Shown here in pieces: positions 1 to 64,000 of a stretch of DNA of 64,000 nt; position 1 is the stretch's first letter, and every line of letters starts with the position of its first letter. This DNA comes from Longimicrobiales bacterium (lineage in GTDB: Bacteria; Gemmatimonadota; Gemmatimonadetes; Longimicrobiales; Gaopeijiaceae). Location of the stretch: assembly GCA_965116905.1 (NCBI GenBank), contig OZ220732.1:3488001-3552000 (forward strand). Direction: 5' to 3'. The notes beneath the pieces are model-generated. The model was not told the DNA's origin. It ran no database searches and worked only from the letters and a program-made list of their open reading frames with translations. Made by a program: the position numbers and the translations under genes.

Positions 1-285
1 GTCGTTCGGCGAAGCGGGCCAGGCAGGGAGCCTGCCCCGGTTCCGCCGCGCGAGCGGCTGGAGCCAGACCCGCGAGACGGAGAGCATGATCGATCCGGCG
101 AGCATCACGGCCACGCCGGGCGCGAGAAAGTACCAGAGGTGGATCGCCCGGTGCAGGCCCGGATCGTGGTCAGCGATCAGGTCCAGGTACGGGTTGCCGC
201 CCGGACCGGGAAACGGCGCGAGGAACGCGCGCCAGGCGAGCGCCATGAGCGCCACTCCGATGATGACGAGCGTCCACGGCCTCAT
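1..285 (-). CDS. 5' part of a membrane protein, probable type IV coupling protein (VirD4/TraM-like); runs off window
   Basis: Open frame from ATG at 285 (MRPWTLVIIGVALMALAWRAFLAPFPGPGGNPYLDLIADHDPGLHRAIHLWYFLAPGVAVMLAGSIML...) with two hydrophobic segments, at the end of the T4SS operon; ATPase domain not visible. Confidence 0.4.
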   Translation of the reverse strand, partial: MRPWTLVIIGVALMALAWRAFLAPFPGPGGNPYLDLIADHDPGLHRAIHLWYFLAPGVAVMLAGSIMLSVSRVWLQPLARRNRGRLPAWPASPND

Positions 286-583
286 CGGTCCGACACCCTT
301 CCCGGAGGGACTGCTGCGACGCTAGCGACCCCTGGAGGGCGGGGGCGGGTGGTGCGCAAGCACACCCGGCCTCGAACCCGTACCGAGCCCTCGGCGAGGG
401 GGGTCGCTAGCGTCACGGCCTGTGCCGCCCGCGCGGCACGGGCCGGCCGGATCGCGTAGGCGCAGGACGTTGCCGCGCCAGCGGTTGCGCGCCGGTGCCG
501 GTGCGCACTGCGGAAGCCCTGAAGTGCGCATCGGACCCCCACGTCGTTTGCGCGCTCAGGTACGGCCGTAAGTCGCGGGGCGC

Positions 584-1504
584 TCATCGGTATCGCGCCC
601 CCTGGAGACGCACCGTCTGCCAGACGAGTCCGCGGTCGATGGAACCGCGCCGCGCCTGGCTTTCGAGCGCGATGCTCCGCTTTAGGGCGGCCTGGAGGCC
701 GCCGAAATCCTCGAGGACATGGACCGCGCCCTGGAGGATCGCCCGTTCGATCCGCGCCAGCTCCTCCACGATCCCGGGGTCGGGCTCGCCGGGACCGGAG
801 GACTCGGCCCAGCCGCGCGTCACGCGCCGGGCCCGTTCAAGTTCTCGGGTGGTGCGGGCGACCGCCACGATCTCCGACGACAGGCCCCGGCTCCGGAGCG
901 CGCGCCAGAGCCCACCGTGCGCCTTTCCCCAGGAACGGAGCGCGGTCGCCGTGTCGTGGCCGGGCTCGGCGTAGACGAACAGGGCGCGCGCCGAGTCCAG
1001 CGCGACGGGCAGCTTGAGCGGGAAGTGGCGCCGGGTCGTGCCGGCGGCTCCCCGGTAGACCTTGACGGGCAGCAGGTCGCGCTCGATCCCGAGCGCCTCG
1101 AACGCCGCGACCTTCTCCTGTTCGGTCGGAAGCCACGGCAGGTCGGAGTGCTCGATCACGTAGTCGAGCGAGAGCAGGCGGCGCAGGAGCACCTCGGGGG
1201 ACGCCTTGCGGCGGTGGCGGATGTGCTCCGCGCCGAGCGCGCGATACAGGCCCCGCGCGTAGATCCGGCACACGCGCCCGATCCCCCGGATGCCGGGCAC
1301 GGTCTCCTCGGCCGCCAGACCCTGCCCGATTAGCGCCACCACGAGCCGGCGCGCCCGCTCGTGGTGCGTGTCCAGGAACCGCGTCGCCTGCGCGCGCGTG
1401 AACACCCCGCTGTGCAGGCATACGAGCGCGATCCACTCGGCCTTCCTGCCCGTCCAGCCGAACGCTTCGAGTGCCTGCTCGCGGCCCTTGAGATGCGCGA
1501 TCAT
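584..1504 (-). CDS. Conserved hypothetical protein of the T4SS operon (possible DNA-binding protein)
   Basis: 306-aa ORF translationally coupled (ATGA overlap) to virB8; decayed paralogue at ~48.5-48.8 kb. Confidence 0.75.
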   Translation of the reverse strand: MIAHLKGREQALEAFGWTGRKAEWIALVCLHSGVFTRAQATRFLDTHHERARRLVVALIGQGLAAEETVPGIRGIGRVCRIYARGLYRALGAEHIRHRRKASPEVLLRRLLSLDYVIEHSDLPWLPTEQEKVAAFEALGIERDLLPVKVYRGAAGTTRRHFPLKLPVALDSARALFVYAEPGHDTATALRSWGKAHGGLWRALRSRGLSSEIVAVARTTRELERARRVTRGWAESSGPGEPDPGIVEELARIERAILQGAVHVLEDFGGLQAALKRSIALESQARRGSIDRGLVWQTVRLQGARYR

Positions 1505-2193
1505 CGCTCCTCTCCGGTCACCAGCGCCCGGTCTGCTTGCAGGTAGGTGACGAGGATGCCCATCGGGTTGTGGACGACCAGCTCGGGCGGGATGGTCTCA
1601 AGGAACTCGAACCGCAGCGAGAGCGACCAGCGCTCGCGCAGGACCTCCTGCCCTCCGGCGAGATGCACGAGCTCGAAATCGGCGGTCGCGCCGTGGGGCG
1701 GTTCGGGCGAGGGGTGGATGCGGAGCACGACGCGCTCGACCTGGCGCTCGGTCTCGGCGGTGCCGGCCGCCACGCTCGCGACCTCGTCGCCGTCGCGCGC
1801 GAACGCGGCGTTGGCGAGTTCGGTCGACAGGAACCGGAGGCTCCGGGTCCACTGCTCCTCGACGGTCGCGCGGCGCCGCGAGTGGAAGTCCGTGACGAAC
1901 CGGTTCAGGAAGTACTTGGTCGTGGGATCGAGCGGATCGGCCTGCGCGGTCGCGGCCTCGTAGGCCAGTGCCTCGGCGCGGCCCACATCGTCGACCCGGA
2001 CGACGATGGGTTTGGGCGGCTCGGTGCCCGCCAGGCGAAGCAGGACGAAGACGCCGAGCACGATGCTCGCCGACAGGAAGATCAGGATCGTCCTGAGCTT
2101 CCGGTTCGCCTGCACCGCCTCGCCCCAGATCTCGGCGTACTCGCGGCCAGCGTCTCCATCTCCGTTTATTCGGGCTCGTTTCATGCGTGGCAT
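1501..2193 (-). CDS. virB8: VirB8/TrbF family T4SS protein
   Basis: N-terminal TM helix, PIVVRVDDVGRA and C-terminal HNPMGILVTY motifs; operon position. Confidence 0.85.
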   Translation of the reverse strand: MPRMKRARINGDGDAGREYAEIWGEAVQANRKLRTILIFLSASIVLGVFVLLRLAGTEPPKPIVVRVDDVGRAEALAYEAATAQADPLDPTTKYFLNRFVTDFHSRRRATVEEQWTRSLRFLSTELANAAFARDGDEVASVAAGTAETERQVERVVLRIHPSPEPPHGATADFELVHLAGGQEVLRERWSLSLRFEFLETIPPELVVHNPMGILVTYLQADRALVTGEER

Positions 2194-2203
2194 CTCCTAG
2201 TGG

Positions 2204-3193
2204 TCAGACGGGTTTGACGGGGGCGGCGGCCTTGCTGGCGCCCTGCATGACGAGGGCGACGAACCCGGACCCTGCGGAGCCGGAGCCGGACACGAGCATC
2301 GAGGCGAGTTCGCCGACCTTGAGCCCGGCCATGAGGCCGGAGACGACGAGCGGCATGAGCACGACGGCCCAGAGCCAGAGCTCGGCCGGATCGGCCGTGC
2401 CGGTGCCCATCAGCGCCTCGGCGTAGGTCGTAATGTAGCCGAGCCCGACGCCCATGAAGACCCGCAGGATGGCGCCGGCCACGACGCCGTAGAGCGTGTA
2501 GACCATCATGGTCCGGAACCAACCCCAGAACAGGAACGAGAGCGGCTCGAAGAGCAGGAACGCGATGAACACGGGACCGAGCAGGATCGCGATCGCGATG
2601 GCGACCTGCGCCCATATGACCTGCCCGTAGGTGATGCAGAAGAGCGCGAGCAGGCAGACCACGAGCGAGGCGCCCATCACGAGCGAGACCAGCGAAGAGA
2701 AGATGACGGTCAGGCCCGAGGTCATGATCGAGAGCACGCTTCCGCTCGACCAGGCGCTGCCCAGGTGCGCGCCGTACGCCTGCACCAGCGACGTCATCTC
2801 GGTGTAGCCCGCCGACACCACGTCGGAGAGGAACAGGTTCTGGAGCCAGATCCCGCCGGAGGCGAGCATGGCCGGGAACGTGAGCCCGACCCCGGGAATC
2901 GGGACGACGTAGTAGTGGAGCAGCGTGCGGGGGATGGCGATCCCGATCACGAGCTTGACGATCTCCCAGGGGTGGAACGTGCCGCTGAACGCGATCTTGA
3001 GCCCCGTCCACGCGACCATGACGGCGGCGAGCCCGCCCCAGAGCTGGAGTCCGAGCGCGTGCACGTCCGACGCGGCCCCGCCGACGACGGTGTCGAGCAC
3101 CACGTCCAGGAACCCCTTGAAGTCCTGGAGCTGATCCGGCGGGATCTGCGTCGGGACGTTCGGATCGATCGACTGCTGCACGGCGAACGCCAC
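2204..3193 (-). CDS. virB6: VirB6/TrbL family T4SS inner-membrane protein
   Basis: Multi-TM protein with LLGPVFIAFLLFEPLSFLFWGWFR motif, Gly/Ser-rich tail. Confidence 0.85.
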   Translation of the reverse strand: MAFAVQQSIDPNVPTQIPPDQLQDFKGFLDVVLDTVVGGAASDVHALGLQLWGGLAAVMVAWTGLKIAFSGTFHPWEIVKLVIGIAIPRTLLHYYVVPIPGVGLTFPAMLASGGIWLQNLFLSDVVSAGYTEMTSLVQAYGAHLGSAWSSGSVLSIMTSGLTVIFSSLVSLVMGASLVVCLLALFCITYGQVIWAQVAIAIAILLGPVFIAFLLFEPLSFLFWGWFRTMMVYTLYGVVAGAILRVFMGVGLGYITTYAEALMGTGTADPAELWLWAVVLMPLVVSGLMAGLKVGELASMLVSGSGSAGSGFVALVMQGASKAAAPVKPV

Positions 3194-3484
3194 CTAGTTG
3201 CCCCCGTAGAACGACGGGATCTTCAGGAGCAGCCCGTCGCGGAGCCCGTCGCGGTTGCGGGAAGCCGCGTCGCGGAGCGTCCCGGCCAGCGCGTTCGCGC
3301 GCATCCGGCCCTCGCGCCATTCGGCGAGCCGTTCGAGCTGCGCGAGTTCGGCCAGCCGCGCCCGGCTCGCCTCCTGGGCCGCCTGGTGGGCGAACACCTG
3401 GGCCACGGCCGCGTCAATGCGGCCCTGGCTCAGCGCGGCCGCCACTTCGGCCTGCTGGAGGGCTGTATTGGACAGGTTGCCGTT
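3194..3484 (-). pseudogene. trbJ: 3' part of split TrbJ/VirB5-like gene
   Basis: NGNLSNTALQQAEV... continues in frame from the 5' part ending ...GLTANGNLS at 21539. Confidence 0.8.
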
Positions 3485-3605
3485 TTCTGTCGATCGAGGT
3501 TCAGGGACGTTCGCTAGAATCCCAATAAGTGTTGTAAGCAAAGGGATTACAGGACATACAGCCTCCAGCGCGATCCGCTCCCACTCCTTGACATCCCGGT
3601 GATTA

Positions 3606-3657
3606 TTGGGGCATCATTCAGGGGCAACTCTCTCTAGCTCTTACAGGATGCCCCAAC
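3606..3657 (+). promoter_or_regulatory. Candidate integrase arm-binding repeats (left att)
   Basis: TTGGGGCATC, CAGGGGCAAC and inverted ATGCCCCAA; matched by TTTGGGGCAAC/TGGGGGCATC at 21462-21485. Confidence 0.6.
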
Positions 3658-4875
3658 ATGCCACTGACAGCCACCGCCATCCGCAAGGCCAAGCCTCGCG
3701 AGAAGCCGCGCAAGCTCTACGACAGCCGCGGCCTCTACCTCGAAATCGCTCCCCGCGGCACGAAGGCTTGGCGCTTCAAGTACCGCTTCGCGGGCAAGGA
3801 GAAGCGGATCTCCATGGGGATCTATCCCGAGGTCTCGCTGAAGCTCGCGCGGCGGCGCAGGGACGAGGCCCGCAAGCTGCTGGCGCGGGAAATCGACCCC
3901 AGCGCCTACCGGAAGGCTCGGAAGCAGTCCCGGCGGCAGGGGGCCAGGAACAGTTTCGAGGCCGTGGCAACCGAATGGCTGACCAAGCACTCGCCCAACT
4001 GGTCCACGGGCTGGGTTCGGCGGCTTGAGCGCGAGCTGGAGCGGGAGGCCTTCCCCTACATCGGCGCGAGTCCGGTCGCGGAAATCACCGCACCGGACCT
4101 GCTGGCGGTGGTCCGCCGCGTCGAGGCGCGCGGTCATCTGAGGAAGGCGCACACCGTCTTCCAGGTCTGCGGCCGCGTACTCCGCTACGCGGTGGCGACG
4201 GGACGCGCGGAGCGGGACGTGTCGGCGGATCTGCGCGGGGCGCTGCCGCCCGTCAAGACGAAGCACTTCGCGGCGATCACCGACCCGAAGGAGGTCGGTC
4301 CGTTGCTCCGGCAGTTGGACACCTACTCCGGAACGCTTCCCGTTCGCTGCGCGCTCCGTCTCGCGCCGCTGGTGTTCGTGCGCCTCGGCGAGTTGGTCGC
4401 GGCGGAGTGGGCCGACATCGACCTTGAGGGGGCCGAGTGGCGCTACACGGTCACGAAGACCGGCAGGCCGCATGTGGTGCCCTTGGCGCGTCAGGCGGTC
4501 GCGATCCTGCGCGAGGTTCATCCAATGACGGGGCATCACCGCTATGTCTTCCCGAACGCGCGTTTTCCGTACCGGGAACTGCCGATGAGCCGTGGCACGC
4601 TCTGGAGCGCGTTCCGGGCGTTGGACATCCCGAAGGAGCGGATGACGATGCACGGGTTCCGGGCGATGGCGCGCACGATTCTGGACGAGGTGCTGGGGTT
4701 CCGGCCCGACTTCATCGAGCACCAGTTGGCCCACGCGGTTAGGGATCCCAACGGACGGGCGTACAACCGGACGGCATTCCTGCCCGAGCGGCGCGTTATG
4801 ATGCAGGCGTGGGCCGACTACCTCGACCGCCTCCGGGCCGGGGAGATCGAGCCCCGGCCTCACAAAGCACCTTAG
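3658..4875 (+). CDS. int: P4-like tyrosine integrase with N-terminal arm-binding domain
   Basis: KLYDSRGLYL/WRFKYRFAGKEK N-terminus; VRLGE, HGFR, QLAH, AYNR catalytic motifs. Confidence 0.95.
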   Translation: MPLTATAIRKAKPREKPRKLYDSRGLYLEIAPRGTKAWRFKYRFAGKEKRISMGIYPEVSLKLARRRRDEARKLLAREIDPSAYRKARKQSRRQGARNSFEAVATEWLTKHSPNWSTGWVRRLERELEREAFPYIGASPVAEITAPDLLAVVRRVEARGHLRKAHTVFQVCGRVLRYAVATGRAERDVSADLRGALPPVKTKHFAAITDPKEVGPLLRQLDTYSGTLPVRCALRLAPLVFVRLGELVAAEWADIDLEGAEWRYTVTKTGRPHVVPLARQAVAILREVHPMTGHHRYVFPNARFPYRELPMSRGTLWSAFRALDIPKERMTMHGFRAMARTILDEVLGFRPDFIEHQLAHAVRDPNGRAYNRTAFLPERRVMMQAWADYLDRLRAGEIEPRPHKAP

Positions 4876-5054
4876 CGTGCCCACAGCCCAACGTCACGGC
4901 GTTGTCCCTACGACGGCGAACGCTAAGCCGATGCCTGGCGTGAAAAAGGGCAGCAGTGCGGGGAAGACGATTGCACCGCCACAGTTGGTGCTCTGCCATC
5001 GCACCGGCCAAGTAAGCGCACTGGGAAGAACACCCGGCCGCATGGGCCCCGCGG

Positions 5055-5615
5055 CTACGGTCGGAGTCGCAGGCCGACGAACGCCGCAGCGGGGCCATGG
5101 AAGTCCAGACGGACGACTGGGCTCAAGGCGGATTCCGTGACGCCGATCTGAATGGGCACCCATCGGTCGCCACTGAGCAACGAACCAACCGCGAATCCCA
5201 GGGCGCCTCCGATCCCGACCCCGGCGAACAGATTCCGCGCAGTGTTTTCGTAGTACACGGCGCCCTGCTTGCACCCGATGAGACCTTGATCGGAGCAACG
5301 CGAAGACGCCGCAAGACCCACCAACCCGCCAAAGGCGCCGCCAAGAGCGCCCGCTATCCAAGGAGTCCTGCTTCGGCGGCTTTTCTCCAACGAGATAATC
5401 TCTGCATAAGCGACGGAGAAGGAGATGTCTTCCCTCGCGCCGTCCAGCGCCAATTCAAATCCGTTCCCGCTTACCGCCGTGATCTCGCCGACCACCATAC
5501 CAGCGGTCGTGGTTGCGCGAACGCGATCGCCGACTTGCTGCCCGAGCAGGGGCTGGGGGGCAGCCACGAGGCCGACCGCCATGACCAGGAAGACTCCAGG
5601 AATCTTGTTAGACAC
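5055..5615 (-). CDS. Exported glycine-zipper-type membrane protein (paralogue of next gene)
   Basis: Signal peptide, GDRVR motif, GxxxG-rich helices; start approximate. Confidence 0.65.
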   Translation of the reverse strand: MSNKIPGVFLVMAVGLVAAPQPLLGQQVGDRVRATTTAGMVVGEITAVSGNGFELALDGAREDISFSVAYAEIISLEKSRRSRTPWIAGALGGAFGGLVGLAASSRCSDQGLIGCKQGAVYYENTARNLFAGVGIGGALGFAVGSLLSGDRWVPIQIGVTESALSPVVRLDFHGPAAAFVGLRLRP

Positions 5616-5685
5616 CTCCTCCCGGCTCAGAGACCCGTGGCGTGCGAGCCGCCTTCTGGAGAAGTGCTCAGTCCCGGTTGAGCGG

Positions 5686-6234
5686 TCAGAACCGGAGCCG
5701 CGCGCCAAGAACAACGGCAGGAAGGCCATCATTGCCTCCGAATTCGATGGTTGGGCTGAGGGTGGAGTGCTGACCTTCGACCGGAGCGGGCACCCAGCGT
5801 TCGTTTCCGCCGAGGGCGGATAAACCAGCAACGAGTCCGCCCCCGACCACGGCGCCGATCCCAGCGATCCACCACGTGTTGGGGTTCGTGGCACAGCCAG
5901 TGCCGGGACAGAAGTTGGCAAACACTATACCGACCAATCCTCCCCCAAGACCCCCCAAACCGATCCCCAGCCAAGGCATTGCCACTCCGTGGCTTCTTTC
6001 CATTAGGCGGATGTCCGCCCGGGCGACGGAGTAGAACGGGCCCTCCAACGCGACCAATTCCCATCCGTCCAGGGCCAGGTCGACTCTGTCTTCGTGCACC
6101 GCCACCACCTGTCCGATCAGCAGGCGAACGTCGGTTCGAACCCGAACGCGGTCACCACGGTCCTGGGCGAGGAGTGCCTGCGCGCCGACCGGGAGGCCGA
6201 GGGTCAGGACCAGCAAGAGCCCAAAACGCATCAT
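5686..6234 (-). CDS. Exported glycine-zipper-type membrane protein
   Basis: Signal peptide MMRFGLLLVLTLG, GDRVRV motif, GxxxG helices; coupled to upstream gene. Confidence 0.7.
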   Translation of the reverse strand: MMRFGLLLVLTLGLPVGAQALLAQDRGDRVRVRTDVRLLIGQVVAVHEDRVDLALDGWELVALEGPFYSVARADIRLMERSHGVAMPWLGIGLGGLGGGLVGIVFANFCPGTGCATNPNTWWIAGIGAVVGGGLVAGLSALGGNERWVPAPVEGQHSTLSPTIEFGGNDGLPAVVLGARLRF

Positions 6235-6683
6235 GACGGAACCCCGCTTCGGAATCCGTTCGAGCTCGATATCTCGGTCGGGGAAGACTTCTCCTCGGCG
6301 ACGTTTGGCGTCGGCGGCAGGACGACGTTGCAAGCGTCTCTGCTGATCCCGCGCCAGTCGCCCGTTGCGGCGTCAATCACCGCGGGAAACACACTCAGAA
6401 GGATGCCGGGGACAACGTCAACGAGCAGCCAACCGACTTCGAATTCGGATCCGAGGATGCATGCGACATCGGAGTGGCCGTCCTTCTTGAAGACAACTGT
6501 GTGGGATTCCTGGTTGTCGAGCTCCACGGACAGCGGAGTCTTGCCGCGCATGATTCCGTTGACCCATACCTCGGCCTCCATTGGGCTCGAATACATGCCG
6601 ACTGCCTTTACCTCGCTGTTGAAAAGGGTAGCGCAGCCGGAACTCGAAACGGCGACAAGGACCAGGACGGCCAGGTGTTTCAT
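6231..6683 (-). CDS. PEGA-domain lipoprotein
   Basis: Lipobox SSGC, SSPMEAEVWVNG..GKTP..VVFKKDGH PEGA pattern, GGAGG RBS. Confidence 0.75.
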   Translation of the reverse strand: MKHLAVLVLVAVSSSGCATLFNSEVKAVGMYSSPMEAEVWVNGIMRGKTPLSVELDNQESHTVVFKKDGHSDVACILGSEFEVGWLLVDVVPGILLSVFPAVIDAATGDWRGISRDACNVVLPPTPNVAEEKSSPTEISSSNGFRSGVPS

Positions 6684-6859
6684 CGTCGACTTCCTCCCTC
6701 GTGATGGACTCCACGATCTGCGCGGTCGAAACTTCGCGCCGGGACCATGTCTCCGTCAAACGGGCGGTCCGCCGCGCGGTGCTGCGCTCGGGTGGCAAGC
6801 CACTGGACGCCATCGTCAGCGGCTCGGACCATGATCGCGATCCGGTTCCGGACGGCGCA

Positions 6860-7096
6860 TCAGATACGGAGGCCGCGCGGTCTCGCGCCGGTGGATGTCC
6901 CGTAGTACTCGGCCAAGCGTGTCACTTGCCCGTCGAGCCGCTCGATTTGCCGCTGCAAGACTTCGTTCTCCCCGCTCAGCCGCTCGACGCGCCGCCGCAA
7001 GGCTTCGACCTGCCCGGATTGCCGCCGCTGTTCCCTCTCGTACTGCGCGGACAACCTCTCCAAGGCGGTCGTCAACTGCCGTTCCAAATCGTTCAC
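6860..7096 (-). CDS. mbeD: MbeD/MobD-like mobilization protein
   Basis: DLERQLTTALERLSAQY coiled coil, nested in relaxase C-terminus as in ColE1. Confidence 0.7.
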   Translation of the reverse strand: MNDLERQLTTALERLSAQYEREQRRQSGQVEALRRRVERLSGENEVLQRQIERLDGQVTRLAEYYGTSTGARPRGLRI

Positions 7097-7108
7097 GCAG
7101 CTTCCTCC

Positions 7109-7609
7109 TCACTCTCTCAAGAGCTTCAAGTAGGGCCGCCCGTCCATCGTGAACGCCGGACGGACCGGAGTGCGGGCGGGGAGCGCCACGTACCGCTCCC
7201 CGCTGATCTCCCGCAACTCGACGCCCCAGGTCGTCTCCTGCATCCCGGCCAGGGTCTCGCGCGCCCGCTCGATCCGCACGTTCACCTCCGTCAAGGTCTC
7301 GAACCGGGAGTCGATGATCCTCGACAGCCAATGCATCGTCGCCCAGCTGCCGCCGCAGATACCGAGAAAAAGGCTCAGGCCGACGATCAGGGGCCGGAGC
7401 CAGACCCTCATCAGCGACTCGCGCATCCGCGCGGTCGCCTTCTCCGTATCGGCCTCGATGGAACGCAGCGCGCCGCTTGCGACGGCGCTCAAGTTCTCTC
7501 CAAGCCGCGCGAGCTCTCTCGCGGCCGCGTCCTCGATCCGTTGCCGGTCGGCCTCCAGCCTGCTCCTCAGCCGGGAGGTCAAGTCGCCCGGGCTCGAAGT
7601 CTCGCTCAT
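7109..7609 (-). CDS. mbeB: MbeB/MobB-like mobilization protein
   Basis: Coiled coil, one TM helix, TWGV motif; nested in alternative frame of relaxase. Confidence 0.7.
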   Translation of the reverse strand: MSETSSPGDLTSRLRSRLEADRQRIEDAAARELARLGENLSAVASGALRSIEADTEKATARMRESLMRVWLRPLIVGLSLFLGICGGSWATMHWLSRIIDSRFETLTEVNVRIERARETLAGMQETTWGVELREISGERYVALPARTPVRPAFTMDGRPYLKLLRE

Positions 7610-7967
7610 ACAGTTCTCCCTTCAGCCGCCACCGCTTTCCGCTGTCCGGATCGCGGGCGGTGATGTAGTCGTGGCCCTGGCGCGGTACCTCCAACCCCAC
7701 GTCCTCAAGGGCGGAGACCACGTCGGCGCGGCCCTTTACCGCGCCGTGCTCGACGCGCTGCACGAGGTAGTCGCGGATCAGTGTGCGCGGGTCCGCCTCG
7801 TGTTCGAGCCCGGCCCGCAGCTTCGACGCCTCGATGTAGGCCACGTGGCCCGGCCGCTGCGCCCTCGCGCGCGCCGGGTCGTCCGGGCGGCTCCAGCCGT
7901 GCTCGTGGTTGAAGGCGTCGCGTAGCGGAGCGAAGGTCTTCTCCCAGCCGGGGGGCGCGATGTTGAG

Positions 7968-8110
7968 GCGGAACGCCGAAGGTCTGAATCCCGGCAGGAA
8001 GTCGTCTAAGTCTAATCTGGACTGCACGATCTGCGTTTCTTGCCGTTGTACTGGACCCTGCTGGACCGTGCCGCGAAAGAGGGAAAACCGGACCTGAATG
8101 GCGGGAGTCC
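7968..8110. repeat. Element-terminus repeat, copy A
   Basis: Ungapped similarity to 60318-60460 and (inverted) 20845-20987 and 52072-52220; core GCAGATCGTGCAGTCC. Confidence 0.85.
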
Positions 8111-8274
8111 GCCACGAAGCAGAAACGCCTGCAAGGGCAGAGCTTTCACCGCCGAACCCCAAGCAACTGCCAGTCATGGCGGCGGAACTGTCTCGGAATG
8201 ACAGATCGCGGCGGAACCTGTTAGGTTTGAGCCGATCCAGCCTGAATCATCCCCCACACCGAGGAGGGAGGCCA

Positions 8275-8661
8275 ATGACTCGCGCTACGGCGTTCGTGCT
8301 GGTGGCGCTACTGGCGATTTCCGGCTGCATGACGGAGCCGGAAGACGTTCCCCTTTCCGGGACATGGACCGGAAGCGCTGAAGTGGACGGCACCGTCGTT
8401 TCGTTCACGTGGGAGCTTCGGGAAAGCGGAGGCGTGATCGCCGGTTCCGCATCGTTCACCCTCGATCCCGTGACCGTCACGGGGGACGTAACCGGGTCGT
8501 ACACCCACCCCGATGTCAGGATGACCTTGGTAGTACATTTCGAGCCTGGCGACACGTTGGATTTTCGATGGGTGGGAACGCGGACGAGCGACGACGTGTT
8601 GAGCGGCGTCCTACACGACCCGGACGGCGGACAGACCTCGATGACGTTGCGCCGTGGATAG
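8275..8661 (+). CDS. Small beta-rich lipoprotein
   Basis: GGAGG RBS, lipobox ISGC, LSGTWTG motif. Confidence 0.7.
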   Translation: MTRATAFVLVALLAISGCMTEPEDVPLSGTWTGSAEVDGTVVSFTWELRESGGVIAGSASFTLDPVTVTGDVTGSYTHPDVRMTLVVHFEPGDTLDFRWVGTRTSDDVLSGVLHDPDGGQTSMTLRRG

Positions 8662-8809
8662 GGCTTGACGGGATCTCACCCTATAGGCGCGGCGATTCCG
8701 GATCAGAATCGAATCTCGCGCCGGGCGGTTTCAGGTGCTTCCAAAGACCGGCTCCCGTTCTGTTGTGACGCAGCCGCTGGGCCGCGCTGTCAAAGCGGGA
8801 AGTGTGAGA

Positions 8810-9349
8810 ATGACTAGTTCCCCCATCATGCAGAGTATCGTCTGGCTCGATGCGTTTGACAAACGCCGACGGGAATACAAGAGGCTGGGGTGGGTCTACG
8901 CCGCGCGGAGCCCGTGCTTTGCCGATCCCGTCTTCAAGGTTGGCCAGACGAAGGTCTCGCCGGTCGTGCGGGTCGAGCGGCTGAGCAGTTCCACGTCCGT
9001 GTATCGACCCTTCCAGTTGGTGTACTTCGTGCATGTCTCGGATCGCGACCAAGCGGAAGGCCATGTCCATCAGGCATTGGCGGCCTCGCGGGTCAACCCA
9101 GCGAAGGAGTTCTTTGAGGTCCCCATCACCACCGTGATACGGGCTCTCGACGAAGCGGCGAGCTACTGGCCCATTCAGCTTGGACGCACCCCGCGTTCCG
9201 GTTATCTGGAACCCGCGTTGAAACCGCGAGTGGTCGTGTGTCGGCAATGCGGCGGTAAGACCAAGGTGCCTCGCCTGCTCATCAGCGTCCACGTCACCTG
9301 CAAGCATTGCTCCACAGGGTTCGAGTTGGCTTCCGACGTAGCCGGGTAG
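8810..9349 (+). CDS. GIY-YIG (T5orf172-like) nuclease with C-terminal zinc ribbon
   Basis: GWVY..FKVGQT...R...L..STSV..PF, AEGHVH, KEFF; CxxC...CxxC. Confidence 0.8.
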   Translation: MTSSPIMQSIVWLDAFDKRRREYKRLGWVYAARSPCFADPVFKVGQTKVSPVVRVERLSSSTSVYRPFQLVYFVHVSDRDQAEGHVHQALAASRVNPAKEFFEVPITTVIRALDEAASYWPIQLGRTPRSGYLEPALKPRVVVCRQCGGKTKVPRLLISVHVTCKHCSTGFELASDVAG

Positions 9350-9657
9350 TTGTGGGGCCAGAGGCGCGCTGAGAGGCCGTTTCCGGGCGGAGCGGGGGCT
9401 TTTCGGGTCGTCGGATGGCCTTGGATCGACGATCTCCGGTCGCCGAAGGGTACGGGCAAGGTGGAAATCGGTGCGCGGCAGAGAGCGCCGTCGCGCAAAG
9501 ACTCCACGGAGTGCCCCGTCGTCCTCGCCGACCCAGAGGCCGACGATCACGAGGCCAAGGAGCTTGCCCGTGACGGCTTGGTGGATGCGGCTTCGGGGGC
9601 GGTGCGCGGGAGCGTCCTCGCGGGCGTCCGCGGGGTGGCTTGAGCCACGCTAATGTG

Positions 9658-9722
9658 GCTAAGCCAGCCTACCCCTTGTGGGTACAAAGGGGCTGGCGAG
9701 GGGCTCCGCCCCTTCGATCCCC
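9658..9722 (-). promoter_or_regulatory. oriT: oriT-like site
   Basis: GGGGCGGAGCCCC hairpin-GCCAG-inverted repeat-GGCTGGCTTAG, resembling ColE1 nic context CTGG^CTTA. Confidence 0.55.
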
Positions 9723-9867
9723 TAAAGGCCAGCGCCCGCGGCACTCGGCACAGCCTAGCTCCTCCCGTCATGGGGCAACCGGGGCAATGGACCCGGTAGG
9801 GGGGCGCGGCCCATGTCTACCACCCTTCAGAATCCGGCCCCCGATCAAGAGGCAGATAAGGTCGTCC

Positions 9868-11190
9868 CTACGGCGAGTCCTCCCCGGTGGATGCCGAGTC
9901 GTCGGATCTGAAAGCGAGGCACTGGAAGTAGTCGTCAATGCGTCTGTACTCCGAGTCGTCCGAATTCATGAAGTCTGCCAGTCTTCGGATCACTTCGTCC
10001 TTGACTTCGGGTGCTGACATTTCGACGAGTTCTTCGTTGGAGAGGATCTCCGTGCGATAGCCCTTTTCCCAGCCGTAGCCCGCGTCCCAGACGGAGTACC
10101 CGTCTGGTTTCTGTCTGTTGATCGGCGTCTTCTCCATGAACCCCTTTAGCCGATCCACGAAGGAACGCTCCTCGCTGCTCTTGCTGTAGAAAGTGAAGTC
10201 CATTTCGACTCTTTGATGTGAGAATGCCATGTACCAAGAAAGGGAACCCCGGTGGCCGCCCATTCTCTGCACGGCGTCACGCAGGGTCGCGTCGGTCCAT
10301 CCCAACCAGTACCAGGTCCGAGAGGGGTTGTTGGAATACGCAGGCGTAACGCCCCGGCCCTTCAAGTAGCCTGCCACCGCAGCCCGCAGTTGCTTCGGAT
10401 CGTGTCTGGACTCCCGCACCAGCTTGGCTAGCGAGTCACGGTACTCTGTCCGGTCTGTCGGCACCATCCCGCGAACGCCGTCGTCACCGTCCTTGTCCAG
10501 GACCCGGCGCATCTCCTTCAGGATGGAGCGATGGTGGTCGAGAAGCGCCTTGAAGCCCTCGCTACCGGGACGAAACCACCTCTCGACCATATCGAGGTAC
10601 TGCCGGATGAATGCCTGGACGTTTGGAGACGGAAACCCCCCAGCTGCAAGGATCGAACCGATCTCATCGCGGACAGAGTCCCAGCCGACATGGGCGATGC
10701 CCCGGAAGTTCACGCTTCCGTCCGGCGAGGTTGTCAACAGGACGCTTCTCACCGTGTGGTCCTTGTGCTTTCTGAGTAGCGTCTCTTGGTAGCCCATCAC
10801 TTGGTGAAGATGGTGGGGATGCGCGGATTCCGGCTTGTTTTCGACGGCGATCAAACACTTCTCCTTCTTGAAGAAGATCGTGACGTCGACGTAGTCCCGT
10901 TCTCTCCAGACCTCGACATTCCCCGCATGGAAGCTGGCCTCGGGAAGATGTTCCCTATCCTCCTCCGCGAACCGCCTAGTGACGTGGTTGACAAACCACT
11001 TCAGGAACTGCACGCCGATTCCGTGGGTGTCGGCGGGCCGGAGCAGCCACGCCAGCACGTTGCTGTGGCGTATTTCGTAGCCCGAGTACCTGAGAACATC
11101 GAACGTGTTGAATTCCCTTGGCTCCACGAGCTCTCGATGGTATGCGCGGAACCGGGAGTCGTCGATCAGGTTCCGCAGGTCGCCTTCCAT
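9868..11190 (-). CDS. PD-(D/E)XK nuclease family protein (PDDEXK_4-like)
   Basis: FNTF...EIRHSNVLAWLL, VDVTI...IAVENK....Q...Y motifs. Confidence 0.85.
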   Translation of the reverse strand: MEGDLRNLIDDSRFRAYHRELVEPREFNTFDVLRYSGYEIRHSNVLAWLLRPADTHGIGVQFLKWFVNHVTRRFAEEDREHLPEASFHAGNVEVWRERDYVDVTIFFKKEKCLIAVENKPESAHPHHLHQVMGYQETLLRKHKDHTVRSVLLTTSPDGSVNFRGIAHVGWDSVRDEIGSILAAGGFPSPNVQAFIRQYLDMVERWFRPGSEGFKALLDHHRSILKEMRRVLDKDGDDGVRGMVPTDRTEYRDSLAKLVRESRHDPKQLRAAVAGYLKGRGVTPAYSNNPSRTWYWLGWTDATLRDAVQRMGGHRGSLSWYMAFSHQRVEMDFTFYSKSSEERSFVDRLKGFMEKTPINRQKPDGYSVWDAGYGWEKGYRTEILSNEELVEMSAPEVKDEVIRRLADFMNSDDSEYRRIDDYFQCLAFRSDDSASTGEDSP

Positions 11191-11439
11191 CCTCGCCCCT
11201 CCTCTGAGTGCGGTGTGCAGACCGCGCCTTTCGATACGGACCACCGGAAAGTCAGAGTGAGCAACCGGTCTCGCAAGGCCAGTCACGACTGCCCCTCGCA
11301 GTCTATCGGCGGTACTCTGGCCGCCGATGCGCGGATCATCTGCGGGGCAAGCTACGTGAGTGCACCGGAGAATGGGCTCAGGGCGCAGTTCTCCACGACC
11401 GTCCGCTGCCTTGGCAGCGGCGCGGAAGCCTTGGGGTCA

Positions 11440-11500
11440 AAGGGGGCGGAGCGCCCCTTGCCAGCCGCGACGTTCAACGTTGCGTGTGCCGGCTCCCGGA
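11440..11500 (+). promoter_or_regulatory. oriT: oriT-like site
   Basis: Closely similar to the site upstream of mobC (15140-15200). Confidence 0.6.
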
Positions 11501-11652
11501 CATTAGCACGCCGGGAGCCAGCCCTTGAGGGCCGCCTCCGCAACGCCGCTCCGGGCATCGCCCGGTACAGCCTCGGCCGGGCCGTCGCGGGCAAGCTCCG
11601 CCGCGTCGGCGACGGGCGGTTCGCCCTGCCGCGCGCCCGTTTTCGGCCCTAC

Positions 11653-11696
11653 CTCTACCCCTCGGAGACCCGAGCTCTACCCCTCGGAGACCCGAG
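11653..11696 (+). repeat. Perfect 22-bp tandem repeat
   Basis: CTCTACCCCTCGGAGACCCGAG x2. Confidence 0.9.
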
Positions 11697-11821
11697 ATCG
11701 TGCGTCAGAGGCGATCCTGCGGCCCGCATATGACCCGAAAGGCCCCTTGGACCGCCCGCAAACGGGCTCCGAGCCCGTCGAGGCGGGTAGACGGGACCGA
11801 GGGGTCGGATCAGGCTCCGTT

Positions 11822-12020
11822 GCCCCTCCCGGCCCGCCAGATACTCCGCCCACTGCTCCATCAGGACGCGACGGCGCTCGAACAAGTCCGAGCGGGCGTA
11901 GGCCGCCTCTACCTTGTCACGGACCGCGTGGGCCAGCGCGGCCTCCATGACTGCGTGGGGCGCGTCGGTGGGCTCCGCGGCCCAGTCCCGGAAGCTCGAA
12001 AACGCCCGCACGGCCATGGT
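11822..12020 (-). pseudogene. C-terminal remnant of P4-like integrase
   Basis: FSSFRDWAAE...EAALAHAVRDKVEAAYARSDLFERRRVLMEQWAEYL; no N-terminus. Confidence 0.85.
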
Positions 12021-12171
12021 CGCCGTCCGCCTGACGGCGGTCGAGGTCGAAGCGCCGTTATTGACGCCACCCAACCACTCGTCGAGTATTCCCGATCGGG
12101 TACAATTGACCGGCCTCCAACTCATCCGCGTCCATCGGGGCGCGGACCTGCCTCCAGAAAGGGTAACGGAC

Positions 12172-12819
12172 ATGGGCAGCTCGCATGATGCCGTCATGCA
12201 GTACGTGGAACAGGAAATGAAGAAGGACCCCGGCGTGAAGAATGCCACCCTGTTCGCCGGTGCCCGCGAGATCGACGAGTCGATCGGGGAGCTTAGGCCG
12301 CAACAGTTCCACGCCAGGTATCGGCTGCCGGTGACGCGGCGGATGGCGGAACAGCGACGGCCCGCACGGCAAGCGAAGGCGGCCCCGACACCCGAACCCG
12401 CGCCTGCGGCATCAGGTGATGGGGTTGCCGTCATGGAGTACGTGGAGCGGACGCTTGAGGCGAACCCCGGAATCACGAACGCGGACCTGTTCGCGGGTGC
12501 CCGCGAGATCGACCCCTCGGTAGCGCAACTCTCGGCTCGGCAGTTCCACGCGAAGTACCCTCTCCAAGTGAAGGCGCGGCTCGCAAAGGCCGCCGCGCCC
12601 GAGCCCAAGACGCCGCCGGAACCGGAGGAAGCAATGGCTGAGGAGCCCACCGCCCCGGACGTATCGTCGGCGGGGGAGGGCGACCCGCTCGCGGTCCGCC
12701 GCCTGCTGCTCGATCTGGCGAAGGAACTCGCGAACGCGGAGAGCAAGGCGGAAGTGATCGAGGTCATGGCCCGGCTGGACGACTACGTGGCCGAGATCAT
12801 GGAGGCGGCACGAGGTTGA
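12172..12819 (+). CDS. Hypothetical protein with duplicated ~50-aa domain
   Basis: Two copies of VMxYVE....xPGxxNAxLFAGAREIDxSxxxLxxxQFHAxYxLxV, Pro-rich linker, helical C-terminus. Confidence 0.75.
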   Translation: MGSSHDAVMQYVEQEMKKDPGVKNATLFAGAREIDESIGELRPQQFHARYRLPVTRRMAEQRRPARQAKAAPTPEPAPAASGDGVAVMEYVERTLEANPGITNADLFAGAREIDPSVAQLSARQFHAKYPLQVKARLAKAAAPEPKTPPEPEEAMAEEPTAPDVSSAGEGDPLAVRRLLLDLAKELANAESKAEVIEVMARLDDYVAEIMEAARG

Positions 12820-12896
12820 GTCGTCCGCGCGCCTCGGTGGCCCGTGGCGCGCACGGCACGATGAAGATAGGCCAAGAGCACCGCGCGGACGCAGTG

Positions 12897-12960
12897 CGGG
12901 GGTCCGGGGGTATCCCCCGGCCAGAGTTTTTCGTGAAGCGAAAACACATCTGGCTCCTCC
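12897..12960 (+). promoter_or_regulatory. oriT: oriT-like site (variant inverted repeat)
   Basis: GGGGGTATCCCCC-GGCCAG-GTTTTTCGTGAAGCGAAAAC-ACATCTGGCTCC, same architecture as 15140-15200. Confidence 0.45.
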
Positions 12961-13089
12961 ACAAACCGGAGAAACAAACGCCCCCGTGGCGCGCGCGACC
13001 GGGGCACCAACTCTGGACGACGCGCCCGCCCTGCGCGAGCTTCCAAACGCGCAGATCGTGCAGTCCATCGAATCGAAAGGAATCGAACG

Positions 13090-14253
13090 ATGGCACGCAC
13101 GAGAAGAAGCCGCCGGAGCTACGGCGCCGGCGAGTGGGGCCGGAACCGGGTCAGGGTGTTTCCCGACCCGAAGACCGGCTTGTTCCAAGTGGAGTGGCGC
13201 GAGAATGGTCGAAGGCTCACCCGGTCGCTCGGACACCGCGATTGGGCGAGGGCGAAGCGGCAAGCGGACGAGTTTGCCGCCGGGTTTGCAAACCCGGACC
13301 TGAACGGCAAGGCGGAAGCCGAGCCGGAGCCGCTCACCCTGGGCACGCTCTTTGAAATCTACGGTGAGGAGGTGACGCCCTCGAAGGACGAGCGCAACCA
13401 ACGGCACGACTGGATCGCGATGGCGATGTTCCGCGACTTCCTCGGGCCGGACCGAAGGCCCGAGACCCTGTCCCGGCGAGATTGGGACAGGTTCATCCGG
13501 GAGCGGCGCGCGGGCAGAATCGGTCCCAGTGGAAAACCCGTGGGCAACCGCACCCTCGAATGGGACCTGACCTTCCTGATGGCGGTGCTGAACTGGGCGG
13601 CACGGTCGAGGGACGAGCAGGGCCGCCTGCTGCTGGACCGGAACCCGCTGAAAGGTCTCCGGAAGCCGGTCGAGAAGAATCCCACCCGGGTTGTTCTCAC
13701 CGAAGAGGAGTATCAGGCGCTGCTCGGGGTCTCGCGGCGGTTGGACTGGCGGTTCCATGTTGCCCTCGTGCTCGCGCACGAAACCGGGCACAGGATCGGA
13801 GCCATCCGCAATCTCATGTGGTCGGACATCGACCTTGAGGGCGCGATGGTGAGGTGGCGGGCGAAGCACGAGAAGACGGGCTACGAGCACACCACGCCGC
13901 TGACGGACGACGCAGTGGCCGCCTTGGAGGAGGCACGGCGGATGAATCCCGAAGGCGGCGACGGTCCGGTGCTGCCCGCGCCGACAAACCCCGCGGAGTG
14001 CCTCGGTGGCTGGCGGGCGCTGAAATGGTGGTACAGGGCCGCGACCCTCGCGGGGCTCGAACCGAAGCGCGGGCGGGCTTGGCACTCGCTCAGGCGCAAG
14101 TTTGCTTCGGACCTGATGGACCAGCCGCTCAAAGTGCTCTGCGAACTCGGCGGGTGGAAGAACCCCCAGACGGTCCTGACCTGCTACCAGCAGGCGAACA
14201 CGGGACGACTCAGGACGGCTCTGGAAAGCCGCCGGAGGGTTCGCTCCCGATAG
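13090..14253 (+). CDS. int: Tyrosine recombinase/integrase of the inner element
   Basis: ETGHRIG, KTG, WHSLRR, LGGW, CYQ catalytic motifs. Confidence 0.9.
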   Translation: MARTRRSRRSYGAGEWGRNRVRVFPDPKTGLFQVEWRENGRRLTRSLGHRDWARAKRQADEFAAGFANPDLNGKAEAEPEPLTLGTLFEIYGEEVTPSKDERNQRHDWIAMAMFRDFLGPDRRPETLSRRDWDRFIRERRAGRIGPSGKPVGNRTLEWDLTFLMAVLNWAARSRDEQGRLLLDRNPLKGLRKPVEKNPTRVVLTEEEYQALLGVSRRLDWRFHVALVLAHETGHRIGAIRNLMWSDIDLEGAMVRWRAKHEKTGYEHTTPLTDDAVAALEEARRMNPEGGDGPVLPAPTNPAECLGGWRALKWWYRAATLAGLEPKRGRAWHSLRRKFASDLMDQPLKVLCELGGWKNPQTVLTCYQQANTGRLRTALESRRRVRSR

Positions 14254-14347
14254 AATCCCAACCAGCGGGAATCAAACGGCGGGAGTCGAACTACCTAAAC
14301 TCCCAAGTTACACGCTCACAACAACATGCGTCTCCAATGGCATTTGC

Positions 14348-14729
14348 TGTTGAGGCTGCGGCCCGTCTGGAGGTCGCACTGCGCGGCGAGGATGTGGGCG
14401 TGGACGCCTCCGCCGCGCTCGCGGTGCAGGACCGCCGTCCAGGCATAGCGGTCCGGGTCCAGCCCCGCCCAGGCCGTCTTCTCGAACTCGTCGAGGACGG
14501 CTTCGATCTGTTCCTCGGTCGGCCGGTCCTCGGGCGCCCACGCGATCACGGCCGACGTGTACCTGCGCTCGAAGTCGAGCGAGTCGGCCACGGCGGCCAC
14601 CATGTCCGGGTTGCCGCGCACGACTTCGACGCCCTCGCGCTCGTGTCCCGCCGCGTCGCGCTCTCCGACGAGATACTCGACCGCCGCGCGGGCCGAGCCC
14701 TTCCCGTGGGAGAGGAACTTAACGAGCAT
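14348..14729 (-). pseudogene. mobA: 5' part of split MOBP relaxase
   Basis: MLVKF...AVEYL (catalytic Tyr)...HRERGGGVHAH (3H motif)...TGRSLN. Confidence 0.9.
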
Positions 14730-15054
14730 CGCCGGCCTCCTCGCCGATACGGGCCACGGCAAGCAACGAGCGCTCGAGGGAGACCAAGTGAGCGATCACC
14801 GAGACGGCCTCGGCCGTCGAGGCGTGGGTGTTCGCCCACCGCGCGAGCTGGTTCAGGTTGTTCCCGATGCGCGCGATCTGGCGGGTGCGCTCGCGCTCGA
14901 CGGCCCGCGCCGACGCGGTCCACGTCCGCGTCCGCGCCATCGCCTCGCGAAGCAGCGCGGAGGGGGAGACGCCCGCCGCAGCCGCCTTCTCCCGCCAGGC
15001 GGCGTGTTCGGCGGGCGTGACCCGCGCGGCAACCAGGGCGGTGCGGTCAGCCAC
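14719..15054 (-). CDS. mobC: MobC relaxosome accessory protein
   Basis: RHH N-terminus, RQIARIGNNLNQLAR motif; overlaps relaxase start. Confidence 0.9.
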   Translation of the reverse strand: MADRTALVAARVTPAEHAAWREKAAAAGVSPSALLREAMARTRTWTASARAVERERTRQIARIGNNLNQLARWANTHASTAEAVSVIAHLVSLERSLLAVARIGEEAGDAR

Positions 15055-15139
15055 GTCCGCACCGTTGCCGGGGGTCGGAGCGCGGCCGCCCGCGCCCGTC
15101 CGCCGACCTCTCGGCGGCGCGGAACGCAGGGGGATCTGA

Positions 15140-15200
15140 AGGGGGGCGCAGCACCCCCTCGCCAGCCGCAACGTTTAACGTTGCGTGTGCTGGCTCCCCG
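15140..15200 (+). promoter_or_regulatory. oriT: Probable cognate oriT upstream of mobC
   Basis: GGGGGCGCAGCACCCCC-GCCAG-CGCAACGTTTAACGTTGCG-TGTGCTGGCTCC directly upstream of mobC. Confidence 0.7.
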
Positions 15201-15766
15201 GCCTTAGCGGTGTCCGACAAGCCCGTCCGCCGCAGCCGCGGATGCTCCGGCTCAACGCGTCGCATCGACCCCTTCGACATGCTTGCCCGCCCCGGGGACC
15301 CCGGCTTGGGCTTCCCTCGGCGGCGAGCGCCCGGTAAGCGGCTCCGCGCATGGATGCCCGGACTCATCCGCTCCCCGAATGCCGGGCGCGATCTCCTCGG
15401 CGACCAAGCCCCGCGCAGTTGCACGATGCCTGCGCTCGCCGCCGAGTTCAACTACTTGCTCCAGCATCTCCATGACTCGAACGTTGAAGCGCCGTTCCCA
15501 AGGGAGTCAACTCGTAGGAAACGTCCTGCAGTCCACCGATGTCCGACGATGTCCGGCAAGGTACGCGGGCTGTTGGGCACCGCCGCCAGCGGCTTGTCGA
15601 AACGCCTCCTGTGGGCCGTCGAAGCCCGCTTTCATGGCGTGGTTGCGGCTCCGGACGAACGACCCTCGTAAGCTGTGCGGTCGTGAGATGCAGCCCTACC
15701 TTTGGGTGATCCCTCCGTTAGGGCGGAGCCATCAAGACACCACGAAACTTCAGGAGGAGCGCAACC

Positions 15767-18700
15767 GTGAGCCGCTATCGAATCTTCGCGATGGCCGCAG
15801 TAGGGCTGTCGGCGACGGTGTGGGCATATGCGTGCGGCGACGGGGCGACGGAGCCCACGCCCACCCGCGACCCGTCTCGGCCGACAACCGTGACGGTGAC
15901 GCCGGCGAGCGCTGAACTCACGGCGATCGGGGCGACCGTGCACTTGGCGGCACAGGTCCTCGACCAGAACGGACAGGCAATGGCGGGAGCAGCCGTCACG
16001 TGGTCGAGCGGTGCAACCTCGGTGGCGACGGTGAGCGCGGCGGGCGTGGTGACGGCGGCAGGCAACGGCACGGCAACGATCACGGCCACGGCGGGCTCGG
16101 CGTCGGGCACGGCGAGCATCACGGTGGCCCAAGAGGTCGGCGCGGTCACAGTGACGCCGGCCGCCGACACGCTGCTGGCGCTCGGCGACACGTTGCGGCT
16201 CTCCGCCGAGGCCAGCGACGCGAACGGTCACGTCGTGGAAGGGACGGCGTTCAGGTGGGTGTCCGCCGACACGCTGGTGGCCATAGTGGACAGCACCGGG
16301 CTAGTGACGGGAATCGAACCCGGCGAGGTATCGGTGACGGCCACGGCGGGCTCGGCGTCGGGCACGGCGAGCATCACGGTGGCCCAAGAGGTTGGCGCGG
16401 TCACAGTGACGCCAGCCGCCGACACGCTGCTGGCGCTCGGCGACACGTTGCGGCTCTCCGCCGAGGCCAGCGACGCGAACGGTCACGTCGTGGAAGGGAC
16501 GGCGTTCAGGTGGGTGTCCGCCGACACGCTGGTGGCCATAGTGGACAGCACCGGGCTGGTGACGGGAATCGAACCCGGCGAGGTATCGGTGACGGCCACG
16601 GCCGCAGGGGTAAGCGGCCACGCTGAACTGACCGTCGCAGCCCCGGTGCCGACGACGTTGTCGGTGACGCCGGACACGGTGGCGTTTACGGCTATCGGAC
16701 AGAGCGTGCAACTCGCCGCCGAGGTGCTGGACCAAGCCCGGCGCGCGATGGAGCACGTACAAGTGTCCTGGTCGAGCGCGGACACCACCGTCGCTACGGT
16801 CGACTCGGCCGGTCTGGTGACGGCGGTGAGGAGTGGAACAACAACGGTCACTGCTTCTGCAAGCGAGGCATCGGGCGAAGCCGTGGTGACGGTGATGCAA
16901 TCGACGGGCTCGGTCGTGGTGTCACCCTCGGCAGACACGGTGGCGCTCGGCGACACATTGCGGTTGGTGGCGGAGGCGTTCGACGAGAACGGGCATGCAG
17001 TCGAAGACGCGGAGTTCAGTTGGTCGTCGAGCAACGGTTCGGTGGTGACGGTGGACGCGTCGGGGCTGGTGACGGGGGTCGCCGAGGGGATGGCCGAGAT
17101 CACGGCGGGGGCCGGGGATGCCCAGGGAACTTCCGAGATCACGGTCGAGAACCCGGATCGGGCGGCGCTCGTCGCGCTCTACAACGCAACCGACGGTCCG
17201 AACTGGGTCAACAGCGAGAAGTGGCTGACGGAGGCGCCCCTGGGCGAGTGGTACGGGGTGGACACGGACGCTTCCGGGCGCGTCGTCGGTCTTGATCTCG
17301 GAGGTCAGAGAGACGAGGACAGCCGCCAGTGGATACCGCACGGCCTCGCAGGTCCGATACCGCCAGAACTGGGCAACCTCACCGAGTTGACGGAGCTGAA
17401 CCTCCGCCACAACGCACTTGTGGGTCCGATTCCGGCAGAACTCGGCCGCCTCGCGAGGCTGACGCGACTCGACCTCTGGCGCAACCGCCTCACGGGTCCG
17501 ATACCGTCAGAACTGGGCGCCCTTGCCAGCTTGACGGTGTTGTGGCTCTCCGACAACGACCTCTCCGGCGCCATCCCACTCGAACTTGGCAGACTCGGCG
17601 ACCTCAGGAATCTGGGGCTTGCTGGCAACCGGCTCGCGGATGCGATCCCACCCGAGCTCGGCAACCTCGCCAAGCTGTGGCAACTCTCGCTCGGTTCCAA
17701 CCAGCTTTCCGGTCCGGTCCCGCTTGAACTTGGAAAGCTCGCCAGGCTGCGGAGTCTGGATCTCGGATATAATGACCTGAGCGGCCCGATCCCCGAGAGC
17801 TTTTTCAAGCTTGATGGGCTGAGATACTTCTACTTTGAGGAAAACGCCGGTCTCTGCGCGCCGGGCACGTCTGCTTTCGTGACATGGTTGGACACCATCG
17901 AGAACCGCGACGAGGGGCTCTACTGCAACGCGGCGGATGCGGTTGTGCTCGAAGCCCTCCACGACGCCTCCGGCGGGCGGGAATGGACGAACTCCGAAGG
18001 CTGGCTCGGGACTCCGGCGCTCGCGCAATGGCATGGTGTGACGGCGGATTCCCTCGGCCGGGTCGTAACCCTTGATCTCACCCGGAACGGCCTGACGGGT
18101 CAGCTGCCGAACAATCTTGGCACATTGGCCGGGATGACCATCCTACGGATCGGGGACAACGCGTTGTCCGGTCGCTTGCCTTCTTCGCTCAGCAGTCTGT
18201 CGCTGGTCGAACTCGACTACGCAGACACGGAGTTGTGCGCGCCATCCGACGAATCTTTCCAGACCTGGCTGGCCGGAATACCGTCGCACGAGGGCACCGG
18301 GGAGGAGTGTGCTCCGCTGACGGAACGCGAGATCCTTGAAATCTTCTACGACGCAACAGGTGGACCGAACTGGACGAACAACGACAACTGGCTGACCGAT
18401 GCACCGCTGAGAACATGGCACGGTGTCCGGGTGAACGGCCAGGGCCGGGTTGGGAGATTGTCCCTCAACTCCAACAACCTCACTGGCTCCATCCCTCCGG
18501 AACTCGGAAGCCTTGCCAACCTGACGCAACTGAATCTCACCCGGAACGCCGTAACGGGTGAGATTCCGCCTGCACTGGGCAACCTCTCGAACCTGACGTT
18601 CCTGGCACTCGGCGGCAATGCTCTCGAAGGTCCGATCCCGCCTGAACTGGGCAACCTAACCGGACTGTGGAGGCTGTTCCTGTGGCGCAATGATCTTTCC

Positions 18701-20812
18701 GGTCCTATCCCTCCCGAACTCGGCAACTTGAGCAAGTTGGACTACCTGTCACTCAGCACCAACAACCTGACGGGCACCATCCCTCCCGAACTCGGCAATC
18801 TGTCAAGCGTGACCGAACTTCACCTGCAGGCGAACGCCTTGACGGGCGCCATCCCGGGACAACTCGGCCGCCTCACCACCGCCGAGGTAATCCTTCTCTG
18901 GGGCAACGCCCTGACCGGCGAGATTCCGTCGGAACTCGGCAATCTCCCCAGCGCAAGGGTTCTTTCCCTGAGCGACAACCAGCTTTCCGGCCCGATACCG
19001 GCCGCGCTGGGGAACCTGCCGAGCGTGACCTACCTGGCGCTGGACGAGAACGCCTTGCCGGGTGACCTCCCCCCCCAGCTCGGCAACCTCTCGACCGTCG
19101 AGGAACTGTTTCTGGACAACAACGACCTTTCGGGCCAAGTGCCTCCGGAGTTTGGCAGGATGTCGAACCTGACGGAACTGGGCCTGGCGAACAATTCCGG
19201 GATGGAGGGCCCCCTTCCAACCGCGTTGACCGCTCTGGGCCAGGTCGAGGCGCTCATGGCCGGGGGCACGCAGTTGTGCGCGCCCTCGGATCCGGCCTTC
19301 CAAGCTTGGTTGGAAAGGGTCCATAAGCGTCGGCTCCAACCCTGTGCCGAAGGCGACCCGCCGACGGCGTACATGGTCCAGGCCGTACAGTCGTGGGAGT
19401 TCCCCGTACCGCTGGTCGCGGACGAGGACGCGCTGCTGCGGGTGTTTGTGACGGCCACAACAGGCACCAGCGCGAGCATTCCGGCGGTCCGCGCGCGCTT
19501 CTTCCGCAACGGCCGGGAGACGCACGTGGAGGAGATCCCGGGCAAGCCCGCGCCGATCCCCACCGAACTGGACGAGAGCAGTCTCTCGAAGTCGGCGAAC
19601 GCCGAGATACCCGGCCATGTGATTCAGCCGGGGCTCGAGATGGTAATCGAGGTGGACCCGGACAATACCCTGAACCCGGCGCTGGGCGTGGCGAAACGGA
19701 TCCCGGCTACGGGCCGGCTGGCGGTGGATGTACGGGCGATGCCCCTCTTCGACCTGACGCTGATCCCGTTCATCTGGACCGAGAGCCACGATTCGTCGAT
19801 CGTGGACCTGGTCAAGGCCATGGCTGCGGACGCCGAAAGCCACGAGATGCTTTCGGATACGCGCACGCTGCTGCCGGTCGGAGATCTGGTGGTGACGGCT
19901 CACGAGCCCGTAATGACCTCGAGCAACAGCGCATTCGTGTTGCGCGACCAGGCCAAGGCGATCCGCGCGATGGAAGGCGGAACCGGACACTACATGGCCA
20001 TGATGTCCCGGCCGGTGACGGGTGCCGGCGGTGTGGCGTTTCTGCCTGGCCGGGCGAGTTTCTCGCTACCGCGCGCATCCACGATCGCCCATGAACTCGG
20101 CCACAACATGAACCTCCAGCACGCGCCCTGTGGAACATCTGGGGACCCTTCGTATCCGTATCTGGACGGATCCATTGGCGCATGGGGCTACGACTTCCGC
20201 GATGGCGGAAGCCTCGTGCGCCCGTCCAGGCCCGACCTGATGTCCTACTGCTTCCAGTCACGATGGATCAGCGACTTTTCCTTCACCAACTCGCTCCGCT
20301 ACCGCCTGTTCGACGAGGGTCCTCCGGCAGCGGCCGTCGCCACCAGGTCGCTACTCCTGTGGGGCGGAATCGGCGCCGACAGCGTACCCTACCTCGAACC
20401 GACGTTCGTGATCGAGGCGCCGCCAACGCTACCGGATTCCGCTGGCGAATACGGGCTTACCGGGCGGTCTGAAAACGGAGCCGAACTGTTCTCGCTGGCC
20501 TTTACCATGCCGGTGACGGCCGACGGCGACGGGAGTTCCAGCTTCGCCTTTGTGCTGCCGGTACGGCCGGGTTGGGAGCACCGCCTCGCAAGCGTCACGC
20601 TGACTGCACCCGATGGATCGACAACGCTCAACCGGGACAGCGACCTCCCCATGGCCATCCTCCGCAACCCGCGCACCGGACAGATTCGCGGCATCCTGCG
20701 TGACCCGCCGCTTGCGACTCAGGCGGCCGCAGACGCGGGAACGGCGCGCGTCCAGGGTCTGGACGTGATGTACAGTCGCGGGATCCCGGACGCGGATGCA
20801 TGGCGGCGATGA
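15767..20812 (+). CDS. Giant lipoprotein: Ig-like (Big_2) repeats, plant-type LRRs, C-terminal HExxH (M66-like) metallopeptidase
   Basis: Lipobox AYAC; VTVTP..WSS repeats; LxGxIPxELGxL repeats; IAHELGHNMNLQHAPCG. Confidence 0.9.
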   Translation: MSRYRIFAMAAVGLSATVWAYACGDGATEPTPTRDPSRPTTVTVTPASAELTAIGATVHLAAQVLDQNGQAMAGAAVTWSSGATSVATVSAAGVVTAAGNGTATITATAGSASGTASITVAQEVGAVTVTPAADTLLALGDTLRLSAEASDANGHVVEGTAFRWVSADTLVAIVDSTGLVTGIEPGEVSVTATAGSASGTASITVAQEVGAVTVTPAADTLLALGDTLRLSAEASDANGHVVEGTAFRWVSADTLVAIVDSTGLVTGIEPGEVSVTATAAGVSGHAELTVAAPVPTTLSVTPDTVAFTAIGQSVQLAAEVLDQARRAMEHVQVSWSSADTTVATVDSAGLVTAVRSGTTTVTASASEASGEAVVTVMQSTGSVVVSPSADTVALGDTLRLVAEAFDENGHAVEDAEFSWSSSNGSVVTVDASGLVTGVAEGMAEITAGAGDAQGTSEITVENPDRAALVALYNATDGPNWVNSEKWLTEAPLGEWYGVDTDASGRVVGLDLGGQRDEDSRQWIPHGLAGPIPPELGNLTELTELNLRHNALVGPIPAELGRLARLTRLDLWRNRLTGPIPSELGALASLTVLWLSDNDLSGAIPLELGRLGDLRNLGLAGNRLADAIPPELGNLAKLWQLSLGSNQLSGPVPLELGKLARLRSLDLGYNDLSGPIPESFFKLDGLRYFYFEENAGLCAPGTSAFVTWLDTIENRDEGLYCNAADAVVLEALHDASGGREWTNSEGWLGTPALAQWHGVTADSLGRVVTLDLTRNGLTGQLPNNLGTLAGMTILRIGDNALSGRLPSSLSSLSLVELDYADTELCAPSDESFQTWLAGIPSHEGTGEECAPLTEREILEIFYDATGGPNWTNNDNWLTDAPLRTWHGVRVNGQGRVGRLSLNSNNLTGSIPPELGSLANLTQLNLTRNAVTGEIPPALGNLSNLTFLALGGNALEGPIPPELGNLTGLWRLFLWRNDLSGPIPPELGNLSKLDYLSLSTNNLTGTIPPELGNLSSVTELHLQANALTGAIPGQLGRLTTAEVILLWGNALTGEIPSELGNLPSARVLSLSDNQLSGPIPAALGNLPSVTYLALDENALPGDLPPQLGNLSTVEELFLDNNDLSGQVPPEFGRMSNLTELGLANNSGMEGPLPTALTALGQVEALMAGGTQLCAPSDPAFQAWLERVHKRRLQPCAEGDPPTAYMVQAVQSWEFPVPLVADEDALLRVFVTATTGTSASIPAVRARFFRNGRETHVEEIPGKPAPIPTELDESSLSKSANAEIPGHVIQPGLEMVIEVDPDNTLNPALGVAKRIPATGRLAVDVRAMPLFDLTLIPFIWTESHDSSIVDLVKAMAADAESHEMLSDTRTLLPVGDLVVTAHEPVMTSSNSAFVLRDQAKAIRAMEGGTGHYMAMMSRPVTGAGGVAFLPGRASFSLPRASTIAHELGHNMNLQHAPCGTSGDPSYPYLDGSIGAWGYDFRDGGSLVRPSRPDLMSYCFQSRWISDFSFTNSLRYRLFDEGPPAAAVATRSLLLWGGIGADSVPYLEPTFVIEAPPTLPDSAGEYGLTGRSENGAELFSLAFTMPVTADGDGSSSFAFVLPVRPGWEHRLASVTLTAPDGSTTLNRDSDLPMAILRNPRTGQIRGILRDPPLATQAAADAGTARVQGLDVMYSRGIPDADAWRR
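16082..16601 (+). repeat. Near-perfect 255-bp tandem duplication (one Ig-like domain)
   Basis: Units start at 16082 and 16337; identical 85-aa translation. Confidence 0.9.
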
Positions 20813-20844
20813 AGCAATAACACGGCAGTCTCTCAGAGCGTCCG

Positions 20845-20987
20845 CGGCTTCCCACCATTCGGTCTCGGCTTTCCGCCGTTTTCGGCAGACCGAATCAGCT
20901 ACAAGCTAACGGCAGGAATGGCAGATCGTGCAGTCCTGTATGAACTTACCTGATTCCTTGGCGTGACTTGCGCCTCCGGCATTCCGC
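20845..20987. repeat. Element-terminus repeat, copy B
   Basis: GCAGATCGTGCAGTCC at 20921-20936, TTCCGC boundary 51 nt later. Confidence 0.8.
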
Positions 20988-21003
20988 TGACCGTTCTACA
21001 CAC

Positions 21004-21029
21004 TGTCAGGTGATTCTGTACTACAAAAG
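21004..21029. repeat. Orphan IS481-type terminal inverted repeat
   Basis: TGTCAGGTGATTCTGTACTACAAAA matches the IR of the IS481 at 52627. Confidence 0.6.
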
Positions 21030-21048
21030 GCCATGACACCGGACGCCC

Positions 21049-21275
21049 TCAGCCCGCGTCGCTTCGGCTCGCGGCGATCCGCTCCCGGATCCACTCGTCC
21101 ACCTCGGCCTCGATCCAGCCCACCGCGCGCGCGCCCAGCGAAACGGCCCGGGGGAAGCGTCCCTGATCCAGCCGCACGTAGATCGTGCTCCGCGACAAGC
21201 CCGTGCGGGCCAGCACCTCCGGCAGCCGCAGAAATCGTATTTGGCCCCGCTTTTTTCGTTCGGTCACACTCGTCA
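21049..21275 (-). CDS. alpA: AlpA-family excisionase/regulator
   Basis: FLRLPEVLARTGLSRSTIY...GRFP..VSLG.RAVGW.EAEV. Confidence 0.9.
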
Positions 21276-21538
21276 TCGGCCTGTCTCCTTCTCTCAATGG
21301 TGAATCCCGTAATCATCCGGGCGTTGGTCCCGTAGTGCTCGGAGTGAACACGAGTACCCGGTTGGCCGTCGCCAGCGTCGGCGAACGGCCTCGCCGCGAG
21401 GGCTCAGGACGCTGAAGGGCAACGAGTCCTGCTGACGTGGGTTGTTGGAGGCGACTGCACGTTTGGGGCAACTCTGGGGGCATCTCGGAGGCCTGCGAGC
21501 CAATGAGCCAATAAACACAACGACTTACGTGCTGCCTT

Positions 21539-22167
21539 GACAGGTTGCCGTTCGCGGTCAGCCCCGCGAACGAGCCCTGCGCGCTCTCGACCGTCTCGGC
21601 CAGCGCGGCCGCGGCGTCGAGCGTTGCGTAGTCGAGCGCGCGCTGGCGGTCGGCGGCCAGTCGGGCGCGGCGGTAGTCGTCGGCCGCGCGCGTCGCCGCC
21701 CCGGGCGGAAGGTCGCGGTACAGCGCGAGGATGTCGCCTTCCGACACCCGGTCGGCGGCGCCCTGGGCGCTTCGCCACAGTCCCGTGAACGAGCGGCCGC
21801 CCCGGCCCATGTCGCGGACGGCATCGACCGTCTCGCGGGCCGCGCCCTGGAAGTCGGAGCCCCAAGAGAGTCCGTCGCGCACGAGCCCGACGGGCTCGGC
21901 GGCGAGCCGTGAGAACGGCTGGAGCAGCGCGTCGATCTCGCCCTTCGCGGCACGCTCCATGTGGTCGAGCTGGTCCTCGAGTTCCGTAAGCTGGCGGGCC
22001 ATCGACCGGATCTGGGTGATCTGGTGCGAGATCTGCGTGATCTGGTTCGCGATGATCGTGGCCCGCTGGATCCAGCTGCCGATGTCGAACTGCGCGCTCG
22101 CGGGCTGGGGGGCCGCGACAAGCAGGAGCGGGAGGAGAAGGGAGGGTCGGAGGATGCGGTAGAGCAT
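21539..22167 (-). pseudogene. trbJ: 5' part of split TrbJ/VirB5-like gene
   Basis: Signal peptide, NQITQISHQITQI coiled coil, position between virB10 and virB6. Confidence 0.8.
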
Positions 22168-22185
22168 GGGAAAAATCCTTTCGTG

Positions 22186-23418
22186 TCAGCGGTGTGGGGT
22201 GGGGGTCGGGACGAGCACGTCCCCGGTGAACCAGATGCGCAGCCGGTGTCCGGCGCGGATCGTGATCTCGGGCATTCGGTTGAGATACCGGTCCAGGATC
22301 GAGGTGGCGCTGCCTCCGAGGCCCTGGCCGACGCCGGCGCGGAGCCCGTAGGCCGAAGCTCCGGCCAGCGTGAGGCCGCTCAGCGCGCCGACGGCGCCCG
22401 CGGCGGCGAACGTCGAGAGGTAGCGGCGGTTGACCCGGTCCTTGAGCGCGCCCTCGCCCGCCTGGTTGAGCCCTTGGAACTCGATGTCGACCCAGCTTCC
22501 GTCGGGCAGCAGCAGCCGGTGGAACGCGACGGCGAGCCGGCTCTGGTCCCGGTCCTGCACGGCCAGGGCCGTGCCGACGGCGCGCGCGCCGCGCGGAACG
22601 AGCACCCGCTGGCGGTCGGCCGAATACAGAGGCACCGACACCATGGCGAGGACCGGGCCGGGGAACTCGCCTGAGAGTTGGGTGAGCAGCACCGCTTCGA
22701 GGAACGAGCCCTCTCGGATCCGCTCCCAGCCGGGCGGGTCCATGGGTTGGACGGCGAGGCCCGGCAGGAGCGCTTCGCCCGTCAATCCGGCGTGCATCTC
22801 CGCCTCAAGCGCGGAGACCGACCGCTCGAACGACGCGAGCGCCGCATCCAGGGTCCCGTCCAGGTAGTCCTCCGGCCCGGACGCACCGCCCCCACCTTCG
22901 GCGGGCGGCGATCCATCATCCCGGCTCCGGTCCGGATCGCGGTGCGACCGGGCGACGGGAAGCGCGCGGAGCGAGCGCGTGCGCCGCTCGATCTCCTCCA
23001 GCCGGAGCGTCTCGCGAAGCTCGTGCTCCGCCTGGGGCATGCCGACAACTGCACCAGCCGCTTCGGCTGCTCGCCCACCCGCTCCGCCTTCGCTGCCGGT
23101 CCGGGCGGCCCCTTCACCCACGGCTTGTCCGGCCGGGCGCCCCTCCTGTCCGTCCCGGGCCTCTTCGGCGGCCGCCTGCAGGGCATGGCGCTCAGCCTCG
23201 GCGCGCAGGCGCCCCGCGAACGCGCGGCCCGCGCGCTCGTCCACCGCCTGCGGCTCAGCCGGGGCGGGGGCCATGGGGTCCTCGTCGGGACCCGTGAGCG
23301 ACGACGAGAACAGCATGCCGGCGACGAGCACGGCGATCAGCACGACGCCGGCCTTCGTGACGATCCCGCCCGGAAGCGCGCCCTTGGGCTCCTTGATCCA
23401 CTGCTTCCAGCGGCTCAT
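22186..23418 (-). CDS. virB10: VirB10/TrbI family protein
   Basis: GSFLEAVL..., RVLVPRGARAVG, FHRLLLPDG, PEITIRAGHR motifs. Confidence 0.9.
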   Translation of the reverse strand: MSRWKQWIKEPKGALPGGIVTKAGVVLIAVLVAGMLFSSSLTGPDEDPMAPAPAEPQAVDERAGRAFAGRLRAEAERHALQAAAEEARDGQEGRPAGQAVGEGAARTGSEGGAGGRAAEAAGAVVGMPQAEHELRETLRLEEIERRTRSLRALPVARSHRDPDRSRDDGSPPAEGGGGASGPEDYLDGTLDAALASFERSVSALEAEMHAGLTGEALLPGLAVQPMDPPGWERIREGSFLEAVLLTQLSGEFPGPVLAMVSVPLYSADRQRVLVPRGARAVGTALAVQDRDQSRLAVAFHRLLLPDGSWVDIEFQGLNQAGEGALKDRVNRRYLSTFAAAGAVGALSGLTLAGASAYGLRAGVGQGLGGSATSILDRYLNRMPEITIRAGHRLRIWFTGDVLVPTPTPHR

Positions 23419-24251
23419 CGCGCATCCTGCGGCTCGAACCGCCAGCGCGCGCGTTCGTCGCCGATCTGGAGCCAGCCGTCGCCCAGCACATGGCGGGCCA
23501 CGTAGAGGCCGTCCTCGGTGAGATCGAACGCGACCAGCGCCGGGTCGCCGTCCTTGAGTTCGTAGAGCGCCGCCGTTTCCTGGGCGTGGGAGCGAAGGTA
23601 GGTGAACCGGCCGTCGTGCCACATCGCCTCGACGAGGAACGGCCGCCGCGATGCGCGAGAGTCCAGCCGATACTCGAACCGCAGCCGTTCGGGATAGGAG
23701 GCGCGGAACGCCGCGATCTCCGCTTCCGCCGCCGCGCGGGCGGTCCGCGCGGCCTCGACCGCCTCGGCGGCCATCTCCCGGTAGGCCGCAACCTCGCTGC
23801 GGGCGACGAACGCGGGCGCGCCCGAGCCGGTCATGCCCGCGGCGTCGGGGCCCGACTCGACCCGGACAACCAGGTGCGGCGGCTCCTCGCCGTGCTCCTT
23901 AACAAGAAACGAGTAGATGCGGCCCGACTCGCACACGAGCGCGATGTTCGTCGCCGCGTCCTCGGCCAGGGGTTTGAGGTATGCGACGTTCGCCGCGCCC
24001 GTCAGGTGCCAGTACTCGGAGTCGCCGGCCACGAAGTCGAGGATCCGCTCTCCGGCGGGCAACATGATTACGGTCGTGTGGCGCACGCGCGCGCGAATGG
24101 TGTGGATGCGGTCGCCGCCGTCCTCGGCGGCCGCTACTCGAAGAAACGCCGCGTCCTCTTCGTGATGTCGAACGGCTTTGTCCTGTTGGGCGGCGGCCGG
24201 AACCGCCGCGAGCAGGAGCGTCAGGGCTATCGGTGTGGCGTTGAACCTCAT
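23415..24251 (-). CDS. virB9: VirB9/TrbG family protein
   Basis: Signal peptide, TTVIMLP.GE, WHDGRFTYL motifs. Confidence 0.85.
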   Translation of the reverse strand: MRFNATPIALTLLLAAVPAAAQQDKAVRHHEEDAAFLRVAAAEDGGDRIHTIRARVRHTTVIMLPAGERILDFVAGDSEYWHLTGAANVAYLKPLAEDAATNIALVCESGRIYSFLVKEHGEEPPHLVVRVESGPDAAGMTGSGAPAFVARSEVAAYREMAAEAVEAARTARAAAEAEIAAFRASYPERLRFEYRLDSRASRRPFLVEAMWHDGRFTYLRSHAQETAALYELKDGDPALVAFDLTEDGLYVARHVLGDGWLQIGDERARWRFEPQDAR

Positions 24252-24265
24252 GGGGCGTTGTCCTC

Positions 24266-26701
24266 TCAGGTGTGGGCGTGGGGTGTGCGGGGGCCTGCCA
24301 GGACCTCCAGCGCCTTGGCGAGTCCATGTCTCTCGACGGCCTCGGCGCGCCTTTCGGCGTCCAGCGGCGAGGAGGTGTAGAGCCAGTAGCTCTCCGGGTC
24401 GACTTCGAGGCGGAGCACGGCCGCCTCGTCCGGGCGGCGGAGGTACAGTTCGCGCTTGGGCGTCAGCTCCCGGATCCGCCCGACTTCCGAGGTGTTCAGC
24501 CGGAACAGCTCGCCGACCTCGTCCGGCAGCTCGGGGTTGGCGAGGAACAGCTTGGTCGGGATCGACTCCAGCAGCGCCGAGGCGCCCGACGTGCCGGACA
24601 CGTCCACGGCGGATTGGGTCGCGAGCACGAGCGCGGCGTTCTTCTTGCGCCAGGTCTTGGCCGCTTCGGCCAGGTAGGCGAGCACGGCCGGGTCGGCCAG
24701 GTAGCGCCACGCCTCGTCGACGACCATGAGCTTGAGGCGCGCGGTCTCGGCGGGATCCTCGATCTCGAGGCGCATCCGTTCGAGCAGGTAGGCGAGCGCC
24801 GCCTCGCACAGGTCCGCGTGCTCGGCCGCGCCCGCCAGGTCGATCACTTGCCAGTCGCCCAGCTCGAGGTCCGCCCCGCCCGCCGGCGGGTTGTCGAAGA
24901 ACCGGCCCCAGACGCCGCCCACCGTCCAGCGGCTCAGGGCGGGCCACATCGCGGCTGGAAGCGAACCGGCCAGCACGCTCAGGGTGCGCCGCTCAAGCCC
25001 GAGCGCATACAGATCCTCGATGCGCTCGCGGATCTCGCTCGTGTCCGCGCCGCCCGGCTCGTGGCCGCCGAGCTTCAGCAGCCGCAGCACCCAGCCGGTC
25101 AGGAACTGGAACGTGCGCGTGCCCGCGGGCAGCGCGAACGGCTGGAGCCTGAGCCCGGAGTCCGTATCGCCGGGCGTGAGCTCCAGGTAGGAGCCCCCGA
25201 GGAACCGGGTCAGCCAGCGGTAGGAGCCGCCCAGGTCCAGGATCAGCACCCGGGGTGAGTACTTGAGTGCCTCGACCAGCAGGAAGTTCAAAGCAAAACT
25301 CTTCCCCGAGCCCGTGGCGCCCAGGATCAGCGTGTGGCCCACGTCGCCGCGGAACAGGTCGTAGTGGTAGGCCGTCCGCCACGGCGTCTCGAACACCGCG
25401 AGCGCCTCGCGGTCCAGGTGCCCGCTCCGGGCGGAACCCCTGGGGGGCCCGAACACCGGCGCGAGGCACGCCGCCAGCCCCGCCGAGACGAAGACCCTGC
25501 GGATCTGCCGCTTCGGCGGCTGGGCCGGCAGGCGCGAGAACCACACGGGCAACTGCCCGTAGCCTTCCCGGACCGCCTTCGCGTCGTGCGCGGCGAACAG
25601 GCGGCGCACGTCGCCGTCCAGCCGCTCGACATCATCGAGCCTGCCGTGCAGCGCCACGGTGAGCGACGCCTCGCCGTAGGCCACGCCGTCGGCCTCCAGC
25701 TCGACGAGCGCAGCGCCCAGCCGGTCCGACTCGGCCGCAGCGGCCGTATCGACCATCGCGGCCGCCGTGCCCTGGGTCTCCTGCACGTGCGACATCATCG
25801 AGTAGCGGCGCGAGAAGTAGTGGCGCTGCGCGCCCCGGATCCGGCGCCTGGCCGCTTCCACCGTCCACGGGCGCCATTCGAGCGACACGGTCAGCGTGGC
25901 GTCGAGCCGGTAGAGATCCCTGAGCAGGTTCGCGTGCGCCTGGCCGGGCGGCGACAGCAGCGAATACAGAATCACCGGCTCGCCGTCGAGCCTCAGGTGA
26001 CTGCGCTCCGCTTCCAGCTCCGAGAGCGCAAGCCGCCAGTTCATGCCGCTGCCCGTCGCACCGTCCCATGCCATGCCCGGGCGGTTGATCAGTTCGGAGA
26101 GCAGCCGGGACGCTTCGATGGCTCCCAGCAGTTCAACGGGCGTGTGCTCGGCAACGAGCGAGCGGCCCGCCTCGACCATCGCCCGGAGCCGGCCCGCCGC
26201 GGCCTCGATCTCCGAGGCCAGGTAGGTCGGCGCACCCTTCCTCGAGCGCTTGCGCAGCCGCGCGAGCCGCGAGAACGGTCCCGGCCGGGTGCTCTTCCCG
26301 ACGGGACGCAGGCCGGATCCGTGCGACCACACGACGTAGGCCTCGAGCCGCTGCACGCGGCCCTCCAGGAACGCGCCGCGCTTGCGCTTCGAGACGGCGG
26401 CGATGTCCGGCCCATCCTCTTCCCCCCCGCGCGCGATGGCAGCCGGGCGCCGCAGCAGGTAGAAGTAGAGGCGCGCCCCCGGAGGCAGCCCGGACAGGAG
26501 CCGCTGCCAGAGCCCCAGCACGCGGTCGACCTGTTCCGGCGTGCGGCCGTCCACCGCGGCGGGACGCAGCCTGCCCGCCGCGAGCAGCTCGCCCGAGCGC
26601 GCCAGACAGGTGCGGCCGTCGCCGAGCCAGCCCCAGTAGGGCAGCTCCTCGGCCAGCGAGCCCGCCGCCTCATGCGCCCGAAGCTCGTCCGCGATCCTCA
26701 C
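24266..26701 (-). CDS. virB4: VirB4/TrbE ATPase
   Basis: GHTLILGATGSGKS Walker A, VVDEAW Walker B, LATQS. Confidence 0.95.
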   Translation of the reverse strand: MRIADELRAHEAAGSLAEELPYWGWLGDGRTCLARSGELLAAGRLRPAAVDGRTPEQVDRVLGLWQRLLSGLPPGARLYFYLLRRPAAIARGGEEDGPDIAAVSKRKRGAFLEGRVQRLEAYVVWSHGSGLRPVGKSTRPGPFSRLARLRKRSRKGAPTYLASEIEAAAGRLRAMVEAGRSLVAEHTPVELLGAIEASRLLSELINRPGMAWDGATGSGMNWRLALSELEAERSHLRLDGEPVILYSLLSPPGQAHANLLRDLYRLDATLTVSLEWRPWTVEAARRRIRGAQRHYFSRRYSMMSHVQETQGTAAAMVDTAAAAESDRLGAALVELEADGVAYGEASLTVALHGRLDDVERLDGDVRRLFAAHDAKAVREGYGQLPVWFSRLPAQPPKRQIRRVFVSAGLAACLAPVFGPPRGSARSGHLDREALAVFETPWRTAYHYDLFRGDVGHTLILGATGSGKSFALNFLLVEALKYSPRVLILDLGGSYRWLTRFLGGSYLELTPGDTDSGLRLQPFALPAGTRTFQFLTGWVLRLLKLGGHEPGGADTSEIRERIEDLYALGLERRTLSVLAGSLPAAMWPALSRWTVGGVWGRFFDNPPAGGADLELGDWQVIDLAGAAEHADLCEAALAYLLERMRLEIEDPAETARLKLMVVDEAWRYLADPAVLAYLAEAAKTWRKKNAALVLATQSAVDVSGTSGASALLESIPTKLFLANPELPDEVGELFRLNTSEVGRIRELTPKRELYLRRPDEAAVLRLEVDPESYWLYTSSPLDAERRAEAVERHGLAKALEVLAGPRTPHAHT

Positions 26702-27003
26702 CGGCCGCTCTCCCGAACGCGCACGTGCCACGGCTCGTCCGCCCACTTGCCCGGATCGAACCGGGCCGGGTGGCGCGACGCCGCGCGCAGCACCGCGAGC
26801 ATCGCGGGGTCCCTCCTGCCCGCGAGCCAGCCCGCGCCGTAGCAGCCGGCGAAGATCACGCCGCCGGCGACCAGCGAGGCGGTCGCGTTCCACACCGCGA
26901 GCGCGAGGGTCGCACCCAGCAGGAACAGCCGGCGCTCGACGCCCAGCACGGTGAGCGGACGGTTGAGCGCGCCGTAGCCTGGCCAGCGGTCGAGACCCCT
27001 CAC
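26698..27003 (-). CDS. virB3: VirB3/TrbD family protein
   Basis: ALNRPLTVLGVERR, DP motif; between virB2 and virB4. Confidence 0.85.
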   Translation of the reverse strand: MRGLDRWPGYGALNRPLTVLGVERRLFLLGATLALAVWNATASLVAGGVIFAGCYGAGWLAGRRDPAMLAVLRAASRHPARFDPGKWADEPWHVRVRESGR

Positions 27004-27293
27004 TAGAACAGCCAGGCCAGGAAGTTGACCGCGCCCACGGCCATCCCGATCCCGAAGATGATCCCGGCCAGCGTGCGCTTGCTCCCGCCCTCGCCGAACG
27101 CGAACATCAGCCCGCCGACGACGATCGCGATCAGCGACAGGCCCCGCGCGATCGGCCCGGTGAACTGCGTCTGAAGCTCGTTCACCGCCTCGACCCACGG
27201 GCTCGTGCCCTGCGCCAGCAGCGCGCCGGGCACCAGCGCCAGCAGCGCGGCGGCCCAGGCGGCCGCATGCAGCGTTTTCGACAAAGCTCTCAT
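27003..27293 (-). CDS. virB2: VirB2/TrbC pilin
   Basis: SPWV.AV..L...FTGPIARGLSLIAIVVGGLMFAFGEG. Confidence 0.9.
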   Translation of the reverse strand: MRALSKTLHAAAWAAALLALVPGALLAQGTSPWVEAVNELQTQFTGPIARGLSLIAIVVGGLMFAFGEGGSKRTLAGIIFGIGMAVGAVNFLAWLF

Positions 27294-27352
27294 GCTCTCT
27301 CCTCCTTGGAGTTCAGTTGCGTCCTGCGGCCAGGGCGCCCCCCGCCCCGGCC

Positions 27353-27844
27353 CTACTCCAGCCACTTCCGGACCCACTCGTCCACCTCGGCCTCGACCCA
27401 GCGGGCCACCCGCCCGCCCAGCGCGACCGGGGCCGGAAAGCGTCCCTCGGCCGACCAGCGGTAGATCGTGCTCCGTCCCAGGCTCGTTCGGGCCTGGACC
27501 TCCGAGATCCGCAGGAAACGGGTCGCCGGAGCCGGCTTCGTTCTCTCATCGGCGCGGCTGTCGGTCATCGCTCCGCTCCGCTTCACGCTCCTCGCGCGCC
27601 GCGCGGGCCCCGGCCCGCCCCGCCGGCGCGGCGGAGCCCTGGCCCCGCCCGGGTCCAGCTCCCAGCTGTCGGCGAATGCCACAACCCGATCCGCCGTCCT
27701 GAGCGTCGGCGAGCGTCCCCGCTCGATCTGGCGCAGCAGGCCCGGGTCGCCCACCGCCAGCATGCCGAGCGTCGTCGGCGCCATCCCCGTGCTGTCGAGA
27801 AACCCGCTTATCCGTGTGTTGAATTGCTCCTCCAGCGTAGCCAT
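27353..27844 (-). CDS. Cro-like HTH fused to AlpA domain
   Basis: N-terminal GM.PTTLG.LAVGDP..LR.IERGRSP; C-terminal FLRISEVQARTSLGRSTIY AlpA. Confidence 0.75.
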   Translation of the reverse strand: MATLEEQFNTRISGFLDSTGMAPTTLGMLAVGDPGLLRQIERGRSPTLRTADRVVAFADSWELDPGGARAPPRRRGGPGPARRARSVKRSGAMTDSRADERTKPAPATRFLRISEVQARTSLGRSTIYRWSAEGRFPAPVALGGRVARWVEAEVDEWVRKWLE

Positions 27845-27900
27845 TCGACTGCCGTTTCAGCTGCGTCATGCCCGTAACGGTGTAGCGGTCACTTCAAGGA

Positions 27901-27926
27901 AGTCAACTCTTAGGAAATCTCCTAAG
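27901..27926 (-). promoter_or_regulatory. Probable tra-operon promoter with palindromic operator
   Basis: -35-like TTGACT (27901-27906) next to perfect inverted repeat CTTAGGA-N4-TCCTAAG (27909-27926). Confidence 0.5.
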
Positions 27927-28176
27927 TGTCTCTGGTGTCTATAGTTATCCCACGTCGTCCCGGAACTTTCGGAGGCCGCCGCCAGTGCGGCGGCAGAGCA
28001 CCTCCGCGAGGCAGCGGATGCGAGACCGGGTGGGTGGGGTGCGAGACGAGCCGGGTTGGCCGGAGGAGGACGGCGGCGGACGGGCCGGTCGATTCCGGGC
28101 GTGTAGAGGGAAGCCGCGGGCGGCCTGGCCGCGCACGTCGGAGCTTCCATCGCGGCCCGAGGCCGTCAGTTCGGCG

Positions 28177-28530
28177 TGATCACGACCCTGGGACACTCGA
28201 CCTTGTCCCTCAGGGCGCAGTCCTCGCAGTTAGGGGCCCCGCCGGCGTGCGAGCCGCGGTCCGGCACCCGGAACTGTAGAAGTGGACCCGTCCCGAGTTC
28301 GCCCGCGACGACGATCTGTTGCGGTCTGGGGATCCTCGACCTGCAGGAGTTCGAGACCAGGTGCCACGGGTCACCGTCTCGGTTGAGTCGGACTGGGTGT
28401 TGAACTTCATCTCGATGCTGGTGAGCGCGTCGCCAGCAGTGGAGACGCCCGGTTGGAGCCCTTGAGCCAGATCATGATCTTGCACTAAGGAGGCCCCGGA
28501 TGGTGACTGCTCGATGTTGCTCGACCAGCA
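28177..28530 (-). pseudogene. Decayed surface-protein gene ending in the cohesin-like module
   Basis: IVVAGELGTGPLLQFRVPD..EDCALRD...RVVIT aligns to the C-terminus of the 42615-48212 protein. Confidence 0.5.
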
Positions 28531-28902
28531 CTCGCTGCGCGGCGGCGGAAGGGTCGGCCCCGCACGACCGCCCTGCCCACCGCCTGACGCGCCGTCGCTC
28601 GGCCGAAGCGGGAGAGAAACGATCCGGTGGGAGTCACGGCCCGAAACAGCCACGCAACCCCCTCTGCATGTCCCGGGAAGCGCTCGACCGTGCTTCGCGC
28701 GCCGCGCGCTACCGAACCGGCTGGACATCCCCGGCCGACCGGCCATGCACGCCCACACCTGCGAATTCCTTGCCGAAGTGTGGACCGCCTTCGCTACTCG
28801 TCATGATGGTCCATCTCCTGCCGCGCGGCGGATCGTCTCAAGTCGCCATGATGTGGGCCGTCACTGATCAACCCACATGGTACCGAATCGATCCGAAGGG
28901 GA

Positions 28903-28921
28903 CGCCTCCCAAAGAGGGGGG
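28903..28921 (-). promoter_or_regulatory. Candidate LuxR-type operator
   Basis: CCCCCCTCTTTGGGAGGCG, recurring motif. Confidence 0.45.
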
Positions 28922-29596
28922 ATCGTCCGAACATGGTTTGCGGGCTTCCTGCCCGGCGCCACCCCATGCGTGGATCTTCGGCGGGCTGAACCTCCCCTCG
29001 ATGTTCCTCCATCCTGATGATTGAGGCACCGTGTCAAGCCGCCCAAGCGGATCATTGCGCTCCTGTACCAGCCACAGCTGAATGTCCCGCCGTTAGGCAA
29101 CCACGACCGGAAGCACACAGGTGGTGACCGGCTGAACCCTGTCCGGACCCCAATCAACCCTGTCGGCCCATGCCACGATTTCGGGAAAGTCCGCGTTCAG
29201 GTATCGCGCATTGCACTGTTGCAGCATGGGGAAGACGTTCCCCCAGAATCGCTCAAATCTGGACGGGGGGCTGTCTGCATCCTACCGGAAGCCTAGGCTG
29301 CGCCCCGGCACCGCTCGGGACCCTCCAGTCACCCGAATCCCGCTAAAAGGTGTCGGCCGGCGACGCGCTGCGCCTGGCCGCGAAGCCGCCAGCGCGCACT
29401 GTGTGAGGGTGAACTGAGTTCGCTTGGTCGTCGAGCGATGCTTCCGTCGCGTCGGTGGACTGCGCGGGGCTCGTTCGGGCATCCGCGAGGGGACGGCCAC
29501 CAGCACGCCGGGGGTTGAAGACCCGGCGCCACGCCGTTGCAACTCCTTGTAAGGTTACCAGCCCGAACCGCTATCGCGCACCTATCATTGGGGGGG

Positions 29597-30532
29597 TTAC
29601 CCCTTCGTCCACTCTGCGCTGCGCTCCCAGAGTTCGCGCGCCAGCGTCGTGTCCCGGGCCAGGTCCGATGGCTCCGCTTCCTCCAGGATTTCGAAATACC
29701 GTCCGGTCAACGCGTCGCAGGAGGGGTCTCCGACGAGGCTCATCACCGCCGCGCCACCCACGTCAGGCTTCTTGACGGCCCAGGCGAACGGGCGGACAAG
29801 GAGGCGGGCGACAAGGGGGCTGGTCTTCCAGATGCCGGTCCGGAGCACGCCGGGATGGAGCGCGTTGGCGGTGATTCCCCGATCACCCCATCGCCGCGCG
29901 GATTCGAGGGTCACGAGGACGTTTGCCAGCTTCGAGTCCATATAGGCCTGCAGGTCTCCCTTCCAAGCCCGTCCCCGGGCGATGTCTTCGAGGCTCGCCC
30001 GCCGCAGCGCGCCGCCCTTGTGCACGCGGGAGGTGATGTTCACGATGCGGCCGCGTCCGGCCTCGAGCCGCCCGAGAAGGAGTCGCGTAAGGAGGAAATG
30101 GCCCAGGTGATTGGTGGCGAAGGTCAGTTCGAAGCCGTCGGCAGAAAGGTCGCGGCCCGCCGGATAGATCCCGGCGTTGTTGACCAGTATGTCGATCGCG
30201 GGGAGGTGGGTGGCGATTCGCTCGGCAAGAAATCGCACATCGGCCTGGCGCGACAGGTTGGCCACTTCCAGCGCGACGCGGGGTCGGGCTGCCCTGCTCA
30301 TGGGCGCCTCGGGAGACCCTGCGACCACCGTGTCGCGCAACTCCGCCTGTGCCCGCTCCCCGTCCCGGCGGCTGAGGCAGATCATCGTAACGTGGGCGCC
30401 CGCGCGGAGAAGCAATTCGGCCGTCGAGCGCCCGATGCCCGAGTCGGCGCCGGTGACAACCGCGACCTGCCCTCGGAGTGGTTCCCTCCACCGCAATTGT
30501 TTCCTCCCGGGCCTTTCGTCAGGAAGCGCCAA
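29597..30532 (-). CDS. Short-chain dehydrogenase/reductase (retinol dehydrogenase-like)
   Basis: VTGADSGIG, LVNNAG, FATNHLGHF, YMDSK motifs. Confidence 0.9.
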   Translation of the reverse strand: MALPDERPGRKQLRWREPLRGQVAVVTGADSGIGRSTAELLLRAGAHVTMICLSRRDGERAQAELRDTVVAGSPEAPMSRAARPRVALEVANLSRQADVRFLAERIATHLPAIDILVNNAGIYPAGRDLSADGFELTFATNHLGHFLLTRLLLGRLEAGRGRIVNITSRVHKGGALRRASLEDIARGRAWKGDLQAYMDSKLANVLVTLESARRWGDRGITANALHPGVLRTGIWKTSPLVARLLVRPFAWAVKKPDVGGAAVMSLVGDPSCDALTGRYFEILEEAEPSDLARDTTLARELWERSAEWTKG

Positions 30533-31664
30533 AGCCGTTCAACGCCAGCACGCGACGCACGAGGTCCTTCTGCCTCGAGATGCCCTGCTTGCGAAAGATC
30601 CGCTTCAGGTGCCAGCGCACGGTCCCCTCCGAGCGGCCCGTGGCCGCGGCGATGCCGCGCAGGGAATGGCCGGTGGCCAGCATCACCGCCACATGGGCTT
30701 CCGCCGGAGTCAGGCCCATGGCCGCGCTCACCAACTCGGGGGCGATCCGGACCCGCTTCTCCGGATCGACCACCAGTACGAGTGCGGCCACCCGCGATGG
30801 ACGGAAGGCCGAGCCGTTCTCGGTGACGGGACTGACGTGCACCACCAGCCGTGTCCTGGCCTTGGGACGCCCGATCGTCATCGAGCCGCCCACGGCCTCC
30901 AGGCCGTAGGAGGGAAGAGAGCACGCCAGCAGACGTTGGAGTTCCGCGTCTTCCGTTGGCTTGAGGGCCCTCAGGGACCCGGCCGAGTCGAACAGCCCGC
31001 CGCGCTGCCGCAGAATCCGGTCGCCAAGGTCGTTCGACTCCACGATACGCCCTTGCCGGTCAAGTTGAATGACGCCGGTGCCTGCATCGTCAAGCAGCCC
31101 GGCGAGCGAGTTGCCTACTGCCCGGGCACCAGCCACCAGCCGTTGTACCGAGGCAAAATGCCGCACATGCGGCAAGAGGCTCTCGATTGCGTCGATCTGG
31201 GCTGACGACCAGCCCCTGGCATCGGTGCATTCGCCAAGGGTCCACACGATCTGAGACTGATCCGGCCCGACCAGGCGCACGTGGAACCCCTTCTGCATGC
31301 CCGTGTTCTTCAGCAACTCGTTGTACATGGACGAGTTCTCCTTCTCACTGGCCGTATACAGATCACCTGTGGGCACCAGTTCGCCGTCAGGGAGCCCCCG
31401 GAGGCGTGGCAGGCGTTCATCCCGCGGCCAGTAGTCGCTGAAGTACTCGCGTTCCAGATCCTCGTCACGTCGCCCGCTGAAACAGATCTGCGTAAAGGCG
31501 ATCTCTTCCCGTGTTCTCCCGGTTCCCGTGCAAATCGCCAGCGCATTGCCCTTGATGCAGGCTGCCTTGTCGATCAGGCCGGCCGCGGCGGGCCAGTCGT
31601 CCGGGTCCAGTGCAGCCCTGTGCAACGACGCCAGGATACGTCCGAAAGGATCCTGTGGATTCAC
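30519..31664 (-). CDS. LuxR-family HTH transcriptional regulator with N-terminal sensor domains
   Basis: C-terminal GLTPAEA..A..LA.G.....IA....SEGTVRWHLKRIF.K.G; paralogue at 50495. Confidence 0.9.
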   Translation of the reverse strand: MNPQDPFGRILASLHRAALDPDDWPAAAGLIDKAACIKGNALAICTGTGRTREEIAFTQICFSGRRDEDLEREYFSDYWPRDERLPRLRGLPDGELVPTGDLYTASEKENSSMYNELLKNTGMQKGFHVRLVGPDQSQIVWTLGECTDARGWSSAQIDAIESLLPHVRHFASVQRLVAGARAVGNSLAGLLDDAGTGVIQLDRQGRIVESNDLGDRILRQRGGLFDSAGSLRALKPTEDAELQRLLACSLPSYGLEAVGGSMTIGRPKARTRLVVHVSPVTENGSAFRPSRVAALVLVVDPEKRVRIAPELVSAAMGLTPAEAHVAVMLATGHSLRGIAAATGRSEGTVRWHLKRIFRKQGISRQKDLVRRVLALNGFGAS

Positions 31665-31830
31665 CACGGCTTCCCTTGTTCGCGCGTGCCACCGGAGCAC
31701 GGTCGTTGAACCCGGATACCCAACCGAAATAAGAGGGAACGAAGCCGGAGTCGCGCCTGCCAAATAGGGGGCATCGTCCGAATCGTCGTCAGCGTTCTTC
31801 TTGGTACGCGGTCGGCGCCCTTTCGTGTGT

Positions 31831-31848
31831 CCCCCTTTTTGGGAGGCG
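31831..31848 (+). promoter_or_regulatory. Candidate LuxR-type operator
   Basis: CCCCCTTTTTGGGAGGCG upstream of LRR gene cluster. Confidence 0.5.
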
Positions 31849-31921
31849 CACGCTTGAAATCGAGTTGGTAATCTGCGGAGGCGCAGCGATGACCAATCGC
31901 TGACCACCCACACCATGCAGG

Positions 31922-32632
31922 TTGACCACTATGATCTCACGCGCGCTCCGCGGGACGGAGATGGGTCGCGCTTCCCTTGCCTCTGGCGCGGGCCGGTGCC
32001 TTGCGACCCGTCACAGCCCGGTGGAGGACTCGGGTGCGGCATGCCTGTTCGTGGTGTTGGCTGCCGCTGGATGCGGCATCGAGCGACCACCGGAAGCAAG
32101 TGCAGGTGCGGTCTCCGGCGCGAACACGAGGGAAGCGGTCACCGAATCGCCGGTGACTCGCCGCGCGCCCGCAGCGGACTCGACCGTTGGTGCGCCGGTT
32201 GTACTGGAGCCTGAAGAATACCGGTTGTGGGAGGGCGATTGGTACGAGGCGTCGTCGGGTTCTGTCGAAGACAACGTCTACTTCAGGCTGCAGATCTCCG
32301 GCGCCGACCGGCACGGGTTCGGTTATCAGTTGGAAGAGCGCACCGTTCCCTACGGTCCCAACGCGGAATGGAGTGGGGAGCGAACCGCGCGGTTCGACAA
32401 TCCCTTGCGTGCGACCGATCCCGCGACGGGCCACGTCTTCTTCCTGTCCATCGATCCGGCGGACCCCTACTCCCGCATCATCGACATGCGTGAGGCTGGT
32501 CCGGGCACGTCGGAACGGAGCCCGGACCTTGGGCCCGATCCCGCCGGAGGCACGTTTGCTCTCGATGGGCCCACCGGTGGGGCCGGCTCGAGAGCCCGCC
32601 GACCGGAAGAGGTTTGCGTACCATGGCCATGA
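31922..32632 (+). CDS. Hypothetical lipoprotein-like protein preceding LRR gene
   Basis: AAAGC lipobox-like; decayed copies at ~40.86-41.18 kb and ~60.8-61.0 kb; start uncertain. Confidence 0.45.
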   Translation: MTTMISRALRGTEMGRASLASGAGRCLATRHSPVEDSGAACLFVVLAAAGCGIERPPEASAGAVSGANTREAVTESPVTRRAPAADSTVGAPVVLEPEEYRLWEGDWYEASSGSVEDNVYFRLQISGADRHGFGYQLEERTVPYGPNAEWSGERTARFDNPLRATDPATGHVFFLSIDPADPYSRIIDMREAGPGTSERSPDLGPDPAGGTFALDGPTGGAGSRARRPEEVCVPWP

Positions 32633-35600
32633 CTTCAGTTCGCAACGCACCATTGCGGCCCGCACGGCTTGCGGGTGCGACTATCCTCGCCCTGGTCGTG
32701 ATGCACGCCTGCGGCGACGGCGGCACGGAACCCGCGCCACCCGATCCCCCGCGACCCACCACTGTGACGGTCAGCCCCGCCACCGCCCAGCTCACGGCAC
32801 TCGGCGCGACCGTGCTACTGAGCGCGGAGGTGCGTGACCAAAACGGTGGCGTGATGACGGGCGCCACGGTCAACTGGTCGAGCAACGCCCCCGCCGTGGC
32901 GGCCGTGGACGCGGCCGGGCTGGTGACGGCGGCCGGTAACGGCACGGCCACGATCACGGCGACCGCGGGCTCGGCCTCGGGGAGCGCGGTAGTGACGGTG
33001 GAGCAGAACCTGGACTGGGCGGCGCTCGTGGCGCTCTACAACGCAACCGACGGCCCGAACTGGGTGGACAACACGAACTGGCTGAGCGATGAGCCGCTCG
33101 GGGAATGGTACGGCGTGGACACCGATGCGTCAGGCCGGGTCGTGGAACTTACCCTTGCTGGCCGCTACGACAGCGAACTGCGGAAGCGGGTGCGCCATGG
33201 CCTTGAGGGCCCGATTCCGACCGAAATCGTCAACCTCACCAGGCTGAGAACGCTTGATCTCCGCCATAACGAACTGACCGGCCCGATCCCGAAGGAACTC
33301 GCCAACCTCGCCAACCTCATTTCTTTGACACTGTCGGACAACGCCCTGACTGGCCCCATCCCTCCCGAACTTGGCAACCTCGCCAACCTGAATACTCTGC
33401 GAATCCGCGCAAACGACGTTTCGGGCGAGATGCCTCCGGAGCTTGGCAACCTCGCCACCCTGCGCTTTCTGGCCCTCTCCGGCAACAGCCTTTCGGGCGA
33501 GATTCCCGGCGAACTCGCGAAGCTGGCACACCTTGAGTCTTTGGACCTTGCCACGAACCTACTGGTTGGCCCCATCCCGAGCGAGCTTGCGAACCTCGCG
33601 AAGCTGAAGGATCTGAGTCTATTCCGCAATGCTCTCTCCGGACCGATCCCGCCCGAGCTCGGCCGCTTGGCCCAACTTGAGTGGCTTCAAATCTCGGAGA
33701 ACGAGCTCGTGGGTCGGATCCCGCCGGAGTTGGGGGACCTTGCGCGTCTGGAGATTCTGAGCCTTGATGACAACGGCCTGACGGGCCGCATTCCGCCGGA
33801 ACTCGGCGAGCTGGCCAGACTTCGCTCTCTTGTTGTCGGCAACAACCAGCTCACGGGCCCGGTGCCGCCGGAGTTGGGCAAGCTGTCCGAACTGGAGTAC
33901 CTGTTCATCAGTGCAAACTCGCTGACCGGCTCGATTCCTCCCGAACTCGGCGAGCTCTCCAACCTCGAGTTCCTGTCCATGGGGTGGCAGGGTCTAAGCG
34001 GCCGCATCCCGCCGGAGCTGGGGAACCTGTCCCGCCTCGAGACGCTCTGGATGAGCAGAAACAACCTGACGGGCCGCATTCCGCCGGAGTTGGGCAACCT
34101 GTCGGAACTGGTGTCGCTGCGCATGAGCTCCAACCCGGGGCTGCTGGGGCGAGTACCGCACGAGTTCGCGTCGCTGCGCAAACTGGAGGATTTTCGCTTC
34201 GACGGGACGGGCATATGCCTGCCTCCGACGGCGGCGTTCAGGGAATGGCTGCCGGGGATCGACCGCGTGCGGCCGGCGCGCCCGCTCTGGTGCGAGGATC
34301 TCCTCTCGCACAGGGACGTTCTCGCTTCGTTTCACGAGCGAGCCGGGGGCGGAGGCTGGAACGCGGCGACGAACTGGCTGAGCGACGCGCCGTTGAACGA
34401 CTGGCACGGGATTACGGCGGACACGGCGGACCGCGTGACGCGGATCCATCTGCCGGATAACGGGCTCTCGGGCACGGTGAACCCGGAACTGGACCTCCTG
34501 GACACGCTCGAAGAGTTGGTTCTGAACGGGAACGGCGGCCTCGCCGGCGAACTCCCGATGGATCTGACGGGGTTGGGGTTGTCGAGACTCCGGTTCGAGG
34601 AGACGGGACTCTGCGCTCCGGGGAACCGGGCGTTTCGCGACTGGCTGTCCGGCATTGCGGACGCGCGCGGTCCGCTCTGCCCGGATGACCACGGCAACGG
34701 ACCGGAATCGGCCACGGGCGTCGCGGCCGGCGAGTCCGCCGACGGCGAGATCGAGAGCGCGCTCGATGCAGATTTCTTCCGCGTCGAGGTGCTCGAAAGG
34801 GGCACGTTGAAGGCGCGGACCGATGGAAGCGTCCTGGTCTGGGGGCAGCTCCTGGATGTATCCGGCGTCGAGCTGGCCTACGCGGAGCCGGGCGGGGCGG
34901 ACGGCGTCAACTTCGTTCTCGGGCGCAGGGTCGCCCCCGGAACGTACTACATCGGCGTGGGTGGCGGGGACGAAACGGCGCGGGGGGCCTATTCGCTCGA
35001 CATCGTCTTCGAGCCGGCGCCCCGGGGGGCCGGCGCATATCTGACGCAGGCGGTGCAGTCGGCGGACTTCGCCGTGCCGCTGGTGGCCGAGGAGCCGGCG
35101 CTGCTGCGCGTTTTCGTGACGGCGCCCGCCGGGGTCGACGTCTCCATGCCGCCGGTCACGGCCTCGTTCCACCGGGGCGGCGGCGAGGTGTATCGCTCGG
35201 ACATTCCCGCGGGCGCGGGCCGGGTGCCGGACTACATGGCGGAGGACGACCTCGGCGCCACGGCGAACGCGGTCATCCCGGGCGAGGTGCTCCTTCCGGG
35301 TACGGAGATGGTCGTCGTGATCGATCCGGACGGCTCGCTGGACCCCGCGCTCGGGATCGGCGGCCGCATCCCGGAGCAGGGCCGCGCCGCACTGGACGTG
35401 CGCCCGGCGGCGCCGTTCCGCGTGACGGCCGTCCCGTTCCTGTGGAGCGCGAACCCCGATTCCGCGGTCGTCCGCGCGGTCGCAGAACTGCATCCGGACC
35501 ACGAGTTGTTCCGCGAGACCCGTGACTGGCTGCCGGTGGCGGAGTTGGAGATCAGGGCGCGCGAGCCCGTGACCGTGGACTACGATCCCGCCGACGACAT

Positions 35601-36495
35601 CTTTCGGCTGCTACGGGACACCGACCTCGTGCGAGTCGCGGACGGTGGGGACGGCAGGTACTACATGGGAGTCCGGCTGGCGGCACGAGACGGCGTTGGC
35701 GGCATCGCCCGCAAACCGGGTTTTGCGAGCGTGTCTGAACTGAGCGGTCACACGATCGCTCACGAGTTCGGGCACAACCTTTCGCTCTCGCACACTCCGT
35801 GCGGCCGCCCTGGCGGGGTGGACCCCGAGTATCCCCACATCCATGCCTCCATCGGGGCGTGGGGGTACGACTTCACAAGCGGCGAACTAGTCGATCCGGA
35901 CACGCACAAGGATCTGATGAGCTACTGCCGACGGTTTGACTGGATCAGCGACTATTCCTTTGCCAAGGCGTCCGAATACAGGAGTGCCCGCGCGGCTGCC
36001 GCCACGCACCGCGCTCCGGGAAGAGTCCTGGTATTGCGGGGCGGCGTCGGGGCCGGCGGCGAATTGGCGCTCTTGCCGGCGTTTGTGCTTCACGCCCCGC
36101 CATCGCTGCCGCGCGGTGGCGGCTACCGGGTCTCGGGCGAGACGCGGGACGGCGAGGTGCTCTTTGCAATGGACTTGGCCATGCCCGAGATCGCCGACGG
36201 AGACGGGGGAGGCGGCTTCACCTTCGCCCTGCCAGCTCCGGACGAGTGGGCCGGGACGCTGGCGCGCATCGTCCTCACCGGCCCGGAGGGCTCGGCGATC
36301 CTCGAGGAGGGGAGCGCCCCCCCGGAGGCGCTTGTCCTCGACCGGGCAACGGGGCGGGTGCGAGCGATTCTGCGGGACATCGCGGACCCGGCCGAGGTGC
36401 AAGCGATGGCCGCAGGCCGAACCGAGCCGGTCGGGCGTGTCGAGGTGTTGTTCAGCCGCGGAATCCCGGATGCGGCGGCCTGGAGACGATGGTGA
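32623..36495 (+). CDS. Lipoprotein: Ig-like, LRR, PPC-like domain and HExxH metallopeptidase
   Basis: Lipobox HAC, LRR GxIPPELG repeats, DDHGN PPC motif, IAHEFGH; paralogue of 15767. Confidence 0.9.
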   Translation: MAMTSVRNAPLRPARLAGATILALVVMHACGDGGTEPAPPDPPRPTTVTVSPATAQLTALGATVLLSAEVRDQNGGVMTGATVNWSSNAPAVAAVDAAGLVTAAGNGTATITATAGSASGSAVVTVEQNLDWAALVALYNATDGPNWVDNTNWLSDEPLGEWYGVDTDASGRVVELTLAGRYDSELRKRVRHGLEGPIPTEIVNLTRLRTLDLRHNELTGPIPKELANLANLISLTLSDNALTGPIPPELGNLANLNTLRIRANDVSGEMPPELGNLATLRFLALSGNSLSGEIPGELAKLAHLESLDLATNLLVGPIPSELANLAKLKDLSLFRNALSGPIPPELGRLAQLEWLQISENELVGRIPPELGDLARLEILSLDDNGLTGRIPPELGELARLRSLVVGNNQLTGPVPPELGKLSELEYLFISANSLTGSIPPELGELSNLEFLSMGWQGLSGRIPPELGNLSRLETLWMSRNNLTGRIPPELGNLSELVSLRMSSNPGLLGRVPHEFASLRKLEDFRFDGTGICLPPTAAFREWLPGIDRVRPARPLWCEDLLSHRDVLASFHERAGGGGWNAATNWLSDAPLNDWHGITADTADRVTRIHLPDNGLSGTVNPELDLLDTLEELVLNGNGGLAGELPMDLTGLGLSRLRFEETGLCAPGNRAFRDWLSGIADARGPLCPDDHGNGPESATGVAAGESADGEIESALDADFFRVEVLERGTLKARTDGSVLVWGQLLDVSGVELAYAEPGGADGVNFVLGRRVAPGTYYIGVGGGDETARGAYSLDIVFEPAPRGAGAYLTQAVQSADFAVPLVAEEPALLRVFVTAPAGVDVSMPPVTASFHRGGGEVYRSDIPAGAGRVPDYMAEDDLGATANAVIPGEVLLPGTEMVVVIDPDGSLDPALGIGGRIPEQGRAALDVRPAAPFRVTAVPFLWSANPDSAVVRAVAELHPDHELFRETRDWLPVAELEIRAREPVTVDYDPADDIFRLLRDTDLVRVADGGDGRYYMGVRLAARDGVGGIARKPGFASVSELSGHTIAHEFGHNLSLSHTPCGRPGGVDPEYPHIHASIGAWGYDFTSGELVDPDTHKDLMSYCRRFDWISDYSFAKASEYRSARAAAATHRAPGRVLVLRGGVGAGGELALLPAFVLHAPPSLPRGGGYRVSGETRDGEVLFAMDLAMPEIADGDGGGGFTFALPAPDEWAGTLARIVLTGPEGSAILEEGSAPPEALVLDRATGRVRAILRDIADPAEVQAMAAGRTEPVGRVEVLFSRGIPDAAAWRRW

Positions 36496-36677
36496 ACGCA
36501 CCATTGCGGCCCTCGCGGCTTCTCGCCATCCGTCGCGGAGGAAGGGTTCCTCACGCTGACGTTCACGCTGGGGGCGGCGCCGGACTCCCAAACTGTAGCC
36601 TGAGCGGCCCCGGGAACCGGATCTCGGCGGCCACCGTGCCCGTGGCGCCGGTTTCGGCCATGCTCTCGATGCCGGGG

Positions 36678-39600
36678 ATGGCCGTCTCGTCGCGCGCCCG
36701 GAACGTGGATGAAGATGGTCTATCCAGTCTGCCATTTCGATGGGTGCCGCCGACCGCCGTTTCGATCCTGTTCGCGTCGGTCCTGGTGCTGATCCCTGCA
36801 TGCGGACCGCGAAGCGTTTCGGCGCAAGAGGAAGAGGGCATGCGCGCACGCGAGGGCTATTACGCCCTGCGTCTCTATTCGGGCGGCAGCGTGAATCTGT
36901 CCGCTGCACTCGCACGCGCCCGGGGGCTCCGTCCAGCGCTTCCCTCCGCGCCCGGCGCCGCGTCCATCCTCTCGCCCCGCTGGCGCGCATTGGGTCCCGA
37001 AGGCACGAGGTCCCACGGGAATCGGACTTCGGCGCGCGTTTCCTCGATTGCGATCCACCCTACCAACCCCAACGTCATCTACATCGGCGCCGCGGGCGGG
37101 GGCGTGTGGAGGACGGACGACGCGGGGGCTACGTGGCGGCCGCTGACGGACAACGAGTGTTCGCTGTCGATGGGATCGGTCGCGATCGACCCGGTCAATC
37201 CGGACATCGTGTACGCGGGAACGGGCGAGACGCCGATCGGGTACAGCAGCTACTACGGATGCGGGGTGCTCAGGTCATTGGACGGCGGATCGTCGTGGGA
37301 GCAGCTTGGTGGAGATGTGTTCGTAGACCGGCGCCTCCAGGGCGGTGCACGGATCAAGCGGGTTGTGATCAATCCGAGCACGGCAGGGTCCGCGTCCTCC
37401 ACGGTGGTCTTGGCGGCGTCCGACTACGGAGTCTTTCGGTCCGAAGACAGCGGTCGCACATGGAAGCTGGTGCTGGCGCATCCTCGTCCCGGAAGTGGTT
37501 CAGCCGTCATCGCCATGAAGCCCGGCGATGCTTCGGTGGTCTACGCCGGGATCCCGTTTCACGGTGGCGGGATCTTCCGGTCGATGGACGGAGGCATGTC
37601 GTGGACCGATTCCTCGCCGGATTTCGCCGCCGACGGCGTAGCGAGGCATACGCTGCGCCAATTGGATCTTGCGGTCGTGCCCTCTGCCCCGGACGTGCTG
37701 TATGCGAGTATACGGATAGAAGCAAGTCCATGGCTCGTGTTCTACCGCAGCGACGATGGCGCGGAAACGTGGCGGTACCTGGAGGCCAAAGGCCTGGTTT
37801 GCAGGTCTTGCGGATTCATGGCGTTGGCCGTGCATCCGAACGATCCCGAGCGGGTCTACTTCGGCGACGTGTACCTGCAACTGTCGGAGGACGGCGGGAG
37901 GACGTTCCGCCAGATCGACCAACCAGGCTACGTTGACCAGCAGCATATCGTCTTCGACACACTGAGTGGCCCGGGTGTGGTCTATTTCGCCAACGATGGC
38001 GGGCTATGGCGTTCCGGCGACGGCGGAATGAGCGTTACCTCGCTTTCGACCAACCTGGCCATCACCCAGTTCTACCCGGGAATCGCCCTGCATCCATCCG
38101 ATCCGGGCGTGACGCTGGGCGGAACCCAGGATCAGGGCACCCAGCGGTCGTCCGCTGGAACCGCCATCTGGGACAAGGTGTTTGGAGGCGACGGCGGGTA
38201 TGCGGCCTTCGATGCGGAAGATCCGGATGTGTGGTACAACGAGATTCAGTGGATGCCGGGGTCCCGAGCGAGCAGCGCTTCCGGACCCAGAAGGAACGGC
38301 GTACTGGCCGCTTCCGGGATAGACCAGAGTGAACCCGGGCTCTTCATACCTCCTCTCGTAATGGATCCCGTCGATTCCAGGAGGCTCTATTTCGGCACGT
38401 CCCGGCTCTACCGGACCGACGACGCGGCCGGGACATGGACTCCGCTGTTCACAATCCCGGGCGGACAGCGCGAGGTGACATCCGCCATCGCCCCCTCCGC
38501 CTCCGACCCCAACACCGTGTACATCGCGGCCGGCACCACGCTGCTCGGGTTCAAAAACGAATGGCGATCGCTGTCGCGAGGCGTCTACGTGACGCGAGAT
38601 GGCGGCGAAACATGGTCGGACAAGTCGGCCGGGCTGCCGGACCGACGTTTCATTGGCGATCTTGCGGTCCATCCGGCTGATCCCGACCGCGCATACGCGG
38701 TTGTTGGGGGGTTCGGAACCGGCCATGTCTTCGAGACTGCGGATGGCGGCGACACCTGGACGGACCGCACGGGCAACCTGCCCGACGTACCGGTCAACGC
38801 CGTGCTCCACGACCCCGCGGACCACGAAGCCATCTACGTCGGAACGGATCTCGGCGTCTTCTATTCGTCCGCGGGCGGCGATGTGTGGACACTGCTTTCG
38901 ACGGGCCTGCCGAACGTTCCGGTGTTGGAGCTTGCCGCTCAGCCGGGCACCGGCCGGCTGGTCGCGTCCACCATCGGGCGCGGCATGTTCGAGATCCCCA
39001 TCGAGGTACCCTTGGTGGCCAGGACCCGACCCGCCGCGATCGTGGACACTGTGTACGCCGCGACGGACACGACGTTGGCGGGAACGGTCATCGCCGCACC
39101 GTTCGGGAGGCTTGACCACGCGGCCGCATGGAGCGCGAGAGCATCGGAAGCTCCCTGGCTGACGCTGGATGACGGCGAGGGGACCGGTCGGGGACGGTTC
39201 GACTACCGCATAGCGACGGGGACCGGGCTCGCGCCAGGCGACCACCGGGCAACGGTCACGGTGACGGTCGCGGGTGCCGATCCGATTGAGGTTCCCGTGT
39301 CGCTTCGGGCTGAGTATTGGAGCCGAATCGCGACCGACCGCGCGGGAGGCCGCACGTCCGTCCCGGCAGGCCACGCTGAGCCCGTGATCGACTCGCTGAA
39401 TGTGACGCTGGAGGGGGCGCGCGCCGACCTCACCGGCTGGACCGCGACCCGCGCAGGCGCGCGCTGGGCCGAACTCGTGCACGCGTCCGGGACGGGCAGC
39501 GGGACCGTGGGCTGGCAGGGAGATGTGAGCCATCTGCCCGTGGGCGTGTACGTCGACACCGTGTTTGTGGCGGGCGTCTTGGCGGCCGGCAGCCCCGTCG

Positions 39601-40166
39601 CTTTTGTGGACACCCTCTCCGTGGAGCCCGCGCTGGCGCTTCCGCCGATTCGGGCCGCAGCCGGCATCGGCGTGGCGGGCCTCGATCTGGCGCCGGGCGA
39701 TTCCCTGCTTCCCGGAATCACCGGATTCGGTGCCGACTCGGCTCAGTGGGTCGCTGAGAGCACGGGTTCCTGGGTGACTCTGACCGGTCAATCCGGGGGC
39801 GCGGCGGATCCGATTGCCTGGAGCCGCTCCGCCGAGTCGCTCGAACCCGGCGTGCATGAGGACACGATCATGGTCCGCGTGGCAGGACGGCCCGAGCTAC
39901 GGGGCATCATCGTGGACCGGTTCGATGTGCTCGAGCCGATTTCCGTGGAAGACGCCGCCCATCACCTGCTCGGCCTGGAGCGCCTCCTTCCGGGGCAGCC
40001 CGGCTTCCTGGACTGGCTGGGCAACCAGGACGGTGTCTTCAACGCCGGGGACGTTCTGAGGTGGCTGGATCACTGCCGGGCGACCGAGAACGGCTCCGGT
40101 TGTCGCCCCGCGACAACACCGGCTGCCCAACCGGCCGAGGAACTCCCCGGGAGACGGCGGCCATGA
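36678..40166 (+). CDS. Secreted BNR/sortilin-like beta-propeller protein with BACON-like domains and C-terminal dockerin-like tag
   Basis: Repeated RSxDGGxTW Asp-boxes; APWLTL motifs; LDWLGNQDGVFNAGDVLRWL; start approximate. Confidence 0.8.
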   Translation: MAVSSRARNVDEDGLSSLPFRWVPPTAVSILFASVLVLIPACGPRSVSAQEEEGMRAREGYYALRLYSGGSVNLSAALARARGLRPALPSAPGAASILSPRWRALGPEGTRSHGNRTSARVSSIAIHPTNPNVIYIGAAGGGVWRTDDAGATWRPLTDNECSLSMGSVAIDPVNPDIVYAGTGETPIGYSSYYGCGVLRSLDGGSSWEQLGGDVFVDRRLQGGARIKRVVINPSTAGSASSTVVLAASDYGVFRSEDSGRTWKLVLAHPRPGSGSAVIAMKPGDASVVYAGIPFHGGGIFRSMDGGMSWTDSSPDFAADGVARHTLRQLDLAVVPSAPDVLYASIRIEASPWLVFYRSDDGAETWRYLEAKGLVCRSCGFMALAVHPNDPERVYFGDVYLQLSEDGGRTFRQIDQPGYVDQQHIVFDTLSGPGVVYFANDGGLWRSGDGGMSVTSLSTNLAITQFYPGIALHPSDPGVTLGGTQDQGTQRSSAGTAIWDKVFGGDGGYAAFDAEDPDVWYNEIQWMPGSRASSASGPRRNGVLAASGIDQSEPGLFIPPLVMDPVDSRRLYFGTSRLYRTDDAAGTWTPLFTIPGGQREVTSAIAPSASDPNTVYIAAGTTLLGFKNEWRSLSRGVYVTRDGGETWSDKSAGLPDRRFIGDLAVHPADPDRAYAVVGGFGTGHVFETADGGDTWTDRTGNLPDVPVNAVLHDPADHEAIYVGTDLGVFYSSAGGDVWTLLSTGLPNVPVLELAAQPGTGRLVASTIGRGMFEIPIEVPLVARTRPAAIVDTVYAATDTTLAGTVIAAPFGRLDHAAAWSARASEAPWLTLDDGEGTGRGRFDYRIATGTGLAPGDHRATVTVTVAGADPIEVPVSLRAEYWSRIATDRAGGRTSVPAGHAEPVIDSLNVTLEGARADLTGWTATRAGARWAELVHASGTGSGTVGWQGDVSHLPVGVYVDTVFVAGVLAAGSPVAFVDTLSVEPALALPPIRAAAGIGVAGLDLAPGDSLLPGITGFGADSAQWVAESTGSWVTLTGQSGGAADPIAWSRSAESLEPGVHEDTIMVRVAGRPELRGIIVDRFDVLEPISVEDAAHHLLGLERLLPGQPGFLDWLGNQDGVFNAGDVLRWLDHCRATENGSGCRPATTPAAQPAEELPGRRRP

Positions 40167-40849
40167 AGCGTTACGCGGGGTGGCTGCTCCTGACCGTTTG
40201 CGTGATCGCCATGTCCTACTCGTGCGGCGACGGGGACGCCGCTGTCGTGCCCGAACCCCCCAACAGGGCACCAGCCGCCGCAGGTGCGATTCCTCCGCTG
40301 GAAACCGCCGCCACGGACACGGCGACGGTGGACGTGGCGGGCTACTTCACCGATCCGGATGGCGATGTCCTGACGTATGCGGCATCCAGTTCAGATCGGG
40401 CCGTGGTAACCGCGTCCGTCGCAGCAAGTGTCGTGTCGTTGATCGCGGGAACCGAGAAAGGCGTCGCTACGGTGACGGTCACGGCGCGCGACCCCGGCGG
40501 GCTGACAGCCGCCCAGAGCATCGCGGTCACGGTCGTCGGCAAACCCGGCTTCCTCCAGGTCGTTCTGGACTATCCCGAACCGAATGTCGGGGCCTTGGTG
40601 CTGTTCGTCGAGGGTCCGGCGCTCGACTCCTTGAGGGCCCCACCCCCACTGGAGGCCTACGATGTTGCTTTGCCCAGCGGCGTCGCGGTGTTCGTCGCCG
40701 GGGACATCCCGCAGTCGGGTGCGATCCTGACATTCTGGACCGAAGACTTCACCGAGTCGGACAGCTATGCGGCTTCGGTGACGCAGGGCGTCGGCAGGGA
40801 CTACGATCAGTTGAGCGTCGACGGGGCGGTGGCCCGTGTGGTGCCCTGA
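40163..40849 (+). CDS. Lipoprotein with cadherin-like and cohesin-like domains
   Basis: Lipobox SYSC, NRAP..FTDPDGD..LTY, EGPALDSLRAP; ATGA-coupled to upstream gene. Confidence 0.75.
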   Translation: MKRYAGWLLLTVCVIAMSYSCGDGDAAVVPEPPNRAPAAAGAIPPLETAATDTATVDVAGYFTDPDGDVLTYAASSSDRAVVTASVAASVVSLIAGTEKGVATVTVTARDPGGLTAAQSIAVTVVGKPGFLQVVLDYPEPNVGALVLFVEGPALDSLRAPPPLEAYDVALPSGVAVFVAGDIPQSGAILTFWTEDFTESDSYAASVTQGVGRDYDQLSVDGAVARVVP

Positions 40850-41180
40850 GCGGGTGTCAGGTCATTGGGGAACCGGCGCGGAGGGTGGCCGGCCCGGTTT
40901 CGGCAAGCTTGTTGACGGTCTTGGCGGGTACGGGCTGCGGTATGGATCGACCGACGGACGAGAATGCAGGTGCCGCGCGCGGCGGGGGCACGACGGTAGC
41001 GATCGCGGAACCGCTGGAGTTCTCTGACGCCCGTACCGTCGAGGTGCGCAGGGAAGGTCCAGGCGTGCCGGTGTGGAGTGCCGCCCCCGGCCCCGATCCC
41101 GCCGACGGCAGGTTCGTTCTCGATGGGCCCACCGGCGGGGCCGGCTCGAGATCCCGCTCACCGGAGGAGGTTTGCTTTCC

Positions 41181-41760
41181 ATGACCACGTCTTCGGCTCG
41201 CAACGCACCATTGCGGTCCGCGTGGCTTCCGTGTGCGGCCATCCTCGCCCTGGTCGTGACGCTTGCCTGCAGCGACGGCGCCACGGAATCCGCACCCCCC
41301 GACCCCCCGCGACCCACCACGGCGACGGTCAGCCCCGCCACCGCCCAGCTCACGGCGCTCGGCGCGACCGTGCAACAAAGCGCGGAGGTGCGCGACCAGA
41401 ATGGCAGCGTCATGGCGGGCGCCACGATCAACTGGCCGAGCACCGCCCCCGCCGTGGGCCGGGGACGCGTCGGGGCTGGTGACGGCCGCCGCCAAACGGG
41501 ACGGCGGAGATCACGGCGGCCGCAGGCGAACCACGGCGGTGACGGTGATGCAGGAGGTGAGCGCGGTCGCGGTCGCACCGGCGGCCGACACGCTGGTGGC
41601 CTGGGGCGACACGGTGGGCCTGACGGCCGAGGCGACCGACGCGAACGGCCATTCGGTCGATGGCGCGCAGTTCAGCTGGTCGTCGAGCGACGTTTCCGTG
41701 GCTACGGTGGACGCGCCCTTCGTGCGATCGGCAAGGCTCGAAACTCCGCCGCATGCAACC
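41181..41760 (+). pseudogene. Frameshifted, truncated Ig-like/LRR lipoprotein N-terminus
   Basis: Closely similar to the 5' end of the gene at 32623 but with frame breaks; ends at IS110 remnant. Confidence 0.75.
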
Positions 41761-41772
41761 AACTGCCACCTG

Positions 41773-42465
41773 CTCCCTTTGAGGCAGCACAGTCGGCCGA
41801 CCGCTTCCTTGTAGAACGGCTCCAGCGCCAGCGCCTCGATCTGGCGGTCCAGCTCGTCGCGGCGGTCCACCTTGTAGTCCAGTAGCGCCAGATACTCGCC
41901 GAATGCCACCTGGTCCTCGGCCTCCCGCTGGAACGCTCCCCGACAGCGCACCAGATCGCGCACCCGTTCCTCCCGCTCCGTCGGTACTCGGATCGTCACC
42001 AGTTCTCCCGCCCGGTAGAGCCTCGCGAGTTTCTCGGCGTCCTTCCGGTCGTGCTTGCGCCGCTCGCCCGGGCGCCGAGGGATCAGCGACGGGGCCACGA
42101 TCTCGCAAGCGTGGCCCCACGCCCGGATCTTCCGCTCCAGCACGTAGCCCGCGCCGCTCGCTTCGTGGCACGCGCGAACCTCGTGTTCCCGGGCCAGGCG
42201 GTCCAGCATCAGCCTGATGCCCAGCGGATCGTGAGACAGACGCTTCACCAGCGTCGGCTCCCGCGCTCCCTCGGGCAGCACCGCGATCGTCACCGTGTCC
42301 TTGTGCACATCCATCCCGACGTACACCTTCGTCTTCTTCTTCATAGGGCGGGTCTCCGGTCCCGGTTAGCGACCTGAAGCGTCGCTTGTGGCTCTGGCAC
42401 CTCCGCTCACCGTCGGCGCTAACCCACGGTAAGCCGGCAGGGGCCGGCCCTTCCATATGTTCTAG
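41773..42465 (-). mobile_element. IS110-family remnant (truncated DEDD recombinase, ATG 42344, plus upstream non-coding end)
   Basis: VGMDVHK, HEAS, KHDRKDA RuvC motifs; internal deletion at ~41922; C-terminal domain absent. Confidence 0.85.
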
Positions 42466-42614
42466 AAATGCCGGACGCGTTTGGTCCCGATGGCCTCGTC
42501 GCGTTGGTCGCAACGGACTAGCTTGATGTGCCGGTGATCACGGTCAGGCGGTTGCCGCGCCAGTCCGGTAGCCGGGTTCAACGATTCCGGGGTTGGCCGC
42601 TCGTCCGGGTTCTC

Positions 42615-45600
42615 TCAGCGCGAGATCACGACCGCGTATTCCCTCGGATCGCGCAGCGTGTAGTCCTCGCGCGCTACCTGCAGAAGCCGCGCCCTGTAGT
42701 GACCGTGGGCACCCACATGAGGTACCCAGACCTCGAGAACCGGCCCGCTGCCCAACGCTCCCGCGACGATTGCCGCCGTCCCGGTGGGGGAGGATTCGTC
42801 GGCCTGGATCAATTCGCGGCCTGGAGCGCGCAGCGAATCGACGGCGGGACCCTCGATCAGGATCATGGCGCCGGCCGCGCGGGCTCCGGATGGGGCCTCA
42901 AGCGTGACGAGCAGCCGCCCGGGCTGCAGTTCCGCCGGAGCGTCCGCCGATTGCGGTTGAACCGGGTCGTCGCCGAGGCCGCAAGCCCAAGCCCCGGCGA
43001 TCAGGGCCAGCACCAGGATCCGCAGCCATGACGAAGCGCTTCGGAAGCGTGGTGGGCAACGGCCCGCACGTCCCCGCGCCGTCTTCCGGCGCCTTGTCCG
43101 CCAGCGTTGGCCGGCCGCCGCGCCCGGCGCCATGATCGCACCGGGTAGCACCGCCCCGTCCGGAACCGATGCACGGCCGCAGCGCGCCTCGCCCCGGCGG
43201 CAGCGCGCGCGCCAGGCAAGCAGGTCCCCGAGGTCGTAGCGGCCGTTGCGGTTGCCCAGACGGTCCAGGGCCTCAAGCCGCGCCTCGCCGAGTTCCATAT
43301 CACCGAACAGGGCGGCTGCGGCGGCCTCAGGCGTGACGTCTTCGAGGAAAAGCAGCGCCTCGGAGTTGTCCCCTCCGGACTCATCTTCTCCGTCGCTGTC
43401 GCTCGCACTTGAAGCATCGGACGACTGATTCGCGGCCTTCGGCGTTGCTTCCACCTCGGCCGTTGGCTCGCCCAGGATATCACCCGCCACGGCTCGCACT
43501 TGAAATCTGTAACTGATCCCGTTCGCCAGCCGGAATCCGTGCGTCTGGCGGCCGATTTTCCAGTACCAGTACTTGACGGTCTGACGGGTCGAGCTTTCAG
43601 TGGGATACCATCCCGATTCGCTGGCGGTCGGCGCCGCTTGTTGGTAGCGACAATCCGTCGGCGTTATCACCCGGCAAAAGCGGTACTCGTATCCCGTGAT
43701 CTCACCGTCGTATTCCGGGGCCCTCCAGGTCAGGGTGACCTGTTCGTTGCCTGCCTCCGCCTGAAAGTCAGTCGGCGCCCCAAGTACCGCGGGCGCCGCC
43801 AGAACGGTCACGTTCGTCTCGTCCTCCGCGAAAAGGCCTCCCGCGTCCGTCACGCGCAGCCGGAAGGTCAGCATCTCGTCCGCCGCCAGATCCGAGGGTG
43901 CGCTGAACGTCGCCTCGGCCGACGAGGCCGACGCCAGCGTCACGCTCGTGCCCGCCGTCTGGTTCCAGGCGTAGGTGATGGTTTCGTCCGCGTCGGGATC
44001 CGAGCCGGAGCCGCTCAGCGTCACCGTCGCACCGCCCTCGATATCCGTCTGGTCCGAACCGGCGTCCACGCTCGGCGCCTCGTTCCGGTTGGCGAGCGTC
44101 ACCGTCACGTCCGCCGTGTCGCTGCTCGTCCCGTCGCTGACCGCCACCGTGACGTCGTAGGTCCCGTCGGTACCGTTGTCGTCCGGGTTCTCGTAGTCCT
44201 TCGCCGAGTCGAAGCTCAGCGCGCCGGCCGCCGTCAGCTCGAACTGGCTTTCGTCGGTGCCGCCCGCGAGCGACCATGCCAGATCCTCCGCGGCGGTGTC
44301 CTCGTCGGTCGCGCTCAGCGTCCCCACCGCGGTATCGCCCTCGGTCACCGTGAACGAGGTGGAGCCGGTCACCTCCGGGGCCGCCGTCTCCGTTGTCGCG
44401 CTCGCCGTCTGCGTCGGACCCGCACCCACGCTGTTGAGCGCCGAGATCCGGTAGTGTTTCGTCGTCCCCGGCCCGAGGCCCGTGTGCGCGTAGCTGGTCC
44501 TGCCGTGGCTCGCCGCCAGATCGCTCCAGCCCGTGGTGCCGCCGTCGGAGACCTCCACCCTGTAGCCCGTGACCGCCGACCCGCCATGGCTGGACGGCGC
44601 GTCCCAGGACACGTCGATCCGCGTCTGCCCGTTCGCCGTCGCCACCAGGTTCCGAACCGCGCCCGGCGGCGCCGCAGTTGCGTCGTCGTCGACGATCGTG
44701 CCGGTAACCGGGGAGCTGGGCAGTATCACGTTCTTTGGTTTCGTGAGGGCGATCTGGAACGTCTCGTCGTCCTCCTCCACGGAGTCGCCGATAATCAGCA
44801 CTTTGAACGTCTTCTGCGTCTGGCATCTCTTCCCCGAGATGATCTGCTGTTGGGGACGTTGGAGGTCGTCATTGCCCATAGCGGCTGTACTTGCGCCCTG
44901 GACGTGGTCGGCGCGTGGACACAGTGATGCTTCTACCTGATTCGTCGATTTCACGACCCTGTAGTCCTCACCCTCCGTCGCCGTGCCGCCAACGACATCG
45001 ACGTAGTAGATTATCTCCTGCCCGGACGGCGGCGAGGCCTTGGCCGTGAAGGTCATGGTCCTGGTGCCCGCATCGCCTTCGGTGATTACCCGATTCTCAA
45101 TCGTCAGCTGGGGTGGCGGGTCGTCGTCCAGGATGTAACCGATTGCCGATTCCGTCTGGATGTCGGCGTTGACCGCGTTGGAGAGATGCAGCATCAATCT
45201 CTCGGCATCAAGCTCGTCCACCCGGTCGCCATTGACCAGCACGTCAACGGTCTTCTCCGTCTCGCCCGGCCCGAAGGTGAGCGTTAGCCCCGTTACCGGC
45301 TGGTAGTCCGGTCCGCCCGGTCGCGAGAAGTCCGTTCTTGCCGTGATGTCTCCCGGGGCGGGTCCGGTGTTGACCTCCACCTTGACGATCGTGTCGCTCG
45401 CTGGCGAAAGCGTCACTGTGAAGGTGAGGTTCCGCGTGCCCGTGTCACCCTCATCCACTTCTGCGTAGTCCACTGTCAGCTTCGGCGCCGCGACCACCGC
45501 CAGGACGGTCACGTTCGTCTCGTCCTCCGCGAAAAGGCCTCCCGCGTCCGTTACGCGCAGCCGGAAGGTCAGCGTCTCGTCCGCCGCCAGATCCGAGGGC

Positions 45601-48212
45601 GCGCTGAACGTCGCCTCGGCCGACGAGGCCGACGCCAGCGTCACGCTCGTGCCCGCCGTCTGGCTCCAGGCGTAGGTGAGGGTCTCGTCTGCGTCCGGAT
45701 CCGAGCCGGAGCCGCTCAGCGTCACGGTCGCGCCGCCCTCGATATCCGTCTGGTCGCTCCCGGCGTTCGCGCTCGGCGCCTCGTTCCGGTTGGCGAGCGT
45801 CACCGTCACGTCCGCCGTGTCGCTGCTCGTCCCGTCGCTGACCGCGACCGTGATGTCGTAGGTCCCGTCGGTACCGTTGTCGTCCGGGTTCTCGTAGTCC
45901 TTCGCCGAGTCGAAGCTCAGCACGCCGGCCGCCGTCAGCGCGAACTGGCTTTCATCGGTGCCGCCCGCGAGCGACCATGCCAGATCCTCCGCGGCGGTGT
46001 CCTCGTCGGTCGCGCTCAGCGTCCCCACCGCGGTATCGCCCTCGGTCACCGTGAACGAGGTGGAGCCGGTCACCTCCGGGGCCGCCGGCGGTGGCGGGTC
46101 CTCCAGCCCGAAGCGGATCCGGTACGCCGTGGCACCGTCCTCGACCGCCTCGACCCGAATGTAGTAGGTGCCCGTGTCCAGCGTCGTCTTAAGCCACTCG
46201 ACCGTCGCGTCGGCCGGCGGCGGCCACGACTTGATCAGCGCGTTGCCCGAGGCGTCCTCGAGCGTCGCGTCGAGGTCGATCGTCTGGTCGCGCACGCCGA
46301 GACCCAGCACCTGGCGCTCGTCCAGCGTGAAGACGTAGTAGTCGATGCTGTCGCCCGCCGCCCTTTCGAGCGAGTCGGTCACCAATCGGTGAACCGTGCG
46401 GCGCGGCCTCGCGGGCAGCCTGGTGGCCCCCTCGCGGGTGCCGTCGGGGTCGAAGGGCGCGGCCAGGACGGTTACGTCCGTGTCGTCCTCGTCGAAAAGG
46501 CCTCCCGAATCCGTCACGCGCAGCCGGAAGGTCAGCGTCTCATCCGCCGTCAGGTCCGAGGGCGCGCTGAACGTCGTCTCCACCGAGGAGGGCGACGCCA
46601 GCGTCACGGTCGTGCCCGCCGTCTGGCTCCAGGCGTAGCTCAGAGTCTCGTCCGCGTCCGGATCCGAGCCGGAGCCGCCCAGCGTCACCGTCGCGCCGCC
46701 CTCGATGTCCGTCTGGTCCGAGCCGGCGTCCGCCGCAGGCGCCTCGTTCCGGTTGGCGAGCGTCACCGTCACGTCCGCCGTGTCACTGCTCGTGCCGTCG
46801 CTGACCTCGACCGTGACGTCGTAGGTCCCGTCGGACCCGCTGTCGTCCGGGTTCTCGTAGTCCTTCGCCGAGTCGAAGCTCAGCACGCCGGCCGCCGTCA
46901 GCGCGAACTGGCTTTCGTCGGTGCCGCCCGCGAGCGACCATGCCAGATCCTCCGCGGCGGTGTCCTCGTCGGTCGCGCTCAGCGTCCCCACTGCGGTCTC
47001 GCCCTCGGTCACCGTGAACGAGGTAGAACCGGTCACCACCGGGGCCTCGTCGTCGTCAACGGAGGGCAGTACCTCCACGGGCAAGTCGGCAGCCTTCACA
47101 AGCGCGATACCGGCATGGTACAACGGCAGCACGTGCTCCTGACCGCCCCGGGTCCGGAGCCGCCTCGGGTCAACATCGGTCGCTCGCAGATCGACGATGT
47201 CCACAATTACGGCCGCGGTGGTGCCGGCCGCACGGGTGACGGTAAGGGTGTCGCTCTGCACGCGGCCGACGGGTATCGTGATCGTGTCGCTTGCGATGGT
47301 CCCGTTGGTCACGTCGAGAGCCACTTTCAAGTCAAACGGGGTGCCGACGGGCACGACCACCTTGAATCGTCCCTGCCCGAGCGCTTGCAGCGAAAACTCG
47401 ATGGGAATGGGAGCTCCCCCGGCGCAATGCGTCCTGGTCCAGCATACGCTGAGGTGCCTGAGATCGGGATCGCCCGGGTTGTTGTACAAGTGTAGATCGT
47501 TGAATCCGGGACTCGATACGCCGGCAAAGAACCCGGCCGGAAGCTCGGTGAGTTCGTTGTTCCGGACCCACAGTTCGACGAGATCTCGCACTGGTACCAG
47601 GAGATCGGACAGCAGCGCGGTGAGGTCGTTGTTGTCGAGGTAGAGCACCTGGAGGTTCGACATCCCGGCGAGCAATCCGGACGGAAGAGTGGTGAGGTCG
47701 TTGTCGTACAGATTGAGAGTCCGCACCGAAGACAACCCGGCGAAATCTCCCGCACTCAACGAGGTGATTTCACTCGAGTTCAGCTTGAGTTCGCCGGTGA
47801 TCCCTGTCAGATGAGCATTCGTTACGTCCGCGCAGTCGCTGATACCGTCGATCCGCGCCACAATAGCCTCGCGGACCTGCCTCGTGCGGGCGCAGATACC
47901 TGTTGTATCGCCATCGAGCGCCGTTCTCACCGCGCTCACCGCGCTCGGACCGGCCTTGGCAACGCCTTTCGTGACCCGTAGCGCGGCCGGGGCAGGCGAG
48001 CCGATGAACTGCGCATCCGCGGCGGGGGCGAGCAATACAGCGCACAGCGCTGCCAGGAAGGTCGGCGCCGCAACGCGCGGCCACGGCGTTCTCGGGAGAC
48101 GATTCTCGTGCCCGCGTACTGCTCGGGGTGGGGCGACAAGCGCCACCAAAGTGGCAACCCCCCGCCGGTGCGCAGGGCATCCCGGATGCCGGACAACGGT
48201 GTCAACTGCCAT
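42615..48212 (-). CDS. Giant adhesin-like protein: LRR, 3x cadherin+PKD, Calx-beta, FN3, dockerin-like tag, internal lipoprotein signal, cohesin-like domain
   Basis: Domain motifs in the 1865-aa ORF (DYENPDD, NEAPxAxAGSDQ, DSVEEDDETF, WDAPSSHGGS). Confidence 0.85.
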   Translation of the reverse strand: MAVDTVVRHPGCPAHRRGVATLVALVAPPRAVRGHENRLPRTPWPRVAAPTFLAALCAVLLAPAADAQFIGSPAPAALRVTKGVAKAGPSAVSAVRTALDGDTTGICARTRQVREAIVARIDGISDCADVTNAHLTGITGELKLNSSEITSLSAGDFAGLSSVRTLNLYDNDLTTLPSGLLAGMSNLQVLYLDNNDLTALLSDLLVPVRDLVELWVRNNELTELPAGFFAGVSSPGFNDLHLYNNPGDPDLRHLSVCWTRTHCAGGAPIPIEFSLQALGQGRFKVVVPVGTPFDLKVALDVTNGTIASDTITIPVGRVQSDTLTVTRAAGTTAAVIVDIVDLRATDVDPRRLRTRGGQEHVLPLYHAGIALVKAADLPVEVLPSVDDDEAPVVTGSTSFTVTEGETAVGTLSATDEDTAAEDLAWSLAGGTDESQFALTAAGVLSFDSAKDYENPDDSGSDGTYDVTVEVSDGTSSDTADVTVTLANRNEAPAADAGSDQTDIEGGATVTLGGSGSDPDADETLSYAWSQTAGTTVTLASPSSVETTFSAPSDLTADETLTFRLRVTDSGGLFDEDDTDVTVLAAPFDPDGTREGATRLPARPRRTVHRLVTDSLERAAGDSIDYYVFTLDERQVLGLGVRDQTIDLDATLEDASGNALIKSWPPPADATVEWLKTTLDTGTYYIRVEAVEDGATAYRIRFGLEDPPPPAAPEVTGSTSFTVTEGDTAVGTLSATDEDTAAEDLAWSLAGGTDESQFALTAAGVLSFDSAKDYENPDDNGTDGTYDITVAVSDGTSSDTADVTVTLANRNEAPSANAGSDQTDIEGGATVTLSGSGSDPDADETLTYAWSQTAGTSVTLASASSAEATFSAPSDLAADETLTFRLRVTDAGGLFAEDETNVTVLAVVAAPKLTVDYAEVDEGDTGTRNLTFTVTLSPASDTIVKVEVNTGPAPGDITARTDFSRPGGPDYQPVTGLTLTFGPGETEKTVDVLVNGDRVDELDAERLMLHLSNAVNADIQTESAIGYILDDDPPPQLTIENRVITEGDAGTRTMTFTAKASPPSGQEIIYYVDVVGGTATEGEDYRVVKSTNQVEASLCPRADHVQGASTAAMGNDDLQRPQQQIISGKRCQTQKTFKVLIIGDSVEEDDETFQIALTKPKNVILPSSPVTGTIVDDDATAAPPGAVRNLVATANGQTRIDVSWDAPSSHGGSAVTGYRVEVSDGGTTGWSDLAASHGRTSYAHTGLGPGTTKHYRISALNSVGAGPTQTASATTETAAPEVTGSTSFTVTEGDTAVGTLSATDEDTAAEDLAWSLAGGTDESQFELTAAGALSFDSAKDYENPDDNGTDGTYDVTVAVSDGTSSDTADVTVTLANRNEAPSVDAGSDQTDIEGGATVTLSGSGSDPDADETITYAWNQTAGTSVTLASASSAEATFSAPSDLAADEMLTFRLRVTDAGGLFAEDETNVTVLAAPAVLGAPTDFQAEAGNEQVTLTWRAPEYDGEITGYEYRFCRVITPTDCRYQQAAPTASESGWYPTESSTRQTVKYWYWKIGRQTHGFRLANGISYRFQVRAVAGDILGEPTAEVEATPKAANQSSDASSASDSDGEDESGGDNSEALLFLEDVTPEAAAAALFGDMELGEARLEALDRLGNRNGRYDLGDLLAWRARCRRGEARCGRASVPDGAVLPGAIMAPGAAAGQRWRTRRRKTARGRAGRCPPRFRSASSWLRILVLALIAGAWACGLGDDPVQPQSADAPAELQPGRLLVTLEAPSGARAAGAMILIEGPAVDSLRAPGRELIQADESSPTGTAAIVAGALGSGPVLEVWVPHVGAHGHYRARLLQVAREDYTLRDPREYAVVISR
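43800..47045. repeat. Three ~585-bp near-identical cadherin+PKD modules (approx. 43800-44385, 45500-46085, 46460-47045)
   Basis: Repeated DNA and VTGSTSFTVTEG...TxVTVLA peptide. Confidence 0.85.
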
Positions 48213-48336
48213 TTCCGCCTCTGTTGGTTGCAGCGGTCATGATGGCCCATCGCCGTCCGCACCCACGCGGATGGTCGTATATAGTCGGCGTATTATGCCG
48301 GAACCAACTATCGTAGCGAGTCGAACCGATTGGGCG

Positions 48337-48355
48337 CGCCTCCCAAAAAGGGGGG
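48337..48355 (-). promoter_or_regulatory. Candidate LuxR-type operator
   Basis: CCCCCCTTTTTGGGAGGCG ~125 bp upstream of the adhesin start. Confidence 0.5.
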
Positions 48356-48499
48356 CATGGCCCTTCGTGGCTGCTACGGGGCGAGGACATCCGGCACGAC
48401 TGGGGCCCGCAGTACAGGGCCAGCCAGTCCCAGGCCGAGATCACGTGGCTCGGCATCCGCTCCACACCCACCTACGTGGGAGAGCCGGAGTGCAACGGC

Positions 48500-48790
48500 G
48501 TCGCGGAGCGCGAGCAGGCGCCGCATCATCACTTCCGGCGACATGATCCGGCGGCGGGGTGGTCTCGGGCACCAAGCGCCTTGTAGATCCTGCGACCGTG
48601 GATCCGGCGAGGCCGGTTGGCCGATGCCATTGATGCCGGGCGGCTTCTCCTCGATGGCCACGCACAGCGCGACGAGCTTGCGGACGGCGCGGCCAACCTC
48701 GTCGTGGTGGCACCCGAGGAAGCTCGTCCACTGCGCACCGGTGAACACGCCCCCGTGGCAAACAGGCCAAGGCGATCCACTGAGCCCGCC
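48500..48790 (-). pseudogene. Decayed paralogue of the 584-1504 T4SS-associated gene
   Basis: VCHGGVFTGAQW..FL..HH...R.V..L....EE..PGI.GIG ... SPEVMMRRLLAL. Confidence 0.7.
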
Positions 48791-49221
48791 GTCCGGTCCA
48801 GCCGAGGGCTCCAGCACCTTCACGCGTACCTTGAAGTGGGCGAGCGCTTCGCTAGCCGCCGAGTTGAACCGCTGCTTCTGCGTGTCCATGCCCGAAACGG
48901 TGAGAAACCGCTTGCAGCGCGGGTCAACCTGCGGGCAACGTACTGATGTTCCACGAAGTTTCGGAACGTCTTGAAGGGTATCCGGGCCGTTGGACACCGG
49001 TGCCAGCGGCTTGCCGGAACGCCTCCCGCGGGGGCACCCCGACCGGGTATCGACGCGGCAGTCCAAGCGGCCGATGCGGTTGGCTCCGATGACCACACCC
49101 TGGGCTTCTAGAACCGTCCCATCCGGTTACCCCCGCCGGACGCTTCTAGGGGTCCGGAAACACGCGTCCAGGCGTCGCTCGGTCGTGGTCGCCGGACATC
49201 GTCTCACGTCTGCCGAGTCCG

Positions 49222-50358
49222 TCAACTGGTGGGCCAGCTGCCGGGCCGCGCTCGGCGCTGATATGCCGGGCTATGACGCGTACACGGACATGGGGCGGCA
49301 CCATCGGTCGAGGTCGTCAAGGCCGTTCTCGTCAAGGAATCCCCGGATGTAGCGGGCTTGGTGTCGGTCATTGTTGATTCTCCGAAATGGTGCTGGCACA
49401 ACAGTTGCCTTTCTCTGAGGAACCACCTCAGGCTTTCGGCATCGCAGACCTTGCAGCAGGTTCCAAGCCATTCAGCAAGCGCGGCACGATCACCGACGAC
49501 CGCGTCAGCGGCCGTGGCTTCGTGTTCGGCGGCGGTGTCCCCGAAAAGCGCATCGTCATCGGCAAGCGCATCATCCGGGCCGGACTCGGTCCGCACCAGC
49601 GCGCCGCCATCCTCGTTGGAGGGTCCGTTGTCGCCATGCGGAGCATCGTCCGCCACATAGGGCAGCACGCGGAAATGATTCGTCCAGCACCTGCGATAGT
49701 CCGCGAGCGGAAGGCTGGATTCGTCGGGCATCCGGTAGTGGGGTGGCAGGTAGACCAGTAGGAAGCGGTCACCGTATTCCTTCTCGAGGGACTCCAGATA
49801 GTCAATGCACTGCCTGTGCTGGTCGCCGACGAAGGGCTTGTTCTCGAACGCGAGACAGAAGGTGCCGCCGCTCGTGGGGATGTCCACCGTGATGTCGATG
49901 AACCTGCCCCCGAACCCGCGCTCCGTGACGACGCGGATGCGGCCTGAATCAGATGCCGCGTGTGCAACCTCTAGCAGCTCCAGCATCGCTTCCAAAAAAA
50001 TCGCGCCCTGACCGTGCTCGCCATCTGGGGCGAGCAGGTCGGCGATGATCCGTGAGAGGCCGAGTTCGTCGTCACGGAGGTAGCGGAAGGTGTTGAAGCG
50101 GCGTGCGAGATGGCGGTCCAGTTCGCACTCGACCAAACGGGCCGCTTGTAGGTGCGGCGTCAACTCTTGAAGGAAACGAACGCACTCGCGCTGGCGCTGC
50201 CGTCGAACCCCGTCCACATCGTCCAGGAGGCGAACGCAGTCCTCACTGCGGGCCTGCCGAACCTCGTCCAGGTGGTGCAGCAGTCGGGATACTGAATCCG
50301 GCGCTGCCGCCTCGGAGGTGTGTGGTCGGTGATGTCGGCCAGACAGGCCCAGACTCAT
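49222..50358 (-). CDS. PD-(D/E)XK nuclease family protein, probably frameshifted near 49.36 kb
   Basis: FNTFRYL..DELGLSRIIADLL.P.GEHGQG..FL, IDI...FENK..Q..DY. Confidence 0.7.
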   Translation of the reverse strand: MSLGLSGRHHRPHTSEAAAPDSVSRLLHHLDEVRQARSEDCVRLLDDVDGVRRQRQRECVRFLQELTPHLQAARLVECELDRHLARRFNTFRYLRDDELGLSRIIADLLAPDGEHGQGAIFLEAMLELLEVAHAASDSGRIRVVTERGFGGRFIDITVDIPTSGGTFCLAFENKPFVGDQHRQCIDYLESLEKEYGDRFLLVYLPPHYRMPDESSLPLADYRRCWTNHFRVLPYVADDAPHGDNGPSNEDGGALVRTESGPDDALADDDALFGDTAAEHEATAADAVVGDRAALAEWLGTCCKVCDAESLRWFLRERQLLCQHHFGESTMTDTKPATSGDSLTRTALTTSTDGAAPCPCTRHSPAYQRRARPGSWPTS

Positions 50359-50494
50359 AGTGTGCCTCCTTTCGGCGGACGCGTCCGCCGAACCGCCTTA
50401 GCCTCCGTGTGGAACCGAGTCCAATCGGGGCGGACAGACTTGGATCCAGCGATGCCCTGAATGCCAGCAGGCGCCCTGTGGCGCCTCGCCACTG

Positions 50495-51646
50495 TCAACC
50501 CTCATCAGCGGCCCCGGGAAAGCCTTCCAGCGACAACACCCGCCGGACCAACTCCGACTGCCGCGAGATCCCCTGCTTCCTGAAGATTCGTTTCAAATGC
50601 CAGCGAACGGTGCCTTCCTTGCGGCTTGTAACCACGGCGATTTCCTGAAGCGTCCGGCCCATGGCCAGCATTGCCGCCAACCTACTCTCGGTCGGCGTGA
50701 GGCCCATGGCGGCGCCTATGACGGCCGGATCGGTCCTGATCTTTCTTTCCGGATCGGCCACCAGCACGAGTGCATTCACCCGCGAGGCGCGGAAATCGGA
50801 CGCGCGATCCGTCACTGGCATGACGTGCACCAGCAGGCGTGTCCGGGCCCCGGCGCGTCCGAGCGTCATAGAGCCCGCCGACCCCACGGCGCCGAATGAG
50901 GGCAGCGCTTTCGCCAACAACCGCTGAAACCTGGCGTCTTCCGCTGGCCGGGCCCGCAGGACGCGGTGCGAGTCTGCCAACGCGTCGCCCTGCATCAGGA
51001 GACTCTGCGCCGCGTCGTTCGCGGCCACGATGCGTGCGTGCCGGTCCAGTTGGATGACGCCGAAGCGGGTGCTGTCCAGCAACTCGGCAAGTGACTTGCC
51101 CAGCGCGCCCGCATCGGCGAGCGCCTGCCTTCCCTGCGCGAATCTGCGCACATGTGGCAGAAGCCGCTTGATGGTCTCCAGTTGCACCGAGTGCCAGACC
51201 TCGCGTTGCCTGGAGTTGCCAAGGGTCCAGACGATGTGCGAACCGTCCGGGCCATCCATGCGAACGCTAAGGCCATTCTGCATCCCGGCCATACGCCTCG
51301 ACTCGTACGCCGGCGAGGTCTTCTTCTCGCGGTCGGAGTACAGATCCATCGTCTGCACCAACTGGCTGTCGGGGAGCATGCCGATGCGCGGAATGCTCTC
51401 GTCCCGCAGCCAGTAGTCCCTGAAGTAGCGGCGCTCCCAGTCCTGACGCCGTTCTCCACCGAAACAATGCCGCACGAAGAACGGGTCCGATTCCGCCTGA
51501 TTTCGCCCTTTGCCGACCACCAGCGTATTGACCCCGATCCCGATCAGCTCATCGATCTGGCACGCGGCCGTTGGCCAGTTGCCCTCGTTCAGCGTGGCTT
51601 CGTGAAGTGACCTCAGCACGCGCTCGAACAGATCCTCCGGGCTCAT
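50495..51646 (-). CDS. LuxR-family HTH transcriptional regulator
   Basis: GLTPTESRLA..LA.G..LQEIA...EGTVRWHLKRIFRKQG. Confidence 0.9.
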   Translation of the reverse strand: MSPEDLFERVLRSLHEATLNEGNWPTAACQIDELIGIGVNTLVVGKGRNQAESDPFFVRHCFGGERRQDWERRYFRDYWLRDESIPRIGMLPDSQLVQTMDLYSDREKKTSPAYESRRMAGMQNGLSVRMDGPDGSHIVWTLGNSRQREVWHSVQLETIKRLLPHVRRFAQGRQALADAGALGKSLAELLDSTRFGVIQLDRHARIVAANDAAQSLLMQGDALADSHRVLRARPAEDARFQRLLAKALPSFGAVGSAGSMTLGRAGARTRLLVHVMPVTDRASDFRASRVNALVLVADPERKIRTDPAVIGAAMGLTPTESRLAAMLAMGRTLQEIAVVTSRKEGTVRWHLKRIFRKQGISRQSELVRRVLSLEGFPGAADEG

Positions 51647-52071
51647 TGGCCCCTCGGCTCAAGAGCAACGCAGAGCGAAGCCTCGGGGAAAGAAGACATA
51701 TACTGCATGTGACATCCTCGCGCGAAGTGCAATCACTGTGTCAAGTCTTGGATACACCTACCAAACAAGGTGGGATGGTGCCCGCCCCGTGTCGCCTACC
51801 AAATGGGGGGCATTAGGGGCTTCTAAGGCGGGTTCCGGTGCGCCGAACGGCTGTCTTTCCGGCCGTGACTCCCCACTTGTGCCGGGCCCGGGCTGCGCGG
51901 CGAGAAGATCCGGCAGCTTCCCCATCGGCAAATGGCGATGCCACCGCTGTTCCCTGATGTCGCTGGAGGGCCGTTCGTCGTCGAGATGTCGCTCCCCTCG
52001 TGTGATCACACCCGGACCCACTGCGCGTGGTCGGGACGAGATCCGGGTCAGCCGAGGCGGCCTGCCCCGCC

Positions 52072-52220
52072 GGATTCCCCGCCATTGGGCCCGGGTTTCC
52101 CGCTATTCGAGGCCGACAAGTCCAATCACGGTCTCACGGCAAGAACGGCAGATCGTGCAGTCCCAGTTAGACTTAGACGATTCCTTGCCACGATTCACGT
52201 CCTCTCTTGGACGTCTAACA
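52072..52220. repeat. Element-terminus repeat, copy C, abutting a truncated oriT
   Basis: GCAGATCGTGCAGTCC at 52148-52163, TTAGACTTAGACGA shared with copy A. Confidence 0.8.
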
Positions 52221-52626
52221 TCGCGGCTGGCGAGGGGATGCTGCGCCCCCCTTCAGATCCCCCTGCGTTCCGCTCCGCTGAGAGGTCAGCGGACGGGCGC
52301 GGGCGACCGCGCCCCGAGTCCCGCCCCCGGTGCGGACGTGGCTGACCGCACCGCCCTGGTTGCCACCCGCGTCACGCCCGCCGAGCACGCCACCTGGCGG
52401 GCGAAAGCGGCCGCGGCGGGGGTGTCGCCGTCCGCGCTGCTTCGCGAGGCGATGGCGCGGACGCGGACCGCGTCGGCGCGGTCCGTCGAGCGAGAGCGCA
52501 CCTGCCAGATCGCTCGCATCGGAAACAACCTCAACCAGATCGCCCGGTGGGCGAACACCCACAAGGGGGCGGCCGAGGCCGTCGAGATCGTCGCCCGTCT
52601 GGTCGCCATCGAGCGGGCGCTCTGGG

Positions 52627-53865
52627 TGTTGTAGTACAGTAATCACCTGACAGTAGGCCCAAAGAAAGGACGGTGGCCAGACCGGCCTCGCCGGGGTTAG
52701 TTGAGAAGTGCTCAAACCACTCAACGACCACTGGAGAGGAGAACGAGAATGACCACCGTCCAAGCAGAGAAGATAGCGCGACGCAAGCTGTCTTTGCTAC
52801 AACTCGCCCAGGAACTCGGCAACGTCTCGAAGGCGTGCCGGATCGTGGGCTACAGCCGCCAGCAGTTCTACGAGATCCGGCGGAGCTTCCAGCTGCACGG
52901 CGCCGACGGACTCATCGATCGGCTGCCGGGGGCCAAGGGGCCGCACCCGAACCGCGTTCCGGCGCCGGTCGAGAAGGCGATCCTGGCGCACGCGCTGGAG
53001 CACCCGACGCACGGCGCTCAGCGGGTCGCGGACGAGCTGATGCTGAGGGGGATCCAGGTTAGTTCGGGCGGAGTGCGCGGCGTCTGGATGCGCAACGACC
53101 TCCTGACCCGCCACCATCGGCTTCTGAGGCTGGAGGAGACGGTCCGGAAGCGGAAGATCAAGCTGAGCGACGAGCAGATCCAGGCCCTGGAGCGCTTCGA
53201 TCCCGAGTACCGCGAGCGGCACATCGAGGTGGGCGCCACGGGCGAACTCGTGGCCGTGGACACCTTCTTCGCGGGCACGCTGAAGGGCGTCGGCAAGGTC
53301 TACATCCAGACCGTGCTCGACTGCTTCAGCCGCTTCGTTTGGGCCCGGCTCTACACCTCGAAGATGCCGGTCACAGCCGTGCAGATCCTGAACAACCACG
53401 CGCTGCCCTTCTTCGAGGAGCACGACGTGAAGGTCCAGACGATCCTGAGCGACAACGGCCGCGAGTACTGCGGCCGGCCGGACAAGCATCCCTACGAGCT
53501 CTTCCTGCAGCTCGAGGAGATCGAACACCGCACCACGAAGGTCGGCAGGCCCCAGTCGAACGGCTACATCGAGAGGTTCCACCGCACGCTCCTCGAAGAG
53601 CATCTCCGAATCAAGGGCCGGACCACCTGGTACGAGAGCCTCGAGGAGATGCAGAAGGACCTGGACGGCTATTCTTGAGACCTACAACACTCGCCGGCCC
53701 CACCGCGGCCGCGGGATGGAGGGCAGGACGCCCTACGAGGTCTTCAAGGCCGGGATCCCGCCGAAGCGGCGCACCCGGAAGCCCGCAACCAGAAAGGAGG
53801 TCAAGACCGCAGCGTAGAACTGACCTCGGCGAGGCCGGGTGTCAGGTGATTACCGTACTTGTACA
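52627..53865 (+). mobile_element. IS481-family insertion sequence
   Basis: 26-bp TGT...ACA imperfect IRs, CTCTGGG direct repeat on both flanks. Confidence 0.9.
52749..53817 (+). CDS. IS481 transposase with frameshift at ~53675
   Basis: HTH plus rve DDE (VDT, SDNG.EY, NGYIERFHRT); tail YNTRRPHRGRGM in another frame. Confidence 0.85.
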
Positions 53866-53967
53866 CTCTGGGCGCTGGCTGCCGTCGAGAGCCCAGAGAC
53901 CGATGCTCGTTAAGTTCCTCCTATTCGATGTGATTTTATAAGTACATATCTCAGAACGTGTTACAAT

Positions 53968-55746
53968 TGTCAATGGGCATTGAAAATGGCACACTTTCGG
54001 GCATTGAAAATGGCACACTCCGGACCGGCCCGCGCGGAGGAAGCGTAGCGACCGGAGCGGGGGCCGGTTGGGGGTGGTGACGGCTCACGACCCGTCCCCC
54101 TCGTGGGCTTTCTCGGCGTCCGCCGCCCTGGATGCCATCGGATGGATGGCCTTGGACAGCTCCATGTGCCTTCGCATCCGGAAGCTGTTGCCCCGGATGT
54201 TGACGATGTGGCACCGGTGGAGCAGCCGGTCGAGGAGAGCAGCGGCCATGACCTCGTCGTGCAGGATCTCGCCCCAGTGCTCGAAGCCCTTGTTCGAGGT
54301 CAGCACGGTCGAGGCGCGTCCGTAGCGAGCATTGACCAACTGGAAGAAGAGCCTGGCCCCGTTCGGGGTGACCGAGAGATAGCCGATCTCGTCCACGACC
54401 AGCAGGGCGGGGTGCGTCAGCGTCCGGAGGCGCTGCTTGAGCCGGCCTGCGGCGTGGGCGTCCTCGAGGGAGTCGATGAGATCGGCGAGCGTTCCGAAGT
54501 AGATCCTCCGACCGCTCTCGGCGGCTGCGACCGCGAGGCTGATCGCCAGATGCGTCTTGCCCACCCCGGGGGGGCCGAGGAACACGACGTTCTCCTTGCG
54601 CTCCAGGAACCCGAGTTCGTGCAGCGCATCGATCTGCTCGCGCTTGACCGTGGGCTGGAAGCTGAAGTCGAAGTCGGCCAGCGTCTTCAGCTCGGGCAGA
54701 CGGCTGGAGCGCATCGCGGTGGCCAGCCGGCGGCCGTTGCGCAGTTCGATCTGGGCCGCGAGCAGCGCCACCTCGTCAAGCCATCGCCGCGCCCGTGCGT
54801 TGAGGTCGTCATCGGACACGAAGTCCCGGCCGTAGAAGAAGTTCCCCCGCACGTAGCGGACCGGGCGCTCGACCTTGCCCTTCGTCTGCGCACGGTACGG
54901 GCGGCATGCCCGGATCCGGAAGCCCCAGTGGTCGCTGAAGCCCCGAAACTCCGGGTTCTCGACCAAGCGCCCGCCCGAGTTCCGCCCGTCCGCGAGCACC
55001 ACTGCCTTCATCTGGTCGAACAGCATCTCCGCCGGAACCCCGCCGAAGCATGCGAACGACTCTTCGAGCCCGTGGATCACCACCCCCATCGTCTGGCGCT
55101 CGTAGAACCGCAGCCACATCCGCCGCGAGAACCCCAGCACAACCATCAGCGCGTGCCGCTTGCCCCAGGGCAGACGGAACTCCGCGAAGTCCACCTGGCC
55201 CTGATGCCCCGGCGGCGTCTCGAACCGCACCGGCGGCTCCGCGGGCTCCCGCGGGCGGACCTCCCGAACATGCCGCTTCACCTGGTCGTACCCTCCGGGG
55301 TAGCCCGCTGCCCGCACCTCCTCGAACAGACGCGCCGCGCTCAGCTCGGGATACGCGGCCAGCCGCGTCCGGATGATCTCCTTGAAGGGATCCAGCTTCG
55401 ATGATCGGGGGCGCCGGGGACCGTATCCACCCTTCTGGTCTCCCAGGCAACCCTCAAGCAGCCCGTCCGCAATCCAGTTGTACAACGTCCGCCTGCCGAT
55501 CCCGACGCGGCGGGCAACCTCCGCCCTGCTCACCCCCTCGTCCAGATAGTGCCTCGCCAGGACCCTCTTCTCTCTCTCGAACACTGCGCCTCCCTCGTTG
55601 AGTGGAGACAACAGAGTATCCCGATCCCCCTCCTGACCCGGCCTCGCCCCGGTCCGCAAATCGCCGCCCGATGGACTCCCGCCCTTCGTCCGGCACTGTG
55701 CCACTTTCGATGCCCACATGTGTGCAACTTTGCGCGCCCGCCAACA
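53968..55746 (-). mobile_element. Internally deleted IS21-family element
   Basis: TG-terminated IRs with repeated GAAAATGGCACAC; 5-bp TSD ACAAT. Confidence 0.9.
54085..55584 (-). CDS. istA/istB: In-frame IstA-IstB fusion
   Basis: RFETPPG.Q.QVDF, FDQMK, KGKVER followed directly by IstB GPPGVGKTHLA and VDEIGY. Confidence 0.85.
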   Translation of the reverse strand: MFEREKRVLARHYLDEGVSRAEVARRVGIGRRTLYNWIADGLLEGCLGDQKGGYGPRRPRSSKLDPFKEIIRTRLAAYPELSAARLFEEVRAAGYPGGYDQVKRHVREVRPREPAEPPVRFETPPGHQGQVDFAEFRLPWGKRHALMVVLGFSRRMWLRFYERQTMGVVIHGLEESFACFGGVPAEMLFDQMKAVVLADGRNSGGRLVENPEFRGFSDHWGFRIRACRPYRAQTKGKVERPVRYVRGNFFYGRDFVSDDDLNARARRWLDEVALLAAQIELRNGRRLATAMRSSRLPELKTLADFDFSFQPTVKREQIDALHELGFLERKENVVFLGPPGVGKTHLAISLAVAAAESGRRIYFGTLADLIDSLEDAHAAGRLKQRLRTLTHPALLVVDEIGYLSVTPNGARLFFQLVNARYGRASTVLTSNKGFEHWGEILHDEVMAAALLDRLLHRCHIVNIRGNSFRMRRHMELSKAIHPMASRAADAEKAHEGDGS

Positions 55747-55981
55747 ACAATGTCGTATGGGATAATCATCCCCTTTTCCCATCCCTATTCAAGAACGGGA
55801 TTCTGTGCGACCTTGGCGGACGTTGGCAGACGTAAGCGTTCGGTCAAGCGGTGGCGCAACCCGCCGAGACGCGTGTGGGGCGGGTGGTGTGAGCGTGGGG
55901 TGCTATGCTGTGCGTGAACGTCCCGATGGATCCTATTCCTGGCCGATCGGCCAACCGAAGCCGAGCAGTAGGGGATCACCG

Positions 55982-56527
55982 TCAGTTACTACACATGTTC
56001 TCCCGTGCGGCGAACCCTTCCAGATCGAATCGCCAATAGGCGTCGTTCAGTTCCTCACCGGGTAGCATGACCGTCAGTCTCCCACTCTCGCGAAGGTATC
56101 GCCTCACATCGGTCATTCCGTCGATGGCGAGATACGATGGACCGAACAGCACCGCCACAGACCCATACTCCACGCGGTGCCATCCGAGCAGATACCCATG
56201 ATCGAAAGCCCATCCTCCCGGCGCCCTAAAGTCCTCAGTGTGAAACACAGCCTGCCCGGTTAGGCTGGTGTCATCCAGGAACGGGCCACCATGCTGGACA
56301 ACGAACACAGACGGTGGAGACGTACCACATGAGATGGACAGGCTCGCGGTCCCTTGACCCGACGGCAACCCCTCGATAGCCTCGCCCAGCTTTACATACT
56401 GAATCGGCCGGCCGTCTCCACCCATCCTCACCCATGACTGCTGGCCGCCCGCCGTGTCTACCTCGGCACAGAACAGAACGGCTATGCAGGCCGGCGTCAC
56501 CAGTGATCGCATCGGGGACAGGCGCAC
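55982..56527 (-). CDS. Hypothetical exported protein
   Basis: 181-aa ORF with signal-like N-terminus. Confidence 0.5.
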   Translation of the reverse strand: MRLSPMRSLVTPACIAVLFCAEVDTAGGQQSWVRMGGDGRPIQYVKLGEAIEGLPSGQGTASLSISCGTSPPSVFVVQHGGPFLDDTSLTGQAVFHTEDFRAPGGWAFDHGYLLGWHRVEYGSVAVLFGPSYLAIDGMTDVRRYLRESGRLTVMLPGEELNDAYWRFDLEGFAARENMCSN

Positions 56528-57003
56528 TGGACGTCTAACGCCGCAGGAGCAGGACTATCGCCACGCTGTTCTTTTGTTCGTTCAGAGACAGCAGTTGTCG
56601 TGACATAGCCAGTTCCTCTTCGCGGTGACGACGCTGCTCAGCACTCGTCATCGTGCGGGAACCCTCGAACCTGTGCGGGATCAGCCGGTCTGTCAACCCT
56701 CTGGCCGGTATCCTGCAGTCTGTCATGCCACGACCGTCGGGGCGTCTCCCCCTAGCTTCCCGCGCGCCTCGGCGAGCGGGCCTGTAGCCGCACGACGTTC
56801 CTCTTCCCGCACCGCGCGCTGATGAAGGTGGAGGCTGTGTAGCTCGCCGGAGAGCGCTGGGAGCGCAGGTGAGCCGGTCGAAGACTGATCGGCGCTCAGA
56901 GCCGCCCCAATTGATCTGAAAAGGCTCTACGCTACGTTACTTGGTTCACCTCCGGCCGCAGCGAGGCTTGGGGAATCGACCAACGCTGTTGGCTCGCACC
57001 GCC

Positions 57004-57960
57004 ATGTTCTTTAACGACATCAACGCTCGCGACTTCATCGAATTGCTTGAAGCGCTCCCGAGTTCACCAGCAACTACCCGGGCGCACATCCATGACGCAT
57101 TCGGCGTCCTGGTCACCGGCGACGATCCGGTGGGGTGGTGGGACGCACTGACCTTCGATCGGGGCGAGGAGGGCGCTGCCAATGCCGTGGCGCAGTTGGT
57201 CATCTCGACGGGCGGAAAGCGCGTGGTGGCCCTGATAAGGGCCGACGCCGCCGGTCGGAGCATCACGCCCCGAGCGGATGATTCGAAGCTGGTGACACTG
57301 CTCTTCGACGAGGCGATGGAACATGTCCTCTACGATCAGTGGGGGTTGCGATACGGCGTGAGCGAGTACTACAAGGAGACGCAGGCCGTTCTGGAGGACG
57401 ACGACCCCGACCTGCCGGAACCCGACGACGCCCACGATCTGAATGACCTTGAAGGAGACGAGGAGGACACGGAGAACGGCCCGAGTCCATTCGATCTGTT
57501 TTCCGGCCAGCCGCGACCGAGCGCGCAGCGTGGAGCGAAATGGACCTTGGAACGGCTTCAGACCGCATCGAGGGGCTTTCTCACGGTTCCAGACGGATGG
57601 AAGGAGAAGGATCTGGAGGATTTTCTGTGGGCCAACTGGGAGGCAATGGACGTCGGCTTCGACCGGCCCATCTACCTCGTCGGGAAGCAGGAACGCCTGA
57701 GCGACAGCACGAGCGATCGGGTCGATCTCCTCGCCAAGGGCAGGTCGGGCGAGCACATCGCAATCGAGCTGAAGATCGTCGAGGCGCGCCGAGGAGATTA
57801 CACTCAGCTGACATCCTACATGGGGAATCTGGAGTCGAGGGGTGTACCCGCTGACAAGGTACGTGGCATCTTGGTCGCACCGGCCTTTTCGCAAAAGGTG
57901 CTAAACTCTGCGGCGATCGAATCCCGGATCACCCTCCTCCGGTTCAATAGAGGAGCTTAG
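57004..57960 (+). CDS. Endonuclease NucS-domain protein with unknown N-terminus and acidic linker
   Basis: EKDLEDFL..N, RVDLLA, IELK, QL..YM, RGILVA. Confidence 0.8.
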   Translation: MFFNDINARDFIELLEALPSSPATTRAHIHDAFGVLVTGDDPVGWWDALTFDRGEEGAANAVAQLVISTGGKRVVALIRADAAGRSITPRADDSKLVTLLFDEAMEHVLYDQWGLRYGVSEYYKETQAVLEDDDPDLPEPDDAHDLNDLEGDEEDTENGPSPFDLFSGQPRPSAQRGAKWTLERLQTASRGFLTVPDGWKEKDLEDFLWANWEAMDVGFDRPIYLVGKQERLSDSTSDRVDLLAKGRSGEHIAIELKIVEARRGDYTQLTSYMGNLESRGVPADKVRGILVAPAFSQKVLNSAAIESRITLLRFNRGA

Positions 57961-58081
57961 AGCACCACACTTGCCGGTCGGGTCTCAGAGCGAGATCCGG
58001 CCGGGACCGGGGGCGATGCCCGGACCGGCGCAGGCCTCCCGGCGCGGTTCCCAAAGGGCTGGCTGACGGCCTTGAGGTCCG

Positions 58082-58150
58082 TAAGCCAGCCCACGCCACG
58101 TTGAACGTGGCGGCCTGGCAAGGGGGTGCTGAGCCCCCCTTAGACCCCCA
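58082..58150 (-). promoter_or_regulatory. oriT: oriT-like site
   Basis: GGGGGCTCAGCACCCCC-GCCAG-CGCCACGTTCAACGTGGCG-TGGGCTGGCTTAC. Confidence 0.6.
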
Positions 58151-58391
58151 TTTCTCCGTGCCGGTGCCGGAGCTGCAGGCGGCACGGTATAGCGCGAGGC
58201 CGAACCGAGTGCTCCGAGCCTGATGTGCGATCCTTGGTCCCGAGTGCTCGTCGCGGCGTCGGTCACAGTTAGATTCAAACTGCGGCTGGCGCTGGGCCTC
58301 GGGCCAGTTGGTTCGGGACCTTGCACTGGCCCTTGAACTCCCCCACGGTTTGGCAACACCTAGACTTGACGCGGAGGCGGCCAGAGTACCG

Positions 58392-60132
58392 ATGAACGGC
58401 ACACTCACTGACCTGAACCAGCTCCTGAAGAGCGACCGGCTCTTCGAGATCCCGATCTTCCAGCGCGGCTACGCTTGGGAAGAGGAGAACCTCCGGGATC
58501 TGTGGGACGATCTCGACTACCTCGGCGACCGCAAACACTATTTCGGCACCATCCTGCTGAAGGAGACGGACAGGACGACCGAAGACGTAATGAAAACCTT
58601 CGAGCACTTTGAGGTGATCGATGGCCAGCAACGGCTGACGACGACTCTTGTCCTGCTACGTGAGCTGATCACCCAGATCAAGGAATTCGGCGACCGAGAA
58701 GTGAGCGACGAGGCGTCCAAGCTCGAGGAGGACTACATCGTTTACCGTCACCACTACAAGTTGACCATGGGCGGCGACGACAAGTCCTTCTTCCGGGACT
58801 CCATCCTGGCCGGGGCGTCGGCCAGCGACCCACAGACGGGGGCCCAGAAGCGGCTGCGAAACGCCCAGGCCTTCTTCAGAGACCAATTTGATCGACAACG
58901 AGAACAAGAGCCGGATGGGTACGTCGAGTTCCTGAAGAAGTTCAAGAGACGGATCGACCGGCTGGAAGTCATGCTGTACATCGTGCCCACGACCGCCGAG
59001 GCGGTCCGAATGTTCGAGACGGTGAACGACCGCGGCCGCCCGCTGACCAATCTGGAGAAGACGAAGAGCATCCTGATGTACGCTTCGTACTTGGTCGTTG
59101 ACCATCCGCAAACCCGGGACACGCTGCTCGATGAGTTGAACGACCACTTCGCGGGAATCTACAGGTGCTTCCAGGACATCGAGGAACGGCTCGGACTCCG
59201 CGATGCCGGCGAGATCCAGCGTTATCACCACATTTTCTTCATCGGCCCGCAGAACTCGCACAGGCACATGCAAGTGCTCAAGGAGCTTCTCATGGGGAAG
59301 AGCCGGAAGGATCCGAAAGGATGGGAAAACGCTCGGGGAGTCAATCGACAGGCTGTTTTGGGTCGGGCGCGTGGGCAATCTGTATCCGCTTCTGATCGCC
59401 GCGTGGCAGAAGTTCGGCGAAGACTCGCAGCGCGAGGAGATCCTCCGTCTGTTCGAGGCTTTCGTATTCCGGGTGTATCTCATCGTCGGATACCGTAGTC
59501 ATACGGGCGCAAGCTGGTTGAACGGGCTGGCACGTCAGGTTCATCGCGACGACCCCACGTTCGCCGATTTCCTCCAGTGGTTGAGGGAGATCAATCTGTA
59601 CTACGTGAGGGACGATACGTTCCGCCGAAGCTTGGCCGCCCCGCACCGCTACGGGCATCTCGGTACGCGTACGATCAAGTACCTGCTCGCCGAGTACGAG
59701 ATGAAGCGCCAAAGGGAGGAGCGCGGGGGGTTGCAGGTGTCCCTCGTGGAGATCCTGTCATCCGAGTATGAGACGGAGCATATCCTGCCGCAGCAACCGG
59801 CGCGGGACCTGGATGAGGAAGAGAAAGCCGCCCACCAAGAGATCGTCCATCTCTTGGGCAACCTGACGATCGCATTGGCGGAATGTAACAAGAAGATGGG
59901 CAACCGTTCCTTCGAGGAGAAACGAGACGGTTGGGGGCAACCTGACGACGAGAAGATCTGTTACTATCGCAATTCGAGCCTGCGCGTCCAACGCGACCTG
60001 GCGAAATACGAGCAATGGAACGAGTCGACCATTCAAGAGCGGGGCGCGCAGATCATCGATTTCGCTCTTGAGCGCTGGCGAATCGATCCCATGACTGGCC
60101 CGAAAGCGAAGGCGGCGCAAGTATCCGACTGA
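58392..60132 (+). pseudogene. gmrSD: GmrSD-like (DUF262+DUF1524) modification-dependent nuclease, frame break at ~59325
   Basis: FQRGYAW, IDGQQRLTT, FETVNDRG in one frame; EHILPQ, LGNLT, N..MGN in another. Confidence 0.85.
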
Positions 60133-60264
60133 ATGCAGGAAAGGCTCCGACCTTGACGACCCTCCGTCGCTTTGGGCCCAGCGATTGCCCTTGATCGAGC
60201 GACTGTTGGAAGGGGTGCGCGCGACCCACCGATGGCACACTTCCGCCAGCGAGTGAGCCTCTTT

Positions 60265-60319
60265 GGGGTTCGAAGGGGCAAGGCCCCTCGTCAGCCTCCG
60301 TGTTATACACGGGGTATGC
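60265..60319 (+). promoter_or_regulatory. oriT: oriT-like site truncated just before the nic-like motif
   Basis: GGGGCAAGGCCCC-CGTCAG-CCGTGTTATACACGG-GGTATGC then element terminus D. Confidence 0.5.
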
Positions 60320-60460
60320 GGAACACCTGAGACGCGAATCTCGGCAGGAGATCACGTAAGTTCATACAGGACTGCACGATCTGCCATTCCTGCTTTAGCA
60401 GCACACCTGTTTCGATGGTGTCACAATAGCGGGAAGGACGGAATCGAATGGCGGGAATCC
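60318..60460. repeat. Element-terminus repeat, copy D
   Basis: Ungapped alignment with 7968-8110. Confidence 0.85.
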
Positions 60461-61078
60461 CGGTCGCCTGCAATCCAGTTCCGGCATGCTTGAGCCGCAG
60501 CCGATGAACGCCGCGCCAGTCCGCGTATTGGACCATTGACCTCCCGGTTGAATGACCGATCTCGCGGGCCAGCGACGCATCGGTCACTGCCTGGAGTCGA
60601 CCCGGCTGTCGCGAACGTTGTACAGGATCCCGGCCTACCTTGTCTCGGCGCACTGCGGTGGTCAGCCGCCATCACACTAACGGTATCGTCGTCTGGTAAG
60701 ACGACCGTCTCCAAGGCGTGCTTGTGATTGTCTCTACGGGCGTAGCCGCCTCTCCGCCATTGGAGCCATCAGGAAAGCGGATCTCAAGCCAGCGCTCCCG
60801 GTCAGCCACGCGAGAGCAAGCGAGCCTCCGGCAGGATCGGGCCCAAGGTCCGGGCTCCATCCCGATGTGCCCGCCCCCCCTCGCGGACCTCAATGTTGCG
60901 GGAGTAAGGCCTTCGCCGGATCAATGGACAACAAACGTGACCCGTCGCGGGATCGGTCGCGCGCAAGGGACTATCGAACCGGGCGGTTCGTTCCCCTATT
61001 CCATTCTGCGTTGGGACGCAAGGAAGCCGAGGCCCGAAATCCCAGGAGACCGCGTAGCTGGAGCGCAAGTGATCATGC

Positions 61079-64000
61079 TTACCTTCTCGGCAGTCCCCGT
61101 ATGACCTCGACTTGCGCGTTCGCCGCCATAGCCGCCGCGGATGCCGCGTCGCCGCCAGGCCAGTCACGTGCGATGGTCCGTACCAGGCCCGACCGACGGT
61201 CGAGGATCAACGCCGCCCGCCCTCCGGTATCCCGGTCCAAGGCCGCCGAACCCTCCGGGCCCGTAAGCAAGATACGGTCCAGGGCATCGGTCCACTTGGA
61301 CTCGAAGGGGATCGCGAACAGAAACCTGTTGCCGCCGCCGTGGGCGAGTTCGTCCGGCGCGAAGCTGAACGAGAAGAGGCGTTGCCCCGCCGCATCGAAG
61401 CCCTCGAGCCGGTAGGGACCGAACGTTTCGGGGAGTTTCGGGCGCACGTCGTGGGCGAATGCGGGCTCCAGGCGCAGGTTCCCTTGGTGGACGCCTCCCC
61501 ACAGCAGCAGGGATTCCCGCGGCGGCGCGCTCCGGGCGACACGGGCCCGGGCCGACGCAAGATCCAGCCGATGTTCGAAAGTCCTGATGAAGTTGTGGTC
61601 GGCGAGCCAATTCGGCAGATCGGGTCTCCACTCGGGGCAGTTGTCTGTCCCCATCACGTCGTTGTGCAGTTCGGGATCAAGCAACTGTCCGAACCCCGTG
61701 CCGTCTCCGTCCGTGAACCTGTGTCCCCAGACTCCGATGGAACCGTCGGGGTAGGGGGTGTAGGCCGGGTGACTCGGTGGGACGTTGCACCAGGCATGCC
61801 AAAGGCTCAGGTCGTGGCCGAATTCGTGGGCGAAGACATTCTTGATATGGACGGGATGCCGCCATATCCCGGAGATGGCGGTGTATCCCTCGCCACCGAG
61901 GCCACCGGGCCAATCCGAGGGGAAGATATAGTAGATCCCATGGTAGTATTCGCCCGGGTCACCTTCGAGATGCCTCAGCATATCGATCTCGCCGAAGAGA
62001 TGATTGGCACCGCCGGACTCGATCGTGTCGGCGAACGTGTAGTAGGGCTCCCGGAGCCTCAAGTTCAGGTCGGCGATCGGCATCATCCCCCGGAGGTGGG
62101 CAACCGCACCGTAGGTGTCGGGACCGACCATGTCACGCGTGGTGGCGTCAACGATCGGGTTGCTCTCCCGGCGGGCCTCAGTATGGTACAGCACCGGTAC
62201 GATGGTCTTGTTCAGGGGCGGGAGCTCCCTTACGTCGAGGGCGAGCCGGCCCGAAGCCGGGAACCGGCTCTCGCTTCCCTCCTGCAACGGCAGCACCCCG
62301 TCGGGGTCCAACTCCACAACCATCTCGAGACCAGGTTGCAAGACCCGTCCCGGTATCCTCGCGTTGAATGAATGGGCAAGGCGGCCTTCCTCCACATCGA
62401 CGGGAATGCCCGACTCGGGCGGCTCCAGGGAGGCACGATGCGCCTCCCGGCCACGGACAAAGAAGGTGGCCTGCCCCTCATGCCCGACGGCGTACGGTTC
62501 GTCCGCGGTCGCGAACACGCGGAGCAGCGCGTCACGGCCCGCGATCAGCGGTATGCTGCCGCTCAGATCCTGGGTGACTTGGGTCAGGTGGGCGGCCGGA
62601 ACCGACAGTGCAACGGTCTCGGGGTTGGCCACCACCAGAGCCTCACCCGCGACGATCTCCAATCCCGAACACTTCGGTCCCTCGGTATTCGATTCGGGGT
62701 CCTCGCATACGGTCGGCACCGGGCCGAAGGCAACCGAGACCGCGCCGGAACCAGAGGGTGTTACGTTGACCTCCCGGCCGATCGTGGCGCCCGCCGCGAA
62801 CGACGTGTTGGGGGGCGACAGCGTGCCTCCCCGAACGGTGAGCGGGATTGTCATCGCGAACGGAGCGCCCTCGGCGATGCTGAAACCCAGTGTCGCCGGG
62901 TCCCGCGACATCGCGTCGCCGCCGTCGGTTCGGGTCATCCACACCGTCAGCGCAAACGGAGAGCCCGGGTTCCACCCCCCCAAATGGAGTTCTTTCAGGC
63001 TGGCCAAGCCGGAGAACACCCCCGCGGGGAGGGCGGTCAAATTGTTGTGGGATAAACCCAGCCATTCCAAGCTGGCGAGATCGGAGAACACTCCTTCGGG
63101 CAACGCTGTAAACTGGTTGAGGTCCAATTCCAGCCATACCAGGCTGGTGAGACCGGAGAACACTCCTGCCGGCAATGTGGCCAACTGGTTGCCGCTCAGA
63201 TACAGCTCTCTCAGGTGGGACAGATCGGAGAAGACGCCGGCAGGCAGCTCCGTGAGTCTGTTACCATTCAGACCCACGTGCCGTAGGTTTCGAAGTCCGG
63301 AGAAGGCCCCTTCGGGCAACTCCGCAAGTTCGTTGAATCCCAAGATGATCTCCCGCAGGTTTGAGAGGCCGGAGAACAGCCCCTGGGGCAACGTCGCCAG
63401 GCCGTTGCCGTCCAGATTCAGCCATTCCAGCCCGTGGAGGCCCAGGAAATCGCCTACGCGCAAATCGGTGATCGGGTCATCCTCGCGGCACCCATCCAGC
63501 CACTCCTCCTTCCGAAAGCACAGGCCCAACCCATGGATCGACGCCAAATGCCGGTCTTCGACCTGTGAGCAGCCACCGACCCCGGCCTGTCGTACGATCT
63601 CCTCTGCCACCTGGCGCGTCCGGTCGCACACGCCTTCCTCGATCGTCACCGCTGCGCCGGCAACCTCGCCAAGCCCGTATCCGGCGTCACTTCCCGGCGT
63701 GTCCAGGGTCAGCGTGAACACCTCGCGCGCCGGCTCGATCTCGTCGTCGTCATTGATGGCGATCTCGATCATCGCGGCACTTGCCCCGGCCGCAATCTCG
63801 ACCGCGCCCGCTCCACCGTCGGTGTAGTCGGCCCCGTCCGCGTCCGAGGTCAACGCGTCGCCATCCACGCCGAGCGTGTAGCGCACGCTGATCGCCGAAT
63901 CCGGCACCGGATCCAACGTGAGTCCCAGAGTGACCACACCGCCTTCCGGCGCCGACCCCACGCTGCTGTCCAGTGTCACCCTCGACCCCACCGACACCGT
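61079..64000 (-). CDS. 3' part of Calx-beta/LRR/HExxH metallopeptidase protein (start beyond window)
   Basis: LP.GVFSGL LRRs, ALLRVFAT, FAHEFGH, SLLLWGG; paralogous C-terminus. Confidence 0.85.
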   Translation of the reverse strand, partial: TVSVGSRVTLDSSVGSAPEGGVVTLGLTLDPVPDSAISVRYTLGVDGDALTSDADGADYTDGGAGAVEIAAGASAAMIEIAINDDDEIEPAREVFTLTLDTPGSDAGYGLGEVAGAAVTIEEGVCDRTRQVAEEIVRQAGVGGCSQVEDRHLASIHGLGLCFRKEEWLDGCREDDPITDLRVGDFLGLHGLEWLNLDGNGLATLPQGLFSGLSNLREIILGFNELAELPEGAFSGLRNLRHVGLNGNRLTELPAGVFSDLSHLRELYLSGNQLATLPAGVFSGLTSLVWLELDLNQFTALPEGVFSDLASLEWLGLSHNNLTALPAGVFSGLASLKELHLGGWNPGSPFALTVWMTRTDGGDAMSRDPATLGFSIAEGAPFAMTIPLTVRGGTLSPPNTSFAAGATIGREVNVTPSGSGAVSVAFGPVPTVCEDPESNTEGPKCSGLEIVAGEALVVANPETVALSVPAAHLTQVTQDLSGSIPLIAGRDALLRVFATADEPYAVGHEGQATFFVRGREAHRASLEPPESGIPVDVEEGRLAHSFNARIPGRVLQPGLEMVVELDPDGVLPLQEGSESRFPASGRLALDVRELPPLNKTIVPVLYHTEARRESNPIVDATTRDMVGPDTYGAVAHLRGMMPIADLNLRLREPYYTFADTIESGGANHLFGEIDMLRHLEGDPGEYYHGIYYIFPSDWPGGLGGEGYTAISGIWRHPVHIKNVFAHEFGHDLSLWHAWCNVPPSHPAYTPYPDGSIGVWGHRFTDGDGTGFGQLLDPELHNDVMGTDNCPEWRPDLPNWLADHNFIRTFEHRLDLASARARVARSAPPRESLLLWGGVHQGNLRLEPAFAHDVRPKLPETFGPYRLEGFDAAGQRLFSFSFAPDELAHGGGNRFLFAIPFESKWTDALDRILLTGPEGSAALDRDTGGRAALILDRRSGLVRTIARDWPGGDAASAAAMAANAQVEVIRGLPRR

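Follow-up and report, generated by a model that had tools for sequence, protein, structure and literature searches.

This locus raises the question of what kind of element interrupts a relaxase gene carried by a mobilizable element that itself splits a conjugation gene, and whether transfer depends on the excision of both. The window analyzed, a stretch of 64,000 nucleotides from a Longimicrobiales bacterium (contig OZ220732.1), contains a 6.4-kb inner element that is probably a relaxase-less, oriT-bearing integrative element. Its integrase belongs to a subclade that repeatedly hits fixed sites in the ColE1-type relaxase genes of other elements, and the element is likely to spread by excising and then borrowing a relaxase and the secretion system of an ICE in trans.

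Nested elements and the content of the inner element

The outer layer is a tRNA-Val ICE, the trbJ-like gene of which is split by an 18-kb P4-type element, hereafter the middle element. A 14-bp direct repeat (3471..3484 and 21539..21552, + strand) flanks the middle element, and its removal leaves a 301-aa frame from the 5′ part of the gene (21539..22167, − strand; 84% to an intact 308-aa homologue) and the 3′ part (3194..3484, − strand). The intact homologue matched the TrbJ_Ti model (TIGR02780) at an E-value of only 0.012, and the gene's location, flanked by TrbI and a TrbL-like gene, is in favour of a TrbJ/VirB5 identity. The P4-type integrase of the middle element (3658..4875, + strand; Pfam Arm-DNA-bind_3 and Phage_int_M) occupies one and the same site of trbJ in six of the eight closest copies, the present one included, and an alpA-like gene (21049..21297, − strand; 57% to the Pfam AlpA protein at 27353-27844) likely encodes its excisionase. 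No match to the coupling-protein family PF02534 was obtained, a TrwB/TraG-D-type protein being found instead, and a single Atlas match to Replic_Relax (at 0.90) is a lead to a relaxase of the ICE's own that we do not count as established.

Inside the middle element, an exact 9-bp repeat, TGTTGAGGC, starts at 7961 and 14348 and brackets the 6,387 bp of the inner element. It cannot be extended and has only these two exact copies in the window, with a chance expectation of about 0.025 same-strand copies per 8 kb. The original prediction had described this repeat, the split trbJ and a relaxase-less element lodged in a satellite's relaxase gene as the third of three layers, all of which were borne out. 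The two copies form the attL (7961..7969, + strand) and attR (14348..14356, + strand) cores, each a 7-bp overlap, TGTTGAG, followed by GC; in two relatives (G067 and G068) the overlap is likewise identical at both ends and shifts with the synonymous base of the host gene. The integrase would recombine TGC-N7-GC(G/T) cores through this overlap. The inverted termini described earlier do include a short inverted match, but it is imperfect and needs a gap, and integrase core sites flanking the overlap (TGC-TGTTGAG-GC) are a better reading of the ends than transposon termini.

The left end (7970..8111, + strand) combines a 16-bp motif with a GCGGGA doublet, is conserved in the family and has 13 copies in its own genome, and the right end (14260..14347, + strand) carries a doublet at 14265 and 14279. 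The predicted arm-like repeats, GCGGGA(A/G)TC, are thus present (8101, 14265 and 14279), but the motif by itself is common, with 208 genome copies; it is the doublet that is conserved in position, in the identical place in seven of seven aligned right ends and more loosely placed in 13 aligned left ends. The earlier description had overlooked a perfect 18-bp inverted repeat with arms at 8018-8035 and 13050-13067. Its left arm (+ strand) is likely a protein-binding site; the motif recurs at left ends and ahead of integrase genes, and 126 of 128 elements have it at most 70 nt from the integrase start. We considered the repeat as the edges of an invertible cassette but dropped the idea, because the motif is consistently present at left ends and at the starts of integrase genes.

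The inner integrase (13090..14253, + strand; Pfam PF00589; phrog_1, E 2e-47) has the R-H-R-H/W-Y catalytic residues of tyrosine-integrase elements (R235, H332, R335, W and Y366 present) and shares only about 32% identity over 167 aa with the outer integrase, in keeping with the claim of a different recombinase. Its N-terminus gave a weak AP2-like match (E 0.066), and a PDB sequence search returned XerD and lambda matches, all weak. The final 27 codons of the xis-like gene of the ICE persist as a remnant (13007..13087, + strand; tblastn 56%, E 0.007) that contains the right arm of the 18-bp repeat, and no full excisionase-like gene was found adjoining the integrase. Also carried are a small predicted lipoprotein (8275..8661, + strand) with a signal-like N-terminus and no Pfam, PHROG or PADLOC match, a T5orf172/MUG113-domain protein (8735..9349, + strand; Pfam E 2e-9; partial PADLOC PDC-S57 match), and a PD-(D/E)XK nuclease that is candidate defence cargo (9868..11190, − strand; Pfam PDDEXK_4; PADLOC PDC-S26, E 3e-35 over half of the model). 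A 215-aa two-repeat hypothetical protein (12172..12819, + strand) from an unnamed Gemmatimonadota cluster is often encoded upstream of family integrases, with homologues in L020/L096, L110, L111, L123 and L135. No relaxase was found among the genes of the inner element, and no phage or PICI gene set (primase, AlpA beside the integrase, capsid genes) was found within 7970-14347. Its ORFs include no reverse transcriptase or maturase, as a group II intron would require.

The split relaxase and the choice of target

Excising the insert with one repeat copy restores an open frame of 508 aa that reads QTGRSLN|IAPPGW at the joint, the full relaxase that had been predicted, and the genome encodes three intact relaxase paralogues whose alignments with it span the junction. 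The 5′ half (14352..14729, − strand; Pfam Relaxase) comprises 126 codons, including Tyr19 and His102/110/112, with a short foreign tail to 14316, and the 3′ half (6816..7961, − strand) shows 60-68% to the intact paralogues. Both halves match the model of the ColE1 relaxase MbeA (E 4e-18 and 7e-11), far under its cut-off; an intact paralogue reaches 92 bits against a cut-off of 500 and is therefore a distant MbeA relative. Overlapping the 3′ half are an mbeB-like gene (7109..7609, − strand) and mbeD (6860..7096, − strand; Pfam MbeD_MobD), and upstream lie mobC/mbeC (14719..15057, − strand; Pfam MobC and NikA-like) and the oriT-like site of the middle element (15117..15226, + strand), with CTGGCT near 15190. 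The likeness to MbeA, the upstream mbeC, the embedded mbeB and mbeD and a nic resembling CTGGCTTA place the victim relaxase in the ColE1-type MOBP5 group. The gene order, the overlapping small genes and the CTGGCT nic motif upstream of mobC are those of the ColE1 mob region (mbeC-mbeA-mbeB-mbeD, MOBP5/MOBHEN). The relaxase motif of the ColE1 type is HEN, whereas that found here has three histidines, and the middle element differs further in its chromosomal integrative context and in scoring far under the MbeA cut-off.

The inserted element would likely inactivate the host relaxase and separate mbeB and mbeD from their operon, leaving the middle element unable to start its own transfer, and excision would restore the relaxase. 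Since all three catalytic motifs remain on the 5′ half, the loss of function of the split relaxase is something that we infer.

A survey of related integrases for bias toward mobility genes, proposed with the original prediction, found the relaxase family to be the target of 11 of the 12 integrases at least 86% identical, nine at about codon 127 and two at about codon 325; one close relative is off target, in an ABC-2 permease gene. This count covers integrases with a visible right junction, and G045 (87%) falls outside it as its contig ends before the junction. Removal of the insert likewise reopens frames of 522, 507 and 507 aa in G068, G067 and G054. The hypothesis that the split relaxases form one clade among 40 was rejected (p-AU 7e-130) for seven of the nine split copies, G019 (frameshift) and L237 (a later find) being left out, and these insertions are therefore independent. 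Integrase and relaxase identities were uncorrelated (Spearman 0.01, from 21 non-independent pairs), and the relaxase-targeting subclade received an SH-aLRT of 97 in a quick tree that then included eight of its rows. The pattern TGTT[GC]AGGCT occurs at 16 genome sites, two of them in relaxases, and nine of ten insertions in relaxases at such a rate has a P of about 7e-8, the window included. The exact site is present in 23 of 33 unsplit relaxases, which represent the empty site in relatives. The paralogue at genome position 65470 offers an exact 14-mer target that is unoccupied, which gives no indication of recent jumping.

The same observations bear on low-specificity, Tn916-like transposition with chance survival in a dispensable gene. 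In the family, 63 of 163 junctions fall at a variety of other sites, ordinary genes among them, and one close relative is off target. Against this, nine independent cases share codon and orientation, targets track integrase subclades in the tree and overlaps are identical at both ends. We regard this explanation as highly improbable, and for the relaxase-targeting subclade as largely refuted, while survivorship of insertions in dispensable, mobile DNA can inflate the bias. The integrase family is much expanded in the genus, the relatives being Ca. Palauibacter, and 63 of 163 family junctions lie in relaxase, mobC, oriT or sibling integrase genes, with targets that differ by subclade. As in helper-embedded satellites, the integrase clade repeatedly targets helper genes at several sites. 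A target-blind search with the end pattern returned three metagenome matches and one viral match, of which two (L238 and L240, with no integrase) were chance, one a duplicate and one new; among 53 genus genomes it gave no new exact match.

oriT-like sites and the route of transfer

Two oriT-like sites, overlooked earlier, lie inside the inner element. Site A (11420..11507, + strand) is of the host-relaxase type, with 77% to the host oriT (score 108; profile E 6e-13), and has CCGGCT in place of CTGGCT. Site B (9639..9735, − strand; profile E 3e-16) keeps an unchanged CTGGCTTA at 9660-9667, the nic-containing sequence described for ColE1 (PMC5703827). Its local score is 97 to the oriT of the paralogue at genome position 65085 vs 48 to the host oriT, so that by sequence it resembles the oriT type of the intact paralogues, each of which has a mobC and a CTGGCT-type oriT. 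Folding z-scores were −2.9 and −1.5 for the two sites and −2.4 for the host oriT. Like iOriT islands and relaxase-less IMEs, the inner element thus has oriT-like sites by homology and lacks relaxase and pore genes. MGI-type relaxase-less islands show the same combination of an integrase and an oriT, with no relaxase or pore genes and with defence-like cargo beside the oriT, as here.

These sites bear directly on the proposed AND gate, in which inner transfer would need both a restored host relaxase and a restored TrbJ, ensuring a circular inner element. Relaxase and trbJ-like gene are indeed both split at repeatedly used sites, the genome has a single VirB4 system and a single trbJ-like gene, site A is host-type, and no intact relaxase of the host relaxase's own clade was found in the genome. 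However, three intact paralogues are present, and the nic motif is unchanged in site B, which matches their oriT type, and changed in site A, so that the inner element can probably be nicked even without restoration of the host relaxase. In addition, the nine relatives lie in relaxases of varied contexts, at least some behind family-type elements rather than trbJ-embedded ones, and G009 and G058, which are also trbJ-embedded, keep intact relaxases. The triple nesting therefore looks like two independent targeting habits that meet. In its strict form the gate is very unlikely, and with the paralogues intact nothing ensures circularity when a relaxase is present. Of the two excisions, that restoring trbJ is the more plausible requirement, and conjugation from this strain probably depends on excision of the middle element, which would restore the sole trbJ-like gene.

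Alternatively, the inner element could be a site-specific passenger or saboteur that moves between cells only within its host element, or is now immobile, its oriT-like sites being relics of mobilizable ancestors. Among the three other complete relaxase-targeting elements, an oriT was undetectable in G068 and G054, and a cut relaxase of its own is present in G067; the subclade as a whole therefore does not share oriT piracy. The mutated site A, the missing full xis-like gene, the unused free target and a genome rich in orphan ends and broken integrases point in the same direction. Yet the integrase is intact and 86-95% conserved across genomes with unrelated host relaxases, which calls for independent movement, site B is intact, and both ends and the overlap are perfect. 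On balance this alternative is unlikely.

We favour the reading of a relaxase-borrowing element, which probably exists as a parasite on mobile elements. Either the restored host enzyme or one among the three intact paralogues may supply the relaxase, so that the relaxase step is a leaky switch rather than a lock. A relaxase target would likely pay, as the gene marks both a mobile location and a cell with a compatible helper. In a read and contig comparison of four of the 24 listed runs, the single run of raw reads yielded no coverage, and contigs with the joint 7960-14348 were found in three runs at 92% likeness among the joints listed. They were rejected as proof of excision and are probably paralogues, given a depth about four times that of the genome (X22) and exact contigs unbroken across both junctions (X23).

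Relation to known elements

Streptococcal IMEs insert in ICE conjugation genes or oriT (IME_traG in Tn5252-family ICEs, IME_oriT in Tn916/ICESt3), and the review describing them proposes that IME excision restores the conjugation module and lets both elements transfer (PMC5704250). The site-specific insertion into an essential transfer function of the helper is shared with the inner element. The streptococcal elements are described as having their own relaxase (for IME_oriT, PMC7563843) and target the ICE coupling protein, maff2, SNF2 or oriT, whereas the inner element has no relaxase and sits one level deeper, within a mobilizable element's relaxase gene. It works like a helper-embedded PICI but is not one. 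Both have integrase subclades that evolve new helper-gene sites, occasional off-targets and an attP without replacement sequence; those PICIs are phage satellites in prophage late genes with excision demonstrated (PMC10111431), whereas the inner element is known from sequence alone and its family targets conjugative mobility parts, many in siblings of the same family. The excise-to-restore idea is already published for streptococcal IMEs and helper-embedded PICIs.

As described, iOriT islands likewise pair an integrase and an oriT with no relaxase or pore genes, with defence-like cargo beside the oriT, and are unrelated to their helpers beyond the oriT (bioRxiv 10.64898/2026.01.13.699239); the inner element is kin to relaxase-bearing siblings, lies inside a relaxase gene and has two oriT types. 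The Ll.LtrB group II intron also homes to relaxase genes, where its removal controls conjugation, but acts through RNA splicing and reverse transcription, while the inner element has a tyrosine integrase and no such genes (PMC1874635, PMC6003770, PMC7293003). A search of mostly non-subscription literature found no DNA integrase targeting relaxase genes, although target tables of island surveys may list such sites, and nothing on Palauibacter mobile elements.

A broader reading, tentative and rather doubtful, would see in these elements the equivalent, among conjugative elements, of helper-embedded satellites. In sponge-associated Gemmatimonadota, a single integrase family would have radiated into subclades, each seizing a different mobility part of its kin (the nic of oriT, mobC, three sites in relaxase and four in integrase genes). 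Members without an excisionase would be freed only by the xis-like protein of the ICE, so that ICE induction would unpack the nest in a cascade, each excision switching on the gene for the next transfer step.

The locus offers a countable case of mobile elements preying on the mobility genes of others, three layers deep, and integrases 70-95% identical with differing, readable targets provide material for studying site switching by tyrosine integrases. With one integrase, two oriTs and four relaxases, the published but untested idea that excision restores conjugation becomes testable. Annotators of these genomes should be aware that a split gene for a relaxase, MobC, an integrase or TrbJ is not necessarily dead and may carry a reversible interruption. 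Finally, a third copy of the 16-bp motif, with one mismatch, lies at 6706..6721 (+ strand) behind the relaxase, where siblings carry an integrase; here it precedes a PEGA-domain gene.

The split relaxase gene and its targeting

The inner element (6,387 bp) is bracketed by exact copies of TGTTGAGGC at 7961 and 14348, with no other copies in the window, and its removal leaves a 508-aa open frame, bearing out the original prediction of a repeat-flanked element within a relaxase gene. The 5' and 3' halves of that gene are each similar to ColE1 MbeA, mobC lies upstream and mbeD is nested within. The break falls behind codon 126, immediately past the three-histidine motif. Integration via a 7-bp overlap would sever the relaxase downstream of its catalytic motifs and also part mbeB/mbeD from the operon start; the split relaxase is presumably non-functional, and excision would restore it exactly.

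The predicted target bias was recovered among the 12 integrases that have a visible right junction and ≥86% identity to the inner integrase (13090-14253), 11 of which lie in relaxase genes: nine at codon ~127 (window, G046, G022, G019, G068, G067, L123, L126, L237) and two at codon ~325 (G054, G041). The twelfth (G047) uses the same overlap in an ABC-2 permease gene. An 81% relative (L135) is likewise at relaxase codon 325. One relative search had relaxase sequence in its query, yet it also found relatives lacking such a flank; other searches for integrase relatives or ends were target-blind. The insertions are independent, because the split relaxases do not form one clade (p-AU 7e-130; 7 tested), all except one pair are nearest to a relaxase unsplit at 127, and integrase identity shows no correlation with relaxase identity. 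Removal of three other complete elements reopens frames of 507-522 aa. Matching 10-mers lie in relaxases in 2/16 cases, a rate at which 9/10 has P ~7e-8. Survivorship could inflate the bias but not account for the constant codon and orientation. The record of the 88% integrase in L126, at the same codon, is labelled Dehalococcoidia, indicating either cross-phylum transfer or a binning error.

Earlier publications already cover nested elements, insertion into genes essential for transfer and the excise-to-restore hypothesis (PMC5704250; PMC9585547; PMC11389934). Comparable cases include HE-PICIs, whose integrase clades repeatedly gain new sites in helper genes (PMC10111431), relaxase-less oriT islands (10.64898/2026.01.13.699239) and group II introns that target relaxase genes (PMC1874635). 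No report of a DNA integrase targeting relaxase genes was found in the literature searched. The inner element is a real, targeted insertion, a variant of helper-embedded hitchhikers that is new as a variant.

Family ancestry and sister subclades

The inner element encodes a lipoprotein, a T5orf172 protein, a PD-(D/E)XK nuclease, a hypothetical protein and the intact tyrosine integrase; a relaxase is absent from these genes. Six close paralogues of the integrase occur in its own genome, and 22 of the 24 genus genomes sampled contain matches to it (at most 40 per genome); its nearest named carriers are Ca. Palauibacter and other Longimicrobiales (Gemmatimonadota). Three of the paralogues stand directly behind intact homologues of the interrupted relaxase, a layout sampled in 27/115 other elements versus 0/6 relaxase-127/325 targeters; the invader is therefore a relaxase-less member of the family that owns its victim's mob module. 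The family's ends have three features in common: the core TGC-N7-GC, a GCGGGA doublet and a 16-bp motif. Orphan left ends occur at 52071-52201 (-), 52335-52622 and 60330-60463 (+), with no matching right end found, and one interrupts an oriT-like site ahead of a mobC fragment.

Across 163 distinct family junctions, a sample skewed to close integrases and few genomes, mobility targets were relaxase (19), sibling integrase (21), mobC (6) and oriT nic (17); the remainder were a repeat site of 12 bp (15), two further repeat motifs (16), tRNA (5), other (63; ordinary genes and additional mobile genes among them) and no flank (1). A quick tree (103 rows) shows targets tracking integrase subclades. 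Sister subclades sit at family-integrase codon ~84 (L016, L017, L019, L118-L121), a site present in the window's own integrase, and codon ~367 (L066, L068, L122, L140, L149, L156-L158, L164, L191). DUF222 genes are the targets of another subclade (L132, L182, L187, L197, L102), and two other members are located at ssb genes (L028, L201). The relaxase-127 targeter at L107:6958-17638 has its own oriT-mobC-relaxase, the relaxase being cut near codon 435-443 by another subclade's left end.

Requirements for transfer

An oriT profile made from 23 oriT-like regions lying upstream of mobC matched two sites in the inner element: site A (11420-11507), which is of host type and has CCGGCT, and site B (9639-9735), which is of the type used by the intact relaxase paralogues and contains CTGGCTTA, the nic-containing sequence of ColE1 (PMC5703827). 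Once excised, the inner element would require a relaxase acting on either site, plus the ICE pore. The original prediction went further, to a recombination-controlled AND gate in which host relaxase and TrbJ must both be restored and the inner element is guaranteed to be circular. That strict gate is unlikely, because the genome holds three intact relaxase paralogues and the intact site B is of their type, which probably removes the need to restore the host relaxase. Excision is needed for the inner element to travel by itself, though not for the sake of victim repair, and nicking of its oriT while still integrated is possible; the logic-gate reading is overstated. No excision product was established in the sequencing-run data searched, and a perfect vacant target in one relaxase paralogue remains unused.

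The only full xis-like gene (HTH_17 E 0.17) is that of the ICE. The inner element retains 27 codons of it, and the helix-turn-helix part is present in 0/8 relaxase targeters; the ICE protein might conceivably license excision in trans. Since the oriT profile detected no oriT in relatives G068 and G054, and G067 has its own, cut relaxase, the subclade has a common target, not a common lifestyle.

The middle element and its ICE

The 14-bp repeat at 3471/21539 upholds the predicted middle layer, which splits a trbJ-like gene, the TrbJ assignment being weak (E 0.012). Among the eight closest copies (window included), the P4-type integrase is at the identical trbJ site in six and elsewhere in two. 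Other trbJ-embedded copies (G009, G058) have intact relaxases, so a relaxase is a normal component of the middle element. As the genome has a single VirB4 system and a single trbJ-like gene, excision of the middle element is probably a prerequisite for any transfer out of the strain. The victim mob module retains traces of the inner integrase family, namely a left end (20844-20975) and an integrase-upstream motif at 6706 that now precedes a PEGA gene. This is a lipoprotein gene (6231-6721), and relatives L231 and L236 retain integrase fragments at its position; the middle element resembles a P4-type shell enclosing a decayed element from the same family as the inner one (6231-6721, 20844-20975).

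The source genome is a single 4.2-Mb contig (G+C 68%), and the region sits within an ICE whose integrase lies a short way upstream of the window, at tRNA-Val. The ICE carries a coupling-type protein, ArdC and VirB2/3/4/8/9/10-like genes. Its integrase at tRNA-Val (locus L001:11067-11141) is a 68% member of the inner integrase's family. Two unannotated ICE core proteins lie at L001:13087-13992 (-), a high-confidence Atlas lead for a Replic_Relax-like relaxase, and at window positions 584-1504 (-). Two tRNA-Val 5' fragments at genome positions 3565456 and 3580180, ~85 and ~99 kb off, suggest tandem accretion. Cargo at 15767-20812, 32614-48212, 56941-60132, 61079-63997 and L003:892-5649 (a cargo locus) comprises large Ig/LRR surface proteins and defence genes (GmrSD, NucS-like, McrBC, PD-(D/E)XK), and the ICE also carries IS21, IS110 and an rve-type transposase.
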